The translations under genes were made by a program, and so were the position numbers. 64,000 nt of DNA. Source: a virus. Every line of letters starts with the position of its first letter. Within the stretch, counting starts at the first letter, position 1. Shown here piece after piece: positions 1-64,000 of the stretch. Where the stretch lies: the IMG/VR virus record IMGVR_UViG_3300002350_000001; one strand, written 5' to 3'. Below the pieces are notes generated by a model. That model was not told the DNA's origin. It saw only the letters and a program-made list of their open reading frames with translations, and ran no database searches.

Positions 1-3000
1 GAGGACATCATTTGCGTGTCAAATCTTCCTCCGCCAGCACCTCCACTACCGCCAACTGTTACTGGAAGATTTCCTATATTTGCATTCTTAGCATATAGCT
101 CATTTGCTTCTGCAAGAGCAGCATCTGCCTCTGCTTTCTTTCTTAATAGTTCATCAAACTTCCACCATTGACCAGAATTTGCTGCATCATCAAATGCATT
201 TGCTGCATTTTCTGCAGATAGCAATGCTGCATCCAATAACTCTGCTGATTCAATAAGAGCATCTAGTGCTGCTGCTGCATCTGCCTCTGCTGCTGCTATT
301 ACAGACGCATCGTTTCCATCAACAACTAAATCACCGTTGTCATCAATTTCTGTGTTTCCGCCTATTACAATATTACTTTTAATTTTACCCTTAATACTAT
401 TAAATGCTGCAACAATTCCATCAACAATACTTTTCATTGTTGCAAGCTCACCCATATTTATTTCTTTTAAGGCAAGCTCATATGCATCAAGAGCAAGCCC
501 AGTTGCTTCCCATGATAATCTTTCTTTATCTATTGCATCTATTTTTGCATCTAGGATTGCTTGATGCTTATCTACCTGTGCTTGCAAATCATCTAAACGA
601 TTTTGAGCATTAGCCAAATCTTTAGTTCTATAATCATCAATAGCTTTTTCATGACCACGGATTGCAAGAATAAGACCCTCTCTTGCTTCTTGCTTTAAAT
701 AAAGGCTGTCTTCAAGCTTAACAATTTCTTCTTGATTTTTCTTTTTTGCTTGCTCAAGATTAAATGATTTTTGACTAATCTGAAACTGCTCTTCTTCAAT
801 TTGCTTTCTTGTCATCCCAGATGCAGATACTAAAGATCCCAATTCTTGTTGTCTTGCAGCATTTATCAAATTACCCGACTGTTGTGCTGCAGCACTTGCT
901 GCTTGAGATCTCATTTCTTGTGCAGCTTTTGCTGCAGAAGCAATATCTCCTTGACTTAAAGCGCTAGCAAGATCAAGCTGTCCCTTTTGCTGATTAATAA
1001 TATCTTGATTGATTTGAGAAACTTGCTCTAATGCCTTTGCTTGTGCATCATACTTCTCATTAATTTTATCCGCAGCACGATCCATTAACTCAAGATCATT
1101 AGATAAAATTGTAGATCTACCTGATAACGCAGATAAAGGTCTATCATATACTTCTTCAATAGTTCTTTGCATATCGTTAATTTCTTCTTGCAAGTCTGCC
1201 ATTGGTATATCAAATTCATATTTAACCTTTAAGTTAATAGCATCAATCTTATCTTGCTCTTCTTGAATCTTTTTATTAATATCATCAATATCCTTTTGCG
1301 CTACCTTAATTTTTAATCTTATATCAAAGGTGTCTGTGTCAAACTTGTTTTGAGCCTGTGCTGCCTGAAGATCAAGAACCTCTTTATTAAATGTAATTGC
1401 TTCTCGTGCTTTCTCCTGCATTGTTTTTTGTTGTTCAGCTTGTTTCTTTAAAAGTCCTAAATATTTTTCTGTTTTAGCAATAATTTCATCAATACCTTGT
1501 CCAGTTACAACAGCCATTACATATGCTTGGTTCTTTAATATTTCTAAAATAGTTTGTTCATCTATTTGTTTGTTTTTCAAAATATCATATGCTTTTGCTT
1601 GGTTTTCTAATGAATCAATTTGATTATCTAATGATGTTAAAGCTTCATCTTTCTTTAAAGCTATTGTCTCTTTTATTTTTTCATTTAATTTAGTTCTTTC
1701 ATCAATTGAAAGAGACAAAAATCCTTGGTCTGCAATCATTGCAACCATAGTCTCATCTTGCAAAATTCTTTCAATTTCCATGCGGTTATAACCCTGCTTG
1801 ACTAATATCTTGTATGCATCAACTTGTCTTTTTATTCCAGCATTTTCTTCATCTATTTTCTTAATAAGTTCAGCAGCAGCAAGACTTCTTAGGCCAGCGT
1901 TGATGATTCTGAAGTCATTATTTATTCCCTTTACGTTGCCACCCTTTCCAAGTATTAAAAAGTCTTTCGCAAAATTCTTAAATTCATCTGCGCTAAATCC
2001 TTCAATAATGCCCATAAACTCTTCACTAAGAACAATTCCAGTGTCTTTTGCAGATTTTCTTATAGCATCAAGTGCACCCTTTTGATATTGCAATACTGGA
2101 TTAACAGTATCCGAAGTTTTTTCTCCATAGAATTTTCTTAATTCTTTAAGAGGTGACAGCGCATCAAAGCTGCTTTCTTTAAGAAGCTTTAGTCTTTGTC
2201 CAATATCTTGTAGCCAAGACCCCTTAGATCCACCCTCTTTGCTCTCTGCAGGGACTGCTCCTGGCACTTTAGATGTATCTGTTGGATCATATCCAAATAT
2301 TTCAGTAAGAGCTTTTGCTTCTGCATTCTTTCTAATAGCAGATCCTTCTTTAGCATTTGTCTGTAACCATCTAGAGTATCTTTCTGCATATTGAGGAATA
2401 ATTGATTTATCGCTAGTTGCTTTTTGATAAGCTGCTTCTAGTTCTCTGCTAACAACACTTTCAAATGAATCTGATGTTTTTAAAGTTGTTAGTGTAAATA
2501 CTGCTTGGAACCTTAGCTCCTTTGGAAGTTTAGATATAACATCCCATTGATCAATAGCATTTTGTAATGTAGTTGGAACTGCCTGTCCAGATTTAGTCAA
2601 ATCTTCTTTTACCTTAGTTAATACATCTAAGCTTATTTGTCCATCTGGTATTAATTTCTTAAGTAATCCAATTTCTTTTCCAAGCTTTAACATATCTTTA
2701 TAATCTTCTGGGTTAGTTTCCATGTCTAAAATTATGCCAATATACTTAGGAATTTTAATTAATTCTTCTATACCAGCAAGAGTAGCGTCTGCTTCTTCTT
2801 TATCTTTTCTTTGAATATCAAGAAATAGCTGTTTTCTATTTTTTTCGTTTGGAATAAATGTCATTATTGTTGAAAGGCGCTGTAATCCTTCAGTTCCTTG
2901 AACATCAATAAGTGCAGTTAATTGTTTTTCTGCTTTCTTGGTGTCTGAAGATAGATTTTGAACAACCATTGCTGCTTCTCTTGGAGTCAAAACATCAGAG

Positions 3001-6000
3001 TCTATTAGTGTTTGAATTTTGAGAGTAATTGCATCGCCTTCACCCCTACCAAATTTTCCTTCAAGTAAACTTGTTAGTGTTGTAAGATCTGCTGTTGCAG
3101 CTGCATTTCCTTTAAATTTTTCTTTTAATCCTATGTCAAATGACTCCATAAACTTTTCACGTAAAGCGCCACGTTCTGTACCACCAGGAATAAAAGTTTC
3201 CCAAAATGTTCTTTTATCTATTTGCTCAAATTGTGTGCCAACATCTCTTAAAATATCTCCTTGAGCTTTTCTAATATCTTTTCCGCCAGAAGCTCTTTGT
3301 GCTTCGAGATCTAAAATTCTTGATTCAATATCTGCACGTTCTTTTGCTGTTTTAGCTGCTTTCTTTTTTGCCTCTAGATTTTTAATGGCAATTCCTATTT
3401 CAACATTTAGTGCATCCAGTGCCTGTTGAGATGCCTTCATATTTTCAGATGCTATGCCCTGGAATAATCCTGCTGCTTTTCCAATTGCTTGTTTTTCTTT
3501 ACCTTGTTGGAATTTTCTTATTCCTAATTCAATACCACCAAAAATAATAGTTCCAAGAATTGCAGATGCCCATCCAGCAATTGGAACTGTTGCTGAAGCC
3601 TTAGAAGCAATGTTCATGGCACGAGCACCAGTTGCTATTTTACCTAATGCTCCAACCTTACCCGCAGCATCTCCAGCCATAGCAACATTCATTGCTCCGA
3701 CACCGTATGCTGCTGCTCCAGCAGCTGGTATAGCACCTAAAGCTAGTTGTCTGCCTTCTGCTCCACCAATTCCAACAATACCACTTCTTTGTTGTCCAAT
3801 AACATTCTGTAAATTTGCAAATGCGCCACGTTGCAATTCTTTATTGCTGGCAATGATGTCAAGCTGTACCTGTAATGGTTTTTCTAAAATGTTTTGTCCA
3901 TTTGGACCAATAAGCTCTGTCAGTCTGCTACGAACATCCAGCTCAAGCCTTGCATCTTTTAAATCTCTTGTTATAGCAATAGCAATAGACTCTGCCTGAA
4001 TTGCAGTTAAAACTCCCTGAGAAACTCCAGTAGCAAGCTGACCTACTAAAGATCTAGCACCAGCATCTACTCCAAGAGTAGCTACAGTTTGATCAAATGC
4101 TGCCTTAAGTTGCTTTCCATAATCAGAGTTGCTAATTATATTTTTACCAAAATCCATACTTACTGGAACAATTTCTGTTGTTCTTGATCTACGCTTTGCT
4201 TCTTCTTCTTGTGCTATTGAAACAGTACCAGTTATCTTGCCCAAAGCTTCAAGATTATCAGTAGTCATCATCATAGACTTGGCTTGTTTTTGTCCATCAA
4301 TAATAGATTTTTTTATTTGTGCTGATTGCAATTTAAACAGTGCTGTTATTCCAATAACACTAGCAATCATCATTTTTAATGGTGAATTAATCATTGGAAG
4401 CAATCCAGCAAAAACAGTAAGCGCCATAATGAGATTCATGTTTTGACCAGCAAAACTCTCTGGTTTGGCCATTCCATACATCATTGCCATAGAGCCAGCC
4501 ATGCTTGCTGCCATAGATGGCATCATTAAAGCATTTGTGCGTTGCATTCTTACATTTTGTCTATAATTTCTTTTTTCTGCGTAGCTTAATTTTCTTCCGC
4601 TTTCTGGATCAGTATCTGGAACTTTTCCATATCCCAACATTAATCCTGGGATACCTCTTGTTCTTGCTAATCTTCTTTCTTCCTGTGCTGTTTGTTTTGC
4701 TGTTTGAGTAGAAGATTTTGTAGCATCTGTATCACCTTGTACTGCTGCAGTATTTTTTTCTACTGAATCTTTTAAATCTGAAAATACTGGCATTGGAACT
4801 GTTCTGGCTGCAGATTTTGCTACTGCGTCAGCCAAGTTTTTTGTTTCAGATCCTGTAGCTCTAGACCCAATCTGTCTTGCTTTATTCTTAAGCTTATCTA
4901 AATTGCTTTCTTCAAACCCTGGAACCTGATCTGCCACAATAGATCTAATAAGTGGCATATACTTTTCACTTTGTCTTGCTGGAATTACAGCCTCTCCAGG
5001 AGACAACATTGCTGGCTGAATATCTCCTGCACCCTTTGGGCCAGGTACAGAGATAATTCCATTTGCCAAATTCATTGTCTTTGGCATTCTCTTCATCATT
5101 GCATTGTCTACAATAACAAAATCGTCATAAAACGATGGTTTTCTATTTATACGATATTGTAGTGCTGCTAACAAACCTTGCTGTCTTGCAGATAAATCTT
5201 GTCCTAAAGATTTTTTGTTTTGTCTTTTAAGAAGTAAACTGTTAATAATTTCTTGTGCTTGTACAGCATTTAATGGGTGTGCACCAGACACATTTCCCAT
5301 TTTAGTTCCAATAAGTGCTTTATTAAACCAGTCCCAGTCTCTAGCTATTTTATCTGGAGTCCATGATCCAGCTCTTTCTGTACCAACCTCTCTTATATGG
5401 CTTGGCGCAAGTCTTTTAGCCTCAAAGTTTAAAGTACTAAAAACTTCTGGTGATAAAACACGTCTTAAATATTCTTTTTCTTCTGTTTCTAAATAATTCT
5501 TTAACTTTAATAGATGTGGATTTTTTGATTTAAGAAGTAGATCATATCTTTTATTTGCTACATCTATACCTTGAGTTCTATTTCTTGCTTGTCCCCATTT
5601 TGGAAGTGTTTTATAAAACTCTGAGGGAGTAATTGTTCTTCCTTGGTGTGGTGCTCTTGGATTTTTACCACCGCCTGGTCTTTTTATTTGTTTAATAATT
5701 TCTGATAAAGTTTTACTTCCTTCACCAGATGAAACCATAAACTCTTGATGCTCTTTCATAGCACCTTGTAATTTTGGAAGACCGTCTTTCTTAATATAGA
5801 AAAAGGCATCTCCAGCCATAACTTTAATTAAACCATTAGACGATTCTTCAAATACAAGTCCAGGGATTTGTGGAATTAATGGTTTTGCATTTATAGATAA
5901 TCCTTTACGAGCAGCATCTCTTGCTGCATACCTTGCTTGTTGCGCTTCACGAAATGCTGCAGGTCCTGCTGATAATGGAACTCCTTTTCCAACAGTTGAT

Positions 6001-8192
6001 GCTGCTCCAAATGCTGGGAATAATCCTCCAGCAAAACCTGGAACCTTATCTTGAATAATTTGACTAATAAATCCAGAATATTTCTCTGATTGTTTTGCTG
6101 GAATGACTGCTTCTCCAGGGGAGAGCATTGATGGAACGATATCTCCTGCACCTCTTGGACCTGGCACTGAAGTAGTACCTGTTGCAAATCTTTTAGGAGG
6201 AACTCCTCTTCCAGGCATAAACAGACCTGGATTTTTTGAAGCAAAACCACCCATTGCAACATTTGCTTGATTGTATGTAGCAATAAGAGAAGCAAGAGCT
6301 TGCTGCTCTAATCTATAGGCTGCAGAAAGCTGTTCGTGTTTTGAGTACAAAGAATTTGTTACAGATATATTTTCTAATTCTTCATTAGTTAAGTATTGTG
6401 TTTTTAATGCAGCATCGGATGATCCGTATGCTAGTTGCTGATATCCTTTTCTTAAAAGGTTTACACCTTTAAGCCCATTAGCAAAAGCGTTAGCAATAAG
6501 ACCAAAAGTCATTAAGAATATTGGACCCAAACCTCCAATAATACCAACAATAACAGCAATAGCTTTTTTAACACCATCTGGAAGCTTGCTAAATTTTTCT
6601 GCAATTTTTCCAATATACTCAATTACTGGGGTTAAAACTTCTGCAAATAGCTGGCCAATAGGGGCAATTGCTTTCTTTAATCTTTCTACTGCTCCTGCTA
6701 ACTTGTTCATTGGAGAATCTGCTTGAACTTTTAATTCTCGCTCTGTTAGTATTGCTAACTCTTCTACAGATGCATTAGCAAGTTGTAAAACACGTGCAGC
6801 CTGAGAACCTTCTTTTGTTACGTTATTAAGAAGTGCCGAAATTCTAGCAAACTGATATTTACCAAATATTTGTTCAATAATTCTTGATTTTTGTAAATCT
6901 GTAAGTGGTTGTAATGACTTTGCAAAAGCCATAATTATATTTCGTAAGTTTCCAGCATTTTCTTCTACAATGCCTTTTAAATTAATGCCAAGCTCTGCTG
7001 CACTAGCAGATGCTTTTTTGCTAGGATTAATTAAAGATGCAAGACCTGACTTAAGTGCGTTAGCTCCTTGTGCAGCACTAATACCACCTTCTTGCATGGC
7101 TGCCATAAAGAATGCAAGATCTTTAACATCTCCACCTAATTGCTGAACAACTGGAGCAACACGTGGAATAGCTTCTGTTAAATCTTCAAGAGCAACAACG
7201 GTTTGGTTTTCAACTGCGTTTAAAAAATCTATTGTTCCAGAGAGTTTGCTCTCATCAATCTGAAATGCATTTCTAAGAGCAATCGTAGTTTCAAGTGCTT
7301 TTTCTTGTGCAACTCCTCCAAGAACCGCAAGCTTGTTAGTTTGTTCTACTAAGTTTTCTAAACCTTTACCACTAAAGCCAGCAGCGGCTGCCTCAGCAGC
7401 CATTCCAATAGTGTCTGCTACCTTTAATCCATACTTAGTATACTCATCAGCAAGTGCACGAATATTTTTTAACGCCTGATCCGTTGCTCCCTGATCTGTA
7501 AAAATATCACCATAAACCTTTTTAAATCTAATTACTTGGGTTTCAATTTCTTTAAAAGTTTTTACTGCCTGTGCACCAAAAAGCATAAGAGGAATAGTAA
7601 AACCAACCATAAGTTGGCGACCAGCCCACTGTGTATTTTTACCAAAATTTAAAAGTTTTGTTGCGCCGTCATCAAGAAGCTTATTAAATATTTGTTGACG
7701 CTGAACAGCCATCATTAGCTGTGTTGTTACGTCTTTATAATTTAAAGCTTTTGGTGTAAATTTAAGAGCATTCATTGCTCCTTGGGCATCACGCCCTAAC
7801 TGTACATACTGCTGCTGTAATACTTTAACACGTTTTTCAACAAGCTTTCCTACAGTATCAAATTCATTACCAAAAAGTCTTCCAAATGTTTTTGTAGATG
7901 CCATTCCATAGCGGAAATACTCTTTGAGAGAAAGCTTAGATTTATCAAGAGAAGATGCAAATTGCTCACTAGCAGTTCTCATTCTGCCAACAGAAGCAGT
8001 CCATTGGCCTGTTGCATTTACATTATGAAGTAATGATTGTGCATATTTTGATTGAGCTTGTGATGCAGTTTTTGTTCCAACTACAAGAGCACGGTTAAGG
8101 GCAGTTAATTCTTTCTCAAGGGCACGAAGTTGTGCCATAGCCTGAGTTGTATCAATATTAATAAAAATATTGCTATTAACATCTCCTGCCAT
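1..8192 (-). CDS. Tail tape measure protein, >2,730 aa, 3' end outside the window
   Basis: ATG at 8192 (MAGDVNSNIFINIDTTQAMAQLRALEKEL) behind an AGGAG RBS. The same frame is open wherever I translated it (8192 start, 6190-4900, and 60-1: TVGGSGGAGGGRFDTQMMS). It carries a TP901-type TMP core (GRQLMVGFTIPL...LAVLGGV...FLNAVENQTVVALEDLTEAIPRVAPVVQQLGGDVKDLAFFMAAMQEGGISAAQGANALKSGL) and follows the tail tube and chaperone genes. It is absent from the ORF track, consistent with no stop in the window. Confidence 0.93.
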   Translation of the reverse strand, partial: MAGDVNSNIFINIDTTQAMAQLRALEKELTALNRALVVGTKTASQAQSKYAQSLLHNVNATGQWTASVGRMRTASEQFASSLDKSKLSLKEYFRYGMASTKTFGRLFGNEFDTVGKLVEKRVKVLQQQYVQLGRDAQGAMNALKFTPKALNYKDVTTQLMMAVQRQQIFNKLLDDGATKLLNFGKNTQWAGRQLMVGFTIPLMLFGAQAVKTFKEIETQVIRFKKVYGDIFTDQGATDQALKNIRALADEYTKYGLKVADTIGMAAEAAAAGFSGKGLENLVEQTNKLAVLGGVAQEKALETTIALRNAFQIDESKLSGTIDFLNAVENQTVVALEDLTEAIPRVAPVVQQLGGDVKDLAFFMAAMQEGGISAAQGANALKSGLASLINPSKKASASAAELGINLKGIVEENAGNLRNIIMAFAKSLQPLTDLQKSRIIEQIFGKYQFARISALLNNVTKEGSQAARVLQLANASVEELAILTERELKVQADSPMNKLAGAVERLKKAIAPIGQLFAEVLTPVIEYIGKIAEKFSKLPDGVKKAIAVIVGIIGGLGPIFLMTFGLIANAFANGLKGVNLLRKGYQQLAYGSSDAALKTQYLTNEELENISVTNSLYSKHEQLSAAYRLEQQALASLIATYNQANVAMGGFASKNPGLFMPGRGVPPKRFATGTTSVPGPRGAGDIVPSMLSPGEAVIPAKQSEKYSGFISQIIQDKVPGFAGGLFPAFGAASTVGKGVPLSAGPAAFREAQQARYAARDAARKGLSINAKPLIPQIPGLVFEESSNGLIKVMAGDAFFYIKKDGLPKLQGAMKEHQEFMVSSGEGSKTLSEIIKQIKRPGGGKNPRAPHQGRTITPSEFYKTLPKWGQARNRTQGIDVANKRYDLLLKSKNPHLLKLKNYLETEEKEYLRRVLSPEVFSTLNFEAKRLAPSHIREVGTERAGSWTPDKIARDWDWFNKALIGTKMGNVSGAHPLNAVQAQEIINSLLLKRQNKKSLGQDLSARQQGLLAALQYRINRKPSFYDDFVIVDNAMMKRMPKTMNLANGIISVPGPKGAGDIQPAMLSPGEAVIPARQSEKYMPLIRSIVADQVPGFEESNLDKLKNKARQIGSRATGSETKNLADAVAKSAARTVPMPVFSDLKDSVEKNTAAVQGDTDATKSSTQTAKQTAQEERRLARTRGIPGLMLGYGKVPDTDPESGRKLSYAEKRNYRQNVRMQRTNALMMPSMAASMAGSMAMMYGMAKPESFAGQNMNLIMALTVFAGLLPMINSPLKMMIASVIGITALFKLQSAQIKKSIIDGQKQAKSMMMTTDNLEALGKITGTVSIAQEEEAKRRSRTTEIVPVSMDFGKNIISNSDYGKQLKAAFDQTVATLGVDAGARSLVGQLATGVSQGVLTAIQAESIAIAITRDLKDARLELDVRSRLTELIGPNGQNILEKPLQVQLDIIASNKELQRGAFANLQNVIGQQRSGIVGIGGAEGRQLALGAIPAAGAAAYGVGAMNVAMAGDAAGKVGALGKIATGARAMNIASKASATVPIAGWASAILGTIIFGGIELGIRKFQQGKEKQAIGKAAGLFQGIASENMKASQQALDALNVEIGIAIKNLEAKKKAAKTAKERADIESRILDLEAQRASGGKDIRKAQGDILRDVGTQFEQIDKRTFWETFIPGGTERGALREKFMESFDIGLKEKFKGNAAATADLTTLTSLLEGKFGRGEGDAITLKIQTLIDSDVLTPREAAMVVQNLSSDTKKAEKQLTALIDVQGTEGLQRLSTIMTFIPNEKNRKQLFLDIQRKDKEEADATLAGIEELIKIPKYIGIILDMETNPEDYKDMLKLGKEIGLLKKLIPDGQISLDVLTKVKEDLTKSGQAVPTTLQNAIDQWDVISKLPKELRFQAVFTLTTLKTSDSFESVVSRELEAAYQKATSDKSIIPQYAERYSRWLQTNAKEGSAIRKNAEAKALTEIFGYDPTDTSKVPGAVPAESKEGGSKGSWLQDIGQRLKLLKESSFDALSPLKELRKFYGEKTSDTVNPVLQYQKGALDAIRKSAKDTGIVLSEEFMGIIEGFSADEFKNFAKDFLILGKGGNVKGINNDFRIINAGLRSLAAAELIKKIDEENAGIKRQVDAYKILVKQGYNRMEIERILQDETMVAMIADQGFLSLSIDERTKLNEKIKETIALKKDEALTSLDNQIDSLENQAKAYDILKNKQIDEQTILEILKNQAYVMAVVTGQGIDEIIAKTEKYLGLLKKQAEQQKTMQEKAREAITFNKEVLDLQAAQAQNKFDTDTFDIRLKIKVAQKDIDDINKKIQEEQDKIDAINLKVKYEFDIPMADLQEEINDMQRTIEEVYDRPLSALSGRSTILSNDLELMDRAADKINEKYDAQAKALEQVSQINQDIINQQKGQLDLASALSQGDIASAAKAAQEMRSQAASAAAQQSGNLINAARQQELGSLVSASGMTRKQIEEEQFQISQKSFNLEQAKKKNQEEIVKLEDSLYLKQEAREGLILAIRGHEKAIDDYRTKDLANAQNRLDDLQAQVDKHQAILDAKIDAIDKERLSWEATGLALDAYELALKEINMGELATMKSIVDGIVAAFNSIKGKIKSNIVIGGNTEIDDNGDLVVDGNDASVIAAAEADAAAALDALIESAELLDAALLSAENAANAFDDAANSGQWWKFDELLRKKAEADAALAEANELYAKNANIGNLPVTVGGSGGAGGGRFDTQMMS

Positions 8193-8217
8193 TAACCGTT
8201 ACTCCTATATTAACTTA

Positions 8218-8544
8218 TTACTGCTCTGATGCCAAAGCTAGAAGAGCTGAGTCTGAAAGGTTAATTCCAGAAGCTGCTTCTATAATTTGATAAACTGTTG
8301 GTAAGTCAATAACTTCCTCAAGCTTATCTGTGTCATCCCCCAAATCTGGCTTGTACTGTTGCATTGCAATCTGTACACATTCCATTAGCAGTGTCATAGA
8401 CTTATCATTGTCATTTTGAACTGCACCAAGACCTTCAAACTTCTTCATAAACTGACGAAGAAGAGAGATTTTCAGTGGTCTTACCTTGATTTTGGTTCCG
8501 TCAATAAGGGTAATTATTTTTTCCTCATGCACGGTTGTAGCCAT
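8218..8544 (-). CDS. Tail assembly chaperone, short form (108 aa)
   Basis: Lies between the tail tube and TMP genes; AGGAGG RBS; paralog of the N-terminal half of 8589..9308 (LIDGTxIxxxPLKIxxLRxFM; LEExIDLP). Confidence 0.75.
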   Translation of the reverse strand: MATTVHEEKIITLIDGTKIKVRPLKISLLRQFMKKFEGLGAVQNDNDKSMTLLMECVQIAMQQYKPDLGDDTDKLEEVIDLPTVYQIIEAASGINLSDSALLALASEQ

Positions 8545-8588
8545 TGATCCTCCTTATATATAAGTATGTTAATTATAGCACGAATAGG

Positions 8589-9308
8589 CTAATTTTTCAT
8601 AAGGCCTGGGTCTCTTGCATCCTCATATTCAAGACCCATTCCAATTCCAAATCCTGCTTTTTTAGCATTTTGTCCTTGCAAAGCTAATACATCATTACTA
8701 TCTGTAGTCTGACCCTTGCTAAATACCCTGGCTTTTAGGTCTTCCCATTCTTTTTGACCACGTTCTTTCCCAGACTCTTTATCTAAGTCCACACCTTGAA
8801 TTGCTGCTAAAAATTTTTTTTCTTGATAATCTAAATCTCTCAAAGATGAAAGCGTAGCAAGTAGCTCTGGCATTGATATATTTTTTTCTAATTCTTCATA
8901 ATCTTTCCAAATACCAAGCAAAAATATTTCTGACTCTAGCCGTGCTAAGTCTAAATCATCCCATGTTTGTCCAGATGCTTCTTTGTTAATAGCCTGCTCT
9001 TTTAATGTTTTGTCAGAGTCTTGTTCTATTTTTAATGTTCCAGAGGTATTTACTAATTTGTATAAATTTGGAAGATCAATTAGCTCTTCTAAATCATCTA
9101 TAGTTTTTATTTGTGGATAAAACTGTTGGCAGGCAACAATGCCACATAAAGAAAGCCAGGACAGACTTTCTATCTCATTTTCGGCATTTTTTATTTGATT
9201 AAAAAATTCCATAAAGCGTCTAAGATATTTAATTTTTAATGGTGATATTTCTATCTCAGTTCCATCAATTAAATAAATATAATCATAGTTATATACCTGT
9301 GTTGCCAT
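8589..9308 (-). CDS. Tail assembly chaperone, long form (239 aa; chaperone domain plus C-terminal extension)
   Basis: Position next to the tail tube gene; N-terminus paralogous to 8218..8544; C-terminal part (WDDLDLARLESEIFLLGIWKDYEELEKNISMPEL) occupies the place of a gpT-like extension. Confidence 0.7.
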   Translation of the reverse strand: MATQVYNYDYIYLIDGTEIEISPLKIKYLRRFMEFFNQIKNAENEIESLSWLSLCGIVACQQFYPQIKTIDDLEELIDLPNLYKLVNTSGTLKIEQDSDKTLKEQAINKEASGQTWDDLDLARLESEIFLLGIWKDYEELEKNISMPELLATLSSLRDLDYQEKKFLAAIQGVDLDKESGKERGQKEWEDLKARVFSKGQTTDSNDVLALQGQNAKKAGFGIGMGLEYEDARDPGLMKN

Positions 9309-9332
9309 TTTATCTATTCTATCATAACAACA

Positions 9333-9358
9333 AAGCCCACCCCCGAAGGGATGGGCTT
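9333..9358 (-). terminator. Intrinsic terminator after the tail tube gene
   Basis: Minus strand AAGCCCATCCC-TTCG-GGGGTGGGCTT followed by TGTTGTT. Confidence 0.75.
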
Positions 9359-9378
9359 GTTATTAATCTAAAATTAGA

Positions 9379-10014
9379 TTATGATGCTGGAGCCCAAGTA
9401 CGATCTACGATCTTACCATATGACCCAGATGTGTCTTCTGGAAGAAGACGGAATGAAACCTCGAACATTGATGCTTCGTCACGCTTTGCAGATACAGTCA
9501 CATTCTCAATTGAGAGTGCACGGTATGCTGAATAAACACGCTCAACATATGCGGAGTCTTCGCAGTCTCCAGTTCCAGGTCCAACAGCAACAATACCACG
9601 CTCTACTGGGCACTCACCAATATCTCCTGCGGAGAGATTAAGTGTTTGTCCATTAGAAGATGACTTTGTTCCTGTAAGTTCATCTGAGCTAAAAGCAAGA
9701 GCCAATAGAAGGTTCTCAAGTGTAGCTTCAGCAAAAGCAGTAGCAAGATTTACTTGCATACCCTGCTTGTATAGTTTAGCAACGTCAAGAATCTGGTCAA
9801 CCTGTACTTCACCGAAGTCTGGTTGGAACTGCAATTCAAGACCGTTCATGGTATAACCTACGTTTGTATAAGCTGCATCATCAGAAAGGGTATCCTTAAA
9901 AGACTCAGAACTTACGAACGGCTCCAGTGTACCTGGAGTAAGGGTTGTATCTGCTACGAAAAGTGCAGCAGCACCAACGATAATGTTGGTCGACGTACCA
10001 CGAGTATATGCCAT
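9379..10014 (-). CDS. Major tail tube protein (211 aa)
   Basis: Siphovirus tube pattern NVGYTMNGLELQFQPDFGEVQVDQ...V.AKRDEASMFEVSFRLLP; GAGGTG RBS; own terminator; upstream of chaperones and TMP. Confidence 0.85.
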   Translation of the reverse strand: MAYTRGTSTNIIVGAAALFVADTTLTPGTLEPFVSSESFKDTLSDDAAYTNVGYTMNGLELQFQPDFGEVQVDQILDVAKLYKQGMQVNLATAFAEATLENLLLALAFSSDELTGTKSSSNGQTLNLSAGDIGECPVERGIVAVGPGTGDCEDSAYVERVYSAYRALSIENVTVSAKRDEASMFEVSFRLLPEDTSGSYGKIVDRTWAPAS

Positions 10015-10088
10015 TTTTTCACCTCTACTTTCAATAGAATCTATATGAAGTTTTTGGCGGGTTTCCTCTCCTTAATTATAACATTGTT

Positions 10089-10715
10089 TTATATAATAAT
10101 TTTATTAGCAGGCTTAGGCTCTGGTGCCCATTCATTATTTGTAAGCCCTGGCATTTGATGATAGTCAAAATCAATAATGACTTTATTTCCAGCATAGGTT
10201 CTGGCTGTTCCAAAGTCAATAATATCTCTTACCTCTTCTAGCTGATATACCTTGAAATTATGAAAGTAAAACATATTATTTATTGGGTTTTCATTTTCAT
10301 TAAGTCTAATTTGTCTATTAGAACACCAGTCGTTTACCTCTTCGGCAGACTCATCTCCACGATCTAGCAGTCTAAGAACCTCTTCAAGTACCTGAATCAT
10401 ATTTGGGACTGCATTTTCTTCTGTTGCATAAAAGTAATATAGGATTTGTTCACACTTAATATGAGGAAATGGCTTTCTTCTCATTCTAAACATTCTATCC
10501 CAAGTAGCCATTACACCCTCAAAGCCGTATTGTTGAACCTGTGATGGAGTAAGTGTATCTGGATTAATCAAAACAAAGTTTTCTGTTAAATCATCAATTG
10601 ACGATGGAACAGATGGAAAAAGCGGTACACCAATTCCAACAGTAGTAGCAAGCTTTGCCTGTAAATATTTGTTAACCCATAGTACTGGTGTATTCAGAGA
10701 TGTTGTATCTGCCAT
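10089..10715 (-). CDS. Tail terminator / tail completion protein (208 aa)
   Basis: Syntenic position immediately upstream of the tail tube gene. Confidence 0.55.
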   Translation of the reverse strand: MADTTSLNTPVLWVNKYLQAKLATTVGIGVPLFPSVPSSIDDLTENFVLINPDTLTPSQVQQYGFEGVMATWDRMFRMRRKPFPHIKCEQILYYFYATEENAVPNMIQVLEEVLRLLDRGDESAEEVNDWCSNRQIRLNENENPINNMFYFHNFKVYQLEEVRDIIDFGTARTYAGNKVIIDFDYHQMPGLTNNEWAPEPKPANKIII

Positions 10716-11392
10716 TATCTATTAACTCCTGCATTTGCTATCCATCTAAAACCTGTTTCAATGCCCTTTGATCTACCGCCCTTTTTTGCAGACCGCAGAT
10801 TCTTCTTATATAGTATAGGATTGTTTAAATAATCATATACGCCAGTTGATCTTAAAAATGCTTGTGTAAAATATTTACTAAAGAAACTATCAAAAACATC
10901 TTCAAATGATCCTTGTGTTTGTATTCCTCCAGGATTGTCTACGTACACTGGATTTTTTGTAAATACCGTTTCTCCATTTTCCTCAAATACAAGTACATCT
11001 GACTTAGATGGTCGAATAACAACTGGAATTCCCTGCTCCATAATTCTAGCCTTATCATAAAATGGAACATTAGATCCATTTTTGATAGATGTTGATTGTT
11101 TAAAAGTAGATATAAAAGATAGTCCAAGATTGCTTACTGTGTATTGAATATCAAATAATCTAGATCCAGAGTTTCCTACTCTATCCCATTCATAAATATG
11201 GTGAAGAGCATTTGGGTTCATTCTTGCATTAGCGTCTATATATTCTTCAAGAACCTCTTTTACCATACCGCCAATATTGTTTAAAAACACAGATTTTCCA
11301 GCTTTTACTCCATCAATGAACCCATAAGAATATTCTATAATATTGTTCATTTCTTTTTGAAATTGCTTGCTACTGATAGACATTTTAATCAT
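10715..11392 (-). CDS. Neck / tail completion protein, HK97 gp10-like position (225 aa)
   Basis: Synteny between head closure and terminator genes; basic C-terminus. Confidence 0.5.
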   Translation of the reverse strand: MIKMSISSKQFQKEMNNIIEYSYGFIDGVKAGKSVFLNNIGGMVKEVLEEYIDANARMNPNALHHIYEWDRVGNSGSRLFDIQYTVSNLGLSFISTFKQSTSIKNGSNVPFYDKARIMEQGIPVVIRPSKSDVLVFEENGETVFTKNPVYVDNPGGIQTQGSFEDVFDSFFSKYFTQAFLRSTGVYDYLNNPILYKKNLRSAKKGGRSKGIETGFRWIANAGVNR

Positions 11393-11838
11393 AGGTCGCT
11401 GGCCTGATTCTCTGATCTACGAACGATTAACTTATAGTATTCTATTGATCCAAATGGACCAACTACTGGCTCTTGTGTTGCTATTTCAAATATAGTAGAC
11501 TTTCCAGCTCTTGGGCCTGCTGTTTCTAAATAAATTGGGCTATCATTTTTAGTTCTAATATTAGTAATAATTATATTAGTTATTGCTTCCTTTGATTCGT
11601 GGGAAGAAATTCTAATATCCAATCTTGATCTTCCTATTAGTGATGATTCTTGATTAATTTTTACATTTGGTTTTACATCTTCTGCCCATGCAGTCCCAGC
11701 TACAGAAAAATCACAAGCAAAAGTTCTGTCTAAAACCCAAGTCTTTTTTAGGTTTCCATATGCCTGTTGCTCTACTATTGGATAGTATACATCTGCTTTA
11801 AGTGGATACATAAAGTCTGTGTCTTCACAGATTACCAT
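11389..11838 (-). CDS. Head closure (stopper) protein (149 aa)
   Basis: Beta-rich; KADVYYPIVEQ..YG...KTW pattern; follows the connector gene with overlapping stop/start. Confidence 0.6.
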   Translation of the reverse strand: MVICEDTDFMYPLKADVYYPIVEQQAYGNLKKTWVLDRTFACDFSVAGTAWAEDVKPNVKINQESSLIGRSRLDIRISSHESKEAITNIIITNIRTKNDSPIYLETAGPRAGKSTIFEIATQEPVVGPFGSIEYYKLIVRRSENQASDL

Positions 11839-12806
11839 TATAGTACTCCAGGTGTACCGAAGTTTGTTATATACTTTTCTAAAATTTTATCTACAACAAG
11901 ATTTCCAGTACCGCCAAAAGATTCTTTTTCAAATTCAATTCTAAATTGATCTGTTGAATATTTAGATACATATCTCTTGTGATAATCAAGCTTTCCACAT
12001 TTTAGATCTTCAATTAACATCATAACTGCATCTTTAATATCGTACGGAACTACCTTATACCCAGTTTCTAGTGAGAATAAATAGTTCCATCCCATTGGAA
12101 ATGTAACTCCTGGAGCAACTGCCAAAGTGTTTGGGCTGTCTTCTGTATCATATAAATACAAAGAATCTGAGTATGCCAAAGGAACTCCCTTGGGGTTTCC
12201 AGTCATTCTTATATATGAATCATCTTGCTGCACCCAGTCTTTAATGATAGATGTTTTATCTTTAGTAAGCAAATAATTCCATTGACCTATAGCTTGTGGA
12301 TCTTGACTATAATCCCAAACAAGTGAGTTATTTTCATATGCCTTTAAAATTTTGTATGTTCTATCCCATACTGGCATAAAGTCAGTATTGTTTCCTATTG
12401 TTTCATACCATGATCTTTCAAAATAAAAACCGCCAGGAACCATGGCATCTATTATTGCTCTTGCTAAACCTTCTAGTTGAACATATTCATTTTTTTCTGT
12501 TGCAGTAGTTCCAAGAGAGTATGGGTCAACATATGGCCTCATAATCTCAAGATTGTCCTCTACAACTATTTCTGACTGCTCACCATCAACATCATCGTAA
12601 ATTGCTAAATAGTATGATTCATCATATGTATTAAATAATGAAGGCAATGTATACTCTATCTTAGAGTCTGAGTTAGATGTTAAGTTTTCTTCTACCTCTA
12701 CAACGTTTCTAGAACTATCTTGAATAACAAGGATATAGTCACTATTTGCCTGTGGCACATCATAGGTAATTGAAAGCGGATATGGTGGTAAGCGCAAAAC
12801 CTGCAT
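11838..12806 (-). CDS. Head-tail connector (adaptor) with N-terminal extension (322 aa)
   Basis: C-terminal GYKVVPYDIKDAVMMLIEDL...VDKILEKY matches the gp15/gp6-type adaptor pattern. Confidence 0.7.
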   Translation of the reverse strand: MQVLRLPPYPLSITYDVPQANSDYILVIQDSSRNVVEVEENLTSNSDSKIEYTLPSLFNTYDESYYLAIYDDVDGEQSEIVVEDNLEIMRPYVDPYSLGTTATEKNEYVQLEGLARAIIDAMVPGGFYFERSWYETIGNNTDFMPVWDRTYKILKAYENNSLVWDYSQDPQAIGQWNYLLTKDKTSIIKDWVQQDDSYIRMTGNPKGVPLAYSDSLYLYDTEDSPNTLAVAPGVTFPMGWNYLFSLETGYKVVPYDIKDAVMMLIEDLKCGKLDYHKRYVSKYSTDQFRIEFEKESFGGTGNLVVDKILEKYITNFGTPGVL

Positions 12807-13162
12807 TATATTTTGCCGTAATGTTTAGCTACTTCAGCTGGAGATGCCTCACGGACACCTTTTTGCTTAAGCCACTTTACAGACTCCTCCTTTGTGACAA
12901 TGTTATACCCCTTTTCAAGGCTTCCCACGCCACTCCAATGAAGATTCTTTGCTGAAAACAAAGCTACTTTCTTTTTTGGAGACTCTTGTTCCTTTTTTGC
13001 TTTTGTTTTTTCTTCTGTAGGTACAAAAGGAAGTATTGCTTCTAATATCTCTACCTTAGTATTTGCACCGACAAGATCAATATGATTCTTTTTAGCATAT
13101 GCTCTTAATTGTGGAACTGTCTTTTTCTTAAATTCTTCTACTGCTTCTAATGTTGTTGTCAT
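12806..13162 (-). CDS. Small head-module protein with Rho-N/HeH-like helix-extension-helix motif
   Basis: KKKTVPQLRAYAKKNHIDLVGANTKVEILEAI; GGAGG RBS supports the ATG at 13162 (track starts at GTG 13174). Confidence 0.55.
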   Translation of the reverse strand: MTTTLEAVEEFKKKTVPQLRAYAKKNHIDLVGANTKVEILEAILPFVPTEEKTKAKKEQESPKKKVALFSAKNLHWSGVGSLEKGYNIVTKEESVKWLKQKGVREASPAEVAKHYGKI

Positions 13163-13195
13163 TTTTTCCTCCACTGCTATTATATCAGAATTACA

Positions 13196-13408
13196 TTATT
13201 TGTACAAACTTTGTGGCTTTCTAACTCCTGCTGGAGTTCCACTCATAATTATATTTTCTCCAAAATTTGCTGTAGGAATACATCCCATAGCAAATCTTTC
13301 TGTAATAATTCCATTAGGACCACTAATAACTGTTCCTATTCCACCAGCAGCTATTGTACCGTCACCACTATGCTGATGGTCTACTACTGGATTTCCTGGA
13401 TATGACAT
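13196..13408 (-). CDS. 70-aa paralog of the major capsid N-terminal arm; candidate capsid accessory protein
   Basis: YPGNPVVDHQHSGDGTIAAGGIG versus capsid YPGAPTVAHQHAGDGAFASGDIG; AGGAG RBS. Confidence 0.7.
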   Translation of the reverse strand: MSYPGNPVVDHQHSGDGTIAAGGIGTVISGPNGIITERFAMGCIPTANFGENIIMSGTPAGVRKPQSLYK

Positions 13409-13427
13409 ATTGTCTCCTAATGCGTAA

Positions 13428-13453
13428 GGAGGGCAGGTTTTACGCTGCCCTCC
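13428..13453. terminator. Stem-loop immediately after the major capsid gene
   Basis: GGAGGGCAG-gttttacg-CTGCCCTCC, 9-bp perfect stem; no clear U-tract on the minus strand. Confidence 0.55.
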
Positions 13454-13474
13454 CTACAAAATAGTTTTTACAAA

Positions 13475-14614
13475 CTATGCGGTTGGGTCAACTGCTGCAT
13501 CTGCATAAGCAACTGCATCAAGTTCTTCCCACTGAATACCAAAGCGGACGAATACTGTGTATTCAATTGTATCCTTCTTTGGCTTGTATTCACGGTTTAC
13601 AGTGATATCACGCTGGAAGCCCCATACACGGTTTGCAGGGAATGTCAAATCGACATAATCTGCTGGGTAATAAGGAACTTCTTGTACATCAATTCCGAGA
13701 ACACGAGTTGTACGTGCTCCACCGAATGTCTGACCAACGCCATCAAGATATGACTGACGATTGCGCTCTGTACCACCAGTACGTGGTGCAAATGCTTCAG
13801 CAATAGCGTCAGCAAGTGTACCGTTGTTCTTAACGATACCCTGGAATGCATCTGTACCAGCATAGAACTTTAGGTTCTGCTTTAGTGCACGATACTTACG
13901 TGGCATTGCAAGGATAATATCCTGCATTACTTCTGTTGTCCAGTTGTCATCGCTTACTGTAACAAGTGCTTCGTGAGCATCTGATCCAGTTGTAACCTTG
14001 TTAACGAAACCTTCCATAATTGAAAGGAATGGTGAAGTTGTACCATCGCCATTAATAGCTAGGTCTTCAATATCATTAGCAAATGCATTGGTCATCAAGC
14101 GAACTAGATGATCTTCCAACGCACCTCCTTCAATATTGTCTTCAAGTGCTTCAGTTGAAACTTCCCAGTCAAGACGAATCTTCTTTGTAGTCAATTCAAC
14201 CTTTGAGAATGTTGCACCTGCGTTTGTGTAGTCGTTGCTTGCCTGTGCAGCAGCACGGATTACACGCTCACCAACGTTAACTTTTTCAAGTTCCATTGTA
14301 TTTGCTCGCATAGTAACTCTACGACCATCTTTGGCGAGAACTGTTGCATCCCACACATAGTCGATGAAGCGGCGAGCCTGCTCTGGAAGTAGTATACCGC
14401 CTGGAGTACCAGTTGGATTAACTGCGTTTGGTCCTGCGGTTGTACCCCATGCAGGGGTTGCAATGTTACCTAGGTTTGCACCAATATCATTTGATGTAGG
14501 GCTTGTAGCCGTAGCACCTCCGATATCACCTGAAGCAAAAGCACCATCACCTGCGTGTTGGTGTGCTACGGTTGGAGCACCTGGATAATTTTTTACGATT
14601 TCTTGTTCCGACAT
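13475..14614 (-). CDS. Major capsid protein, HK97 fold (about 379 aa)
   Basis: GGILLPEQARRFIDYVWDATVL...EALEDNIEGGALEDHLVRLMTNAFANDIEDLAINGDG; AGGAGGTG RBS before ATG 14614; downstream of the protease. Confidence 0.92.
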   Translation of the reverse strand: MSEQEIVKNYPGAPTVAHQHAGDGAFASGDIGGATATSPTSNDIGANLGNIATPAWGTTAGPNAVNPTGTPGGILLPEQARRFIDYVWDATVLAKDGRRVTMRANTMELEKVNVGERVIRAAAQASNDYTNAGATFSKVELTTKKIRLDWEVSTEALEDNIEGGALEDHLVRLMTNAFANDIEDLAINGDGTTSPFLSIMEGFVNKVTTGSDAHEALVTVSDDNWTTEVMQDIILAMPRKYRALKQNLKFYAGTDAFQGIVKNNGTLADAIAEAFAPRTGGTERNRQSYLDGVGQTFGGARTTRVLGIDVQEVPYYPADYVDLTFPANRVWGFQRDITVNREYKPKKDTIEYTVFVRFGIQWEELDAVAYADAAVDPTA

Positions 14615-14641
14615 ATTGTTCACCTCCTAGTGAATATTACC

Positions 14642-15970
14642 TTATTTAAATAGGTCGGCATTTGTGAGGAAACGGCCGCCCCATAGGGATTTTTGAGTTC
14701 TCGTTTCTGAAAACTCCTGCACGATCTCGCCTAGATCGCCAGACTTGCGGAAAGCTGTATCTTTTTCTACAAGATCAACTCGCTTTCCAAACTCATTAAA
14801 AGAACCCTTTACTTGGCTAACCTCACTTGCTACAGACTTTACTTCACCTGTAACGGTTTCAAGGGACTTTGTTATTGCATCAACATTGGCTTGCATAGCC
14901 TTAACTGTTTCTGCAAGATTGCTCAAGGCATTAGTTAGAGAATTATTAATATCGGCAACAGACTTTGCAATCTCTGCTGTTGCATCAACAACTGCATCTA
15001 CTGACTTTTCTGCTGCTTCTTCAGCAACTGGAGCATCTGCAAATGGTGCATCTACTTCTGGTGCTGCCTCTACCGCTGGCTCTGCTGCAGGTGCTTCTTC
15101 CGCAGGAACTTCTGCTGGAACATCTGCTACAGCGTCTGCTGGAGCCTCTGGAGCAACCTCAACATTTTCAACAACTTCGTCAGACTTTGCAATCTCTACA
15201 TTATCTACGATTGTGGTTTCTTCTGTCATAGGATTTTCCTCCTTTGTCATCTTAATTGTTCTAATGCCTTTTGCACTATCAACTAAGAACTTTACTGTTT
15301 TTATATCTTCTTGATCTTCAACAAATCCAATATTCTTCATAGAAGAATTACAAGATGGACAACTTTCATCTGCATCTTTTGATAAACGAACAATGTCATC
15401 CGTACCGCACCAATAAACTGTATCAACTACAGCTTTTGCAAGATATCCACCAAGCTGACCCTTTTCAATTGAGATAACATTAGCAAATTGATTTGCTGGA
15501 TTGTCTACAAGAGAAAGTTCATGTAAGTCGTATTCTTTAATTATACGCACTGATTTATCAACTTTTTCATCGTACATATCTTCAGTTTTTGTTATATTGC
15601 CACCGATAGAAAAACCAGTTAGTGTGCCGTCAAGAACTTTTTCCCAAGTATCTTGTGCACCTTTTGAAACATATGCAGAGACGTATACACCACTATAAAA
15701 CTTTTTATCTTTTGGGTCAAAATAACGATCTTCTTTAAAAGAAACAACCTTTCCTACAGCGCTAGGCTGATGCATTTCACGAAGATTTCCACGGAATTTT
15801 TTAAATGCCTCTATACTTGCTTCTGTGGTAACAATGTCACCCTGCTTATCTACATTATCTAAAGTAGCAAAGCCAGAAACAATGCGGCGTTCTTGATCTA
15901 CCTTGCCAATTGGCATAGAGAAGCGAACGTTGTCACCATCAGTAATCCAGTGTGCTTTATTTATAGTCAT
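14642..15970 (-). CDS. Prohead protease (HK97-type) fused to a Zn-ribbon, acidic linker and scaffold-like coil (442 aa)
   Basis: RIVSGFATLDNVDKQGD...LREMHQ...GFSIGG...LHELSLVDNPANQ protease motifs; WCGTDD...CPSC; Ala/Glu/Pro-rich linker; heptad C-terminus. Confidence 0.88.
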   Translation of the reverse strand: MTINKAHWITDGDNVRFSMPIGKVDQERRIVSGFATLDNVDKQGDIVTTEASIEAFKKFRGNLREMHQPSAVGKVVSFKEDRYFDPKDKKFYSGVYVSAYVSKGAQDTWEKVLDGTLTGFSIGGNITKTEDMYDEKVDKSVRIIKEYDLHELSLVDNPANQFANVISIEKGQLGGYLAKAVVDTVYWCGTDDIVRLSKDADESCPSCNSSMKNIGFVEDQEDIKTVKFLVDSAKGIRTIKMTKEENPMTEETTIVDNVEIAKSDEVVENVEVAPEAPADAVADVPAEVPAEEAPAAEPAVEAAPEVDAPFADAPVAEEAAEKSVDAVVDATAEIAKSVADINNSLTNALSNLAETVKAMQANVDAITKSLETVTGEVKSVASEVSQVKGSFNEFGKRVDLVEKDTAFRKSGDLGEIVQEFSETRTQKSLWGGRFLTNADLFK

Positions 15971-16010
15971 GGCAGTATTATTATATCATTTGTTTATAAT
16001 AGTTTCTCAA

Positions 16011-17654
16011 CTATTGAGATGATCTTCCCTCACCTTGTGGATTTCTTCCAGAAATAGTAGTAGGGGAATCTGAAGCATTATTTGTTCTCTCTGCGTCTCT
16101 TTCTCTGGTGCCAGCTAAGTTTGCTCTGGCATCAGTGGCTTGTCGTGGAGACATTATAAAAGGGCTATCACCATCTGGGCGTTGTGACATATTAAGCATT
16201 TCACGAGCCTCATTAGGGGTGATAACCTGGGTTTTTACATAGCGCTCAATAATCTGAGACTGTGCAATTTCATCTGTTAGAGTCAATTCATTAAACTTTA
16301 ACTCTAAAATATCAGTCTTTTCTTTAATAATCTTATTTACAATTTTCTCTAAATGACGTTGAGCTGGGCGAGATACCTGCTCTTTAAATGTTCTGTCTTG
16401 AGAAAGAGCTGCAGCAATAGCAGCAGAATCAGATCCACCTAGTTTGGAAATAGGGACTTGATGGGCTATTAAAATCTCATCACGGTTTTGTTTACGATAT
16501 TTTTCAAACGATCCTTCTTGAACGCCACTTTCAATAGGCTGCATATTGAAATCAACTTTATTATTATCAGTGTCTCCAGGAAGAGGTATATAGAGGGTTC
16601 TATGATTCTGACCCTTTAAGCTAGTCTGCATAAACCTAAACATCTTGTCTTCTGCATCAGCAGATAGCTTTGCACCTTTAACAGTAATTATATATCTTGG
16701 CACCGCTTTATTTTGGAAATAATCAATATTGTATTGTGCTGCTAAAGAGTCTCCTATTAAAGCAGAAATTGCAGACAAAACATCTGGAACACCGTAATAT
16801 GTATTTAATGGAGAATACTGCTTAAAATGCAAGATTTCATTTGGTCTTGGATCGGATGTAAGTGGGTTATTGTTTGTAGCTCCAAAATTTCTAAAATATA
16901 CTAACTTCTGTCCAATAATTTGTACATATCCGTCACGTAAACGTCGAACACGAATTGTTGTTGCTGGTATATGCCCAACATATCCAATTTCTCCAGTTAC
17001 CGTTCTACCAATTTCAAGGAATCCATTTCCAGTTGCCTGTACGTCGGTATAAAACTTTTCCATTGTTTGCTGAAATGTGTCTTCATCATTAAGAGATTCT
17101 AGCCAATCACGAACCTCTAACTTCATTCTTTCAATACGGCGACGAGCACGATCTACTTGTTCTGCATCATCATTCATTTCAAATCTAAGCATTGTACGAT
17201 CTGTTAAATCAAATTTATATCCAAGTCCTACAACGTTTTCCACTTTAGCATCAATAGCAGCATGATTAGCAAAAGAAGTATCATAATAGCTTGCTAATTC
17301 ATATGTGTTATACGGTGGTGTAATTACGTCAAATAGACCGTATCCATTTCTATATACCGTTCCAGGATTTATCTGTTTTGACTGAGCTCCGTCTTGACCG
17401 CTTTGAAATGCTCCAGCATTTTCTAAATATCTTGGAGTTGGCTCTACTGCTGGATATCTTGGGCTGTAGACATCTGATGGAGGAACATATTTTGAAATAT
17501 TTCTTGTTGTCCTACGCTTAAAGTTTGTATCTATTCCAGAAAGATCTTTTAATTGATCCCAGGACTTTAAAAATGGATCTTTTTCTTTAAAAGTATTTTC
17601 ATCATGATACTCTGTATTTAAACTTGCTTGAATATATTCAAAATCTTCACTCAT
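16011..17654 (-). CDS. Portal protein (about 547 aa)
   Basis: HAAIDAKVENVVGLGY, GNGFLEI.R, NEILHFKQYSPLNTYYGVPD, YNIDYFQNKAVP, ILIAHQVP, TPNEAREML. ATG 17654 overlaps the upstream stop (track start 17675). Confidence 0.92.
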   Translation of the reverse strand: MSEDFEYIQASLNTEYHDENTFKEKDPFLKSWDQLKDLSGIDTNFKRRTTRNISKYVPPSDVYSPRYPAVEPTPRYLENAGAFQSGQDGAQSKQINPGTVYRNGYGLFDVITPPYNTYELASYYDTSFANHAAIDAKVENVVGLGYKFDLTDRTMLRFEMNDDAEQVDRARRRIERMKLEVRDWLESLNDEDTFQQTMEKFYTDVQATGNGFLEIGRTVTGEIGYVGHIPATTIRVRRLRDGYVQIIGQKLVYFRNFGATNNNPLTSDPRPNEILHFKQYSPLNTYYGVPDVLSAISALIGDSLAAQYNIDYFQNKAVPRYIITVKGAKLSADAEDKMFRFMQTSLKGQNHRTLYIPLPGDTDNNKVDFNMQPIESGVQEGSFEKYRKQNRDEILIAHQVPISKLGGSDSAAIAAALSQDRTFKEQVSRPAQRHLEKIVNKIIKEKTDILELKFNELTLTDEIAQSQIIERYVKTQVITPNEAREMLNMSQRPDGDSPFIMSPRQATDARANLAGTRERDAERTNNASDSPTTISGRNPQGEGRSSQ

Positions 17655-18045
17655 TCTCGTACGCATCTCTTCCATGTTTATTTAATGTATCTTGTGCAGC
17701 CTTCCAAGCTCCAAGATCGTTCATAGATGGAATAAGCCCTTGCTTCATTCTATCTAACTGCTCAGAATGCTCTTCTTCTGAAATTCTTGTTAGGCCAGGA
17801 ATAAATACTGCCTCTCCTTCACCATCATCACCATAATACTTTGCTGCATTCTTAAGTTTGGTAATCTGTGCTATATCTCCACGTACAGATTCAATATTTA
17901 GTACGCTACCTTCTCCATCAGTGAACCATTTTCCATCTGATTTCTTATAAACATATAGACCCCAGTTATATTTTTTTTCAATTACCTGACGACGCACATT
18001 TTTGACAAGTGGTTTACCAGTTTTTTGACTAATTAAAGGATTCAT
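17647..18045 (-). CDS. Hypothetical protein (132 aa), first gene of the portal operon
   Basis: ORF with a leaderless TGGTATACT promoter 7 nt upstream of the ATG. Confidence 0.7.
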   Translation of the reverse strand: MNPLISQKTGKPLVKNVRRQVIEKKYNWGLYVYKKSDGKWFTDGEGSVLNIESVRGDIAQITKLKNAAKYYGDDGEGEAVFIPGLTRISEEEHSEQLDRMKQGLIPSMNDLGAWKAAQDTLNKHGRDAYENE

Positions 18046-18063
18046 GTACTAAAGTATACCAGA

Positions 18064-21000
18064 CTATACTGGTGTACCCACCCTTATAGTCCAAGTTGTT
18101 TGACTATATACCTTTATTTTATCTGCATCTACCATAAGTCCCTCGTCATCATCAATTATTATTTTGTTTGTTCCAACATAAGATTTATATACGTCGGACG
18201 GATTTACACCATATAGCTCTGAGGCAGATATTATTAAAACACCTTCCCATGTATAGTTATTTAGCCAATATACCCACTCATATTGAGATAAACCATCTTC
18301 TTTTACTCTAGCCCATGGTCTATTTATTGTACTTTGAACCTGCTGCAAGCTATTGGCTTGATAATACGCAATATTATTAAATACTATAGGGCCATTAAGA
18401 TTAAGTGATCCAAGATATGAGTCAAACACGAGAGATGTTGAAAACGCTACTCCAAGAACTCCCCACTCTTTTACTGTAATTACTGGCTCACGAACTATTG
18501 CCCCATTCCAATAATACGATATTCCATTTGATGGTAATCCAGTTGACTTATTAATTGCATATACTGTTGCTCTGTCTGCTGAATCACTGTTTGGCTGCAT
18601 ATAAAACTCAATAGTGTCGCCTTTATAATCTATTTCAAATAATTTAACAGAGTCACCTGGAAATTCATCATTATCACACCTCATCCATAGTTGGATAGCG
18701 CTTATTCTATAGTTGTTTGATAAATTTGAATTAATGGGCATTGATATTCCACGATCTATAAGTGGACTATAATCTCCTCTTACCTCTATACCAGATGTTC
18801 TAGTTAGATATAGGTATGGGGTGCTTCCTTTATAAATACTAAATGGATTTTTTGCTTTATAGTCATAATAAAATCCAGACCTTGTGTAGGGAAATAAATT
18901 AGATCCAAATCTTGTGCCAACTGGAGTAGCGGAGCTATTACTTAATGCTTGAGATGTTATCTCTAGTTTTTTAAGATTTATAGGTTTACTTAAAATTCCA
19001 CGAATATTAAAATCTAGATGATACACCAATGCCATCTTGTTAAAATCAATACCCACGCCTGGATAAATTATTGTGTTATCAACAACCTCAAACTTTGTTG
19101 ATTCCCAATTTGGAAAATCTGATACATTGATAACAGAAGATAGCGATGCTGGCTCTATATTTGCAAAATAAGACTCTGGAGCATTTGCTCCATCTTTAAT
19201 ATACTGAATGCTTATATAGCTACGTATTGATGCATCTTGTGTGTCGTATTGATAAAAACTAATAGCATTTTCACTCATGTCTTGATAATCGTCCCAGCCA
19301 GTTAAAAGCTTATTATCTAAATCTGCGTATGGTTTAACTGGACTAGAAGAATATTCTGCTTTTAATTCATTATACGTCCATGTAGTTGTTTGCTCTACTT
19401 CAGAAACTGAAGCTGGTTTTGGATAGTTAATATTAAACTGCAAAAAATCTAAATCATAATATGTGTTTCCAACATCGTTTGTCACATACTGGCCAAAATA
19501 TGAAAGTGGCAAATAGTCTTCCCATGATCCAGCCACGCCTATGTCTAAAAAGTATGTTCCATAGGCTTCTGTTGGCAACAATGTATAGCTAGCAGTGTGC
19601 TGTAATAACTCTATTGCATTTAATGATTCTTCACTACCAGTTGCTAGGTAGCTATCCAAAATAACAAATCCATCAGAATCAAAATTATTTTTTATCTTAT
19701 CATAGTTGTATGATGTACATAATCCAACAGAGTATATTTTTCCAGTAAATTGCCTGTCTCCAATATTATCGCCAGCAATATAAATATTTAATCCGTTTTG
19801 ATTTCCAAAAAATGCAGAAACATATCCACCAAATTTTTGTGAAATTGTGGAAACATTAACTCCTACAGCAAACTTTTCATCTTCAACTATAATATCTGTT
19901 CTATAGATTTCTTGATTATTTCCATTATAATTTATAGAATAAACTATCTCGTCTAAATCTTTGTATATAATAAAATAGTTTCCTGTTATAGAGCTATATA
20001 TTTTAAACAATATCTCTGTTGTTAATAAATTATCTGATGAAAATACTCCATAGAGTGCAGATATAGGTGAACCTAAAATGTTAAACTTATTAAAATTAAA
20101 ATAACAATTATCTGAATTCCAAGAGCTATTAGGCCTAAATGTAATAAACCTGTAATCTAAAGAGTTTTGCTCTAATAAGTTATCTTCATACAAATCATCT
20201 AATGTTTTTGTATTTAAAACTATATCTGGCAAAGAGTATTGTGGTGTTGATAAAAATAAACCAGTTGCATTTAAATTATCAAAGGTTCCTTGTTCCCATG
20301 TTCCAATATCTGGATAAATATAATTATTTGTGTAATCAGAAAATGGATAATCTATAAAAGCTGATGTTCCTCCGTACCCAGAGTTAATTCCTTCTGGAGA
20401 AAGAACTCCTTGCCCGTATACCCATCTTCTTTTTGCCACATTGTTAGCAACTGAATACGGATAAATTGCAATACAATCAATTTCTATTGGAGTAATGTCT
20501 TGGTATGAATAAAATCCAAGCCAGTCCTGGTCGTCTCCGTATTCATTTAGTTTTTCTGGCAAAGTCAAGCTTGATGTCATAATATTTAGGTTGATTATTT
20601 CTTCACCATTAAGAAGAACGGTGGCAGAGTTACGAATAACTCTGACATGAATCAGCATTGGTCTAAACCATTCACCAACAAAGTATGAAGAAAATTGTTT
20701 TCCAATAACTAATGTTAAAAATCCAGACTCTACGTATAATCCATCGGAAGATCCTATTGGACCAAATATTTTTCTTGCTTCATATGCACTAGAATTAATT
20801 CTAATCCAAAACTCAACAGTATATTCTTTATACTGACCATCTTTATTTAAAAATCCATAACCTGGAACTATTAGCGAAGGCTCTTGTAAATTTTCACTAT
20901 TTGGCCTTAGTCTTGTAATATTGGATCCACCGTATACCATCGGTAATCCTGTATTTCTTGCTTTAAGACTATTGCTATCAACAAGATAATATCCAACATC

Positions 21001-21690
21001 TCCACCAAGACCATAAGGGTCTGACGGTATGCACTGACTAGTTGATAGTGCAATATTAGAAGGCAAAGAAATTGGTGTCACACCAAGAGAGTAAGCATTA
21101 AAATCTTCAGACCACTGTCCAAGAGTTATTCCGTTTAAATAAAAAACATAGTCTGACGATGATGCTCCGCCATCTGTATAAGTAAATTGTATAACAAGCC
21201 TTAAGTCGGTATTTTCTTCTGGTATTGTAAATGTTTCAGAAACAAATGACCAAAACTGAAAAACAGAAGTATTAAAGGTTTTAAGATTTTGAATTATTTG
21301 CGATGTTGTTGTATCTGTGTATTCATATCCTATAGAAACAGAAGAAAGGTATGCGCTATCAGAATAGAAATATGATCCAACACTAAATGTTTTTAATTCT
21401 TGACTTAGGTTAGAAAAATTTATTATATTGTCGCTTACCAAAGAAACTGTTTTAATATTTCCAGCAGGAACATCGCCTTCTATCATAGCCATGTAGCTAG
21501 TTAAAAACGGTTGATTCAAGCTAGATGTGCTTGTTGTAACAGTACAGCCTGTTGCTATCCACTCATCTTGTATATTTCTTTGTAATTCTGATATCAAAGA
21601 AATATAATCAGATTTGTCGTCTAAAGCCCAAAGAGCTAACGGTTGCTCTGAATATACTTTCTCTGCATATAGATTAGATGGGGTAGTCAT
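18064..21690 (-). CDS. Large virion protein with LamG/concanavalin-like beta-sandwich domains (1208 aa)
   Basis: LYAEKVYSEQPLALWALDD start; YTVEFWIRIN...FLTLVIG...MLIHVRVIRNSATVLLNGEEI is a LamG-like pattern; own promoter and RBS. Confidence 0.6.
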   Translation of the reverse strand: MTTPSNLYAEKVYSEQPLALWALDDKSDYISLISELQRNIQDEWIATGCTVTTSTSSLNQPFLTSYMAMIEGDVPAGNIKTVSLVSDNIINFSNLSQELKTFSVGSYFYSDSAYLSSVSIGYEYTDTTTSQIIQNLKTFNTSVFQFWSFVSETFTIPEENTDLRLVIQFTYTDGGASSSDYVFYLNGITLGQWSEDFNAYSLGVTPISLPSNIALSTSQCIPSDPYGLGGDVGYYLVDSNSLKARNTGLPMVYGGSNITRLRPNSENLQEPSLIVPGYGFLNKDGQYKEYTVEFWIRINSSAYEARKIFGPIGSSDGLYVESGFLTLVIGKQFSSYFVGEWFRPMLIHVRVIRNSATVLLNGEEIINLNIMTSSLTLPEKLNEYGDDQDWLGFYSYQDITPIEIDCIAIYPYSVANNVAKRRWVYGQGVLSPEGINSGYGGTSAFIDYPFSDYTNNYIYPDIGTWEQGTFDNLNATGLFLSTPQYSLPDIVLNTKTLDDLYEDNLLEQNSLDYRFITFRPNSSWNSDNCYFNFNKFNILGSPISALYGVFSSDNLLTTEILFKIYSSITGNYFIIYKDLDEIVYSINYNGNNQEIYRTDIIVEDEKFAVGVNVSTISQKFGGYVSAFFGNQNGLNIYIAGDNIGDRQFTGKIYSVGLCTSYNYDKIKNNFDSDGFVILDSYLATGSEESLNAIELLQHTASYTLLPTEAYGTYFLDIGVAGSWEDYLPLSYFGQYVTNDVGNTYYDLDFLQFNINYPKPASVSEVEQTTTWTYNELKAEYSSSPVKPYADLDNKLLTGWDDYQDMSENAISFYQYDTQDASIRSYISIQYIKDGANAPESYFANIEPASLSSVINVSDFPNWESTKFEVVDNTIIYPGVGIDFNKMALVYHLDFNIRGILSKPINLKKLEITSQALSNSSATPVGTRFGSNLFPYTRSGFYYDYKAKNPFSIYKGSTPYLYLTRTSGIEVRGDYSPLIDRGISMPINSNLSNNYRISAIQLWMRCDNDEFPGDSVKLFEIDYKGDTIEFYMQPNSDSADRATVYAINKSTGLPSNGISYYWNGAIVREPVITVKEWGVLGVAFSTSLVFDSYLGSLNLNGPIVFNNIAYYQANSLQQVQSTINRPWARVKEDGLSQYEWVYWLNNYTWEGVLIISASELYGVNPSDVYKSYVGTNKIIIDDDEGLMVDADKIKVYSQTTWTIRVGTPV

Positions 21691-21717
21691 TATTTTCTCC
21701 TACCCCAATTATAGCAG

Positions 21718-23748
21718 TTAGGATATTTTTATCATACATGTATCTGTAGTGCAGTATGCTTCGCCTTCAGCTTCTAAATTGTCTACCCCATCATAAATAG
21801 CAGACCAATTAATCTTTTTAATCTGTCCAATATATGCGTTATATTCATCCTTAGTAATCTGGGTATATGGTTGCTGAGGGTATGTTTTATTACCCATTGG
21901 CAAGAAGGATACTGCTTTTAGCTGACCCTCATACATATGAAGTGCTGGAGCTACATGCTTTGTTTCTGTTTCTTTATCAAATGAAAGAGTAACTGAAACA
22001 CCATTATCTGACCAATATTTTTGAGTTGTTGCAGCAAGTGCAATCTTTTCAAATAATGTTACATCTTTTTCAGAGCGTGGATGTCCAGAATGTACTGGGA
22101 AATATACAACAGTTGTATTTGCAGATACTAAATCTGCTTCCATTTTATATCCCGCTGCTTTAAACAAACTGATCATAGGATCTTGATTGCCAAAACGAAT
22201 TGCACGAAGGAAAAAGTTTCCTCCTGGCCCCCAGTGAACACCTGGAGTTGCTCCAGATAGTAGTGATACTGAACCTGATGGCTTAACCGTTGTTACACGA
22301 ATTGATTCACGAACACACAACCATTCAGAATATGAGTGATCATATTTACGAATTGTCTTATATCCCTCATCCATCCATTCACGAACTGCTGGCAAACCCT
22401 TTTGATCAGCAAAGGATGCAATGCCAGTGAGGGATGTTCCTATGCGACGATTGCGCTGCATAATGCCATTTGTAATCTGCCAATGTGTAGGCACAAGTGT
22501 AACTGTCTTTCCATACAAATATGCAAACTTTAGAGTACGCAAAAAGTCTTCTTTAGATTCATGACGATTTAAATGTACTTCAACTAAAGTACAGAGCTCA
22601 TAACTCTCTAATGGTTGTTCGGCACATGGATTAAATCCCATCACACGATAGTCTTTACCATCTGCAGGATCTGCAAGACGACCAAAGTTTCTAGCAACAT
22701 CTAACCAAATAAATCCTGGCTCTCCATTATCTGCAATTAAATCAACATAATCTTCATACTTAGTTCCAACTGAAGCAGAAATAGAATTATTACTCATCCA
22801 TGCCCATCCTGGATTTTCTGGATCAAAAGAATTTCTATCTGGAAAAACTTCTGCATTTTTTAAATTAATAAAGTTTTTATCTTCTGGAGCTCCCAACGCT
22901 AAAGTAGCAGAGCGACGAACATTTCCAGCAACAACACAAGTTCCAATAAGATTTACAACATCTACAATTGCACGAGAATCAAGAGTCTGTCCTGATCTGT
23001 CTCCAATTACAGTACGCAAAGTATCATGTAATTTAATCAAAGGAGCTGGGCCAGATGCTGTTCCGCCAAAACCTTTAATTGGTGCTCCTAATGGTCTAAT
23101 CTCAGAATAATCAAAATTAATCTTAGCCTGACCTTGTTTCAAATATGAATTAAGTAATAGTCTTACAGACTCTACCCATCCTTCTCTTGTATCAGGTATA
23201 ACGTATGTTATTTCTTCTTTAGTGTTAGAGTATATTTCCATACCCTTTTCTTGTCCAAGAGTGTCAAACCCTACTCCTACTCCAAGCATTAGGGCATCCA
23301 TAACCCAGGCAAAAAGGGCTCCAGGGTCGTTTCTATCTATGTCCCTAGTAGAAACCATGGCGCAGTTCTGTAAAGCTGCAGAATTGCGTCTTTCCATTGT
23401 CATAGGGGTGCCAAAAGCCCATAGCCCACGTCCTGGTGGAGTCCACTTAAGATTAAACATACGGTCATAAGCTTCTTGAGCAGATTTTTGTGCCTTATTG
23501 TCATTCCATGGAAGACGATTTTCTTTGGCATGGTTTTTTTGCACTGAATACATACCCTCAATTACACGCTTACAAACCTCATGCCAGCGTTCTTTCATTC
23601 CATTTTCTTTGATTCTTGAATAAGTACGAATAAAAGTGATCTCACCTAAAGAATTGCCACCTGCGTCGGTAAATCCAAAAGGAGGTTCAACCTCTTTATA
23701 CTTGTTTACAAATTCATCCAATAACCTAAAAGAAAATACATCTGACAT
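21718..23748 (-). CDS. nrdJ: Class II (adenosylcobalamin-dependent) ribonucleotide reductase, monomeric RTPR type (676 aa)
   Basis: WTPPGRGLW, LQNC, GNVRRSA, GFNPCAEQPLESYELCTLVEV, TTVKPSGSVS and C-terminal CTTDTC redox pair; length leaves no room for an intein. Confidence 0.93.
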   Translation of the reverse strand: MSDVFSFRLLDEFVNKYKEVEPPFGFTDAGGNSLGEITFIRTYSRIKENGMKERWHEVCKRVIEGMYSVQKNHAKENRLPWNDNKAQKSAQEAYDRMFNLKWTPPGRGLWAFGTPMTMERRNSAALQNCAMVSTRDIDRNDPGALFAWVMDALMLGVGVGFDTLGQEKGMEIYSNTKEEITYVIPDTREGWVESVRLLLNSYLKQGQAKINFDYSEIRPLGAPIKGFGGTASGPAPLIKLHDTLRTVIGDRSGQTLDSRAIVDVVNLIGTCVVAGNVRRSATLALGAPEDKNFINLKNAEVFPDRNSFDPENPGWAWMSNNSISASVGTKYEDYVDLIADNGEPGFIWLDVARNFGRLADPADGKDYRVMGFNPCAEQPLESYELCTLVEVHLNRHESKEDFLRTLKFAYLYGKTVTLVPTHWQITNGIMQRNRRIGTSLTGIASFADQKGLPAVREWMDEGYKTIRKYDHSYSEWLCVRESIRVTTVKPSGSVSLLSGATPGVHWGPGGNFFLRAIRFGNQDPMISLFKAAGYKMEADLVSANTTVVYFPVHSGHPRSEKDVTLFEKIALAATTQKYWSDNGVSVTLSFDKETETKHVAPALHMYEGQLKAVSFLPMGNKTYPQQPYTQITKDEYNAYIGQIKKINWSAIYDGVDNLEAEGEAYCTTDTCMIKIS

Positions 23749-23834
23749 TTAAAATTAAAACCTCTCACTAAAATATTAATAGAACTTTGTTAATCACAAA
23801 GTACTGTAAGTATATCACAAAATTTACAATAAGA

Positions 23835-23860
23835 AAAACCCCTATATTTCAAGGGGTTTT
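23835..23860 (-). terminator. Intrinsic terminator after the tail-fibre gene
   Basis: AAAACCCC-10 nt-GGGGTTTT followed on the minus strand by TCTT. Confidence 0.6.
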
Positions 23861-23910
23861 AACTTATTCAACCTTTAGTTTAGGTTGAGTACTTTTGTTT
23901 TATTAAAGTA

Positions 23911-25428
23911 CTAAGATGTTGCTAGGTCTCCAAGAAGTACCCATGTGTCAGTATTTCTCTTAATAAGAGTTGCAGTTGACCACTGAGTTCTTAGCTTTAA
24001 TGTAGTAGCAGTATTTATTGTTACTCCACCAGTTGCTACCACTGTAGTTTGTCCAGCCCCAGTTTGTACTAAGTTTATCTGTGTTCCTACTGGATACGCT
24101 ACAGAAGAATTTAAAGGAACTGTTAGGTTATTTGCTGAAGCTACGTTCATTTCAACAACCTTATCTTTATCAGCTAAAACCAATGTATAAGATGCTGTTT
24201 GAGCATTTGTTTTCAATGTAGATGATGCAAATTCACGAGCAGTAGATCCATCACCGACAAGAATCTTATCAAGTGTTGAATCCCATGCAATTACACCTTC
24301 TGTAGTTGAAGATGATGTAGAAAGTGTTAGAGTTGGTGTTGTAATTGTAGGGCTTGTAAGTGTTTTATTTGTTAAAGTTTGTGCTGTAGAAAGATCAGCT
24401 GTTACTCCTGTGTTTATACTAAATGATGTTCCAGTTAGTGTAAGTCCATTACCAGCGGTATATGTTCCAGCTCCAGAGAATTGACTAAATGCTATTGGGT
24501 CAGTTCCTACAGTACCTACTGTGTTTGTTTGTACCCAGCCAGTATTATCATTTACAGTACCGCCAGTTACGAATACAAAGTCTCCGCCATCAATTTCTGC
24601 TGGGGTATCAAAATCTGTTGCACGAGAAGGTGCTCCAGAAGCTGCTACAACATAAATACCATTTTGAGACTGTGTTGTTTGATTCTTTACAAGAATTCTG
24701 TTTCCAGTAGCTAAAGTAACACCGTCAAGAATATCTCCATTTTCAACATCAGTTGCAAGTGTAATATTTGCAGTTGTTGCTGCTACAGCTGATGGGTGAA
24801 TATGAAGTCCTTCTGCAACTGCATCAACATATTGTTTTGTTGCTGCCTGCAGAGCGTCTGATGGGTCTGCATGAAGAGTTAGGTATCCAGTCATAGTGGA
24901 TCCTGTTGTATAAACTCCATTTGTTACTGTGCCAGCATTACCGCTGACATTTCCTGTTACGTTACCTGTGACATTTCCTGTTACGTTACCTGTAAGATTT
25001 GCAGTAACTGTTCCAAAAGTAACATTATCTGTTGTTGCTACAGCCTGACCAATTGACAATGTAATTGTGCTATTTGGATCATCGTAAACTTTTGTTACAC
25101 CAGTCCCGCCTACAAGAACATCGTTCATCTCGTCTGCAGTAATTTCACCAAGATCTGGAATCTGAGAAGATGTAAGCTTTCCGCTACCATCAAGTGTTGC
25201 TACACCATTGGCTACAGCAAGATCAGCTGTTTCTACATAATCACCAAGAGTTGTATCAAGTGCTGTCTCATCAATAAAATAATCTAGGCTAGACCAAGTA
25301 TTTGTACCGTCGCCAATTTTAAGTTTGTTTGTATCTGATTCCCAGCCAATTTCACCAGCATTGAGAACAGGATTCGCAGTGGTCCATTGGCTGGCAGTAC
25401 CTCTGCGCTGTTGCATTCTTGTTGCCAT
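23911..25428 (-). CDS. Tail fibre with Mtd_N/hyaluronidase-like N-terminal domain (505 aa)
   Basis: MQQRRGTASQWTTANPVLNAGEIGWESDTNKLKIGDG; GNVT repeats; RILVKNQT..SQNGIY module. Confidence 0.8.
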   Translation of the reverse strand: MATRMQQRRGTASQWTTANPVLNAGEIGWESDTNKLKIGDGTNTWSSLDYFIDETALDTTLGDYVETADLAVANGVATLDGSGKLTSSQIPDLGEITADEMNDVLVGGTGVTKVYDDPNSTITLSIGQAVATTDNVTFGTVTANLTGNVTGNVTGNVTGNVSGNAGTVTNGVYTTGSTMTGYLTLHADPSDALQAATKQYVDAVAEGLHIHPSAVAATTANITLATDVENGDILDGVTLATGNRILVKNQTTQSQNGIYVVAASGAPSRATDFDTPAEIDGGDFVFVTGGTVNDNTGWVQTNTVGTVGTDPIAFSQFSGAGTYTAGNGLTLTGTSFSINTGVTADLSTAQTLTNKTLTSPTITTPTLTLSTSSSTTEGVIAWDSTLDKILVGDGSTAREFASSTLKTNAQTASYTLVLADKDKVVEMNVASANNLTVPLNSSVAYPVGTQINLVQTGAGQTTVVATGGVTINTATTLKLRTQWSTATLIKRNTDTWVLLGDLATS

Positions 25429-25473
25429 TGATATTCCTCCGTTAGCAATCTATGTTCATATTATAACAGATAA

Positions 25474-25935
25474 TTAGTTAAAGTTATCTGTTGCAATTCC
25501 GCCATCCCAGAGGTAAACCCAGGAGTTCGTATTGTAGGATCCTGCATCTTCAAAATCACCAGCTGATTCTGTTACCAGTCCAGCGTCTTTGAAAATACTA
25601 ACCACAAGACCAGTTCCATCGATAGCAGTATCGTGAATGTGTTGTGGTAAGTCTGTTGTATCTATAACAAATGCAATTGGATTCCATGTAGAGTTATAGT
25701 AAACAAACAGTCTTTGTTCTACTGAATCAAAATATAGTTCTCCATTAGTAGCACTAAGTGGAGCAGAAGATTCTACTGGAACTATTACTGTATCAAATAA
25801 GTCATCTACGTAATCTTTTGTAGTTGCATGTGTTCCAAGAGTAGGGGTGGCAACAGTAACTGTGCCTCCAAAAGTACCGCCCAAAGTTACACTAAGGCCG
25901 TTCTTTACCTTGAAGTCTTTGTCTGTTGTTGCCAT
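25474..25935 (-). CDS. Tail fibre-associated protein (153 aa)
   Basis: Shares the N-terminal MAT..KDFKVKNGL with 25956..27731; HATTKDYVD repeat; GELYFDSVEQRLFVYYNSTW. Confidence 0.65.
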   Translation of the reverse strand: MATTDKDFKVKNGLSVTLGGTFGGTVTVATPTLGTHATTKDYVDDLFDTVIVPVESSAPLSATNGELYFDSVEQRLFVYYNSTWNPIAFVIDTTDLPQHIHDTAIDGTGLVVSIFKDAGLVTESAGDFEDAGSYNTNSWVYLWDGGIATDNFN

Positions 25936-25955
25936 CCCTTACTCCTTAACTTTTA

Positions 25956-27731
25956 TTACTTAATTAAAGTTCCAACAACAGCAACATCTGTGTTGTTGTT
26001 AATTGTTGTTACTCTTATTCTTACGTCTGCACCAGAAACATCTGCAGTAACATCAAATAGATTTCCATTTGTGCCAACCATTGCATATTCTGTAATTGCT
26101 ACGTTATTTGAAGCATCAAGAGTCAAAAGAATCTCAGATACTTCTGTGTGAGAAGCTGTTTGAGCCTTTATGATAAACTTTGCAGAACGATATGTTGCAT
26201 GTGCAAAATCATATGCTGTAACTGTGCTCGCTGTAGCAACTGTTGAAGTTGCTGCAACATGTGTTACAACATTGTTAATATCTACTTCTGTAAAGTTTGG
26301 AACTACTGCCTCAAGAGCAGATACTGCACGAGCATCTGTAAAGTAAAGATTTGTTCCTTCAGCAAGAGCTGTTGTGTTGTGATTTGCAAGGCTTGACACT
26401 GTACCAGTAACATTACCTGTTACATCTCCAGTTACGTTTCCTGAAACGTTTCCAGTAAGATCACCAGTAACATTTCCAGTAACATTTCCAGTTAGATTTC
26501 CAGTTACGTCGCCAGTTACGTTGCCAGACACGTTGCCTGTAAGATCACCAGTTACGTTACCAGATACATTTCCAGTTACGTCGCCAGTTACGTTACCAGA
26601 AAGGTTTCCAGTTACGTCGCCGTTAACATTTCCTGTTACGTTACCTGTAAGGTCTGCTGTAACAGTAGATAAAGTAATATTATCTTGTAGTGCAAATGTA
26701 TTTCCAGTAAGATCAAGGTTTGTTCCTGCCTGATATGTGCCAGCACCTGAGAACTGTGTAAATAGAATTGGAGAAGATCCAATTGTAGTTACTACCTGTG
26801 TCTGTACCCATCCAGTATCTCCGTATGTTGAACCGCCTTCTACGAATGTGAAGTCTCCAGGTACAACTTCTGTTGGTGTATCAAAGTCTGAAGCACGTGA
26901 CCATGCTCCAACAGCTGCAACGTAAATACCATTCTGTGAAGTAGTTGACTGATCCTTAACAAGGATACGGTCTCCCGCAACTGTCTGGTATCCATCAATC
27001 ATTAGCAAGCCACCAGTTGCTAAATCAATATTTGCTGTAGTAGCAGCCTTTGATGAAGCGTGAATGTTCAAGCCTTCAGCTACAGAATCAACATATGCCT
27101 TTGTTGCTGCATCATCTGCAGCACTTGGTGTATCTAGATTTGTAACTCTAAATCCACCTGCATTAAGATCAGTTCCAAGTGTTTTATTAGAAACTGTTTG
27201 ATTTCCTGTGTCAGTTAATACTGAGCTATCAATTGCTATTGCACCAGCTTCAATATGAAGACCAGTGCCTAGGTCAGCAGAAAAAGCTCCGCTTGTTGAA
27301 TTATAATCAAGTCCGTCTCCTGCAGATACTGCTCCACGAGCAAGTGTGTCTGAGAAGTACTTGTTTGTTGTACCTTCTGCCAAATCATCAGTGTCATGAT
27401 TTGAAATATCTGATACTGTACCAGTTACGTTGCCAGTAACATCACCTGTAACGTTACCTGAAACGTTTCCTGTTACGTTACCAGTTAAATCACCAGTTAC
27501 GTTACCAGACAATGAAGCAGTTATTGTTCCTGCAGCAAAGTTTCCTGAAGCATCACGTAGTACAACTGTGTTTGGTGTGTTAGAAGGTGTCGCTGCTCCG
27601 CCAATCAAACCAATGATATAAGTTTGATCTGCTTCGCTCTTTGTAAGAATGTCATAATTATTGATGGTACCTGTAGAACCTTCAACAATCAGACCATTCT
27701 TTACCTTAAAGTCTTTTGTGACTGTTGCCAT
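25956..27731 (-). CDS. Tail fibre with long (T/S)G(N/D)(V/L) tetrapeptide repeats (591 aa)
   Basis: Two GNVT repeat blocks; DAATKAYVD; RILVKDQS..QNGIY module; C-terminal YRSAKFII..E..EIL..ITEYA domain. Confidence 0.8.
   Translation of the reverse strand: MATVTKDFKVKNGLIVEGSTGTINNYDILTKSEADQTYIIGLIGGAATPSNTPNTVVLRDASGNFAAGTITASLSGNVTGDLTGNVTGNVSGNVTGDVTGNVTGTVSDISNHDTDDLAEGTTNKYFSDTLARGAVSAGDGLDYNSTSGAFSADLGTGLHIEAGAIAIDSSVLTDTGNQTVSNKTLGTDLNAGGFRVTNLDTPSAADDAATKAYVDSVAEGLNIHASSKAATTANIDLATGGLLMIDGYQTVAGDRILVKDQSTTSQNGIYVAAVGAWSRASDFDTPTEVVPGDFTFVEGGSTYGDTGWVQTQVVTTIGSSPILFTQFSGAGTYQAGTNLDLTGNTFALQDNITLSTVTADLTGNVTGNVNGDVTGNLSGNVTGDVTGNVSGNVTGDLTGNVSGNVTGDVTGNLTGNVTGNVTGDLTGNVSGNVTGDVTGNVTGTVSSLANHNTTALAEGTNLYFTDARAVSALEAVVPNFTEVDINNVVTHVAATSTVATASTVTAYDFAHATYRSAKFIIKAQTASHTEVSEILLTLDASNNVAITEYAMVGTNGNLFDVTADVSGADVRIRVTTINNNTDVAVVGTLIK
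26399..26650. repeat. Degenerate 12-nt tandem repeat (about CCAGTTACGTTA) encoding GNVT units
   Basis: About 20 visible units; shorter blocks near 27420-27500 and 24945-25000. Boundaries are approximate. Confidence 0.8.
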
Positions 27732-27751
27732 TTTTTATCTCCTAAGTTAAA

Positions 27752-28198
27752 TTAAGCCTTGAGTCCCATACGTGCAAAACGTACAGTTATAGGCGTAATA
27801 CCCACTTGCGGTGTTACAGTTATGTTAACCGTTCCACCTGCTTTAGAGACGCTAACGGTGCCAATATTCCCATCGTTGTCTATTGTTCCATACTCTGTGA
27901 CTGATACATCTTCATTATCAATTAGTATGGTCAATTCTGTTGCGTAGAATAAATTATCTCCCGCACTTGTTTTAGAAATTCCAATTAAGTACTTTACCAT
28001 TCTCCAGCTTGCTGCGGTAAAGTTATCAATTACAGTTGCATTTTCAATTCCTGTAATTGTATTTTCATTATTACCAAATGTACCAAGGTCTAACGCTTGC
28101 GCTGCAGTGGTATCAATAAGGTCTGCGTAATCTTCTTGAGACGGACGATCACCAGTCTCATACTTAGATTTTACGGATGCAATTGATATACGGGCCAT
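27752..28198 (-). CDS. Tail fibre-associated protein (148 aa)
   Basis: FETGDRP-like N-terminus (YETGDRPSQEDYADLIDT); C-terminal domain paralogous to that of 25956..27731; leaderless promoter. Confidence 0.65.
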   Translation of the reverse strand: MARISIASVKSKYETGDRPSQEDYADLIDTTAAQALDLGTFGNNENTITGIENATVIDNFTAASWRMVKYLIGISKTSAGDNLFYATELTILIDNEDVSVTEYGTIDNDGNIGTVSVSKAGGTVNITVTPQVGITPITVRFARMGLKA

Positions 28199-28221
28199 GA
28201 GTAAATTATAACATATTTTTG

Positions 28222-28443
28222 TTAAAGAATATAGTTAGAAAAACCAATAACTTGTAAAGGAATGGGCGGTACATTAGATGGACTAACTCCAGGAACTTGT
28301 ATTGCAGTAAATCTAACTCTAAATGGCAAAACCTCTTCAATTACTGATAATTTTGAAGGACCAAGTATTGTTGAGTTAAAACCTTCTAACTCTATATTTT
28401 TTGTTAATACAAATGGATTGTTTAATATTTTTGAAGAAGCCAT
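28222..28443 (-). CDS. Hypothetical protein (73 aa)
   Basis: ORF coupled to the upstream gene by an overlapping stop/start. Confidence 0.6.
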   Translation of the reverse strand: MASSKILNNPFVLTKNIELEGFNSTILGPSKLSVIEEVLPFRVRFTAIQVPGVSPSNVPPIPLQVIGFSNYIL

Positions 28444-28862
28444 TATGGAGTAACATCCTCAAGCACAACGATATACCCTTGTGCTACTGTCCAAACAATT
28501 TCATCACTTGGAAGAGATAGCTCAATATCAAAAATATCATTGGTTTGAAGAAGTTCAGAATCTGATGCACTTAAAAATACAGTAAATTCTCCTGGACCAT
28601 CATCAGCATCTGCTGCTGGTGTCAAAGTCAAAATAACTGTTGCATCATCTGTAATTTTTCCAGGTACTACTGGAGGATTTGGTCTTGCTATATCCATAAC
28701 AATTGTCCAATCTGGAATATTTAATGGTTGACGATTATCATCAGTTACATAAACACGAAATGAAGATGTATCTCCATTAACAATTGTCCATTTTACTTGT
28801 GGTGGTGCTGAACCAATATCGTACTGATTTTGTCCGCTTCCTCTGTATGTTGCCATTATGCT
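28443..28862 (-). CDS. BppU_N-like baseplate/fibre adaptor (about 139 aa)
   Basis: PPQVKWTIVNGDTSSFRV...FTVFLSASDSELL...DIFDIEL...WTVAQG.I.V.EDVT. The likely start MATYRG overlaps the upstream stop; track start is 28886. Confidence 0.55.
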   Translation of the reverse strand, partial: SIMATYRGSGQNQYDIGSAPPQVKWTIVNGDTSSFRVYVTDDNRQPLNIPDWTIVMDIARPNPPVVPGKITDDATVILTLTPAADADDGPGEFTVFLSASDSELLQTNDIFDIELSLPSDEIVWTVAQGYIVVLEDVTP

Positions 28863-29371
28863 AAACCTGCTTTCAATGATCCCCAAGTACCGTTGCCTTT
28901 TGGACTTCTAAATAATAAAGATCCAGTTGATGCATTTGATGATAAAACAATTCCAATAGCACCAGAGCCTAAAGCGGCATTGTTAGTAAGTCCGCCAGAA
29001 TTCCCAACATATAAAATATCTCCAGCTGCAAATGATGATGTATCAATATTGTTAAATACACCAGAAACTAAAATCTCTCCATCGCTACCATTTGTAATAT
29101 TTGACAACGCTAAACCAACAACTGGGAATGTTGTTAGATCTGTTGCTTCACATTTTGCAACTGTTGTTTTTGTAGAAAATCCAGTTACATAAACTGGATC
29201 GCCTTTATTGATTGTTACTCCGCTATTATTTCTAACTTCTGTATCTTGAATTGCAATTGTCTGTAAAACTAAATCTAATCTTTGTGCAAGTGCTGCAAAA
29301 TCTCCAGCTACGTCAACATTATCTGTTGGAAGTGGGTAAGGTAAATCAAATACTGGTGTCTCTGCTGCCAT
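28856..29371 (-). CDS. Virion structural protein, fibre-related (171 aa)
   Basis: TPVFDLPYPLPTD N-terminus; RNNSGVTINKGDPVYVTG...GDILYVG..GGLT motif typical of decoration/fibre proteins. Confidence 0.6.
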   Translation of the reverse strand: MAAETPVFDLPYPLPTDNVDVAGDFAALAQRLDLVLQTIAIQDTEVRNNSGVTINKGDPVYVTGFSTKTTVAKCEATDLTTFPVVGLALSNITNGSDGEILVSGVFNNIDTSSFAAGDILYVGNSGGLTNNAALGSGAIGIVLSSNASTGSLLFRSPKGNGTWGSLKAGLA

Positions 29372-29436
29372 GATTAATATATTATAGCATTAAAACTAAC
29401 TTGACTAGTGAGTAATATTTATGTTATACTAGTGCT

Positions 29437-30030
29437 ATGGCACTGTTAAGGTGCCATATGCATTTTAGGAGGAAAAACTTGATAAACAATAAAATGCTGG
29501 TAGGGGTAATTAGTGGTGCGTTTCTGTTAGTATCTATTTTAGGTGCTATACCGTCACATGCTGCTAAAAATAATTTATCTAAACAGGAAGTATCTAACCT
29601 TGCCACCCTAGAGGTGGCTTTTGTGCTATCTGAGGATAAAAATAACAAAATACTTACTAAGTATGAAAATGCGACAAGTTTGACTGACAGCCAGTTGGTT
29701 GAATTACTTAAGGCAGTAGGGTTCAAAGGAAAAGGTCTTAGAACTGCTTGGGCAGTTGCAAAGGCTGAATCCAATGGTCGTCCATTTGCTTTTAATGGAA
29801 ACACCAATACTGGAGACTCCTCATTTGGAATCTTTCAGATCAATATGCTTGGCACACTTGGTCCAGACAGACGAGATAAATTTGAGCTAGATCTTAATGC
29901 TGAGTTATTTAGCCCTGTCAAAAACGCTGAAATTGTCTATCATATGACAAAAGGTGGTATTGATTGGAGTTCATGGTCATCTTATAATAAAGGTGCTCAT
30001 TACAAATGGCTAAATAAATTTCCAAACTAG
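29437..30030 (+). CDS. Lytic transglycosylase (SLT/lysozyme-like) with N-terminal membrane or signal segment (197 aa)
   Basis: AWAVAKAESNG (catalytic Glu), SSFGIFQINM, WSSWSSY; hydrophobic VGVISGAFLLVSILGAI; TTGACT-18-TATACT promoter. Confidence 0.85.
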   Translation: MALLRCHMHFRRKNLINNKMLVGVISGAFLLVSILGAIPSHAAKNNLSKQEVSNLATLEVAFVLSEDKNNKILTKYENATSLTDSQLVELLKAVGFKGKGLRTAWAVAKAESNGRPFAFNGNTNTGDSSFGIFQINMLGTLGPDRRDKFELDLNAELFSPVKNAEIVYHMTKGGIDWSSWSSYNKGAHYKWLNKFPN

Positions 30031-30046
30031 CTATTTAGCTATAAAG

Positions 30047-30081
30047 ATCCCTCCCTGAAACATGGGAGGGATTTTTTATTT
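30047..30081 (+). terminator. Intrinsic terminator after the transglycosylase gene
   Basis: ATCCCTCCC-tgaaacat-GGGAGGGAT followed by TTTTTATTT. Confidence 0.85.
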
Positions 30082-30807
30082 ATAGACCTTAGACTGTCTA
30101 AAAAATTTTTTATAAGAACTATAAAATACTGATCTTAAAAGACTTAAATCTTTTTTAGCTTTAATAATTGTTTTTTCATTATTTTCTGTATTCATTGTCC
30201 AGCTATCTCTTTTAAATGGAATGACTTGAACCATTGGAGTTCCTGCTGGTATTGTTCCTTCATAATTAATATCTTTTAACATAAAGGGAAAATTTATTGG
30301 TCCGTGATATTTGTCGGTATCTACTACGCCAGAAAATACAGTAAATGGTAGATCATGGTGTATTGGTGGTATAAAAAGACAAGAATACCCTGGCGGGGTT
30401 TCTATTATCCAATCGTTTACAAATTTTGGAATACCAGCTTTTGACCCTAGATGCAATGGATAAACTTCTGCCTGACCTCTTGGATGTATTTCAATTCCAG
30501 GTCCAGAAGGCCAGTAGTAGTGTGGAGCTATTTCTCCAGTATCTTCATTTTCTTTTTGTACTATATAAAAATCTGTTGGTGTTTTTAACATATAGCCAGA
30601 AGATATTGCATCAAATACTGGCATACAACGTTTTATTGTTGCAGTAGTTTCATTATGTACTGTTGCATCTTCAATTTTTGCATCTTCTACATATGCTTGA
30701 GTTTTTTTATACCATTCTGGTATATTTTTACTAGCTGGTTCTGGTGGATTGACATGGTTATTGCCATCAACATGTACAAAATTTATTTTTTTCATTCTAC
30801 CCCCCAA
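30076..30807 (-). CDS. Uncharacterised dUTPase-fold-like protein, paralog 1 of 5 (243 aa)
   Basis: IPEWYKK, TIKRCMP..D....GY, TPPGYS, SGVVDTDKYHGPINFPF, GTPMVQVIPFKRDSW. Confidence 0.65.
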   Translation of the reverse strand: MGGRMKKINFVHVDGNNHVNPPEPASKNIPEWYKKTQAYVEDAKIEDATVHNETTATIKRCMPVFDAISSGYMLKTPTDFYIVQKENEDTGEIAPHYYWPSGPGIEIHPRGQAEVYPLHLGSKAGIPKFVNDWIIETPPGYSCLFIPPIHHDLPFTVFSGVVDTDKYHGPINFPFMLKDINYEGTIPAGTPMVQVIPFKRDSWTMNTENNEKTIIKAKKDLSLLRSVFYSSYKKFFRQSKVYK

Positions 30808-30828
30808 AAAAAATATTATTGTTAAATA

Positions 30829-31173
30829 TTAAATTTGAACTGCAATCCAAGAGATTGTTGTTTCGTCCCATACAAATCTAATATTTGCTTGTGGATCATC
30901 TGTTGGTGGGGCAATTGGTGGCATCCAACCAGTTGCACCGTTTGGAAATTCTCCCCAAACCCAGGATTCAAATGGTTTTGGAGATTTAAATACTGAACCA
31001 TCATAAGATGCATCAACCATAACATGATGATTAAATCTATCTTCAACTAAAACATATAAATCTGATTCTTGAAGCTCTTTAACGTGATCTAAAAATGATT
31101 CGGATGGATCTTCAAACACAAGAATGTTTTTTACTATACCATCTTTTATAAAAGCATAAACTGTTTCAGCCAT
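30829..31173 (-). CDS. Small partner of the Gly-rich fibre gene (114 aa)
   Basis: YAFIKDGIVKNILV...PKPFESWVW...WMPPIAPP; directly downstream of the fibre gene. Confidence 0.6.
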   Translation of the reverse strand: MAETVYAFIKDGIVKNILVFEDPSESFLDHVKELQESDLYVLVEDRFNHHVMVDASYDGSVFKSPKPFESWVWGEFPNGATGWMPPIAPPTDDPQANIRFVWDETTISWIAVQI

Positions 31174-31185
31174 TTTTATTATCCT

Positions 31186-32514
31186 TTACTTTTCATAAAT
31201 AACAACTCGTCCAGTACCGCCAGATCCAGCTCCGTATGGTCCAAAATATTTGCTTCCATAATAGTTGCAGCCAAATCCACCAGCTCCTCCTCCGCCACCT
31301 CCTGGTGAGCCTCCTGAATTTCCAGAGCTTCCGTTGTTAGATTCACTGTCGCTTCCTCTACCACCGCTACCACCGCTTGGTGATCCTCCACCACCACCAG
31401 AACCACCGCTTCCTCCTCCAGCATATGGATAAAAGCTCCAGTGATTCCAACCATTTCCACCAGATCCACCTCCACCACCATATGTAACTGTTCCAGGTAG
31501 ATTTGTTCCGCTTAAAGTTATTGATGTTGCGGCTCCACCAGTTTGACCTGCAGATCCGTTTGAAGTAGTGTTATTATTTGCTCCAGAGCCACCACCTCCA
31601 ACAGAAGAATTTGCTGGACCAGAAGATGAATTTGCAATACCAGAAATAGATGAGGCTCCGCCATTACTTCCAACAGTGATTGTTAAATTTTGTCCGCCAG
31701 ATACTGGATAGTCTTTAAATGCACATGCACTACCACCAGCTCCTCCTCGTCCACCGTACCCAGGTGCCCATTGTCCCCATGGTCCACCATAGCCTTGAGC
31801 TCCTTGGCCATTGGTTCCACCAGCAACTAATATAGCAGCAATCTGTGTTTTACCAGAACTTACTGTGTGTGTTGTAGATGAGTTATATGTGATAGCAGAT
31901 CCATATTGTGGTGTATCTGTTGTAATTGAATTAGATGCTGATGAAGCAGGTGATGTTCCATTAGCATTTGTTGCTGTAACTGTAAATGTATATGAAGTTG
32001 CTCCAGTAAGACCGCTTACAGATATTGGACTTGATAAACCTGATCCACTACCACCAGATGGTGATGATGTGGCTGTAAATGCTGTAATGGCAGATCCGCC
32101 AGTTGCATTTGCAGTATATCCTACTGTTGCAGTATTTACACCAGTTTTTGTTGCAGAACCAATTGTTGGTGCTTGTGGAATAGTTGTAGCAGTAATGCTA
32201 TTAGATGCTGCAGAAGGGTTTCCAGTTCCAGCAGCATTTGTACCAGTTACAGTAAAGGTGTATGCTGTTGCAGACTGTAGACCTGTAACTGTTAAAGGAG
32301 AAGATGCCCCAGTTGCCGTGTATCCTCCTGGAGAGGATGTTACTGTGTAAGATGTAGCGGGTGCACCTGATGCACTTGGTGTAAATGTTACAGTGGCAGC
32401 ACCATTATTATAGGAACGACCTGTTCCTGCATCTGTTGCTGTACCAATTGTTGGTGGCTGTGGCTGCAAAAAGTTTTTGGTATTTTGCGATCCAGTAATT
32501 CCGATAATAGGCAT
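31186..32514 (-). CDS. Tail fibre/spike with two FN3-like domains and a glycine-rich C-terminus (442 aa)
   Basis: Two APTIGxAT...YTFTVTxTNAxGTxxxSxASNSIT repeats; long G-rich tract. Confidence 0.75.
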   Translation of the reverse strand: MPIIGITGSQNTKNFLQPQPPTIGTATDAGTGRSYNNGAATVTFTPSASGAPATSYTVTSSPGGYTATGASSPLTVTGLQSATAYTFTVTGTNAAGTGNPSAASNSITATTIPQAPTIGSATKTGVNTATVGYTANATGGSAITAFTATSSPSGGSGSGLSSPISVSGLTGATSYTFTVTATNANGTSPASSASNSITTDTPQYGSAITYNSSTTHTVSSGKTQIAAILVAGGTNGQGAQGYGGPWGQWAPGYGGRGGAGGSACAFKDYPVSGGQNLTITVGSNGGASSISGIANSSSGPANSSVGGGGSGANNNTTSNGSAGQTGGAATSITLSGTNLPGTVTYGGGGGSGGNGWNHWSFYPYAGGGSGGSGGGGGSPSGGSGGRGSDSESNNGSSGNSGGSPGGGGGGAGGFGCNYYGSKYFGPYGAGSGGTGRVVIYEK

Positions 32515-32551
32515 ATATGTCTCCTTTGTGAATATTATATCATGTATTTTA

Positions 32552-33334
32552 TTAGAAGGCTAGGTCGCCGTACAAAATAAATGATGTTGGTGTTATACAA
32601 ACTAGGGTAGCTGCTGAATATTGTGTTCTTAAATTTAAAGATGGTGTAGCATTTACAGTAACCCCAGAAGCGCCAACAACAGATACCTGACCTGATCCAG
32701 ACTGTGCGATATTAATTTGTTGTCCAGCAGTAAAGGTAGAGTCTGGCACTGTAACAGATATTGATGAACTATTGGTAAATCTAACAAGTTTGCTATTAGC
32801 ATCTGTAGCAACTAAAGTATATGAAGTTCCAGACTGATCATTTATTGTTAAAGCTTTATCTTCTTTTGTGTCTAATCCAGTTTTTAAAGCATTTGCTGTT
32901 GGAGCTAATACGGTTGATGTGCTAGCATATGTATCGTTAAGCTGAACAATACCTGCCCCTGTTGTAGACGCTGTTGGAAGAGCACTCCATTTAATTCCAA
33001 GAGTTTGTGAATTATCTGCTGTAAGAACGAAATTATTACTTCCAACGGAAAGTTTAGATGGGTTATCGGATGAAAGTCCAACTATTAAATCACCTTTAGC
33101 ATCAATGATAGCTTTAGAAATTGATCCTGAAGGGTCTAAATTTGTTATTTGATCTTGTAAATCATTTAATGTATAGGCAATAGACGGATTTATTAATTCT
33201 GCTGGGTCTTCATTTTCTGGATCATAAGCAAGAGATCCATAATGATAAAGTTTGAAGGCTGCCTGAATGTCTGCTGAGTCTGCGTACCCAGGTATTTCAG
33301 TGGGGTAAAGAAAACCGATAGATTCAGAAGCCAT
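32552..33334 (-). CDS. Tail fibre protein (260 aa)
   Basis: IIDAKGDLIVG, ASTTGAGIVQLND; C-terminal module shared with 23911..25428 (YTLVxxD...LRTQxSxATL...GDL). Confidence 0.7.
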   Translation of the reverse strand: MASESIGFLYPTEIPGYADSADIQAAFKLYHYGSLAYDPENEDPAELINPSIAYTLNDLQDQITNLDPSGSISKAIIDAKGDLIVGLSSDNPSKLSVGSNNFVLTADNSQTLGIKWSALPTASTTGAGIVQLNDTYASTSTVLAPTANALKTGLDTKEDKALTINDQSGTSYTLVATDANSKLVRFTNSSSISVTVPDSTFTAGQQINIAQSGSGQVSVVGASGVTVNATPSLNLRTQYSAATLVCITPTSFILYGDLAF

Positions 33335-33352
33335 TGCATATCACCTTTGTTA

Positions 33353-33949
33353 TTATAGCACAATCGTTATAAATGTATGAGCAGAAAACGGTATTGGGGA
33401 AACACCGCTATCAAGGTTTGACCAAGAAGATCCAGAGTATTCTGCTGCCTTAAAATTAATAACTAAGTCTGTGCCAGATATGGCTACAGATGAAATTGAA
33501 GATGCAATTGGATTATTGTTTACCAAGCTATATTGTATAGAAAAGTTTGAAGCCACAAGTGATGCAGCTGGAATAGATGTAATGTTAGAAATAGGAATTT
33601 CTATAGTTCCATCCCCATCAGTAAAATATACGTCGTGTATATCTGAATATATGGTAGGATTTATTTTTATTAATTTAAACCAAGCATTTGAGCTACCGCC
33701 TGCACCAGTTCTATATTGATATAAGTAAGAGTAGTCTGATCCAGGTGCTGCATTTATATAGTAATCATTTATGTATAAATCTTGTCCAAAAATTTGACCT
33801 CCAGAAGTAAAGTCTGCTGGCTCTCCAATTCCAGAAAATATCTTGCTTCCTCTTTGTCCAGTTGGACCGTAATCTAGCAAAAGCTCTATTGTATCTGGAG
33901 GAGCAAGAACTGTTAAGTCATCAGTAGATATTACAACTTCAGTTGTCAT
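33353..33949 (-). CDS. Tail-associated protein (198 aa)
   Basis: GPTGQRGSKIFSGIGEP and DLYIND.Y motifs; lies within the fibre cluster. Confidence 0.55.
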   Translation of the reverse strand: MTTEVVISTDDLTVLAPPDTIELLLDYGPTGQRGSKIFSGIGEPADFTSGGQIFGQDLYINDYYINAAPGSDYSYLYQYRTGAGGSSNAWFKLIKINPTIYSDIHDVYFTDGDGTIEIPISNITSIPAASLVASNFSIQYSLVNNNPIASSISSVAISGTDLVINFKAAEYSGSSWSNLDSGVSPIPFSAHTFITIVL

Positions 33950-34305
33950 GCTGGAGTGGCTCCGCTTACGTGGTCTGTTACAGATATTGTTCCAGTAAGC
34001 AAGGTATACACAACACCTGCTCCATTATCTATTTGAATATCATAAACATATGACGTTCCAGCATTTAAAAGTAATCCCTCTGAAGGCTGTATAGTACAAG
34101 TTACAACATTTTCTCCTATATTTACAACAGCATCACAATCTACCTGTGTGGCCCCGTCACCACGTGAAGTTGCTACTGTAAAAAGAGCATTATTTTCATA
34201 ATCTTCTAAATCAAAAACACTACCATCAGAATTTTTTGGACGGATTTTAAATTGATACGTGTCACCACGATAATAACTAAAATTATATGTACCTGGAAAT
34301 GCCAT
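33946..34305 (-). CDS. BppU_N-like adaptor (119 aa)
   Basis: YNFSYYRGDTYQFKI...YVYDIQI.....VYTLLTGTISVTDHV. Confidence 0.55.
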   Translation of the reverse strand: MAFPGTYNFSYYRGDTYQFKIRPKNSDGSVFDLEDYENNALFTVATSRGDGATQVDCDAVVNIGENVVTCTIQPSEGLLLNAGTSYVYDIQIDNGAGVVYTLLTGTISVTDHVSGATPA

Positions 34306-34329
34306 TATTCCTCCTGCTTTATTATACCA

Positions 34330-35049
34330 TTATGAAACTGATATATATATTGATTTTACTCTAAATATAGCGTCATGATCAGTTCTTAGTTGTGGCATAC
34401 CGCCAGCTGCCTGGATGCCCTTGTTTTCCACAAAAATAGTATGCTCCATAGATAAGTCATATACGAATTGATATTTTAAAGAACCCACATATGTTGTTGG
34501 ATGGTCATCTGCTCCAGATAGGTGTGTTCTAAACCAAACCTCAGTATTATTAGTAAAAGTCTCTAATTCTATATCATAACGAATTGTTACAATTGAACCT
34601 ATTTTTAATGTTTTAAAGTTTATCTTTTGTATTTCACTACTCCACAAAGATACTGATTCTTTTGGCAAATAAAGTTCATTAGTAAAAGATCCTTTATTAT
34701 CTACCCCAAATCTTACCCATCCATCATTTCCTCTATCTGCGCCAGATCTAATATCTTTTCTTTCTAGATTATCGTATCTTGCCCATCCTATATTTTGTTC
34801 TGAAGGAGATAGTATATTTTTGCCATCTTTTCCATTAATACCGTCTCTACCAGCTGGGCCTGGATCACCTTTTGCACCTTGTTGCCCCTGTGGTCCAGAA
34901 TCTCCTTTTGGTCCTTTTGGTCCAGGCTCTCCCTGTGGTCCAGGAACTGCGATATACATTGCAGGATCAACAATAAGCGAATTATCTACGTTGTCTGAAT
35001 ATTTTTTCTTTTTTGAAGCGGCATTTGGAAAGTCCATGCTTTTAGCCAT
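34330..35049 (-). CDS. Collagen-like repeat protein (239 aa)
   Basis: About 13 G-X-Y triplets (GPQGEPGPKGPKGDSGPQGQQGAKGDPGPAGRDGINGKDG). Confidence 0.75.
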   Translation of the reverse strand: MAKSMDFPNAASKKKKYSDNVDNSLIVDPAMYIAVPGPQGEPGPKGPKGDSGPQGQQGAKGDPGPAGRDGINGKDGKNILSPSEQNIGWARYDNLERKDIRSGADRGNDGWVRFGVDNKGSFTNELYLPKESVSLWSSEIQKINFKTLKIGSIVTIRYDIELETFTNNTEVWFRTHLSGADDHPTTYVGSLKYQFVYDLSMEHTIFVENKGIQAAGGMPQLRTDHDAIFRVKSIYISVS

Positions 35050-35146
35050 ACAGACTCCTACTACTTTTTAACTTTAAATACTTTATTATTTATTTTAATA
35101 ACTGGTGGAAATTTATCTTTAACTACTGTAACTTTGACTACTGGCA

Positions 35147-35560
35147 TTATAGGCTGCCTCCTGGAGTAACATCACCAAGAACGCAGATAGTTCCTATAAC
35201 TGGTGTCCAAGTTGTACTTGGCTCAGTAGCTCCACTAACTGTAGCTCCTGGTATCACTACCTGTAAATCAAAAGGTAGCTCTGCAACAACTGTTGTATAT
35301 TTGCTTCCCCAGTATTCAGTTATTGTTGAGGGAATTTGTATTTCAGCATACCCATCTCCAGATACTACTGGTAGATCGTCTAAGACCTGTCCGTTAGCAT
35401 CGTATGATGTTGCGGTATATCCCCAACCATCGGTATCAAAATATGTAGACTCATCATCTTCAAAAAATTCTATCTTTAAAGTAGCGTCATCGCCACGTAC
35501 AACAGTCCATTGAATGTAAGCTGGACTTGCTCCATGTTTTTCGATTGTTGGGGTGCACAT
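35147..35560 (-). CDS. BppU_N-like adaptor (137 aa)
   Basis: PAYIQWTVVRGDDATLKI...LPFDLQV...WTPVIGTI.V.GDVT; leaderless promoter. Confidence 0.55.
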   Translation of the reverse strand: MCTPTIEKHGASPAYIQWTVVRGDDATLKIEFFEDDESTYFDTDGWGYTATSYDANGQVLDDLPVVSGDGYAEIQIPSTITEYWGSKYTTVVAELPFDLQVVIPGATVSGATEPSTTWTPVIGTICVLGDVTPGGSL

Positions 35561-35579
35561 AATGAAATTATACCATTAA

Positions 35580-35640
35580 ATAAGGCTGAACCCGCTAGGG
35601 GCAGTGGGGGTGGGTAGAGAGCAACCTAGCGGGTCAGCAT
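35580..35640 (-). ncRNA. Candidate 60-nt hairpin small RNA with a C-rich loop
   Basis: TGTTATAAT promoter at 35645-35653; 14-bp stem GCTGA-CCCGCTAGG/CCTAGCGGG-T-TCAGC; loop includes CTCTCTACCCACCCCCACTGCC; no ORF. Confidence 0.5.
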
Positions 35641-35848
35641 ATAGATTATAACATTTGTTTATTAAAAAACGGACATTTTATATCAAACCAGACAGTGTTA
35701 TTAAAAGTTATAAAAGAGTTATAAAGTAAAAGCGGTATAAAGTTGAAAAAGCCAGAGAACACGTGTATACTTTAAATATATATAAAAGAAAAGAATATCT
35801 TAATAAATTTAATATCTTTTATATATTATATATAGTAAATAATAAAAA

Positions 35849-36073
35849 TTACTTATTATGATTTTCTAGATGGGTAATCATCATATCAAACATTTTATCC
35901 ATTTTATCTTCAAGCCGTGTTACTTGATCTTTCATTGAAGATCCACTATTTGGCTTTAATTCAGAAATAATTTGTTCAACGTATTTTATCACTATCCATC
36001 TCCCTATAACTCCGACAGCTCCAAGTATGGATATAATCGTTAAAACAAATCCTGCCCAATCTTGTGCTGACAT
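35849..36073 (-). CDS. Small membrane protein, holin-like (74 aa)
   Basis: One N-terminal TM helix then ELKPNSGSSMKDQ coil; leaderless promoter. Confidence 0.55.
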   Translation of the reverse strand: MSAQDWAGFVLTIISILGAVGVIGRWIVIKYVEQIISELKPNSGSSMKDQVTRLEDKMDKMFDMMITHLENHNK

Positions 36074-36106
36074 AAAACAAATTATATCATTATTTGAAAC
36101 AAAATA

Positions 36107-36679
36107 TTAGCCAACTTGGTTAATTGTAACAATGGCCGAAGGAATTGCTGGTCCACCCATAGACCCAGTATTATACTCCACTACAATATTTAAATTATCG
36201 GTAGCCCAATATAATTCTAAATAATCTCCAACATTCATTTGTTGAAAAAAGTTCCATGCAGCAACAATATATGGACTATTAGTATTAACCGCCACACGTG
36301 TATTAGTATCTGGAACTGCTATTCCATTTTTTGTAAGCCAAATTTCAGCAGTTGTTCCATTTCCACCACCGCCACGATTATGTAACTGAAGAGAAAATGC
36401 AAGATTATATATTCCAGCATTTGCTGCAACTATTCTTGTATTACCACTTCTAGAAAAACCACTAACAATATCTTGTTGTCTAATTAAAACTGCTTGACCA
36501 ACTGAAGCAATTGCTGCTATTTGATCTCCTGTATCATACCAAGATCCATAAGATCCAAATCCTCCAGCTGTTCCTGGATTACCTTGTGGACCTTGCGGAC
36601 CAGTTTCTCCTTGAGGACCTTGTGGGCCAGTCGGACCTGGTATTGAAGCAGCGTCTGGTGGTGTATAGAAACGTGCCAT
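36107..36679 (-). CDS. Collagen-like protein with C-terminal beta-sandwich (190 aa)
   Basis: GPTGPQGPQGETGPQGPQGNPG followed by a C1q/BclA-like strand pattern (AGIYNLAFSLQL...GDYLELYW). Confidence 0.7.
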   Translation of the reverse strand: MARFYTPPDAASIPGPTGPQGPQGETGPQGPQGNPGTAGGFGSYGSWYDTGDQIAAIASVGQAVLIRQQDIVSGFSRSGNTRIVAANAGIYNLAFSLQLHNRGGGGNGTTAEIWLTKNGIAVPDTNTRVAVNTNSPYIVAAWNFFQQMNVGDYLELYWATDNLNIVVEYNTGSMGGPAIPSAIVTINQVG

Positions 36680-36960
36680 TATGATCCTTGTTCAAGCGCT
36701 GTACTAAGTACTGCTACGTTAAGCCCATTCGTACTTGAAATAGCATACATAGAATCTTTTCCATTTAGTTCAATTGAAATTGCATGGCTTGGGTCAATTC
36801 TAAATCCATAATTTGAGGATGTTAAATTCTCGCCGCCAATATAGATATATCCTTCGGAATTTACATTTTGCATAGTAAGATCCACGCCTGAGTGAGTTCC
36901 TGGCGGGCTCAAAAGAACAGGAGATGATGTAGTTAATGTCACAATTTTATGTGCTGTCAT
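36679..36960 (-). CDS. Hypothetical virion-associated protein (93 aa)
   Basis: Leaderless promoter places the start at 36960 (MTAHKIV); track start 37050 is probably an over-extension. Confidence 0.6.
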   Translation of the reverse strand: MTAHKIVTLTTSSPVLLSPPGTHSGVDLTMQNVNSEGYIYIGGENLTSSNYGFRIDPSHAISIELNGKDSMYAISSTNGLNVAVLSTALEQGS

Positions 36961-37102
36961 ATAGGTATTATAACAGAAAATACGACGGTATAAAGCGACG
37001 CCGAAAATAGAGATATAAACCCCTCTATAGACAATACATGAATGAAACATTCACTATGTCTGGATATTAGTTAATATCTTCTTATAGGCTATAATCATAT
37101 AT

Positions 37103-37303
37103 ATGTCAGATGATGTAAAACCATGGGATTTATTAAATCCTAATAAACCTAGAAGCTCAGAAGAATTGGCTGAATACCGTTTAGACATTTGTAAGGCATG
37201 TCCTGCATATCGTCCTAAAACCAATACATGCCGCAAATGCGGATGTTTCATGAAGCTTAAGACATCTTTGCAGGATGCCAAATGTCCTATCGGTAAATGG
37301 TGA
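37103..37303 (+). CDS. Small Cys-rich Zn-binding protein (66 aa)
   Basis: RLDICKAC...TCRKCGCFM.LKT....KCPIGKW. Confidence 0.75.
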   Translation: MSDDVKPWDLLNPNKPRSSEELAEYRLDICKACPAYRPKTNTCRKCGCFMKLKTSLQDAKCPIGKW

Positions 37304-37939
37304 TTACAAGACTTTTACAAGTACTTGCTGTCTATTCAATCCCATATACTTATATTCAATATTATGTTCTTGAACAAACTCTTTCCATGCTTTAAATTGA
37401 TGTTCTCTCCAATTTGGATACCCGAAATATTCACCAAATAAAATAACAGTTCCAGAATTAATTCGCTCTGGCCCTGATGCATTAAGAATAGCACTTGTTG
37501 ATTCATAGGTATCAGAATCTATATGTAGATATGCAAATTCCCCTGGATTTTCTTCTAGCCATCCAGGAAGAGATTCATCAAACCATCCTTTTACAAAAGT
37601 TACATTTGGCTCTAGGTGTTCAATTTTATCTACCGCAAATGATCCTGCCTGCCATTCATAACCTTCCCAGTCTACTTTTAAACCTTCCATTGAATCAAAG
37701 GCGTATACAGTTTTATCTGGGACCTTCTTTGAAATATAGTTAACAGAGTTTCCTTGCCATACGCCAAATTCTGCAATGTGTCCTTCTTTAGAAATTATCT
37801 CTAGTGAATAGTCCCACATTCTTTGCTTGCTTTCATCAAACATTATTATGGCTCTTGGCATTTTTTCTTTTGCATAGTTTGCAGAGTCAATTAAAGACTC
37901 TTCAAATAGTACATGCGCTACTCGTCTCATAATAAACAT
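37304..37939 (-). CDS. Class I SAM-dependent methyltransferase, TylF/MycF-like (211 aa)
   Basis: AEFGVWQGNS, YAFDSMEGL, VKGWFDESL, LHIDSDTYES. GEY replaces the usual DEY. Confidence 0.8.
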   Translation of the reverse strand: MFIMRRVAHVLFEESLIDSANYAKEKMPRAIIMFDESKQRMWDYSLEIISKEGHIAEFGVWQGNSVNYISKKVPDKTVYAFDSMEGLKVDWEGYEWQAGSFAVDKIEHLEPNVTFVKGWFDESLPGWLEENPGEFAYLHIDSDTYESTSAILNASGPERINSGTVILFGEYFGYPNWREHQFKAWKEFVQEHNIEYKYMGLNRQQVLVKVL

Positions 37940-37969
37940 ATATTCTCCTTTTTTAAAATTATATCATAT

Positions 37970-38698
37970 TTATGGTTTCTGATGATCTGGAAAGTCATTT
38001 CCATACACATCCTTGCCTAAAAAATAAAAGCGATTTACATGATTTTTTAATGTTGGCTCTACATCTTTTCTAAAATTACTAAAGTCTTTTATAGACTGTT
38101 TTTCCTCATCAACCGTGTTTTTATCAAAAATATCACTAGCATTTTTTAAATCAAAGCTATCTGGAAAATATCTTTGAACAGGCATTATCGCAGCAATCGG
38201 TGCACCCTTTTTATATTTAACAGTTAGGTCTGGTATCTGTACCTTTATATTAATAGTAAAGTTATGTCTTAGGTTATCTGTTTCTATTGATCCAGACATT
38301 ACCGTTGAATTTGGAATTATATAGTTTGGTGGATTTATTGTCATTAGATTGATACCAGGAGGTGTTCTTAAGACAAATGGTAGGCCTACTGTAAATATAC
38401 CGCTTCCAAAATGAGAATCAACACTTATCTTGCTGTTGTCGCTATATCCATCTCTTTCTATGACTAAATCTTCTATTGAGTCCCCACCATTCCATGTTAC
38501 AGAAAAATCGTAATCGACTGCAACCAGAAAACCGTATTGATTTGCTATAGTTAAAGGAAGACATCTATAGAAGTGTGGTGTAAACCAAGATCTTTTCTTG
38601 TCTGGTTTAAAGATAATATCGCTATAGTCAACATTATCACCTTGATTTGGTATCAAAGCTATAGTATTGTCTGGAACTTTTTTATTTTTATTTATCAT
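37970..38698 (-). CDS. Uncharacterised dUTPase-fold-like protein, DUF6065-like, paralog 2 of 5
   Basis: FYRCLPLTIANQYGF, LRTPPG, MSGSIETD, KKGAPIAAIMP. Confidence 0.6.
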   Translation of the reverse strand: MINKNKKVPDNTIALIPNQGDNVDYSDIIFKPDKKRSWFTPHFYRCLPLTIANQYGFLVAVDYDFSVTWNGGDSIEDLVIERDGYSDNSKISVDSHFGSGIFTVGLPFVLRTPPGINLMTINPPNYIIPNSTVMSGSIETDNLRHNFTINIKVQIPDLTVKYKKGAPIAAIMPVQRYFPDSFDLKNASDIFDKNTVDEEKQSIKDFSNFRKDVEPTLKNHVNRFYFLGKDVYGNDFPDHQKP

Positions 38699-38741
38699 AG
38701 TACCCTTCAAAAAATTATATCATATGATGTATAATCTATAT

Positions 38742-39548
38742 GTGGGTAAACAATATTTCTTCTTAGCTGGCTTGTTTCGTTCAGGTAATACTTTGTTGTC
38801 TAGTATATTAAATCAAAATCCTAATATATATAGCAGCCCGATTAGTGTTGTTTCAGAAATACTTTGGCAAACGCACCTTATCAAAAATTCACAACATTAT
38901 AAAATGAACAAAGATAAAAGCCAGCTTGACAACTTTGCTAGATCAGTTATGGATGTATATTATAAAGATATAGATAAACCAATAATAATTGATAGAGAAA
39001 AGGGTTGGGCTACCCCGCCAAATTTATCTTTAATAAAAAAATATATAACGCCTACACCTAAAATAATTTATACTACTAGGCCAACGCTTGAAGTGATTGC
39101 ATCTTTAATTAAGACTGGGCGTGATGTTTATCTTGATTCAATGCATAGCTCTAACTATATATATAAAAACTATTTATCAGAAAACGATAATTTAGCAGAT
39201 TTTATAATGTCAAATGAAGGAGTTATGAATAATGCATTTAGTGCAATTAATTCAATAAATGACCCAGAAAATGCTGGTGTGTTTTATGTGGTTGATTACC
39301 ATGATTTAGTTAATACCCCCGAAAAAGTTATTGATGGTTTATATGATTTTTTAGAAATTGAAAAATTTAATCATGATTTTAATAATATAAAAACCTTAGA
39401 AGTTTATGATGACTCTAGTGCAGGACTTTACGAAAACTTACATAAGATTAGAGAATTGCTGTCGTTAAGCGATACGGATCCACAAAGTTATTTTTCAGAA
39501 TATATAATTAATAAATATAAAAACTATAATCTATCTACTTTTATTTAA
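38742..39548 (+). CDS. Sulfotransferase family protein (about 268 aa)
   Basis: PAPS-loop FFLAGLFRSGNTLLSSILNQNP; KIIYTTRP..EVIASL; YHDLVNTPE. TATAAT plus 6 nt supports the GTG start at 38742. Confidence 0.8.
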   Translation: MGKQYFFLAGLFRSGNTLLSSILNQNPNIYSSPISVVSEILWQTHLIKNSQHYKMNKDKSQLDNFARSVMDVYYKDIDKPIIIDREKGWATPPNLSLIKKYITPTPKIIYTTRPTLEVIASLIKTGRDVYLDSMHSSNYIYKNYLSENDNLADFIMSNEGVMNNAFSAINSINDPENAGVFYVVDYHDLVNTPEKVIDGLYDFLEIEKFNHDFNNIKTLEVYDDSSAGLYENLHKIRELLSLSDTDPQSYFSEYIINKYKNYNLSTFI

Positions 39549-40254
39549 AGTGTTTTTTTGTCCAAAACTTTTTTACATAATTATTAACTAGTGTTCCTTT
39601 AACATACTTGTCAATAATTATAGGCAGCTCGCCTTCTTTTAAAAATGAAAAAGAAGATTCCCAGTCATCACGTTTAAATGGGATCAGCTGTATCATTGGT
39701 GTCCCTTGTTCTACCACACCCTCAAACCCTTCTTTTACAAATACAGGTGGAGAAAGTGGATGTTTTGTTGAATCATAATCAATTATTGCAGACATACACC
39801 TAAAAGGTGAGTTTGGATATCCTACAGGTGGAATTACTAATAAAGAGTATCCTTTTGGAAGTTGTGGTATCCATGGATTTAGATATTTAAATTGTTGAAA
39901 TGAATATCCGTCAGGAATGTCTATATCTTGGTTTCCATGTAAATCAAATACTGGTTTATTTACTCTCCAATTTATTGACAAGTTTCCTTCTGTATTTTCA
40001 ACTGTTACCCCCGCCCATAGAGGAATTATATATCCAGATGTTAATAGATCTAGCATTGGTGTGCATTTTTTAAAAGTTGCATTAGACTCTTGATTACGTA
40101 TAACTATCTTCTTGCCGTCGGGGTTTTCAGGCATTCTTGCATAAGGATCTGCATTCTTCCACCAGGAAGGTAGGTATTGCGATGTTGGAACTGGTCTTGG
40201 AGCGACCTCATAGTGATATTCGCTTAAAGCTACAAATTCAATTTCTTTTGTCAT
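39541..40254 (-). CDS. Uncharacterised dUTPase-fold-like protein, paralog 3 of 5 (237 aa)
   Basis: LPSWWK, TFKKCTPMLD..TSGY, PKGYSL, AIIDYD, GTPMIQLIPFKRDDW. Confidence 0.65.
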   Translation of the reverse strand: MTKEIEFVALSEYHYEVAPRPVPTSQYLPSWWKNADPYARMPENPDGKKIVIRNQESNATFKKCTPMLDLLTSGYIIPLWAGVTVENTEGNLSINWRVNKPVFDLHGNQDIDIPDGYSFQQFKYLNPWIPQLPKGYSLLVIPPVGYPNSPFRCMSAIIDYDSTKHPLSPPVFVKEGFEGVVEQGTPMIQLIPFKRDDWESSFSFLKEGELPIIIDKYVKGTLVNNYVKKFWTKKHFK

Positions 40255-40407
40255 ATTTACCCTTTAAAAGTATAGCATAATTTCACTTTTACGAAAATCT
40301 GAAAATTTTTCTAAGATGTATGATACATATAATTTAAAAAATAATCAAAAATAAATAGTGAGCACACCACTGGTGCCACCATTTATTCTGATCACTACCG
40401 CCCCCAG

Positions 40408-40590
40408 TTATCTGAGGGGAGCGGTGCCCTGTAAATAGCCGTCAATGCCAAGCAAATCACAAGTGATTTTTACACGTTGATTTTTCTTGAGAGATTTCTT
40501 ATACATCTCCATAAAATAATAAACGTTTTCTTTTGTTGGCAAATCCATGTTAAACTCTTTGCCGTTCATGCTAGTTATCTTTAGTTTCAT
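40408..40590 (-). CDS. Early-region hypothetical protein (60 aa)
   Basis: Last gene of the leftward early operon. Confidence 0.6.
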   Translation of the reverse strand: MKLKITSMNGKEFNMDLPTKENVYYFMEMYKKSLKKNQRVKITCDLLGIDGYLQGTAPLR

Positions 40591-40684
40591 TTGTTTCTTC
40601 TTTCTTGTAATGGTCTCGTGGATAATTGTTTATAGTACCGCCTGACTTTAGCCAAGCCCTGCGCCTTTCTAGTTCCTCACTCAT
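40571..40684 (-). CDS. Micro-ORF (37 aa, MSEELERRRAWLKSGG...)
   Basis: Translated manually; ATGA overlap with the upstream gene. Confidence 0.5.
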   Translation of the reverse strand: MSEELERRRAWLKSGGTINNYPRDHYKKEETNETKDN

Positions 40685-40782
40685 ACACACTTGCAAGGGT
40701 CTATTCTTGTTTCGTGTTCATCAAATAAAATAATTCCTGTGTCTCCACATGTCTCGCATGTGTGTGCGTACATTGCGCTCAT
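40681..40782 (-). CDS. Micro-ORF with CxxC...CxC (33 aa)
   Basis: MSAMYAHTCETCGDTGIILFDEHETRIDPCKCV; starts directly after the upstream stop. Confidence 0.55.
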   Translation of the reverse strand: MSAMYAHTCETCGDTGIILFDEHETRIDPCKCV

Positions 40783-40956
40783 TTACTTACCCGCTCTCTT
40801 AGCAACGATAGCCTCTATCTGTGCTAGTTGTTCTGGTGTAGCGTTGCGAAACGCTTTCACACTTTCTCTAATCCATGGTGACTTAGCCATAGCCTTCTCA
40901 TGCTCTATTGCATAGCGAGCCTGTTGTTCTTGACGTATTCTGTTTAGTGTATCCAT
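40783..40956 (-). CDS. Early helical micro-protein (57 aa)
   Basis: AGAAAGG RBS; MDTLNRIRQEQQARY...; first gene after the leftward promoters. Confidence 0.65.
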   Translation of the reverse strand: MDTLNRIRQEQQARYAIEHEKAMAKSPWIRESVKAFRNATPEQLAQIEAIVAKRAGK

Positions 40957-41219
40957 TTAATGGGCTACCTTTCTTTAGTTTGTATAGGACTATCCTATAC
41001 TAGGGGACTGACAAATTGGGGTCTTATTTGCTTAGGCTCACTGTGATTTGCATCACATTTATTTGCTAAGGCTCATACCTTTTTTGTCACTATTTAATTT
41101 TGATAGGAGTATCCTAACACATACCCCGCCAAAAGTCAAGTCCTAACACGGCGTGTCGCATGTGATTTAGACCACATAATCTCCCCCCGCAGTCGGGCGT
41201 GTCGTTTTGTCGAAAAAAG

Positions 41220-41244
41220 TTATCCACAGGGGTGATGTGGATAA
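41220..41244. promoter_or_regulatory. Inverted pair of perfect DnaA boxes
   Basis: TTATCCACA (41220-41228) - 7 nt - TGTGGATAA (41236-41244). Confidence 0.65.
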
Positions 41245-41359
41245 GTCATGTGACCCTTATCACAAAAATAGTTTTGCGACACTCCCGAGAAACGGGCTAA
41301 TTTGTCAGTGGTCTATGTTAGGATACATAGTATAAAGATAAAAAAGAAAGGAGAACCAA

Positions 41360-41584
41360 ATGTTCTCACTAAAGTATAAAGTAGAGTATAACTCTAATCC
41401 TAACTACCCTCTATCAAAAGAGTTTGGTAATGTATCTATAACAGTACCTAGCGAACAATACGCTAATGACTACTTAGACCTAGTATCTCAGAAAGGTACT
41501 ATCCTAGAAGTTTCTCTAACAGAGTTAGAAAACTACACACCTAGCAAGCGCATGGTGTACGCTACTACTAGAAGTTGGGAGTAA
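41360..41584 (+). CDS. Early hypothetical protein (74 aa)
   Basis: GAAAGGAG RBS; first gene after promoter 41296. Confidence 0.7.
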   Translation: MFSLKYKVEYNSNPNYPLSKEFGNVSITVPSEQYANDYLDLVSQKGTILEVSLTELENYTPSKRMVYATTRSWE

Positions 41585-41588
41585 TCTA

Positions 41589-41696
41589 ATGGATAAAGTT
41601 AGAAACCTAGAATTAGAAAACTATCTTGATGAACCTCAAGATGAATTAGCAACAAGGTTAGATAACCTAATCAAGAAAGGAGTGTACACTAAATGA
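41589..41696 (+). CDS. Micro-ORF (35 aa)
   Basis: MDKVRNLELENYLDEPQDELATRLDNLIKKGVYTK; translated manually. Confidence 0.55.
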   Translation: MDKVRNLELENYLDEPQDELATRLDNLIKKGVYTK

Positions 41697-41839
41697 AAAA
41701 AAATGTACTAATTAGTTTCGTTACTGATGCAGAAACAGATCTGCAAGCAATCTTTGCACTAAACAGAATAATGGAGAAGCTCCCTGAATCTGATTTAGAA
41801 AAGTTTGAAGCATTTGAAGTTTTAGATGCTGTTCAATAA
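41693..41839 (+). CDS. Micro-ORF (48 aa)
   Basis: GAAAGGAG RBS; ATGA overlap with the upstream gene. Confidence 0.6.
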   Translation: MKKNVLISFVTDAETDLQAIFALNRIMEKLPESDLEKFEAFEVLDAVQ

Positions 41840-42094
41840 ATAAGTTTTTGCGGAAATAAAACACCGCAAAAATTTTCGACAAAATGTGGGGCAAATCACA
41901 ATATCTCATCGGCGTGTCGCCTTGACTTTTTGGGGTTTCTCGTGTAGTATTCTACCTATACAATTAAATAAATAGCAAAAAAGGTGTGACGCAATTCACA
42001 TTCAAAATGTCCTAAATGTCCGAATTTAGATTTGATTTTGTCAGCCAAAAATGCTAGACTTACAGAGTAACAAACTAAAGAAAGGTGACAACTA

Positions 42095-42295
42095 ATGTCA
42101 GCAAACATCTACACAATAGAAAGCCTACTCGTAGGAAAAACTTATCGCTCAAAAACCTTAACGGGTGAAATTGTTTCAGCAGAAAAACACCCTTCCCCTG
42201 TATGGTATGAGAACGCAGAGGCGTATCTCGTAGAGGTTAGAAATCAAAATGGCGGTTATGCTTATCGCACTCTCGCAGTATCAACAGAAAACTAA
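42095..42295 (+). CDS. Small beta-barrel (SH3/KOW-like) early protein (66 aa)
   Basis: LVGKTYRSKTLTGEI; related to 45479 and 46251; GAAAGGTG RBS. Confidence 0.65.
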   Translation: MSANIYTIESLLVGKTYRSKTLTGEIVSAEKHPSPVWYENAEAYLVEVRNQNGGYAYRTLAVSTEN

Positions 42296-42309
42296 GAAAG
42301 GAAAACTAA

Positions 42310-42453
42310 ATGACACTAGAGGAATTTAGACAGTATCAACAAGCCCAATACGCAAAACAGCGTGAGGCTAATAAAGAAAAAATCAACGCTATGTTTCATA
42401 GTAACTCTCGCCCATTAAATAATTCACACCTACTAAAGAAAGCAGAAAACTAA
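42310..42453 (+). CDS. Micro-ORF (47 aa)
   Basis: GAAAGGA RBS; MTLEEFRQYQQAQYAKQRE... Confidence 0.6.
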   Translation: MTLEEFRQYQQAQYAKQREANKEKINAMFHSNSRPLNNSHLLKKAEN

Positions 42454-42455
42454 AA

Positions 42456-42713
42456 ATGACTAACACTACTTACACAGACTTCCCATTCACCGCTAAGGGA
42501 ATCAACTTTGTTTCAAGAGTTTATTCTAACTCTCCATTCCTTTCACGCATTCAGCAATTGCCAGCAGGCGTATTTGAAAGCATGAACATTGACGCAGTTT
42601 CAGATTTGCTAACTATTGAAAAAGAATACACCCTAGATGAGGTTCAAGCAGAACTAGACCGAGTCAATGCAGGCGGAAGCCATGCGTTTATTTTGTTAGG
42701 AGAAAACAACTAA
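42456..42713 (+). CDS. Early hypothetical protein (85 aa)
   Basis: ORF within the operon. Confidence 0.65.
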   Translation: MTNTTYTDFPFTAKGINFVSRVYSNSPFLSRIQQLPAGVFESMNIDAVSDLLTIEKEYTLDEVQAELDRVNAGGSHAFILLGENN

Positions 42714-42904
42714 TGATGACACGAAAAGACTATGTAAAAACTTCAAACATTCTAAAGGGTTTTTCTGATGAAATTCATCCAGCAGTTTTTGAGGATTTGG
42801 TTGAGGAGTTTTGTCAATACTTTGCAAGCGATAATGAAAACTTTGATAAAGTAAGATTTGAAAAGGCTTGCGGTGTTGATGAGTTAGGATTGATGCTAGC
42901 ATGA
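42713..42904 (+). CDS. Early hypothetical protein (63 aa)
   Basis: MMTRKDYVKTSNIL...F..DNENFD..RF.KAC; coupled to the upstream gene. Confidence 0.7.
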   Translation: MMTRKDYVKTSNILKGFSDEIHPAVFEDLVEEFCQYFASDNENFDKVRFEKACGVDELGLMLA

Positions 42905-42999
42905 ATAGATTTATAACTTCCCTTGTTCAAATTCTTTTGTGGTTTCCAGTTATTCTTATTTTAGTATTTGCATACAGAGAACGCAAAAAGCAAAAGTAA
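42901..42999 (+). CDS. Single-TM micro-protein (32 aa)
   Basis: MNRFITSLVQILLWFPVILILVFAYRERKKQK. Confidence 0.55.
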   Translation: MNRFITSLVQILLWFPVILILVFAYRERKKQK

Positions 43000-43003
43000 A
43001 AAA

Positions 43004-43031
43004 AGATCCTAAGCATGATTTAAAACTGCTT
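43004..43031 (+). ncRNA. Repeated H-type pseudoknot element, copy 1
   Basis: P1 AGATC/GATTT, P2 AAGCA/TGCTT; 5 nt after a stop codon. Confidence 0.7.
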
Positions 43032-43181
43032 GAAGCTTCAACTAAAATTTTCGACCCCCGCAGTCGGGCGTGTCGCTTTACGTACGATGTGATTTTTACC
43101 ACAATTTTGAGCGGCGTGTCGTTTTGATTTTGTCGGTGATAAATGATAGGATTACAGAGTAATTAAATGAAAGGAAAACTA

Positions 43182-43346
43182 ATGAGTGAGTTTATTTTAA
43201 TTAAGTCAGTATGCGGAGAAAAGGGTTCTTTCGTAGATGTCTATGATTTAGACCTTAACCCTCATGGAGTTGTTTGTTGTGATAATTGTCGCAGCATTGT
43301 GGCTACTCGTGAAAATTGGTTTGCCGAACACGGCGTGTCGGTTTGA
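43182..43346 (+). CDS. Cys-containing micro-protein (54 aa)
   Basis: GAAAGGA RBS; C...CCDNC; the stop codon lies inside the next promoter's -35. Confidence 0.6.
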   Translation: MSEFILIKSVCGEKGSFVDVYDLDLNPHGVVCCDNCRSIVATRENWFAEHGVSV

Positions 43347-43399
43347 TTTTGTCAGACCACTATGGTAAGTTTGCAGTATTGAAAGAAAGGAAATGAAAA

Positions 43400-43600
43400 A
43401 TGGATAGAATAGAATACGCAGTAGAAAGAATTCACAATTGTGATGAGTGTGGAGGAACGGGCTCTCAGTTTTGGGCTAATGGTGAAGACTATGACTTTGA
43501 GACTTGTGAGGAGTGTAATCCTCACGAACTAATCTTTGACTATGATGGAAATGTAGTTTGGGATAACGGAACGCTATTTACAACACAGGAGGCTAACTAA
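43400..43600 (+). CDS. Zn-finger protein, CxxCxGxG...CxxC (66 aa)
   Basis: CDECGGTG...CEEC; GAAAGGA RBS. Confidence 0.7.
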   Translation: MDRIEYAVERIHNCDECGGTGSQFWANGEDYDFETCEECNPHELIFDYDGNVVWDNGTLFTTQEAN

Positions 43601-43601
43601 A

Positions 43602-43895
43602 ATGGGAAGTAATTTTGCTAATGATTTAGTTACGCTTGGAGATTTGGGTATTGTCTTAGACATTGAAAGTCAGATAGGTATGCACCTTCAGGCTAATCAT
43701 TATCCACCTGTTCCCAAGTCTATGGTCAAGCCTTGTGTTGAGGCTATTGATGCAGTAAATGATTTAGGACTATGGAATTTGGACATTGAGTTGCCTGAAG
43801 GTATCTCATGGCGTGGTTTGACTACCGCCCCCGCTTCGGCTATTATTGAAGCACACCACTTAGACGCTTGGATTATTGAACGAGAGGAATACTAA
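43602..43895 (+). CDS. Early hypothetical protein (97 aa)
   Basis: HLQANHYPPVP...AIIEAHHLDAW; His-rich. Confidence 0.7.
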   Translation: MGSNFANDLVTLGDLGIVLDIESQIGMHLQANHYPPVPKSMVKPCVEAIDAVNDLGLWNLDIELPEGISWRGLTTAPASAIIEAHHLDAWIIEREEY

Positions 43896-43896
43896 A

Positions 43897-44106
43897 ATGG
43901 AATACACTTACTCACTTACTACCTCGTATGACGGGGAACTAGTAAACACCTTGCGAGTATCAGACATGATGGAAGCAGTAGACGCATGGAATAAATGCGT
44001 AGACTATGGAAATGCTAAAGACTATGCTACTTATAACCTATCAGACCCAACAGGTAAAATGTATACAAAAACTTTCTATGCCAATGGCGAAGTAGTTATA
44101 AAATAG
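43897..44106 (+). CDS. Early hypothetical protein (69 aa)
   Basis: GAGGA RBS supports the start at 43897. Confidence 0.65.
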   Translation: MEYTYSLTTSYDGELVNTLRVSDMMEAVDAWNKCVDYGNAKDYATYNLSDPTGKMYTKTFYANGEVVIK

Positions 44107-44113
44107 GTATACA

Positions 44114-44326
44114 ATGAAAACTATGGATTATCGCATGGTTGATGTTCTCAACGCAGACCAATTAGAAGTAAATGATCTAATTGGTGTTGCGGATGAGATT
44201 GTAAAAGTTATTTCAATTGCCCCGCTTTCTGATGGGTTTTCACTTGTAATTGAAAATGAATTTGGTGAAAAAGATTTAATTGAAATTCTTGATGATGAAC
44301 AATTTGAGTTATTTATTTTAGAATAA
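44114..44326 (+). CDS. Early hypothetical protein (70 aa, acidic)
   Basis: ORF within the operon. Confidence 0.6.
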   Translation: MKTMDYRMVDVLNADQLEVNDLIGVADEIVKVISIAPLSDGFSLVIENEFGEKDLIEILDDEQFELFILE

Positions 44327-44418
44327 AAGCTGCAAAAAATTTCGAGGGGCCCGAAATGTCCGAATTGCCCCTTTACGTCCGATTTGATTTTTTCCCCTAT
44401 TTCTGATAAGATTATTCT

Positions 44419-44565
44419 ATGTTTAAGAAATCTAGTGAACAATTACGTCATCTGCAGGAGCTACGCAGATCTAATGCCGCTACCCCTTTACGTAACAAGA
44501 AAAAATACACTAGACAAAGTAACAAAAAAATGTTAGACTTAGAAAGTAAAGAGAGGCCCCAATGA
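44419..44565 (+). CDS. Leaderless basic micro-protein (48 aa)
   Basis: MFKKSSEQLRHLQELRRSNAATPLRNKKKYTRQ...; ATG 6 nt after TAAGAT. Confidence 0.6.
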   Translation: MFKKSSEQLRHLQELRRSNAATPLRNKKKYTRQSNKKMLDLESKERPQ

Positions 44566-45281
44566 AATTAAAACGCTCTAATGATAGGAAAGTTACTAAT
44601 GCTGTATCACCAAATGGAAAAACACCAACAATCGCCAACACTTTTGGATTACCTAGCGGCAAGGCTTACTCATGTCCTGGTGAGACCTCTGTATGCGCTA
44701 AAGTATGCTACGCAGGAAAGCTTGAAAAAGTCTACAAAGGTGTAAGAGATACACTATTACACAATTGGAATTTATTAAAAGACGCAGACCATGACACAAT
44801 GGAAGCATTACTTACAGACATGATTAATGATTTCAAGAAAGACTGTGAAAAACGAGAAGCCCCAATGTTATTTAGAATTCACTGGGATGGCGATTTCTTT
44901 AGTGACGAGTACGCATTCGCATGGAAGCATGTTATCTTAAATAATCCTGATGTTCAATTCTGGGTTTATACACGAGTAGCCTCTGCTGCCAATATGTTAA
45001 AAGATATAGATAACCTATCTCTCTATTTCTCAACAGATAGTGAGAATAAAGAAGTTGCTATTAGTCTTAATAAAGATAAGGGAATTCGTTTAGCATACCT
45101 TGCCGATACCTTCGCAATTGGGCAGGCAGATCTAAAGGCAATGATAGGCAAGCCTGGCGCTAAGTGCCCTGAAAATAAAAAAGCAATTCCGTTAATTGAC
45201 AAAGAGGGCTCTGCCTGTGTAAAATGTTCTCTGTGTGTCTATAATAAGGCGGACATAGTATTCTCTGCTAAAAAGCGGTAG
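44562..45281 (+). CDS. GP88-like protein with a Cys cluster (239 aa)
   Basis: SCPGETSVCAKVCYA, FRIHWDGDFF, FWVYTR, CP...CVKCSLC. Confidence 0.7.
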   Translation: MKLKRSNDRKVTNAVSPNGKTPTIANTFGLPSGKAYSCPGETSVCAKVCYAGKLEKVYKGVRDTLLHNWNLLKDADHDTMEALLTDMINDFKKDCEKREAPMLFRIHWDGDFFSDEYAFAWKHVILNNPDVQFWVYTRVASAANMLKDIDNLSLYFSTDSENKEVAISLNKDKGIRLAYLADTFAIGQADLKAMIGKPGAKCPENKKAIPLIDKEGSACVKCSLCVYNKADIVFSAKKR

Positions 45282-45478
45282 AGATAAACAGAAAGGCAAA
45301 ACTAGTGGAACTAATAATCCTATTAGGCATAGCCCTGCTAGCAACACTAATAATGGCTGGGGGGAAGTGATTTACCTCACAAATCTCAAATAATGAGATT
45401 TTTAGGGAAAATAACTTGACAAAGCCAAAAATAAATGAAATAATAAATACCATAACCAACAACAAAGGAGAAATACAA

Positions 45479-45643
45479 ATGACAGTATCAGTATCAACTT
45501 ACAAGGTCGGCGACACTTACACTTCACAGAAGTCAAAGGTCACAGGCGTTATCAAGGAAATCGTACCAACAGACAAGAACACAGTTCGTGTCAAACTTGA
45601 TGTAGAAGGTCAGACACGCTGGACAACTTGGAAAGCAAACTAA
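45479..45643 (+). CDS. Small beta-barrel (SH3/KOW-like) early protein (54 aa)
   Basis: AAAGGAG RBS; YKVGDTYTSQKSKVTGVIKEIVP. Confidence 0.7.
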   Translation: MTVSVSTYKVGDTYTSQKSKVTGVIKEIVPTDKNTVRVKLDVEGQTRWTTWKAN

Positions 45644-45664
45644 TTCCTAACAAAAAACAGGAAA

Positions 45665-45693
45665 AGTCCTGAGCATGACTACTAAAACTGCTC
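45665..45693 (+). ncRNA. Pseudoknot element, copy 2
   Basis: P1 AGTC/GACT, P2 GAGCA/TGCTC. Confidence 0.75.
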
Positions 45694-45766
45694 AATTTGA
45701 TTTCTTATCTAATAAATGTTAGACTAGATACCCCCAACAAAACACCAACAGAAAGGTAATACATAA

Positions 45767-46189
45767 ATGGCACGACAGAAAGCAATTAGCGTAAAAATCG
45801 CAACACCAAAGGTAATCAAGGCACTAGAAACTCGTCTAGCAGAACTAGAAAAGAACTATGCCTCACAAGAAGCCAACGAAGCAAAGCATGAAAAGGCTAT
45901 GGAGAAGTGGCGCAAGGAAGTAGCAAAGTTCGCTATGGCTAATTTTGCTAAGGCAGAAAACTTCCGCACAAACTATCGCTCATGGAACAAGACACTCAAT
46001 GTTGATTTTGATTTAACAGTTAGTGAAACAGACTTTCCTAAAGAGCCTGAGAAGGACTACGAAGTTCTACACCGCCACTCATACAATGAGATGAAAGAGG
46101 AGTTATCTAACGCTATCCGTATTCTCAAGATGACAGATGAGGAAGTAGTTTCTACTTCTACTTACAACGCTATCGCCCGATACTTGTAA
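45767..46189 (+). CDS. Early hypothetical protein (140 aa)
   Basis: GAAAGG RBS; own promoter. Confidence 0.75.
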   Translation: MARQKAISVKIATPKVIKALETRLAELEKNYASQEANEAKHEKAMEKWRKEVAKFAMANFAKAENFRTNYRSWNKTLNVDFDLTVSETDFPKEPEKDYEVLHRHSYNEMKEELSNAIRILKMTDEEVVSTSTYNAIARYL

Positions 46190-46195
46190 AATTAC

Positions 46196-46222
46196 TTTCC
46201 TGAGCATGAAATAAAACTGCTC
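46196..46222 (+). ncRNA. Pseudoknot element, copy 3
   Basis: P1 TTTC/GAAA, P2 GAGCA/TGCTC. Confidence 0.75.
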
Positions 46223-46250
46223 AACACCCCAACTAAGAAAGGAAAATAAA

Positions 46251-46418
46251 ATGACACTAGGCGGATACACTTACCAAATTGGTGATTTATTTACAACAAG
46301 CAAGACAGGCGTTACAGGACGAATTGAAAAGTTTGTTCCACAAAGTAAAAATGTAACTCGTGTAATGTTGCGCTTAGCAAACGGACAACAGCGTTTTGCT
46401 ATGGTAAAAACCTACTAA
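46251..46418 (+). CDS. Small beta-barrel (SH3/KOW-like) early protein (55 aa)
   Basis: GAAAGGA RBS; YQIGDLFTTSKTGVTGRIEKFVPQSKNVTRV; paralog of 45479; not in the ORF track. Confidence 0.7.
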   Translation: MTLGGYTYQIGDLFTTSKTGVTGRIEKFVPQSKNVTRVMLRLANGQQRFAMVKTY

Positions 46419-46423
46419 TAAAA

Positions 46424-46451
46424 TTATCCTGAGCATGATAAAAAACTGCTC
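46424..46451 (+). ncRNA. Pseudoknot element, copy 4
   Basis: P1 TTATC/GATAA, P2 GAGCA/TGCTC. Confidence 0.75.
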
Positions 46452-46563
46452 AAAAAATTTTCGAGAAAATGTGACCAAGATCACACAGCAGCTTTACGGG
46501 GGATTTGTATTTTTTCCATATTTCTGCTAGACTTGGTATATACCCAAAGAAAGGATGCCCCTA

Positions 46564-46827
46564 ATGATATCAACCGCATTAGCAATACAAGACGCAACAA
46601 AAGAAGCAATTCACGACGAGGATGTTATGGACATGGCTCGCTCTATTTATCTAAGCAGACATGAAGTTTCTGAGGATGAGTTTATCAGAATGATGTACAT
46701 TTATTCTGCTCATTTGTCTGCTATGACTGCTACTCTAGTTACTCATGCTTGCTTGACTGAAAGCCAACTAAATGATATGCTAGAAACAATAAAAGAAATG
46801 GAAGCCCTAGGAAAGGATATAGAATAA
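46564..46827 (+). CDS. Early helical hypothetical protein (87 aa)
   Basis: GAAAGGA RBS. Confidence 0.7.
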   Translation: MISTALAIQDATKEAIHDEDVMDMARSIYLSRHEVSEDEFIRMMYIYSAHLSAMTATLVTHACLTESQLNDMLETIKEMEALGKDIE

Positions 46828-47237
46828 TGGAAGAAACAAATACACACTACATGACACGAGAGTTTCTTGAAACTACCCTTGTACAAAACAAGGAGCGCAT
46901 TCAGCAACTTGAAGAGCACATACAGACAGTAACTCAGCGCTCATATGGTGAGGCTGCAGAGCGTAACCGTATGCGTAATGAAATGCAAGAATGGACCTTA
47001 GAAAACTTAAGCGACGGTACCATTTCAGAAGGTTCTGCAGAAGAGATTGCAAGCATTTGCGGTTTTGAGTTAACAAATGAATTTGAATTAGAGGTTACAG
47101 TTCAATATTCAGTTACAGTTAATGCTCGTGATGAAGAATCAGCAATTAATTTAATTCATGATATTGATTTTGATTCAGTGTCATATCCTGAAGGTGTTAC
47201 ATATCTATCATCCACTGTTGACAGAATAGATTTGTGA
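46827..47237 (+). CDS. Early hypothetical protein, coiled coil plus beta domain (136 aa)
   Basis: Coupled ORF. Confidence 0.7.
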   Translation: MEETNTHYMTREFLETTLVQNKERIQQLEEHIQTVTQRSYGEAAERNRMRNEMQEWTLENLSDGTISEGSAEEIASICGFELTNEFELEVTVQYSVTVNARDEESAINLIHDIDFDSVSYPEGVTYLSSTVDRIDL

Positions 47238-47250
47238 TAGGGGGCTATCC

Positions 47251-47279
47251 AAGGACCTGAGCACGTCTTTAAACTGCTT
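47251..47279 (+). ncRNA. Pseudoknot element, copy 5
   Basis: P1 AAGGAC/GTCTTT, P2 GAGCA/TGCTT. Confidence 0.7.
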
Positions 47280-47350
47280 TCGCCAGGCTGATTAGGGCGA
47301 TCATAGAAATACTATAGAGCTAGTTCATTGGGGGACTAAAAGAACCCATA

Positions 47351-47377
47351 CTACCTGAGCATGTAGGAAAAAGGCTC
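47351..47377 (+). ncRNA. Pseudoknot element, copy 6
   Basis: P1 CTAC/GTAG, P2 GAGC/GCTC. Confidence 0.7.
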
Positions 47378-47512
47378 AAAAAATTTTCGACCCGCTGTGA
47401 TTTTGATCACATTTACGATGGTGTCCGATTTTTCCCAATTTCTAATAACCCTATTTGACTTTGTCAGTCCTGTCTGCTAAGATTGATTCATATCAAGAAA
47501 GGATATTAATAA

Positions 47513-48529
47513 ATGGCACATGAACTAGAAACCCAAAATGGCGTTGCCTCATTCGCATCATTCCGTGAACCTGCTTGGCATGGTTTAGGAACTGTATTCA
47601 CAGAAGAAAAAACAACAACAGAAATGTTGTCTGCTGCTAATCTATCTAATTGGAATGTTCGTCTTGAAGACGTAAATATTCCATCTCACTTATCATCAGA
47701 TAAGAATTACCAATATGTTGTTCGTACTAATCCTACTGACAATTCCCAGACAGACATTTTAGGTGTTGTCGGTGAGCGTTACCATGTTTTGCAGAATGAG
47801 GATTTATTCTCATTTGGTGATAACATTCTTGACGGTGGAGGTCGTTGGGAAACTGCTGGCTCTATTCGTGGAGGTCGTGTAGTATTTGGTTCTCTTGCTC
47901 TTGAACGTGAGACAGTACTAGACCCTAGCGGTGTTGCAGATAAGGTAAAAACTTATTTGCTCATTAACACATCACATGATGGCTCAATCGCTATTCAAGC
48001 AAGCATTACACCTGTTCGTGTAGTGTGCGCTAACACTCTCAATCTTGCTTTAGGCTCTAAGCGTGGCAAGAACGCTATCAAGCAATCTTTCAAAATCCGT
48101 CATACTCAGACGGCTAATGGTAAGGTTCAAATTGCTCGTGAGACTTTAGGTCTTGCTAATAAATACATGGACGCTTTTGATGTTATGGCTAAGGCTATGA
48201 TTGAAAAAGAAATCACCGCTGGTCAATTCAATGACATTATTCTTGCTGCTTACCCTAAGCCTGAAAAAGATGCTAAGGGCGCAATCAAGAAGTGGGAAAA
48301 CAAGGTTGATGTTATCAATGACATTTACACAGGCGAATTCAATGGTATGATTGCTAATACCGCTTGGGGTGCTTTCAATGCTCTAACTGAACGCCTTGAT
48401 TGGCACCGCTCTGCTCGTGGTGGGAATAACGAAAGTATTCTTGCTGCTGCTTCTGGTTTTGATGCTACAATTACAGCAGAAAAAAATCGTTTGCTAAAAG
48501 TTGTAAAAGATGTTTTAGCGATAGCGTAA
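47513..48529 (+). CDS. DUF932/DUF945 family phage/plasmid-like protein (338 aa)
   Basis: MAHELE...REPAWHGLG, LGVVGERYHVLQNEDLF, WETAGSIRGGRVVF, NTSHDGS, TPVRVVCANTL, TAWGAFNALTE. Confidence 0.85.
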   Translation: MAHELETQNGVASFASFREPAWHGLGTVFTEEKTTTEMLSAANLSNWNVRLEDVNIPSHLSSDKNYQYVVRTNPTDNSQTDILGVVGERYHVLQNEDLFSFGDNILDGGGRWETAGSIRGGRVVFGSLALERETVLDPSGVADKVKTYLLINTSHDGSIAIQASITPVRVVCANTLNLALGSKRGKNAIKQSFKIRHTQTANGKVQIARETLGLANKYMDAFDVMAKAMIEKEITAGQFNDIILAAYPKPEKDAKGAIKKWENKVDVINDIYTGEFNGMIANTAWGAFNALTERLDWHRSARGGNNESILAAASGFDATITAEKNRLLKVVKDVLAIA

Positions 48530-48540
48530 ATAAATACGCA

Positions 48541-48567
48541 ACTCCTGAGTAAGAGTATAAACTGCTC
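48541..48567 (+). ncRNA. Pseudoknot element, copy 7
   Basis: P1 ACTC/GAGT, P2 GAGTA/TGCTC (U-G wobble); followed by a T-tract. Confidence 0.75.
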
Positions 48568-48700
48568 ACTTTTTTATTTAGATCAAAAGCTGCTAAAAAA
48601 ATTCGAAACCATGATATTTTTTTATATTGTTTAATTACGAACGACTTGCTTTTTTCCCCAGTTTTTGGTATTCTTTATTTACCACAGAAAGGAAAAATAA

Positions 48701-48934
48701 ATGTCTAGTTTTCTAGAAAATGAAAATCAAATGGTTATTGATGCTATCTATCATGAGATTGGAGAAATGCTAGTTGAAGACTGGGTTAACTCCAATTTAG
48801 ATGAAGGGCAGATGTTTGCAGATTTTAGATTTGCAGAGATGTCTGATGATAATTACATTAAGGGTAGATTTAATCTATTCTATGATTTAAAACCAGGGGA
48901 CCAATACTATCTAGAATGGGATGAGGAAGCATAA
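48701..48934 (+). CDS. Acidic early protein (77 aa)
   Basis: GAAAGGA RBS; own promoter. Confidence 0.7.
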   Translation: MSSFLENENQMVIDAIYHEIGEMLVEDWVNSNLDEGQMFADFRFAEMSDDNYIKGRFNLFYDLKPGDQYYLEWDEEA

Positions 48935-49104
48935 TGTTGGGTTATGACTTAGAGGATTTAAACATAATGATGGATTCACTAGCAGAGGTTATTCAGATTG
49001 AAGAATCTTCTCAAACCCCGTCAATTTCTGATAGGAATCTAGGAGGACTTAAAACAAGCTTGTTTTTCTTACAAGGCTTGTGGGCAGAAGGGTATTTTGA
49101 CTGA
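48934..49104 (+). CDS. Micro-ORF (56 aa)
   Basis: MLGYDLEDL...FLQGLWAEGYFD; TAATG overlap with the upstream stop. Confidence 0.6.
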   Translation: MLGYDLEDLNIMMDSLAEVIQIEESSQTPSISDRNLGGLKTSLFFLQGLWAEGYFD

Positions 49105-49206
49105 GGGGCATGTGTCCTAAATCACACCCAAAAGGCTTTACGAACGCTTGACAAAAACCCCCATTTTTTGAGATAATTGCATTACGACCAACAGAAAGGA
49201 CCCTAA

Positions 49207-49959
49207 ATGCCAAATTATTGTTTTAATACCTTGACTATTCAAGGACCGAAAGAACAAGTAGACTCTATTAAGGCTAAGTTAAATGAGCCTTTTCAAAGAC
49301 ATCATGACCAATGGAATACAGAAACTCAGCAAATGGAAATAAAAGAGTATTTCTATAATAATCCTGTGTTTGCATTTTGGAATATTTATAATCCAGTACA
49401 AGACGGTATCTCTAACGAGGTCTACCTAGGTCAGCCTGACCATACTATTCCATTTGCAGAACAAATGAAATTTAAGACTAATGATTGGTATTCATGGAAT
49501 GTCCGTAATTGGGGAACCAAATGGGATGTTGCTGTAGGAGATGAAGATAACTATCCTGATACAGAGTTATTAGAACATATGGATAGAGGAGAAGACCAGT
49601 GGGTTATTTATAAGTTCAATACCGCTTGGTCTCCACCTGCTCCTGCTATGGAGAAGTTGTCTGCTCTAGTTCCTAACTGTGTAGTTACTCTTTCCTTTGA
49701 GGAAGAAACAGGTTGGGGTGGCGAGTATGAGTTTGTCAATGGAGAAATGACTGCAGAATCTAATTATGATTCTAAGTGCCGTGACTGTGATGCAGAAGAC
49801 CAAATGGAATACTGCGAAAACGATTGTGGAGAAATCTGCAGTGCTTGTCATTGGTTAGGTGAGGCAGACCTAGAGTGTGTTGCAGAATGTGATGAGCACA
49901 AGATATACTTGGACGAGGAACATGTACCAGATTACAGAAAGGATGAAATCAATGTCTAA
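49207..49959 (+). CDS. DUF1281/YubB (Api92-like) ferredoxin-fold protein with Cys-rich C-terminus (250 aa)
   Basis: MPNYCFNTLTIQG, WYSWNVRNWGTKWD, FNTAWSPP, FEEETGWGG; CRDC..C...C..C..C tail. Confidence 0.8.
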   Translation: MPNYCFNTLTIQGPKEQVDSIKAKLNEPFQRHHDQWNTETQQMEIKEYFYNNPVFAFWNIYNPVQDGISNEVYLGQPDHTIPFAEQMKFKTNDWYSWNVRNWGTKWDVAVGDEDNYPDTELLEHMDRGEDQWVIYKFNTAWSPPAPAMEKLSALVPNCVVTLSFEEETGWGGEYEFVNGEMTAESNYDSKCRDCDAEDQMEYCENDCGEICSACHWLGEADLECVAECDEHKIYLDEEHVPDYRKDEINV

Positions 49960-50155
49960 TTACTTATTAGAATATATGAAGATACATCTAATTAGTTTAG
50001 AACAAGATTTAGAGAATATAGCCCAAGAAATGGAATTGCTTGACCCTGAATCTAAAGCCTGTAAAGAATTAGACTATGAATATAATCATATGTCAGGACA
50101 GATTCTTTCTACCCGCCATTTTATACAGGTAGGAGAAGAACATGCAGGCAATTAA
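49952..50155 (+). CDS. Coiled-coil early protein (67 aa)
   Basis: GAAAGGA RBS before ATG 49952. Confidence 0.65.
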   Translation: MSNYLLEYMKIHLISLEQDLENIAQEMELLDPESKACKELDYEYNHMSGQILSTRHFIQVGEEHAGN

Positions 50156-50417
50156 TGAGTTAGAACCATATCTGCAGAAGGCTGTTGACGCTGGCATATC
50201 TGGATTGGATATCATGCACGGTCATCTCAAAACATTAATGCTGGAGGCTGAGCGGGAACTAGAAGAGGCAAGCCGCATTGAGATTGAGAACGACTATTCA
50301 GACGCAATAGAATCCATGGAGCGTAAATACTGGGAAGGCCAATGTGACGCTCTTTCACACCTATATGCATTAACATATCAACTATCATTTGCCATAGCAG
50401 AAAGGGACGGGCAATGA
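50142..50417 (+). CDS. Early hypothetical protein (91 aa)
   Basis: AGGAG RBS. Confidence 0.65.
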   Translation: MQAINELEPYLQKAVDAGISGLDIMHGHLKTLMLEAERELEEASRIEIENDYSDAIESMERKYWEGQCDALSHLYALTYQLSFAIAERDGQ

Positions 50418-50749
50418 GTTTAGATCTACAAGAACAAACACGTATGCTAGATGTATATCGTGATATTGAAGATATCATTGACAGAATTAGTAAACTTCCT
50501 ATTGGAATGCCGCTAGTCTGGGTATATGTCTGGGATGTTGCTCGTCAACTATGGCATGACATCATGGAAGGTCAGGAAGAAGAATTCTGCACAGCCATGG
50601 ATGAAGAAGAGATGTGGGAACTGTTTTGGACCCAGGCTGATAAGAATGGGTTTACTTTAGAATACGGAACAGAGGACCTATATGAGTCTATCCGTGATTG
50701 GATGTTTGACCAGGGTATTATTGAAGAAGTAGAAGAGGAAGAGGAATGA
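50414..50749 (+). CDS. Acidic early protein (111 aa)
   Basis: ATGA overlap; strongly acidic composition. Confidence 0.7.
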   Translation: MSLDLQEQTRMLDVYRDIEDIIDRISKLPIGMPLVWVYVWDVARQLWHDIMEGQEEEFCTAMDEEEMWELFWTQADKNGFTLEYGTEDLYESIRDWMFDQGIIEEVEEEEE

Positions 50750-50816
50750 TGTACGAGCAGTTGACATTAAACTTAGATTTTGATATCATTGAGCAAACTA
50801 TAGAAAGGGAAGAGTA

Positions 50817-51164
50817 ATGGGAGCTCGTTGTACATTTGTATTTAAACAGTCAGAGGAGCAAGCTGTAGCACTATACAGTCATTGGGGTGAAGACTCTATG
50901 TATGAGGACCTAGCAGCAGCATTGCGACATGCAGCACCACGGGTAGGAGACCAATCCTACTACGTAAGAATGGCAGTTAGTTATTTACTGCAGCATAGTA
51001 TTTTGGATGAGACAGGTTATGGCCTATATGCATGTAATCCTAATGACCTAGGTTTCATGGACCATCCAATTGTAATTAATCTATTAGATAGTACAATTCA
51101 AGATGACACTGGAATTCACACTATTGATGAATTTGTTAATTATCATGCAGGCCTAAAGGTTTAG
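50817..51164 (+). CDS. Early hypothetical protein (115 aa)
   Basis: MGAR...LYSHWG motif; own promoter at 50761. Confidence 0.7.
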   Translation: MGARCTFVFKQSEEQAVALYSHWGEDSMYEDLAAALRHAAPRVGDQSYYVRMAVSYLLQHSILDETGYGLYACNPNDLGFMDHPIVINLLDSTIQDDTGIHTIDEFVNYHAGLKV

Positions 51165-51297
51165 TTGAGGGTCCGTGTGGTGAGCGGACTGTATACGTGG
51201 GACGAGGGGTCCTCCCACGACAATAAGGGTGGAGCGCAGGCTGTGGTGGGCTTGCGCTCCCCCAACATCTTTGATACAATAAGAGAGGGTATAAATA

Positions 51298-51537
51298 ATG
51301 ACATACAGGATTAGTAAGGGGATTACCCCCGAAGAGCGAGTAGCCAAAAGACTAAAAACAATTGTAGAAGACTTAGATTTAGACCTAGAACAAACTGGAG
51401 TAATGCTTGCTAGAGTATTGCCACATTTGACTTATACAAGATTAGTCACTATGATAGAAGCGGCACAAGAGGAAAAAGAGTTTATTCTAAACCCTAAGAA
51501 GCGACATGAAAGTTGGATACAAAATGGACTATGGTAA
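51298..51537 (+). CDS. Hypothetical protein (79 aa)
   Basis: TGATACAAT promoter and GAGGG RBS. Confidence 0.7.
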   Translation: MTYRISKGITPEERVAKRLKTIVEDLDLDLEQTGVMLARVLPHLTYTRLVTMIEAAQEEKEFILNPKKRHESWIQNGLW

Positions 51538-51832
51538 GGTAGCAGACATACTAGCAGTAATCTATAATGATGGTGTAGATTTAGAAGCAGTAGAATACCT
51601 GCCTTCTGAGTATTGGTTAGAGTGTGAGGACGGGATAACCCTTGCTACATTTATTTCATCTGGTTGGGCAGAGCCTACCGAAATGGGTAAATCTCAGTTA
51701 GAGTATGCCTGGCGTGTTCTTTGTGCTGCCAGAAGTCTTGACCCTGAAATAATGTATGAAACTCCACTTGAGTTTTTTGAGGCACAGATAGTAGAAGCTG
51801 ATGTTATCCCAATTGAGGAGGGTAGAAAGTAA
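51524..51832 (+). CDS. Hypothetical protein (102 aa)
   Basis: Acidic; resembles 51832..52116 (K..IL..(I/L).......F.....GL.LA). Confidence 0.65.
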   Translation: MDYGKVADILAVIYNDGVDLEAVEYLPSEYWLECEDGITLATFISSGWAEPTEMGKSQLEYAWRVLCAARSLDPEIMYETPLEFFEAQIVEADVIPIEEGRK

Positions 51833-52116
51833 TGCTTGACTATAAAACAAAATGCAATATTCTATCAGATCTATGGGAGAACTATAGAGATGAAGAATCT
51901 TTTATAGATTTTATTGAATATAACGATCTTGGATTACCTATGGCATATATGCTACGGGAAGGTTTAGTCAACGAGGTAACAGAAACAGGACAGTTATATA
52001 TCAATGAGACATTTAATTTATTTATTGCTGCCCTTCAAATTAAAGAAGAAGAAATCAAAGAAGGCACAACATTAGATATCTTATTAGATATGGCTGAGAA
52101 AAAGCAAAACCCATAA
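51832..52116 (+). CDS. Hypothetical protein (94 aa)
   Basis: GAGG RBS; KCNILSDLW..Y....F.DFIEYNDLGLPMAY. Confidence 0.7.
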   Translation: MLDYKTKCNILSDLWENYRDEESFIDFIEYNDLGLPMAYMLREGLVNEVTETGQLYINETFNLFIAALQIKEEEIKEGTTLDILLDMAEKKQNP

Positions 52117-52810
52117 GATTTTTCGACAAACCTTTTAGGAATTTATTAGATTACGAACATCGAATATTTTTCCCATTTTTTTAGATTACGAACAAACAAT
52201 ATTTTTCCCCAAACCCTATATCCAAACATATCTATATCCTTATACCAGGTATACTTCTTATAGTAGTAATTGGTATTCTTTATATACCCCGCCATTTTTG
52301 AAAAAATAAGATTACGAACGAGCTTTTTTAAGCCCAGCATTTTGACGGGCATCTTACCACACGACGGGCGTTTTGTCAAGGGGCGCAAAAAACGGGACGG
52401 TATAAAAAAGATTACAACCAATACCCTATATACAAACACTATATCCTGGATAAAATAGATTACGAAAGCTATAAATTTTTTCCTGGATTTTCCAAATATT
52501 ATCCATATATTTTATAACATTTTGTTATTGTTTTCCACAATTTTGAGCAATTTTTATAACATTTCTATATCAAATATTGAGACATGTTTTGCTCATATTG
52601 TGGGTAAATGGATACTTGACAAACAATTTGATATGTGGTATATGGGGAAATTCCCTGTTTTAAAATTTGGAAAGGGGGTTTTGCCGCTGCAGCATTACGA
52701 ACGCCCCTCTTAAAAGTGGTCCATTCCCCACTATCCTCCACTTTCCTCCATTCATAGAATATAAAATTATCCACAGTAAGATTTAAATGTGGATAAACCT
52801 GTGGATAACT
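52117..52810. other. Non-coding region with DnaA boxes and iteron-like AGATTACGAAC repeats; candidate origin
   Basis: Perfect DnaA boxes at 52767, 52788 and 52800; one-mismatch boxes at 52499, 52531 and 52599; AGATTACGAA(C/A) at 52148, 52183, 52309 and 52457; ATTACGAAC at 52694. Confidence 0.6.
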
Positions 52811-52815
52811 ATGAA

Positions 52816-53448
52816 TTATTGCCTATATTTTTGTCTATTTATTTCCCAATTGTCAATATCTCTTGGTAGATCAAAGTCTTCTGTCCAATCATTTATCTTT
52901 ACTACATCAAAGCTATGCTTGTTAGTTTTTAACTGTTCGTATAAACACCAACCACCAGGTAGATTAAAATAATCAGAAGACTCTATAATAGAGCGTATTG
53001 TATTATCTAGTATAGGTATAGACTTTCCATTAAACCCAATTCCCCATATTTCTTTCCAAGGCTTTCCAGTTATCTCTGAAGCCCTATCCCTAAGATAAAA
53101 TGATAGATCAGATTTATCATTCATTATTGTTTCAACTGCTTCATCTGTAAAATATACATCTGCAAAAACGAGAATATTTCTCTCTGATGACCATATATCC
53201 CTGCTAGACCAAAACTTGGCTACATCTTTCCATGCTTTATCAACAGGGGGGACATAGGTTTGAGCCCCATTTACGGTATCTTCTCCATCATTACACACTA
53301 TAACAATATTATCTGTATACTTAGAAAACTGCCTATAAGTTCTTTCAATTAATACTTCTTCTTCAATTAATAAACGATGCTTGGGGGTTCCCCTATAATT
53401 TCCCCACCTGGTTCCATTTCCTGCAGCTAATATTAAAACCTTTATCAT
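52816..53448 (-). CDS. Sugar/nucleotidyltransferase (NTP_transf-like, 210 aa)
   Basis: VLILAAGNGTRWG, PKHRLLI.EEVLIERT, FADVYF, EDFDLP.D. Confidence 0.8.
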   Translation of the reverse strand: MIKVLILAAGNGTRWGNYRGTPKHRLLIEEEVLIERTYRQFSKYTDNIVIVCNDGEDTVNGAQTYVPPVDKAWKDVAKFWSSRDIWSSERNILVFADVYFTDEAVETIMNDKSDLSFYLRDRASEITGKPWKEIWGIGFNGKSIPILDNTIRSIIESSDYFNLPGGWCLYEQLKTNKHSFDVVKINDWTEDFDLPRDIDNWEINRQKYRQ

Positions 53449-53482
53449 AAATCAAGAATACCATATCTGGTATCATAGATAT

Positions 53483-53638
53483 ATGTATTGTCGTCATGTT
53501 TATGAGTATGTTTATGCAGATATCTGCCCTCATTGTGGGAAAGATACTCATGAAACTGATTGGAAATTTGAAGCAGAATTACATAAAGAGTGGATATCAT
53601 CTGGTAAAGCATCTTCTCAGGGGTGGTGGTCTATCTAA
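53483..53638 (+). CDS. Cys/His micro-protein (51 aa)
   Basis: MYCRHVYEYVYADICPHCG; leaderless promoter. Confidence 0.6.
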   Translation: MYCRHVYEYVYADICPHCGKDTHETDWKFEAELHKEWISSGKASSQGWWSI

Positions 53639-53862
53639 TGCCTAGCCAAGAATCAAAATGGTATAAAGATATAAGACTGATTAAGGCTTTGGACGAAATT
53701 CGTCAGAAGAATCTGGCCTTTATGTCTTATTGTTATTATTGTGACGCTAAGTCCATAGATATAAAAGCAGTCAAAGAAAAGCTATATCCTGTATGTGAAA
53801 AACATGATCAGGAAAATAACATAAATAAACTATTGGAGTCTCAATCCTCATTTGAGGAATAA
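53638..53862 (+). CDS. Hypothetical protein with CxxC...C (74 aa)
   Basis: CYYC...VCEKH; TAATG overlap with the upstream stop. Confidence 0.6.
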   Translation: MPSQESKWYKDIRLIKALDEIRQKNLAFMSYCYYCDAKSIDIKAVKEKLYPVCEKHDQENNINKLLESQSSFEE

Positions 53863-54050
53863 TACGAGGGTAGATCAGTAAAATCCCCATATGCTTCTTC
53901 GCATAATGGGCAATAACTATTAGCAGTATTTGTTTGATCTAGGCTAATCAGCAATAATCCCTTATCCTGCATATCTAATATTTCTGGATCTACTCGTCCA
54001 TGGATTATAGGTATTAATTTAGCTTTACATGTTATACAGTTTGTTATCAT
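53841..54050 (-). CDS. Zn-ribbon micro-protein (69 aa)
   Basis: CITC..LIPIIHG...CPLC; TGCTAAACT promoter. Confidence 0.6.
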   Translation of the reverse strand: MITNCITCKAKLIPIIHGRVDPEILDMQDKGLLLISLDQTNTANSYCPLCEEAYGDFTDLPSYYSSNED

Positions 54051-54126
54051 ACTAGGATAAGTTTAGCATACTTCTATATACCGCCCTGATTTGCATACTG
54101 CCCATATATGCGCTATAATTGATACT

Positions 54127-54199
54127 AGAGACGTTAGCCCTCCCTTTCTGGGGCTATTTCCTCTTCTCCTGAGCATGAGGTTAAAAGGCTCCCTTTCTG
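54127..54199 (+). ncRNA. Candidate small RNA: anti-SD hairpin plus pseudoknot copy 8 (54165-54191)
   Basis: Promoter TTGCAT-17-TATAAT (54091-54119); TAGCCC/GGGCTA stem with loop CCCTTTCT; P1 TCTC/GAGG, P2 GAGC/GCTC; no ORF. Confidence 0.55.
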
Positions 54200-54236
54200 T
54201 ATTGAAATACTGCCCATGTTGTGAGATAATGAATAT

Positions 54237-54425
54237 ATGAGTGATTTAGATGAATTTATGAAAGACCCATGGAAACGATTTAATGAAATGCGTAAAACCC
54301 CACATGAATGTGATTATGACTATAGAATAGACTCATCAGGAACAATGTTTTTTGAAATATGTAAATTATGCTTAGATACAAAAGGGGTCGTTGAAATGAA
54401 TAATAATGAGGAATTAAATGATTAA
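54237..54425 (+). CDS. Cys/His micro-protein (62 aa)
   Basis: HECDY...ICKLC; leaderless promoter. Confidence 0.6.
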   Translation: MSDLDEFMKDPWKRFNEMRKTPHECDYDYRIDSSGTMFFEICKLCLDTKGVVEMNNNEELND

Positions 54426-54531
54426 AAATGAATGTAAAAAATGTGAGATGAGCTTTAAAGATCCTTTATATTGGGATGTTCATCAAACTATGTCAGATAA
54501 TAGTATTTGGTGTGTAGTTAGAAAACCTTAA
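54418..54531 (+). CDS. Micro-ORF with CxxC (37 aa)
   Basis: MIKNECKKCEMSFKDPLYWDVHQ; GAGGA RBS. Confidence 0.5.
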   Translation: MIKNECKKCEMSFKDPLYWDVHQTMSDNSIWCVVRKP

Positions 54532-54630
54532 CCATACCGCCCTGTTTAGGGCATATGTTGGTTTTAGTTTTCTATTTTCCGCCGAACTTAAAAGATTGAC
54601 TTTGGCCTATTTTTTCGCTATACTTGATAT

Positions 54631-54735
54631 ATGGGTAGAGTTGTAATTTGTGACATTTGTAAAAAAGAAATAGAGTTGCGATGGGGCATTTTTGGACATG
54701 ATACTTTATACCGTCATAGAAAGGAACATAAGTGA
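54631..54735 (+). CDS. C2H2-like micro-protein (34 aa)
   Basis: CDIC...HRKEH; TATACT plus 6 nt. Confidence 0.55.
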   Translation: MGRVVICDICKKEIELRWGIFGHDTLYRHRKEHK

Positions 54736-54857
54736 ACGAGCAAGAATTACGTGAACAGATAGCAAAAGAGATTGAAACAATTGAAATTCAAACAAGTATT
54801 ACAAACGCACTAGGTATGCGTATTATGGCTGCAAAAGTTGCAAGAGGAGAAAAATGA
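54732..54857 (+). CDS. Micro-ORF (41 aa)
   Basis: GAAAGGA RBS; GTGA overlap. Confidence 0.5.
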   Translation: MNEQELREQIAKEIETIEIQTSITNALGMRIMAAKVARGEK

Positions 54858-55021
54858 AAAAACAAAAATATTTTACTAAAAACATAAATAATGAGTTGGA
54901 AGTCATTGATGAAGATATTGTTAATGATGTTATTAGGCAATACATTGAGAGAAAGTATATAGGGGTAATAGTACTATCTACCTTTATTATTAGCTTTCTT
55001 CTTGGAGTTATTGCTTCTTGA
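54854..55021 (+). CDS. C-terminal TM micro-protein (55 aa)
   Basis: GAGGAG RBS; hydrophobic C-terminus. Confidence 0.55.
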   Translation: MKKQKYFTKNINNELEVIDEDIVNDVIRQYIERKYIGVIVLSTFIISFLLGVIAS

Positions 55022-55089
55022 CATACCGCCCCACTTATGCTAAACTATTAAAGCAAGGGAATGCGTAACTATACAGAAAAGAGAGAGCA

Positions 55090-55467
55090 ATGAATCCTGA
55101 AATAACGCTAGTGGGTCGTCTTGGTACAGATCCAGAAAAAATCGGAGACAAGGGTGTACGTCTTCGTATTGTAACAAGTGATCGTGTAAAAAGTGCATCT
55201 GGTGAATGGTCGGACAAGGATACTTCTTGGTGGACTGTTAAGCTTTGGAATAAGCCAGCAGAGCAAGCATTTACAACGATTAAGAAGGGCCAAGAAGTTA
55301 TGGTCCGTGGAACAATTTATCAAGACACTTGGACTGATAAAGATGGTTCAAGTCGTAGCACTTACGAAGTAAGAGGAGAGTCTATTGGAGTAACATCCTA
55401 TACTCTTGCAAAGAATGCGTCGCCATCAATGGCAATGACAGTATCCACTGAGGATCCGTGGAAATAA
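55090..55467 (+). CDS. ssb: Single-stranded DNA-binding protein (125 aa)
   Basis: ITLVGRLGTDPE, WWTVKLW...AE, KKGQEVMVRG.IYQDTWTDKDG..RSTYEV OB-fold motifs. Confidence 0.88.
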   Translation: MNPEITLVGRLGTDPEKIGDKGVRLRIVTSDRVKSASGEWSDKDTSWWTVKLWNKPAEQAFTTIKKGQEVMVRGTIYQDTWTDKDGSSRSTYEVRGESIGVTSYTLAKNASPSMAMTVSTEDPWK

Positions 55468-55586
55468 AAATGCGTCATTAATATGACTTCATTGAAGATT
55501 GGAGGGCGGTAAGAATTGATAACTTCCGTCCTCCACTTCGGTGGATTGCAAATTTAGCTATTATTATCGTCAATTGCTTTATTTAA
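55458..55586 (+). pseudogene. Possible gene remnant with an internal TAA, cut at the end of the opposing GT gene
   Basis: Frame VEIKMRH*YDFIEDWRAVRIDNFRPPLRWIAN then runs into the antisense of the GT stop at 55554. Confidence 0.35.
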
Positions 55587-56357
55587 TACTGCAAAATCAA
55601 CAAATGATCCAGTAAACAACATACTTCCCATATGCTGTAGTTTTACCCAAGGCATTAACCAAGTTTTATATCCAATTTTATTTGCCCAACGTGTAAAGAA
55701 ATAGTCCTCTGACAAATATGTATTGTCAATTTCATCAATCTTACAATCAAAATAAGCAAACATAGGTTCTTCAGTTTTTGCATTTACATATCTTTGCTCT
55801 GGGTATGCTTCGTAAAACTTTTCAAATACTTCTCTTGCAATGAGCATAAATCCAGTACTGCCATCTTTAATTTCTACTGGGTTGGTTAATGATATTTCTC
55901 TTTTTTCACCATAAAAATTAATACCGTATCTACCAGAATATTTCATATAATCAGATTCTTGTTTAATTAGTCCAAGATCTTTTGCTTTTTGTATTCTGTC
56001 CCATACAATTGTTTTATGTGGATATGGTCCAACAATTATCTGCTTGTCATCGTTTGTAGCAGCAAGATATACAGCATGTATAAAATCAATATAATCAAAA
56101 GAGATATCGCCATCAATAAAAAATAGATAGTCGTAGTCACTATCTAAAAATTGTTTAACAATTTCGTTTCTTCCACGAGCAATCAGTGACTCTGAAGTTA
56201 TATATGTCATTCCTAGCTTTATATTTTCTTTAGCACAAAAAATAGAAAGCCTCATCATTGACTCAAAATAATTGGCAAAGCTCATACCGCCATACATTGG
56301 AGTACCAACCATGACGGATTTTCCTCTAACTACATTTAAATCTATATTGTTATCCAT
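55554..56357 (-). CDS. GT-A fold glycosyltransferase (267 aa)
   Basis: VGTPMYGG, ESLIARGRN, YLFFIDGDI (DxD), GSTGFMLIAREVFE, YLSEDYFF. Confidence 0.8.
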   Translation of the reverse strand: MDNNIDLNVVRGKSVMVGTPMYGGMSFANYFESMMRLSIFCAKENIKLGMTYITSESLIARGRNEIVKQFLDSDYDYLFFIDGDISFDYIDFIHAVYLAATNDDKQIIVGPYPHKTIVWDRIQKAKDLGLIKQESDYMKYSGRYGINFYGEKREISLTNPVEIKDGSTGFMLIAREVFEKFYEAYPEQRYVNAKTEEPMFAYFDCKIDEIDNTYLSEDYFFTRWANKIGYKTWLMPWVKLQHMGSMLFTGSFVDFAVLNKAIDDNNS

Positions 56358-56422
56358 AATTCCCCTTTCCTAAATTATACACCATAGTTGCACTATTTGA
56401 TGTTTTCTGATATCATGTATGT

Positions 56423-56551
56423 ATGGCTGAGGTATCTTTTAATATTACAAAAATAGGTCACGAAGTGGTATTTTGTACCCTTTGTTTTGCCATGGTACCG
56501 TCAGACAAGCAGTCAAATCATGTTCGTTGGCACGATAGGATGAAAGAATAA
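56423..56551 (+). CDS. C2H2-like micro-protein (42 aa)
   Basis: CTLC...HVRWH; leaderless promoter. Confidence 0.55.
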   Translation: MAEVSFNITKIGHEVVFCTLCFAMVPSDKQSNHVRWHDRMKE

Positions 56552-56787
56552 TGGCATACGTTATAACAGATGCATGTAATGATATTAAAGATAAATCTTG
56601 TATTGATGAATGCCCTGTAAATTGTATTTATGAAGGAGATCAACAGCTTTTCATAAACCCAGATGACTGTATAGATTGCGGTGCTTGTGAGCCTGTTTGT
56701 CCAGTTAATGCAATATATTATCAAGATGATTTACCACAAAACAAAAAAATATTTATAGAAATTAATAAAAATTTCTTTAATAACTAG
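56551..56787 (+). CDS. fdxA: 7Fe-type ferredoxin (78 aa)
   Basis: YVITDAC.DIKDKSCIDECPVNCIYEG...INPDDCIDCGACEPVCPVNAIY. Confidence 0.9.
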   Translation: MAYVITDACNDIKDKSCIDECPVNCIYEGDQQLFINPDDCIDCGACEPVCPVNAIYYQDDLPQNKKIFIEINKNFFNN

Positions 56788-56797
56788 GGAATTGGTT

Positions 56798-57502
56798 ATG
56801 TCAAAAAAAATTATTTTTAAAGCAATGGATGAAGAAGGTTTTAATATTCAGGATAGACCATATCCAGCATCCAAAGCTATTCCAGAATGGTGGAAAAATC
56901 ATAGCATATATGATAATGGCTCAAACAAGCTTGAATTGATTAACAGAACTCCAAACTTTTCTTTTAAAAAATGTACTCCAATGCTAGATGCATTAACGTC
57001 TGGCTATATAATACCCTTACACGCAGATGTATTAGTTTCAAGACAAGAAGACAGAGTTTTTCTATCTTGGAAAACAGAAAAAGATATTTTTCAACTACAT
57101 GGTCAATCATCACATAATGTAGAAGCACCACCTGGATATAGTAATTTAGTTTTTAAATATTTAAATACTTGGATTCCAATTACTCCAAAGGGTTATTCTG
57201 TATTAATTACAAGTCCATTTGGATATAGAAATTTGCCAATGATGGCTATACCAGCTATAATTGACTCAGATAGATCTTTATTAGACATGGCAAACCCTAT
57301 GTGGATTAAAGATGATTTTGAAGGCATTATAGAGAAAGGAACTCCATTGATACAAGTTACTCCATTTAAAAGAGATGATTGGGAAGCCTCTTTTGAGCAC
57401 TTTAAAAAAGATGAATGGAAAACTCATACTGAAAAGAACTTTTCAGCAAACATAGTAGGACACTATATTAAGAATATTTGGTCAAAAAAAAACTATAAGT
57501 AG
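56798..57502 (+). CDS. Uncharacterised dUTPase-fold-like protein, paralog 4 of 5
   Basis: IPEWWK, SFKKCTPMLDALTSGY, TPKGYS, AIIDSD, GTPLIQVTPFKRDDW. Confidence 0.65.
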   Translation: MSKKIIFKAMDEEGFNIQDRPYPASKAIPEWWKNHSIYDNGSNKLELINRTPNFSFKKCTPMLDALTSGYIIPLHADVLVSRQEDRVFLSWKTEKDIFQLHGQSSHNVEAPPGYSNLVFKYLNTWIPITPKGYSVLITSPFGYRNLPMMAIPAIIDSDRSLLDMANPMWIKDDFEGIIEKGTPLIQVTPFKRDDWEASFEHFKKDEWKTHTEKNFSANIVGHYIKNIWSKKNYK

Positions 57503-57510
57503 GGGTAAAA

Positions 57511-57675
57511 ATGAAAACAATTAAGTATATCTTCAAACACCTTAAAATGTTTTTAAAGCAAAAAAGATGTAGTCATGAAAGTGTTGATATGTCATCATGT
57601 CCATTTACTGGAATGACATATAAAACATGCAATGCCTGCTGGAAAAGAATCTCTGCTACAAAAACAAACGATTAA
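57511..57675 (+). CDS. Cys-rich micro-protein (54 aa)
   Basis: CSH...SSCPFTGMTYKTCNACWKR. Confidence 0.55.
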   Translation: MKTIKYIFKHLKMFLKQKRCSHESVDMSSCPFTGMTYKTCNACWKRISATKTND

Positions 57676-57681
57676 GAACTT

Positions 57682-57758
57682 GCAGCAATAGCTCAGTTGG
57701 TTAGAGCCCCCGACTCATAATCGGGTCGTCGTAGGTTCAAGTCCTACTTGCTGCACCA
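57682..57758 (+). tRNA. tRNA with CAT anticodon, probably Ile2 (lysidine type)
   Basis: GCAGCAA acceptor; arm CCCGA-CTCATAA-TCGGG; TTCAAGT T-loop; encoded CCA. The CGACTCATAATCG arm is typical of Ile2 rather than Met. Confidence 0.85.
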
Positions 57759-57759
57759 A

Positions 57760-57830
57760 GGGATTGAAGCATTAAAGTGATGCTCAGGACTTTTAATCCT
57801 GAGAAGAAGGAGCATTACCTTCCAGTCCTA
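57760..57830 (+). tRNA. tRNA-Lys(UUU) with an atypical T-loop
   Basis: GGGATTG/CAGTCCT acceptor; CAGGA-CTTTTAA-TCCTG; T arm GAAGG-AGCATTA-CCTTC. Confidence 0.75.
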
Positions 57831-57831
57831 C

Positions 57832-57905
57832 GCATCTGTAACTCAGTTGGTTAGAGTACCTGCCTTATATGCAGAGAGCCGTAGGTTCAAGTCCTACCAG
57901 ATGTA
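57832..57905 (+). tRNA. tRNA-Ile(UAU)
   Basis: GCATCTG/CAGATGT; CTGC-CTTATAT-GCAG; GTAGG-TTCAAGT-CCTAC. Confidence 0.85.
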
Positions 57906-57909
57906 CGAT

Positions 57910-57981
57910 ACCTCTGTAACTCAGCGGAAGAGTAACGGACTTCTAATCCGTAAGTCGTAGGTTCGATCCCTACCAGGGGTG
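57910..57981 (+). tRNA. tRNA-Arg(UCU)
   Basis: ACCTCTG/CAGGGGT; ACGGA-CTTCTAA-TCCGT; TTCGATC T-loop. Confidence 0.88.
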
Positions 57982-58002
57982 CTACAATTAATATTCATTT
58001 TA

Positions 58003-58076
58003 GGTCTGTTAGCTCAGTTGGTTAGAGCGCTACCCTGTCACGGTAGAGGTCGTGGGTTCAAGTCCCATACAGATCG
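58003..58076 (+). tRNA. tRNA-Asp(GUC)
   Basis: GGTCTGT/ACAGATC; CTACC-CTGTCAC-GGTAG. Confidence 0.9.
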
Positions 58077-58081
58077 CATAA

Positions 58082-58156
58082 GGCACTATCGTCTATCGGT
58101 TAGGACATCGCCCTTTCACGGCGGAAAGACGGGTTCGATTCCCGTTAGTGCTGCCA
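58082..58156 (+). tRNA. tRNA-Glu(UUC)
   Basis: GGCACTA/TAGTGCT; CGCC-CTTTCAC-GGCG; encoded CCA. Confidence 0.9.
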
Positions 58157-58172
58157 ATGATATAATAAATAA

Positions 58173-58322
58173 ATGTCAATAGAAGAAGATATTAAAAACG
58201 TTTTATTTCAAATTGGTAAAGACATTAAAATACATAAAATAGACTCTCAAAATTCAATCATTGAAATAGACTATGATAAATACGTTAATGCTATAATTGA
58301 TCTTATAAACAAAAAGGGGTAA
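58173..58322 (+). CDS. Micro-ORF (49 aa)
   Basis: Leaderless TGATATAAT plus 6 nt; MSIEEDIKNVLFQIGKD... Confidence 0.55.
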   Translation: MSIEEDIKNVLFQIGKDIKIHKIDSQNSIIEIDYDKYVNAIIDLINKKG

Positions 58323-58324
58323 TC

Positions 58325-59266
58325 TTGGCAAAAATAGTTTTTCTTGGTAATTTTCGTGTTGACTATACTAGTGAAACGCATCATGCAAATACCCTGGAGT
58401 CTCTGGGTCATAAGGTAATAAGGCTTCAAGAATCTGAAGCAAAAAGTGAAGAAATTTTAAAATATTCAATAGATTCAGACTTGTTTATTTGGGTTCATAC
58501 ACATGGCTGGAAAACTCCTGGAAAATTTGAAATGGACAAGGTTTTATTGACACTTTCCGATTATAAAATACCCACAATAACATATCATTTAGATTTATGG
58601 TTTGGTTTACAAAGACAAAAAGATTTAAATAAGCATCCAGTTTATAAAAATATAGGTCATTTTTTTACTGTTGACAAAAAGATGGCAGATTGGTTTAATT
58701 CTAAAACAAATGTACAGGGTCATTACGTACCTGCTGGTGTTTATGATAAAGAATGTTACCTGAAAGATTTTCCTAAAACACATGATGTTATTTTTGTTGG
58801 AAGTAAAAGATATCACCCTGAGTGGGAATATAGACCTAAGTTGATTGATTGGTTAGAAGAAACATATTCAAATAAATTTGAGCATTATGGAAGCGGTGGA
58901 AAGCCATCAATTCGTGGAGCACAACTGAATAAGCTGTATGCAACATCAAAAATAGTTGTTGGTGATACTCTTTGTATAGGCTTTAAATACCCAGACTACT
59001 GGTCTGATCGGGTATATGAAACTATGGGTCGTGGTGGTTTTATTATTCATCCATATGTAAGAGGTATGGAAAGAGAATTTGAAGATAAAAAACATTTAGT
59101 GTTTTATGAATACGGAAACTTTGTTCAATTAAAAGAATTAATAGATTATTACTTAGAGCATGACGAAGAGCGTGAAGAAATTAGAAGAGCAGGGCACGAA
59201 TTGGTTAAGTCTAACTATACCTATAAAAATAGATGGCAACAGATACTCAAGGAATTGAATATATGA
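58325..59266 (+). CDS. GT-B glycosyltransferase, CgeB/Glyco_trans_1_2-like (313 aa, TTG start)
   Basis: DVIFVGS, YWSDRVYETMGRGGFIIHP, ELIDYYL...ERE.IRRAG.ELV..NYTY.NRW. Confidence 0.85.
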   Translation: MAKIVFLGNFRVDYTSETHHANTLESLGHKVIRLQESEAKSEEILKYSIDSDLFIWVHTHGWKTPGKFEMDKVLLTLSDYKIPTITYHLDLWFGLQRQKDLNKHPVYKNIGHFFTVDKKMADWFNSKTNVQGHYVPAGVYDKECYLKDFPKTHDVIFVGSKRYHPEWEYRPKLIDWLEETYSNKFEHYGSGGKPSIRGAQLNKLYATSKIVVGDTLCIGFKYPDYWSDRVYETMGRGGFIIHPYVRGMEREFEDKKHLVFYEYGNFVQLKELIDYYLEHDEEREEIRRAGHELVKSNYTYKNRWQQILKELNI

Positions 59267-59919
59267 TTTACACAGTCCCAGAAACCAGCACTGTAATTTT
59301 TGATGTTAGAGAAAACTACCTAACAGATCAAATTGTAATTAGAGAGATTTGGGAAGAAGATGTTTATGAGGTAAAAAATACACGATTTAATAATGGTGGG
59401 GTTGTAATTGATATTGGTGCAAATATTGGGGCATTCTCTCTATATGCTTCATATCATGGAGCAATTGTGTATGCAATTGAACCTGAGCCACATAATCTAG
59501 AGGCATTAAAGAAGAATATTGAACTTAATAACAAAGAAGATAGTGTTTATGTATGTCCATATGCAATAAGTGATTATAAAGGAACAGCAGTTATATCAGA
59601 TGAAGGTGGCGGAGCAACAATCGTAGATGATGGTATCTTTGGTGCAGAGGTAGAGGTAATGCCATTAGATATGTTTTTTGATCTATATCACATAAAAGAA
59701 GTTGATGTTTTAAAGATAGATGTTGAAGGTGCAGAGCCAGAAATAATTCTTGGCGCTTCAAAAGAAACCCTGCAAAAATGTAAATATATTACTATGGAGT
59801 TTGATATTCGCACTGGAAATAGGCTTGGGGAAATGACACAAAAACTTTCCGAGACACATCATGTTAGAACTATGGGCTCTTGGGAACGTGGAGGAATGGT
59901 TTGGGCATGGCTTTACTAG
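59263..59919 (+). CDS. FkbM family methyltransferase (about 218 aa)
   Basis: VVIDIGANIGAFS, VYAIEP, LKIDVEGAE.EII.G. Confidence 0.88.
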   Translation: MIYTVPETSTVIFDVRENYLTDQIVIREIWEEDVYEVKNTRFNNGGVVIDIGANIGAFSLYASYHGAIVYAIEPEPHNLEALKKNIELNNKEDSVYVCPYAISDYKGTAVISDEGGGATIVDDGIFGAEVEVMPLDMFFDLYHIKEVDVLKIDVEGAEPEIILGASKETLQKCKYITMEFDIRTGNRLGEMTQKLSETHHVRTMGSWERGGMVWAWLY

Positions 59920-60602
59920 AGACAGATTATATAATTTGCATACCAGTATATAAAGTAACAGAGCGTGTATATAAATGCATGGAATCTATAAAAGATAAAA
60001 ATGTTTTACTTATAGACAATAGTGGAAACAGAGAGTGTGAAATATTTGAAAAGAAGTATGGATTTCAAGTAGAGTATCAATCAGAAAATATTGGCTTAGC
60101 AAGAGCATGGAACATAGGATTAAAAAAGAATCATGAATGGACATTTGTTGTTTCATCTTCAATGCTATTCAATAAGCCTTTTTCTCATATCGTTGATATG
60201 CTTGATGACTTTAAGGGCTTAATGTTTAGAACACAGCACGGTTGGCATCTTTGTGCAATAAATAAAAAGTTAGTTTTAGAAATTGGATATTTTGATGAAA
60301 ATTTTTATCCATATAATTTTGATGATTGTGACTGGGATCAAAGAACAAGAGTATTAAAAATAGCAGAGTATGGAAACCACGAAGTTGATGTAACATGTCA
60401 GATAGACGGCGCTGCAACAATAGACGGACTAAGAATTAAAATTGAACCGCTTCATGATTACTTTAAGGCTAAGTGGGGTGGAGATAGAACAAGGGAAGGT
60501 TTTGGCGAGTATAAATATCCATTTAACGATCCAACAAAGTCTTTAGACTATTGGGAAGTAAATGATATAGCAACACTAAAGAAACGGTATGGGCTAAAAT
60601 AA
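59907..60602 (+). CDS. GT2-like glycosyltransferase (about 231 aa)
   Basis: LLIDNS, NIGLARAWNIG, IGYFDENFYPYNFDDCDW. Confidence 0.78.
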   Translation: MALLETDYIICIPVYKVTERVYKCMESIKDKNVLLIDNSGNRECEIFEKKYGFQVEYQSENIGLARAWNIGLKKNHEWTFVVSSSMLFNKPFSHIVDMLDDFKGLMFRTQHGWHLCAINKKLVLEIGYFDENFYPYNFDDCDWDQRTRVLKIAEYGNHEVDVTCQIDGAATIDGLRIKIEPLHDYFKAKWGGDRTREGFGEYKYPFNDPTKSLDYWEVNDIATLKKRYGLK

Positions 60603-61267
60603 TGAGAACAATAGGGGTTTTACCAGCATCTGGAAAAGCATCTAGAATTGGTGGCATACCAAAGTTTTGTTTGCCAATTTCAGATGAAAGATCTTTACTT
60701 CAATGGCATGTAGAGCAGATGCTAGAAGTGTGTGATGAAGTTCGTGTATCAACTAGGGCTGAGTGGGTTCCTATTATACAAAATATGGACATGAATATCA
60801 AGTTAATTGTTCGTGAACCAACAACCATGTCTGATGCAGTTAAGTTTATGATTGGTGACTATAATGATACTGTTCTTGTTGGAATGCCAGATACTTATAT
60901 ATTAAATGCACCAGTAAATATTTATAAAGAAATGATGAAAGAAACAAATGCTGATTTGGTTTTAGGTGTTTGGGAATGTGGTGATGATTTAAAGGGTCGT
61001 GTTGGACAGGTACTTTTGTCTGGCGACAAGGTAATTGCTTCTGAAGATAAAACAGAAAGTTGTGATTACCCAGATATGTGGGGGACCATGATGTTTAGAA
61101 AGAATATGATCAGATATATAGATCCATCATTAGAGCACCCTGGAAAACAATTAAAAGAGTGGCTACTAGAAAGCTCTAACATAAGAGCAGTAAGACCTGG
61201 TGGAAAATATATGGATATTGGAACACTAAAAGGATTAAAACAGTTATACAAAGAAATGGACCTATGA
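60602..61267 (+). CDS. Sugar-phosphate nucleotidyltransferase (221 aa)
   Basis: GVLPASGKASRIGGIPKFCLP, GMPDT, YMDIGT. Confidence 0.82.
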   Translation: MRTIGVLPASGKASRIGGIPKFCLPISDERSLLQWHVEQMLEVCDEVRVSTRAEWVPIIQNMDMNIKLIVREPTTMSDAVKFMIGDYNDTVLVGMPDTYILNAPVNIYKEMMKETNADLVLGVWECGDDLKGRVGQVLLSGDKVIASEDKTESCDYPDMWGTMMFRKNMIRYIDPSLEHPGKQLKEWLLESSNIRAVRPGGKYMDIGTLKGLKQLYKEMDL

Positions 61268-62295
61268 GACTAGGAATTATTGCAAGATCAGACAATACTG
61301 GTCTTGGTAATCAAACTAAAGAGTTAACTAATATGCTACAACCTGCAAAGGTTATGCTAATTAACTCTACTTCATTTAATAAAAATAAACAACATCCTGA
61401 ATGGTATGAAAAATATGATTGCCAACATATTCGTGGATTTCCAAAACCAAGTGATATAAATATATTTCTTCGTGGGCTAGATGCTGTACTATCTTGTGAA
61501 ACATTTTATAATAAAGATTTTATATTTTTAGCCAGAAAAAGAAATGTTAAGACTATTCTTCAATATAACTATGAGTTTTTAGATAACCTTCAAAGACCAG
61601 AGCTAGACCTTCCAGATGTCCTTCTAGCACCCAGTTTATGGGGTTTTGAAGCTATTACAGAGGCTTTTGGAGCTAAGTCTAATGTTATTCACCTTCCCCC
61701 TCCAACTACGCATGAAGGCTTCTCTAAGGTAAAGGCTAATAACTTAAGTAAAGACTATAAAAGATTATTACATGTTGGCGGAAAAGCAGCACATTTGGAT
61801 CGCAATGGAACAAATACAATAGTTGAAATGCTTAAATATTCTAAAACAGATTATGAAATTGTTATAAAATCTCAGTCTGATCTTGATATAAATATTAATG
61901 ATAGTCGTTTATCTATTGACACTTCAAGTCCAGAAAATAGGGAAGATTTGTATTCTGGCTTTGATGGTATGGTCTTGCCAAGACGGTATGCTGGGTTATG
62001 TCTTCCAATGAATGAAGCTTTGTTGTCTGGACTACCAGTTTTTATGACAGACATATCTCCAAATAATACTATTTTGCCAAAAGAATGGTTAGTTAAATCT
62101 AATAAGATAGATCAATTTAGAGCAAGAACACTGATTGATGTTTATGAAGCTAATCCAAAAATGCTTGCTAAATTAGTTGATGAATATATTGGTAGTTCAG
62201 ATAAAACAAAACAAAAACAAAAAGCATTTGACATTGGTTACAATAATTTTTCTGTTGATGTTTTAAAAAATAAATATATTGATATATTAAAATAG
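61264..62295 (+). CDS. GT4-like (GT-B) glycosyltransferase (343 aa)
   Basis: LYSGFDGMVLPRRYAGLCLPMNEALLSGLPVFMTD. Confidence 0.85.
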   Translation: MRLGIIARSDNTGLGNQTKELTNMLQPAKVMLINSTSFNKNKQHPEWYEKYDCQHIRGFPKPSDINIFLRGLDAVLSCETFYNKDFIFLARKRNVKTILQYNYEFLDNLQRPELDLPDVLLAPSLWGFEAITEAFGAKSNVIHLPPPTTHEGFSKVKANNLSKDYKRLLHVGGKAAHLDRNGTNTIVEMLKYSKTDYEIVIKSQSDLDININDSRLSIDTSSPENREDLYSGFDGMVLPRRYAGLCLPMNEALLSGLPVFMTDISPNNTILPKEWLVKSNKIDQFRARTLIDVYEANPKMLAKLVDEYIGSSDKTKQKQKAFDIGYNNFSVDVLKNKYIDILK

Positions 62296-62337
62296 GGCGA
62301 GACCATTTCTGGCCCCGCCCCATCTTGAGTAAATAAA

Positions 62338-62589
62338 TTACTCTTCAGACTTCTTCTTTGGTTTTGCAGCCTTTAAAGCTTTTTCAACCACTGAAGTTCC
62401 TGGCATACGACCAAATGCTGGATCGTTAGGATTAACTGCACGTGCTGCTACTGGAATAAGAGCACCAACAAGTGCTGCCCATAGATCCTTTGGATCTGTT
62501 ACTCCAGCTACATATAAAGCTGCTACTGCACCAACAATTGAACGACCATATGATGCGAGCATTGCCTTATGTTTATTGTTTAGTTCCAT
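62338..62589 (-). CDS. Small two-TM membrane protein, holin-like (83 aa)
   Basis: Two hydrophobic segments, NPNDPAFG motif, basic tail; AGGAGG RBS. Confidence 0.55.
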   Translation of the reverse strand: MELNNKHKAMLASYGRSIVGAVAALYVAGVTDPKDLWAALVGALIPVAARAVNPNDPAFGRMPGTSVVEKALKAAKPKKKSEE

Positions 62590-62599
62590 GTTTTTCCTC

Positions 62600-62758
62600 C
62601 TAGGATAGAACCTTAATTAGTATAGCGTAACCAGCCCATAGACCAATAATTCCTGCAACTCCTGCAAAAACTGGTGGTGCTGGAACTGGTAATTTGAATG
62701 CAGCAAATACTACACCACATCCAAAACCTGTTATCGTTGATAGCAATATATCTTTCAT
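62600..62758 (-). CDS. XapX/DUF1427-like small membrane protein (52 aa)
   Basis: MKDILLSTITGFGCGVVFAAFKLPVPAPPVFAGVAGIIGLWAGY; not in the ORF track. Confidence 0.75.
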   Translation of the reverse strand: MKDILLSTITGFGCGVVFAAFKLPVPAPPVFAGVAGIIGLWAGYAILIKVLS

Positions 62759-63472
62759 TTATACCCCCCTATAGAACTTAAAATACTTGGTTTTTAAGTT
62801 TATATTATGTTTGTTTATTTTTTTTAAATCTTTTTCTGTAGCATCTCTTACCTCAATTAATGGTTTTTCTTTTTTAAATGGTATAAAATGTGCAATTGGA
62901 GTTCCTCTCTCAATAAATATTTCTTTTTTATCTGAATGAATTAAAAACTGTATATTCATTTCATTGTATTTATCAATTTGTCTAACTCCAGGTACTATAC
63001 TGAAATCTTCATTAAAATGAAAATATGTTGGTAATTGATACATTAAGTATTCTTGATCTGAAAAAACCATCCAAGGACATTTCATTTTTAAAACCGCATA
63101 AGAATTTTTTCCAAAAAATTTATGTTGTGAATAATCTAAATACTGATTATTTGGATGCGTTCCCCATTCAAAAAGTGTGTTAGGAGTTCTCCATCTCCAT
63201 TCTCCAGTTGATGAATCCACATAAATAACTGTATCTGTCCACATAGGCATTATGTATCCATTAGAAAAATAATCAGCAAAAGATGGACATATTTTTGCAT
63301 TTCCAAAAAATGGTCCATTTTCTATATTTATGTTATTTTTTTCTGTTGGCATATTTTTCCACCAGTCTGGTATATATTTAGATACTGGTTTTGGAACACA
63401 GCTTTCAATACTTTCTAATCCTGGAATAGTAGAAATGAAACTTATCTCTGGTTTATTTTTTTTGCTAATCAT
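62759..63472 (-). CDS. Uncharacterised dUTPase-fold-like protein, paralog 5 of 5 (237 aa)
   Basis: IPDWWK, AKICPSFADYFSNGY, PGVRQID, IERGTPIAHFIPFKK. Confidence 0.6.
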   Translation of the reverse strand: MISKKNKPEISFISTIPGLESIESCVPKPVSKYIPDWWKNMPTEKNNINIENGPFFGNAKICPSFADYFSNGYIMPMWTDTVIYVDSSTGEWRWRTPNTLFEWGTHPNNQYLDYSQHKFFGKNSYAVLKMKCPWMVFSDQEYLMYQLPTYFHFNEDFSIVPGVRQIDKYNEMNIQFLIHSDKKEIFIERGTPIAHFIPFKKEKPLIEVRDATEKDLKKINKHNINLKTKYFKFYRGV

Positions 63473-63662
63473 TTTTTACGTCACTATCTGGACTATCTAA
63501 TGGTGTTGGTGCGGTACAAAAAGTTCCGCATTCGTGACACTCTATATCTAAATGATACATACCTATGGTATATGTTTCTGAATCAAATGCAACTAATGCT
63601 CTAAATAAAGTGCCACCACAATTTGGACACTCACATGTAGGAATTCCCCTAGCGTCTATCAC
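63465..63662 (-). CDS. Zn-ribbon protein (65 aa)
   Basis: CPNCG...CHECG. Confidence 0.7.
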   Translation of the reverse strand: MIDARGIPTCECPNCGGTLFRALVAFDSETYTIGMYHLDIECHECGTFCTAPTPLDSPDSDVKND

Positions 63663-63999
63663 TAGAATCCTCTGGAAGTAATTTTTTTAATTCTTTTAAT
63701 TCTAAAGATATTTTTTTAAGGGCATTATCATGCGAAATAATCATTCCTTCTACAGCCTGCCCATATTTATCATAATACTCTATGTGTGGTTCAACTTCAT
63801 TGATAAATTTTTCTAGTCCAGATTGAACACTATCTATATAGTCATATGCCCATTCTCTAGAATCAGACAAAAATTTTATAAAATTTTCTTTATGGATATC
63901 TTCTTCTTCTTTGGTTGGCATATCATCAACTAAAGATCTTAATATTTGATTTGCCTCATAAAGCTTTTGAAAACCACTAACAAGATTTATTAATCTTTT
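63649..63999 (-). CDS. Hypothetical coiled-coil protein, 5' end outside the window
   Basis: The frame stays open upstream of the track start 63921 to the window edge (KRLINLVSGFQKLYEANQILRSLVDDMPTK). Confidence 0.65.
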   Translation of the reverse strand, partial: KRLINLVSGFQKLYEANQILRSLVDDMPTKEEEDIHKENFIKFLSDSREWAYDYIDSVQSGLEKFINEVEPHIEYYDKYGQAVEGMIISHDNALKKISLELKELKKLLPEDSSDRR

Positions 64000-64000
64000 T

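Follow-up and report, generated by a model that had tools for sequence, protein, structure and literature searches.

The locus described here lies in a window of 64,000 nt (the whole stretch of DNA that was analysed; IMG/VR virus record IMGVR_UViG_3300002350_000001), which is part of a 107,731-bp phage genome with 35.5% GC and a terminal overlap of ~210 bp. Structural and late genes fill the minus strand up to ~40 kb, small plus-strand genes with host-type promoters form a block from ~41 to 52 kb, and the locus, at 54.1 kb, sits between this early block and a region of SSB and tRNA genes. The tRNA cluster itself (57682-58156) holds six tRNAs by Rfam and five by ARAGORN (Met-CAU, Ile-UAU, Arg-UCU, Asp-GUC and Glu-UUC), the one at 57760-57830 being called by Rfam only (42 bits). 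Outside the window, a minus-strand WhiB-family gene (G000:C1:72438-72611; 45 bits, above the Pfam cut-off) suggests an actinobacterial host; the portal protein shares only ~45% identity with its counterparts in large Streptomyces siphoviruses, and the phage is apparently lytic. Megablast of 53000-56000 against the phage genome collection gave no match. Judged by its occurrence in metagenome runs, the phage is recurrent, widespread and abundant in lakes, with the DNA of window positions 53800-54600 present at full word share in at least 24 freshwater/lake runs from 2016-2024.

The RNA gene occupies a divergent intergenic space (Table 1). On one side, a minus-strand gene starting at 54050 encodes a 69-aa CxxC...CxxC protein; it has an extended -10 box (TGCTAAACT) 9 nt upstream of its ATG and, carrying no Shine-Dalgarno sequence, is effectively leaderless. 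On the plus strand, promoter P1 is followed by no start codon in a usable (leaderless or Shine-Dalgarno-led) position. The sequence-only reading of this DNA had picked out a TTGCAT-17-TATAAT promoter without a downstream ORF, a UAGCCC/GGGCUA hairpin with a CCCUUUCU loop, and an eighth pseudoknot copy followed by a second CCCUUUCU, and all of these elements are present. The next transcription unit begins with promoter P2; the ATG at 54237 starts on the seventh base downstream of P2, which makes the following ORF (54237-54425) leaderless.

Table 1. Coordinates of the small RNA gene, its surroundings and the sites discussed in the text
Feature	Position	Strand	Details
69-aa protein gene	54050..53841	-	divergent
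Promoter P1	54091..54119	+	-35 TTGCAT 54091-54096, 17-nt spacer, -10 TATAAT 54114-54119; near-consensus, host-type
Predicted transcription start	T54126 or A54127	+	placed by distance to the -10 box
Closing stem	RNA 5′ end to 54164	+	5′-terminal AGAG with CUCU 54161-54164; present in the minimum-energy fold
Hairpin	54135..54156	+	54135-54141 with 54150-54156; 7 bp including the closing U·G pair
Hairpin loop CCCUUUCU	54142-54149	+	first anti-ribosome-site copy
H-type pseudoknot, copy 8 of 8 in the genome	54165..54191	+	S1: 54165-54168 with 54177-54180
Pseudoknot copy 8, S2	54171-54174 with 54188-54191	+	A-rich loop 3: 54181-54187
Single-stranded tail CCCUUUCUG	54191..54199	+	second CCCUUUCU at 54191-54198; probable 3′ end region
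P2 (next transcription unit, outside the RNA)	54202..54239	+	TTGAAA 54202-54207, 17-nt spacer, TG-extended GATAAT 54225-54230
Proposed target AGAAAGG sites (examples)	41345, 42295, 45750, 46236, 47496, 48686, 49193, 50399, 50802	+	region 40974..50808
Further AGAAAGG site	40974	-
Further AGAAAGG site, outlier	54718

CCCTTTCT has two copies on the plus strand of the whole genome, both at this locus, and the genome's only two copies of the 11-mer CTCCCTTTCTG lie at 54140 and 54189, a distance of 49 nt that puts them out of frame. The count of CCCTTTCT is not unusual, as composition predicts ~2 copies per strand; what is unusual is that both copies lie within 57 nt and in exposed positions. Opening the CCUUUCU copies costs 0.04 kcal/mol in the hairpin loop and 1.0 kcal/mol in the tail, which predicts that both are accessible. 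The module has a single copy in the 107,731-bp genome, and the RNA, with its predicted 3′ end, would be about 72-77 nt long here and about 115-150 nt in relatives with two hairpins.

Two further sequence elements were seen around the locus. The word ATACCGCCC(C/T) occurs at 54078-54088, 54533-54543, 55023-55032 and 40393-40402, within the -35 and spacer regions of promoters or just upstream of these; in relatives a word of this type appears as tataccgccc before TTGCAT or TTGACA, and it may be a regulator site. The other element, at 54532-54590, combines a long hairpin (AACCAUACCGCCCUG...AGGGCAUAUGUUGGUU), a conserved box, TCTATTTT(C/G)CGCCGAACTT(T)AAA, and a promoter, in that order. The same hairpin and box stand in L006 (6640-6700, minus strand), L019 (~4431-4480) and L039 (6416-6470), and the arrangement resembles a canonical terminator joined to an inter-cassette signal that the relatives have conserved.

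Conservation and structure of the RNA module

We searched IMG/VR by four routes (the 210-aa neighbour protein, the two 11-mers together, one 11-mer plus the pseudoknot core, and the adjacent 69-aa protein) and found the same module in ~20 distinct phage contigs. Its parts keep one order throughout: promoter, variable 5′ stem, hairpin or hairpins, pseudoknot, pyrimidine-rich tail, and another promoter with a leaderless ORF. A -35/-10 pair is present in 20/20 members, with the -10 box 6-7 nt upstream of the RNA start and with spacer sequences that differ, and the variable 5′ stem of the relatives often pairs (U)AGAAGG with CCUUCU. Members have two hairpins, but the window, L039 and L048 have one; the loop is (U)CCCUUUCU(G). 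The search with the 69-aa protein, for which the RNA was not used as a query, returned 15 contigs, and the RNA was found in 14/14 of those with upstream DNA.

The place of the module varies: in this genome it precedes the 210-aa gene, in L006 it follows that gene, and in L039 it comes behind the homologue of ORF 54418. It therefore behaves as a self-contained cassette. Small zinc-finger-like proteins flank the RNA gene in every relative, and the flanking small proteins matched nothing informative in Pfam or PHROGs.

We built a covariance model and aligned 20 members to it, counting a structure that includes both pseudoknot stems. Paired cells amounted to 97.0%, against 41-49% when the partners were slid by 1-3 columns, in an alignment that, being fitted to the model, favours structure; a MAFFT alignment gave identical helices. 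Changes on both sides were found in 11/23 pairs, and 0/500 shuffles reached the observed covariation. RNAalifold recovered both hairpins and pseudoknot stem 2, with compensatory changes in 10/18 pairs. Stems covary between UAGCCC/GGGCUA in the window and UGGCCC/GGGCCA in L039, and S2 changes from GAGC/GCUC to GGGC/GCCC in 7/20 members. Because the module recurs in ~20 contigs with different stems and identical loops, we regard it as one stand-alone RNA gene and not a chance pattern. The earlier proposal of a stand-alone, promoter-driven, structured non-coding RNA is borne out by this family, with its -10 box in every one of the 20 members and its covarying helices. Judged by its aligned sequences, the family is a real, new and covariation-supported group of phage small RNAs.

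The strand and the non-coding nature of the gene follow from the same comparison. G·U pairs are frequent, occur at several positions and would read A·C on the opposite strand, which assigns the structure to the plus strand; coding is excluded because the motif copies, with spacings of 49 nt here and of 26 and 42 nt in L006, do not share a reading frame. We considered it highly improbable that the locus is not an RNA gene at all and instead encodes a minus-strand 37-aa protein (54176..54063, with AGAAAGGGAG upstream) or consists of DNA-level binding repeats. Such a reading can point to a minus strand that is purine-rich and open in several frames, and to an ATG within the pseudoknot core with AGAAAGG 15 nt upstream. 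The open frames are, however, a composition effect: after an MLRRR start forced by the pseudoknot, minus-strand frames and sequences diverge among relatives, the 15-nt spacing falls outside the 7-12 nt of real sites, the upstream site is lost in 8/20 members, and both the G·U pairs and the compensatory stem changes favour a plus-strand RNA. A plus-strand 49-aa ORF was rejected on the same grounds, namely unconserved frames, composition and wrong ribosome-site spacing.

Another improbable reading, though less so than a protein, keeps the RNA and confines it to an action in cis: P1 and the RNA would serve the leaderless gene 54237-54425 by insulation, by termination or by transcriptional interference with P2, with no target in trans. 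The following promoter and leaderless ORF do lie within 0-30 nt of the module in every member, the tail often overlaps the extended -10 box of that promoter (as CTGTATAAT), plain U-tracts follow the pseudoknot in L030 and L022, and the hairpin here scores as terminator-like. Yet an insulator needs no invariant 7-8-nt loop repeated two to three times in unrelated stems, the ORF downstream of the module differs between members while the module itself stands at different places, and a U-tract follows only 14/87 pseudoknots (sampled regardless of tail). We likewise rejected the hairpin at 54135-54156 as the terminator of a ~35-nt RNA, since its terminator-like score is not conserved in relatives. 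The equivalent hairpins of the relatives lack U-rich tracts and, in two-hairpin members, have AAGUCG, AAAUGG or the pseudoknot behind them.

Relatives retrieved through the 210-aa neighbour (L001-L005 and L010-L018) showed no module in the fetched flanks, only pseudoknots after genes. Across prokaryote genomes (one per species), the double 11-mer gave 35 matches, none of which fits the covariance model; the six inspected were simple tandem repeats. A metagenome scan with a loose pattern gave chance matches among the matches listed, and one with the covariance model gave a single match, L069, to the pseudoknot alone. Neither the hairpin nor the pseudoknot nor the module as a whole matched any Rfam family (gathering scores for the whole window; E up to 10 over 40200-57600). 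One element on an unrelated-looking contig (L183, 2405-2522, minus strand) has a -10 box and a hairpin whose 12-nt loop contains CCUUUCU, with a pseudoknot and then a U-tract behind it. It could be distantly related to the family or resemble it by chance and, as a single case with a fold z-score of -0.36, was left out of the family count.

The loop core, the 16S tail and the early-gene tag

The loop core CCUUUCU(G) is invariant in the family, including the members found only through a neighbouring protein. For the 15 members retrieved by requiring two exact 11-mers, loop identity is uninformative because those 11-mers were the search criterion; members not selected for both loops nonetheless keep CCUUUCUG, and their flanking loop bases vary. 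Three variants are informative, namely CAACCUUUCUG in hairpin 2 of L046, UUACCUUUCUG in L048 and GUCCCCUUUCUG in hairpin 1 of L053, and they identify the selected core as CCUUUCU(G) and not as UCCC or CUCC. The tail copy is exact (CCUUUCU) in 12/20 members, with a U-rich tract in its place in most of the others.

This core equals the last seven bases of an extended 16S rRNA tail, GAUCACCUCCUUUCU, which has been documented for several bacteria (PMC6288834). Immediately 5′ of the core, the phage RNAs have CUCCC or UUACC, against CCUCC in rRNA. We take the extended tail to hold for Actinobacteria as well.

Because the core is the 16S 3′ tail, its match to any tail-directed site follows from rRNA mimicry alone and is no proof of mRNA targeting. 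The RNA might accordingly be a mimic of the 16S tail that acts as a decoy or sponge, titrating a protein that recognises the tail or pyrimidine-rich loops, with no mRNA pairing involved; we consider this unlikely. Candidate partners would be a ribosomal protein such as S1, a nuclease or toxin directed at rRNA, or an RNA-binding protein of the phage. Besides the seven-base identity to the tail, the arrangement of several hairpins showing one identical loop speaks for such a decoy, being a hallmark of protein-sponge RNAs of the CsrB/RsmZ type. L046 moreover has CCUCCUUUCU after its pseudoknot, and the small zinc-finger-like proteins beside the gene in every relative are in keeping with a protein partner. 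Against it, Pfam and PHROGs yielded no candidate partner among the flanking genes, and the bases 5′ of the core differ from rRNA, so that the anti-Shine-Dalgarno core itself is not mimicked. A decoy also leaves unexplained a matching, class-specific tag on the phage's own messages.

That tag is (C)AGAAAGG, the exact complement of the loop core, placed at ribosome sites. AGAAAGGA has 12 copies in the genome, all on the plus strand, and AGAAAGG has 27, of which ~17 lie 7-12 nt before a start codon, nearly all of them between 40974 and 50802. With a gene set that was crude, the tag was counted at 11/32 early-block genes and at 0/134 others (Fisher p 2.7e-9). The sequence-only reading had called the loop an anti-Shine-Dalgarno sequence, complementary to a near-match of the ribosome-binding site used throughout the early genes. 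The loop is indeed complementary to an early-gene ribosome site, and this site is almost restricted to the early region; what the loop matches, though, is a private AGAAAGG tag and not Shine-Dalgarno sequences generally, and only a third to a half of the early-block genes carry it. Most late genes have a site of the GGAG type or an ATG that immediately follows a -10 box. In relatives the same tag stands on genes upstream of the RNA and on the same strand, with 10 sites in L025 and 7 in L029. Neither the loop nor the tag varies within the family, which leaves nothing for a co-evolution comparison.

Duplexes between the loop and start regions averaged -7.9 kcal/mol for early genes and -5.0 kcal/mol for the others (p 1.7e-4). 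Net energies after opening costs ranged from -6 to -15 kcal/mol over 15 tagged sites. Before opening costs, the loop and the 16S tail formed duplexes of similar strength with the tagged sites. The complementarity spans only 7-8 nt, and the 8-nt loop cannot pair fully without opening the closing U·G pair. GGAG-type sites are predicted to pair poorly with the loop, and late and leaderless genes would be spared. Two features of the functional class of anti-ribosome-site small RNAs are present here: a promoter of its own, with a predicted 3′ end and no coding potential behind it, and a seed that is predicted to be accessible and is complementary to its proposed sites (~16 AGAAAGG sites).

The same RNA, pairing in the same way, might have host messages as its main targets, those that pair with the distal 16S tail, and so contribute to host shut-off. 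Any host site of the AGAAAGG(A/G) type is predicted to be bound like the phage sites, and a strong host-type promoter would be in keeping with an RNA made as soon as infection begins. We nevertheless judge host messages to be rather improbable as the main targets, for this would not explain why the same tag is found on the phage's early genes and only there; the host, moreover, is known only as an actinobacterium suggested by the WhiB-like gene.

A proposed role in early-gene translation

Our preferred interpretation, held tentatively, is that the phage produces a stand-alone small RNA that pairs with its tagged early messages and blocks their translation, sparing messages with GGAG-type sites and leaderless ones. 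In outline, the near-consensus host-type promoter would start a transcript at ~54126/54127 that folds into a short closing stem, a hairpin showing CCCUUUCU and an H-type pseudoknot as its 3′ module, followed by a single-stranded CCCUUUCU. The exposed CCUUUCU(G) copies would base-pair with the (C)AGAAAGG tag on the phage's own early messages, in competition with 16S rRNA, whose 3′ tail has the identical sequence, and would thereby lower early-gene translation; little effect is expected on leaderless messages or on those with GGAG-type sites. The loss of the third core copy in 8/20 members counts against this pairing model.

A stronger version is also possible, and we hold it more loosely: the RNA may be a class-wide switch from early to late translation that, by copying the 16S tail two to three times, withdraws the whole tagged early class at once. 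In this version the private tag would label the phage's first genes and pair with the outermost 3′ end of 16S rRNA. P1, as a strong host-type promoter, could fire from the start of infection, which fits a delayed shut-off only if the RNA first accumulates. A spacer element common to P1 and other promoters, sought as a clue to timing, gave only three matches.

Several bacterial RNA families resemble the phage RNA in architecture. Cuckoo RNAs consist of adjacent hairpins with highly variable stems and the same pyrimidine-rich, anti-Shine-Dalgarno-like loop, vary in hairpin number and have been proposed to pair with ribosome sites (PMC4615179). This alphaproteobacterial family (RSs0680/CcsR1-4 and SmelC397/NfeR1; Rfam ar14 RF02344 and CcsR1 RF02791) has a modular architecture in common with ours, and the two-hairpin phage members fall within its range of two to four hairpins, whereas the one-hairpin forms (the window, L039 and L048) lie below its minimum of two. 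The cuckoo loop is CCUCCUCCC, against (U)CCCUUUCU(G) and the variants CAACCUUUCUG and UUACCUUUCUG in the phage RNA, which has one or two hairpins plus a pseudoknot and a single-stranded copy, occurs in apparent actinobacterial phages and has no Rfam match.

In LhrC, redundant CU-rich sites in loops and single-stranded stretches are each able to bind a target at its G-rich ribosome site (PMC4132741). LhrC of Listeria monocytogenes (RF00616) and the UCCC-motif small RNAs of Firmicutes (RNAIII, RsaE/RoxS, SprD and FsrA) are like the phage RNA in such redundancy across loop and single strand. LhrC carries three UCCC sites; UCCC is likewise present in most loops and in the tail of the phage RNA but is lost in hairpin 2 of L046 and in L048, where CCUUUCU stays. 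The 3′ module of the phage RNA, moreover, is a pseudoknot and not a motif-carrying terminator hairpin, and no sequence or Rfam similarity to LhrC was found.

The 6C RNA of Actinobacteria uses C-rich loops that pair, with no need of a chaperone, with several mRNAs at their G-rich ribosome sites (PMC6486639). It shares the likely host phylum with the phage RNA but is chromosomal where ours is phage-borne. A 6C RNA (RF01066) has at least two loops with at least six C, whereas the phage loops hold at most 3-4 consecutive C, their seed is CCUUUCU, the proposed targets are A/G sites and Rfam gives no match.

A phage precedent is the c4 antisense RNA, whose loops pair around the ribosome-binding site of a phage message and block its translation (PMC12197685). 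c4 (P1/P7, RF01695) acts on one operon of a temperate phage, whereas here one seed would face a tag common to ~16 genes of an apparently lytic phage; the phage RNA has no Rfam match, and its gene stands alone between small genes without assigned function. By its differing loop motifs and by the lack of a match to any Rfam model, the phage RNA is best placed in none of the cuckoo, LhrC, 6C and c4 families.

In phage T4, early messages are shut off through a ribosome-site motif by the endoribonuclease RegB, which cleaves at GGAG, and by the repressor RegA. The outcome proposed here is alike, with the difference that the agents there are proteins and here would be an RNA. Temporal control in lytic phages is usually ascribed to transcription (sigma factors, new polymerases and anti-termination) and to a few proteins such as RegA and RegB. 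If the pairing model is true, it adds a layer of control in which a single small RNA could turn off all messages of a class through the ribosome-site tag that they share. We found no description in the literature of a phage RNA with repeated loops matching a private tag of its own early genes.

The pseudoknot beyond the small RNA

The pseudoknot is by no means restricted to the small RNA gene. The genome holds eight copies, all on the plus strand (at 43008, 45668, 46199, 46428, 47256, 47354, 48544 and 54168), of the form xxxC-CU-GAGCA-U-Gxxx, A-rich loop, UGCUC, and their S1 arms covary. IMG/VR scans found it in well over 150 contigs (loci L176-L390) of 32-70% GC, with perfect, covarying S1 and S2, and nearly all copies lie just after stop codons. 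Given this spread over so many contigs, the pseudoknot is not private to the small-RNA clade.

Two assignments were tried and rejected. A generic U-tract terminator does not fit, since at least five T within 8 nt follow only the 14/87 copies counted above (sampled regardless of tail). A PreQ1-I riboswitch (RF00522) has a similar topology, but the eight copies gave no Rfam match (E up to 10) and are found behind stop codons instead of in leaders. Within the small RNA, where it would form the 3′ module, the pseudoknot may serve end formation or protection, and its phage-wide spread over 32-70% GC with no assigned function merits a study of its own.

In the early block, CRP-type palindromes (TGTGA-N6-TCACA) lie upstream of early promoters at 41880-41897, 46470-46485, 47396-47411 and 43088-43103, often directly after a pseudoknot copy and a AAAATTTTCGA word.
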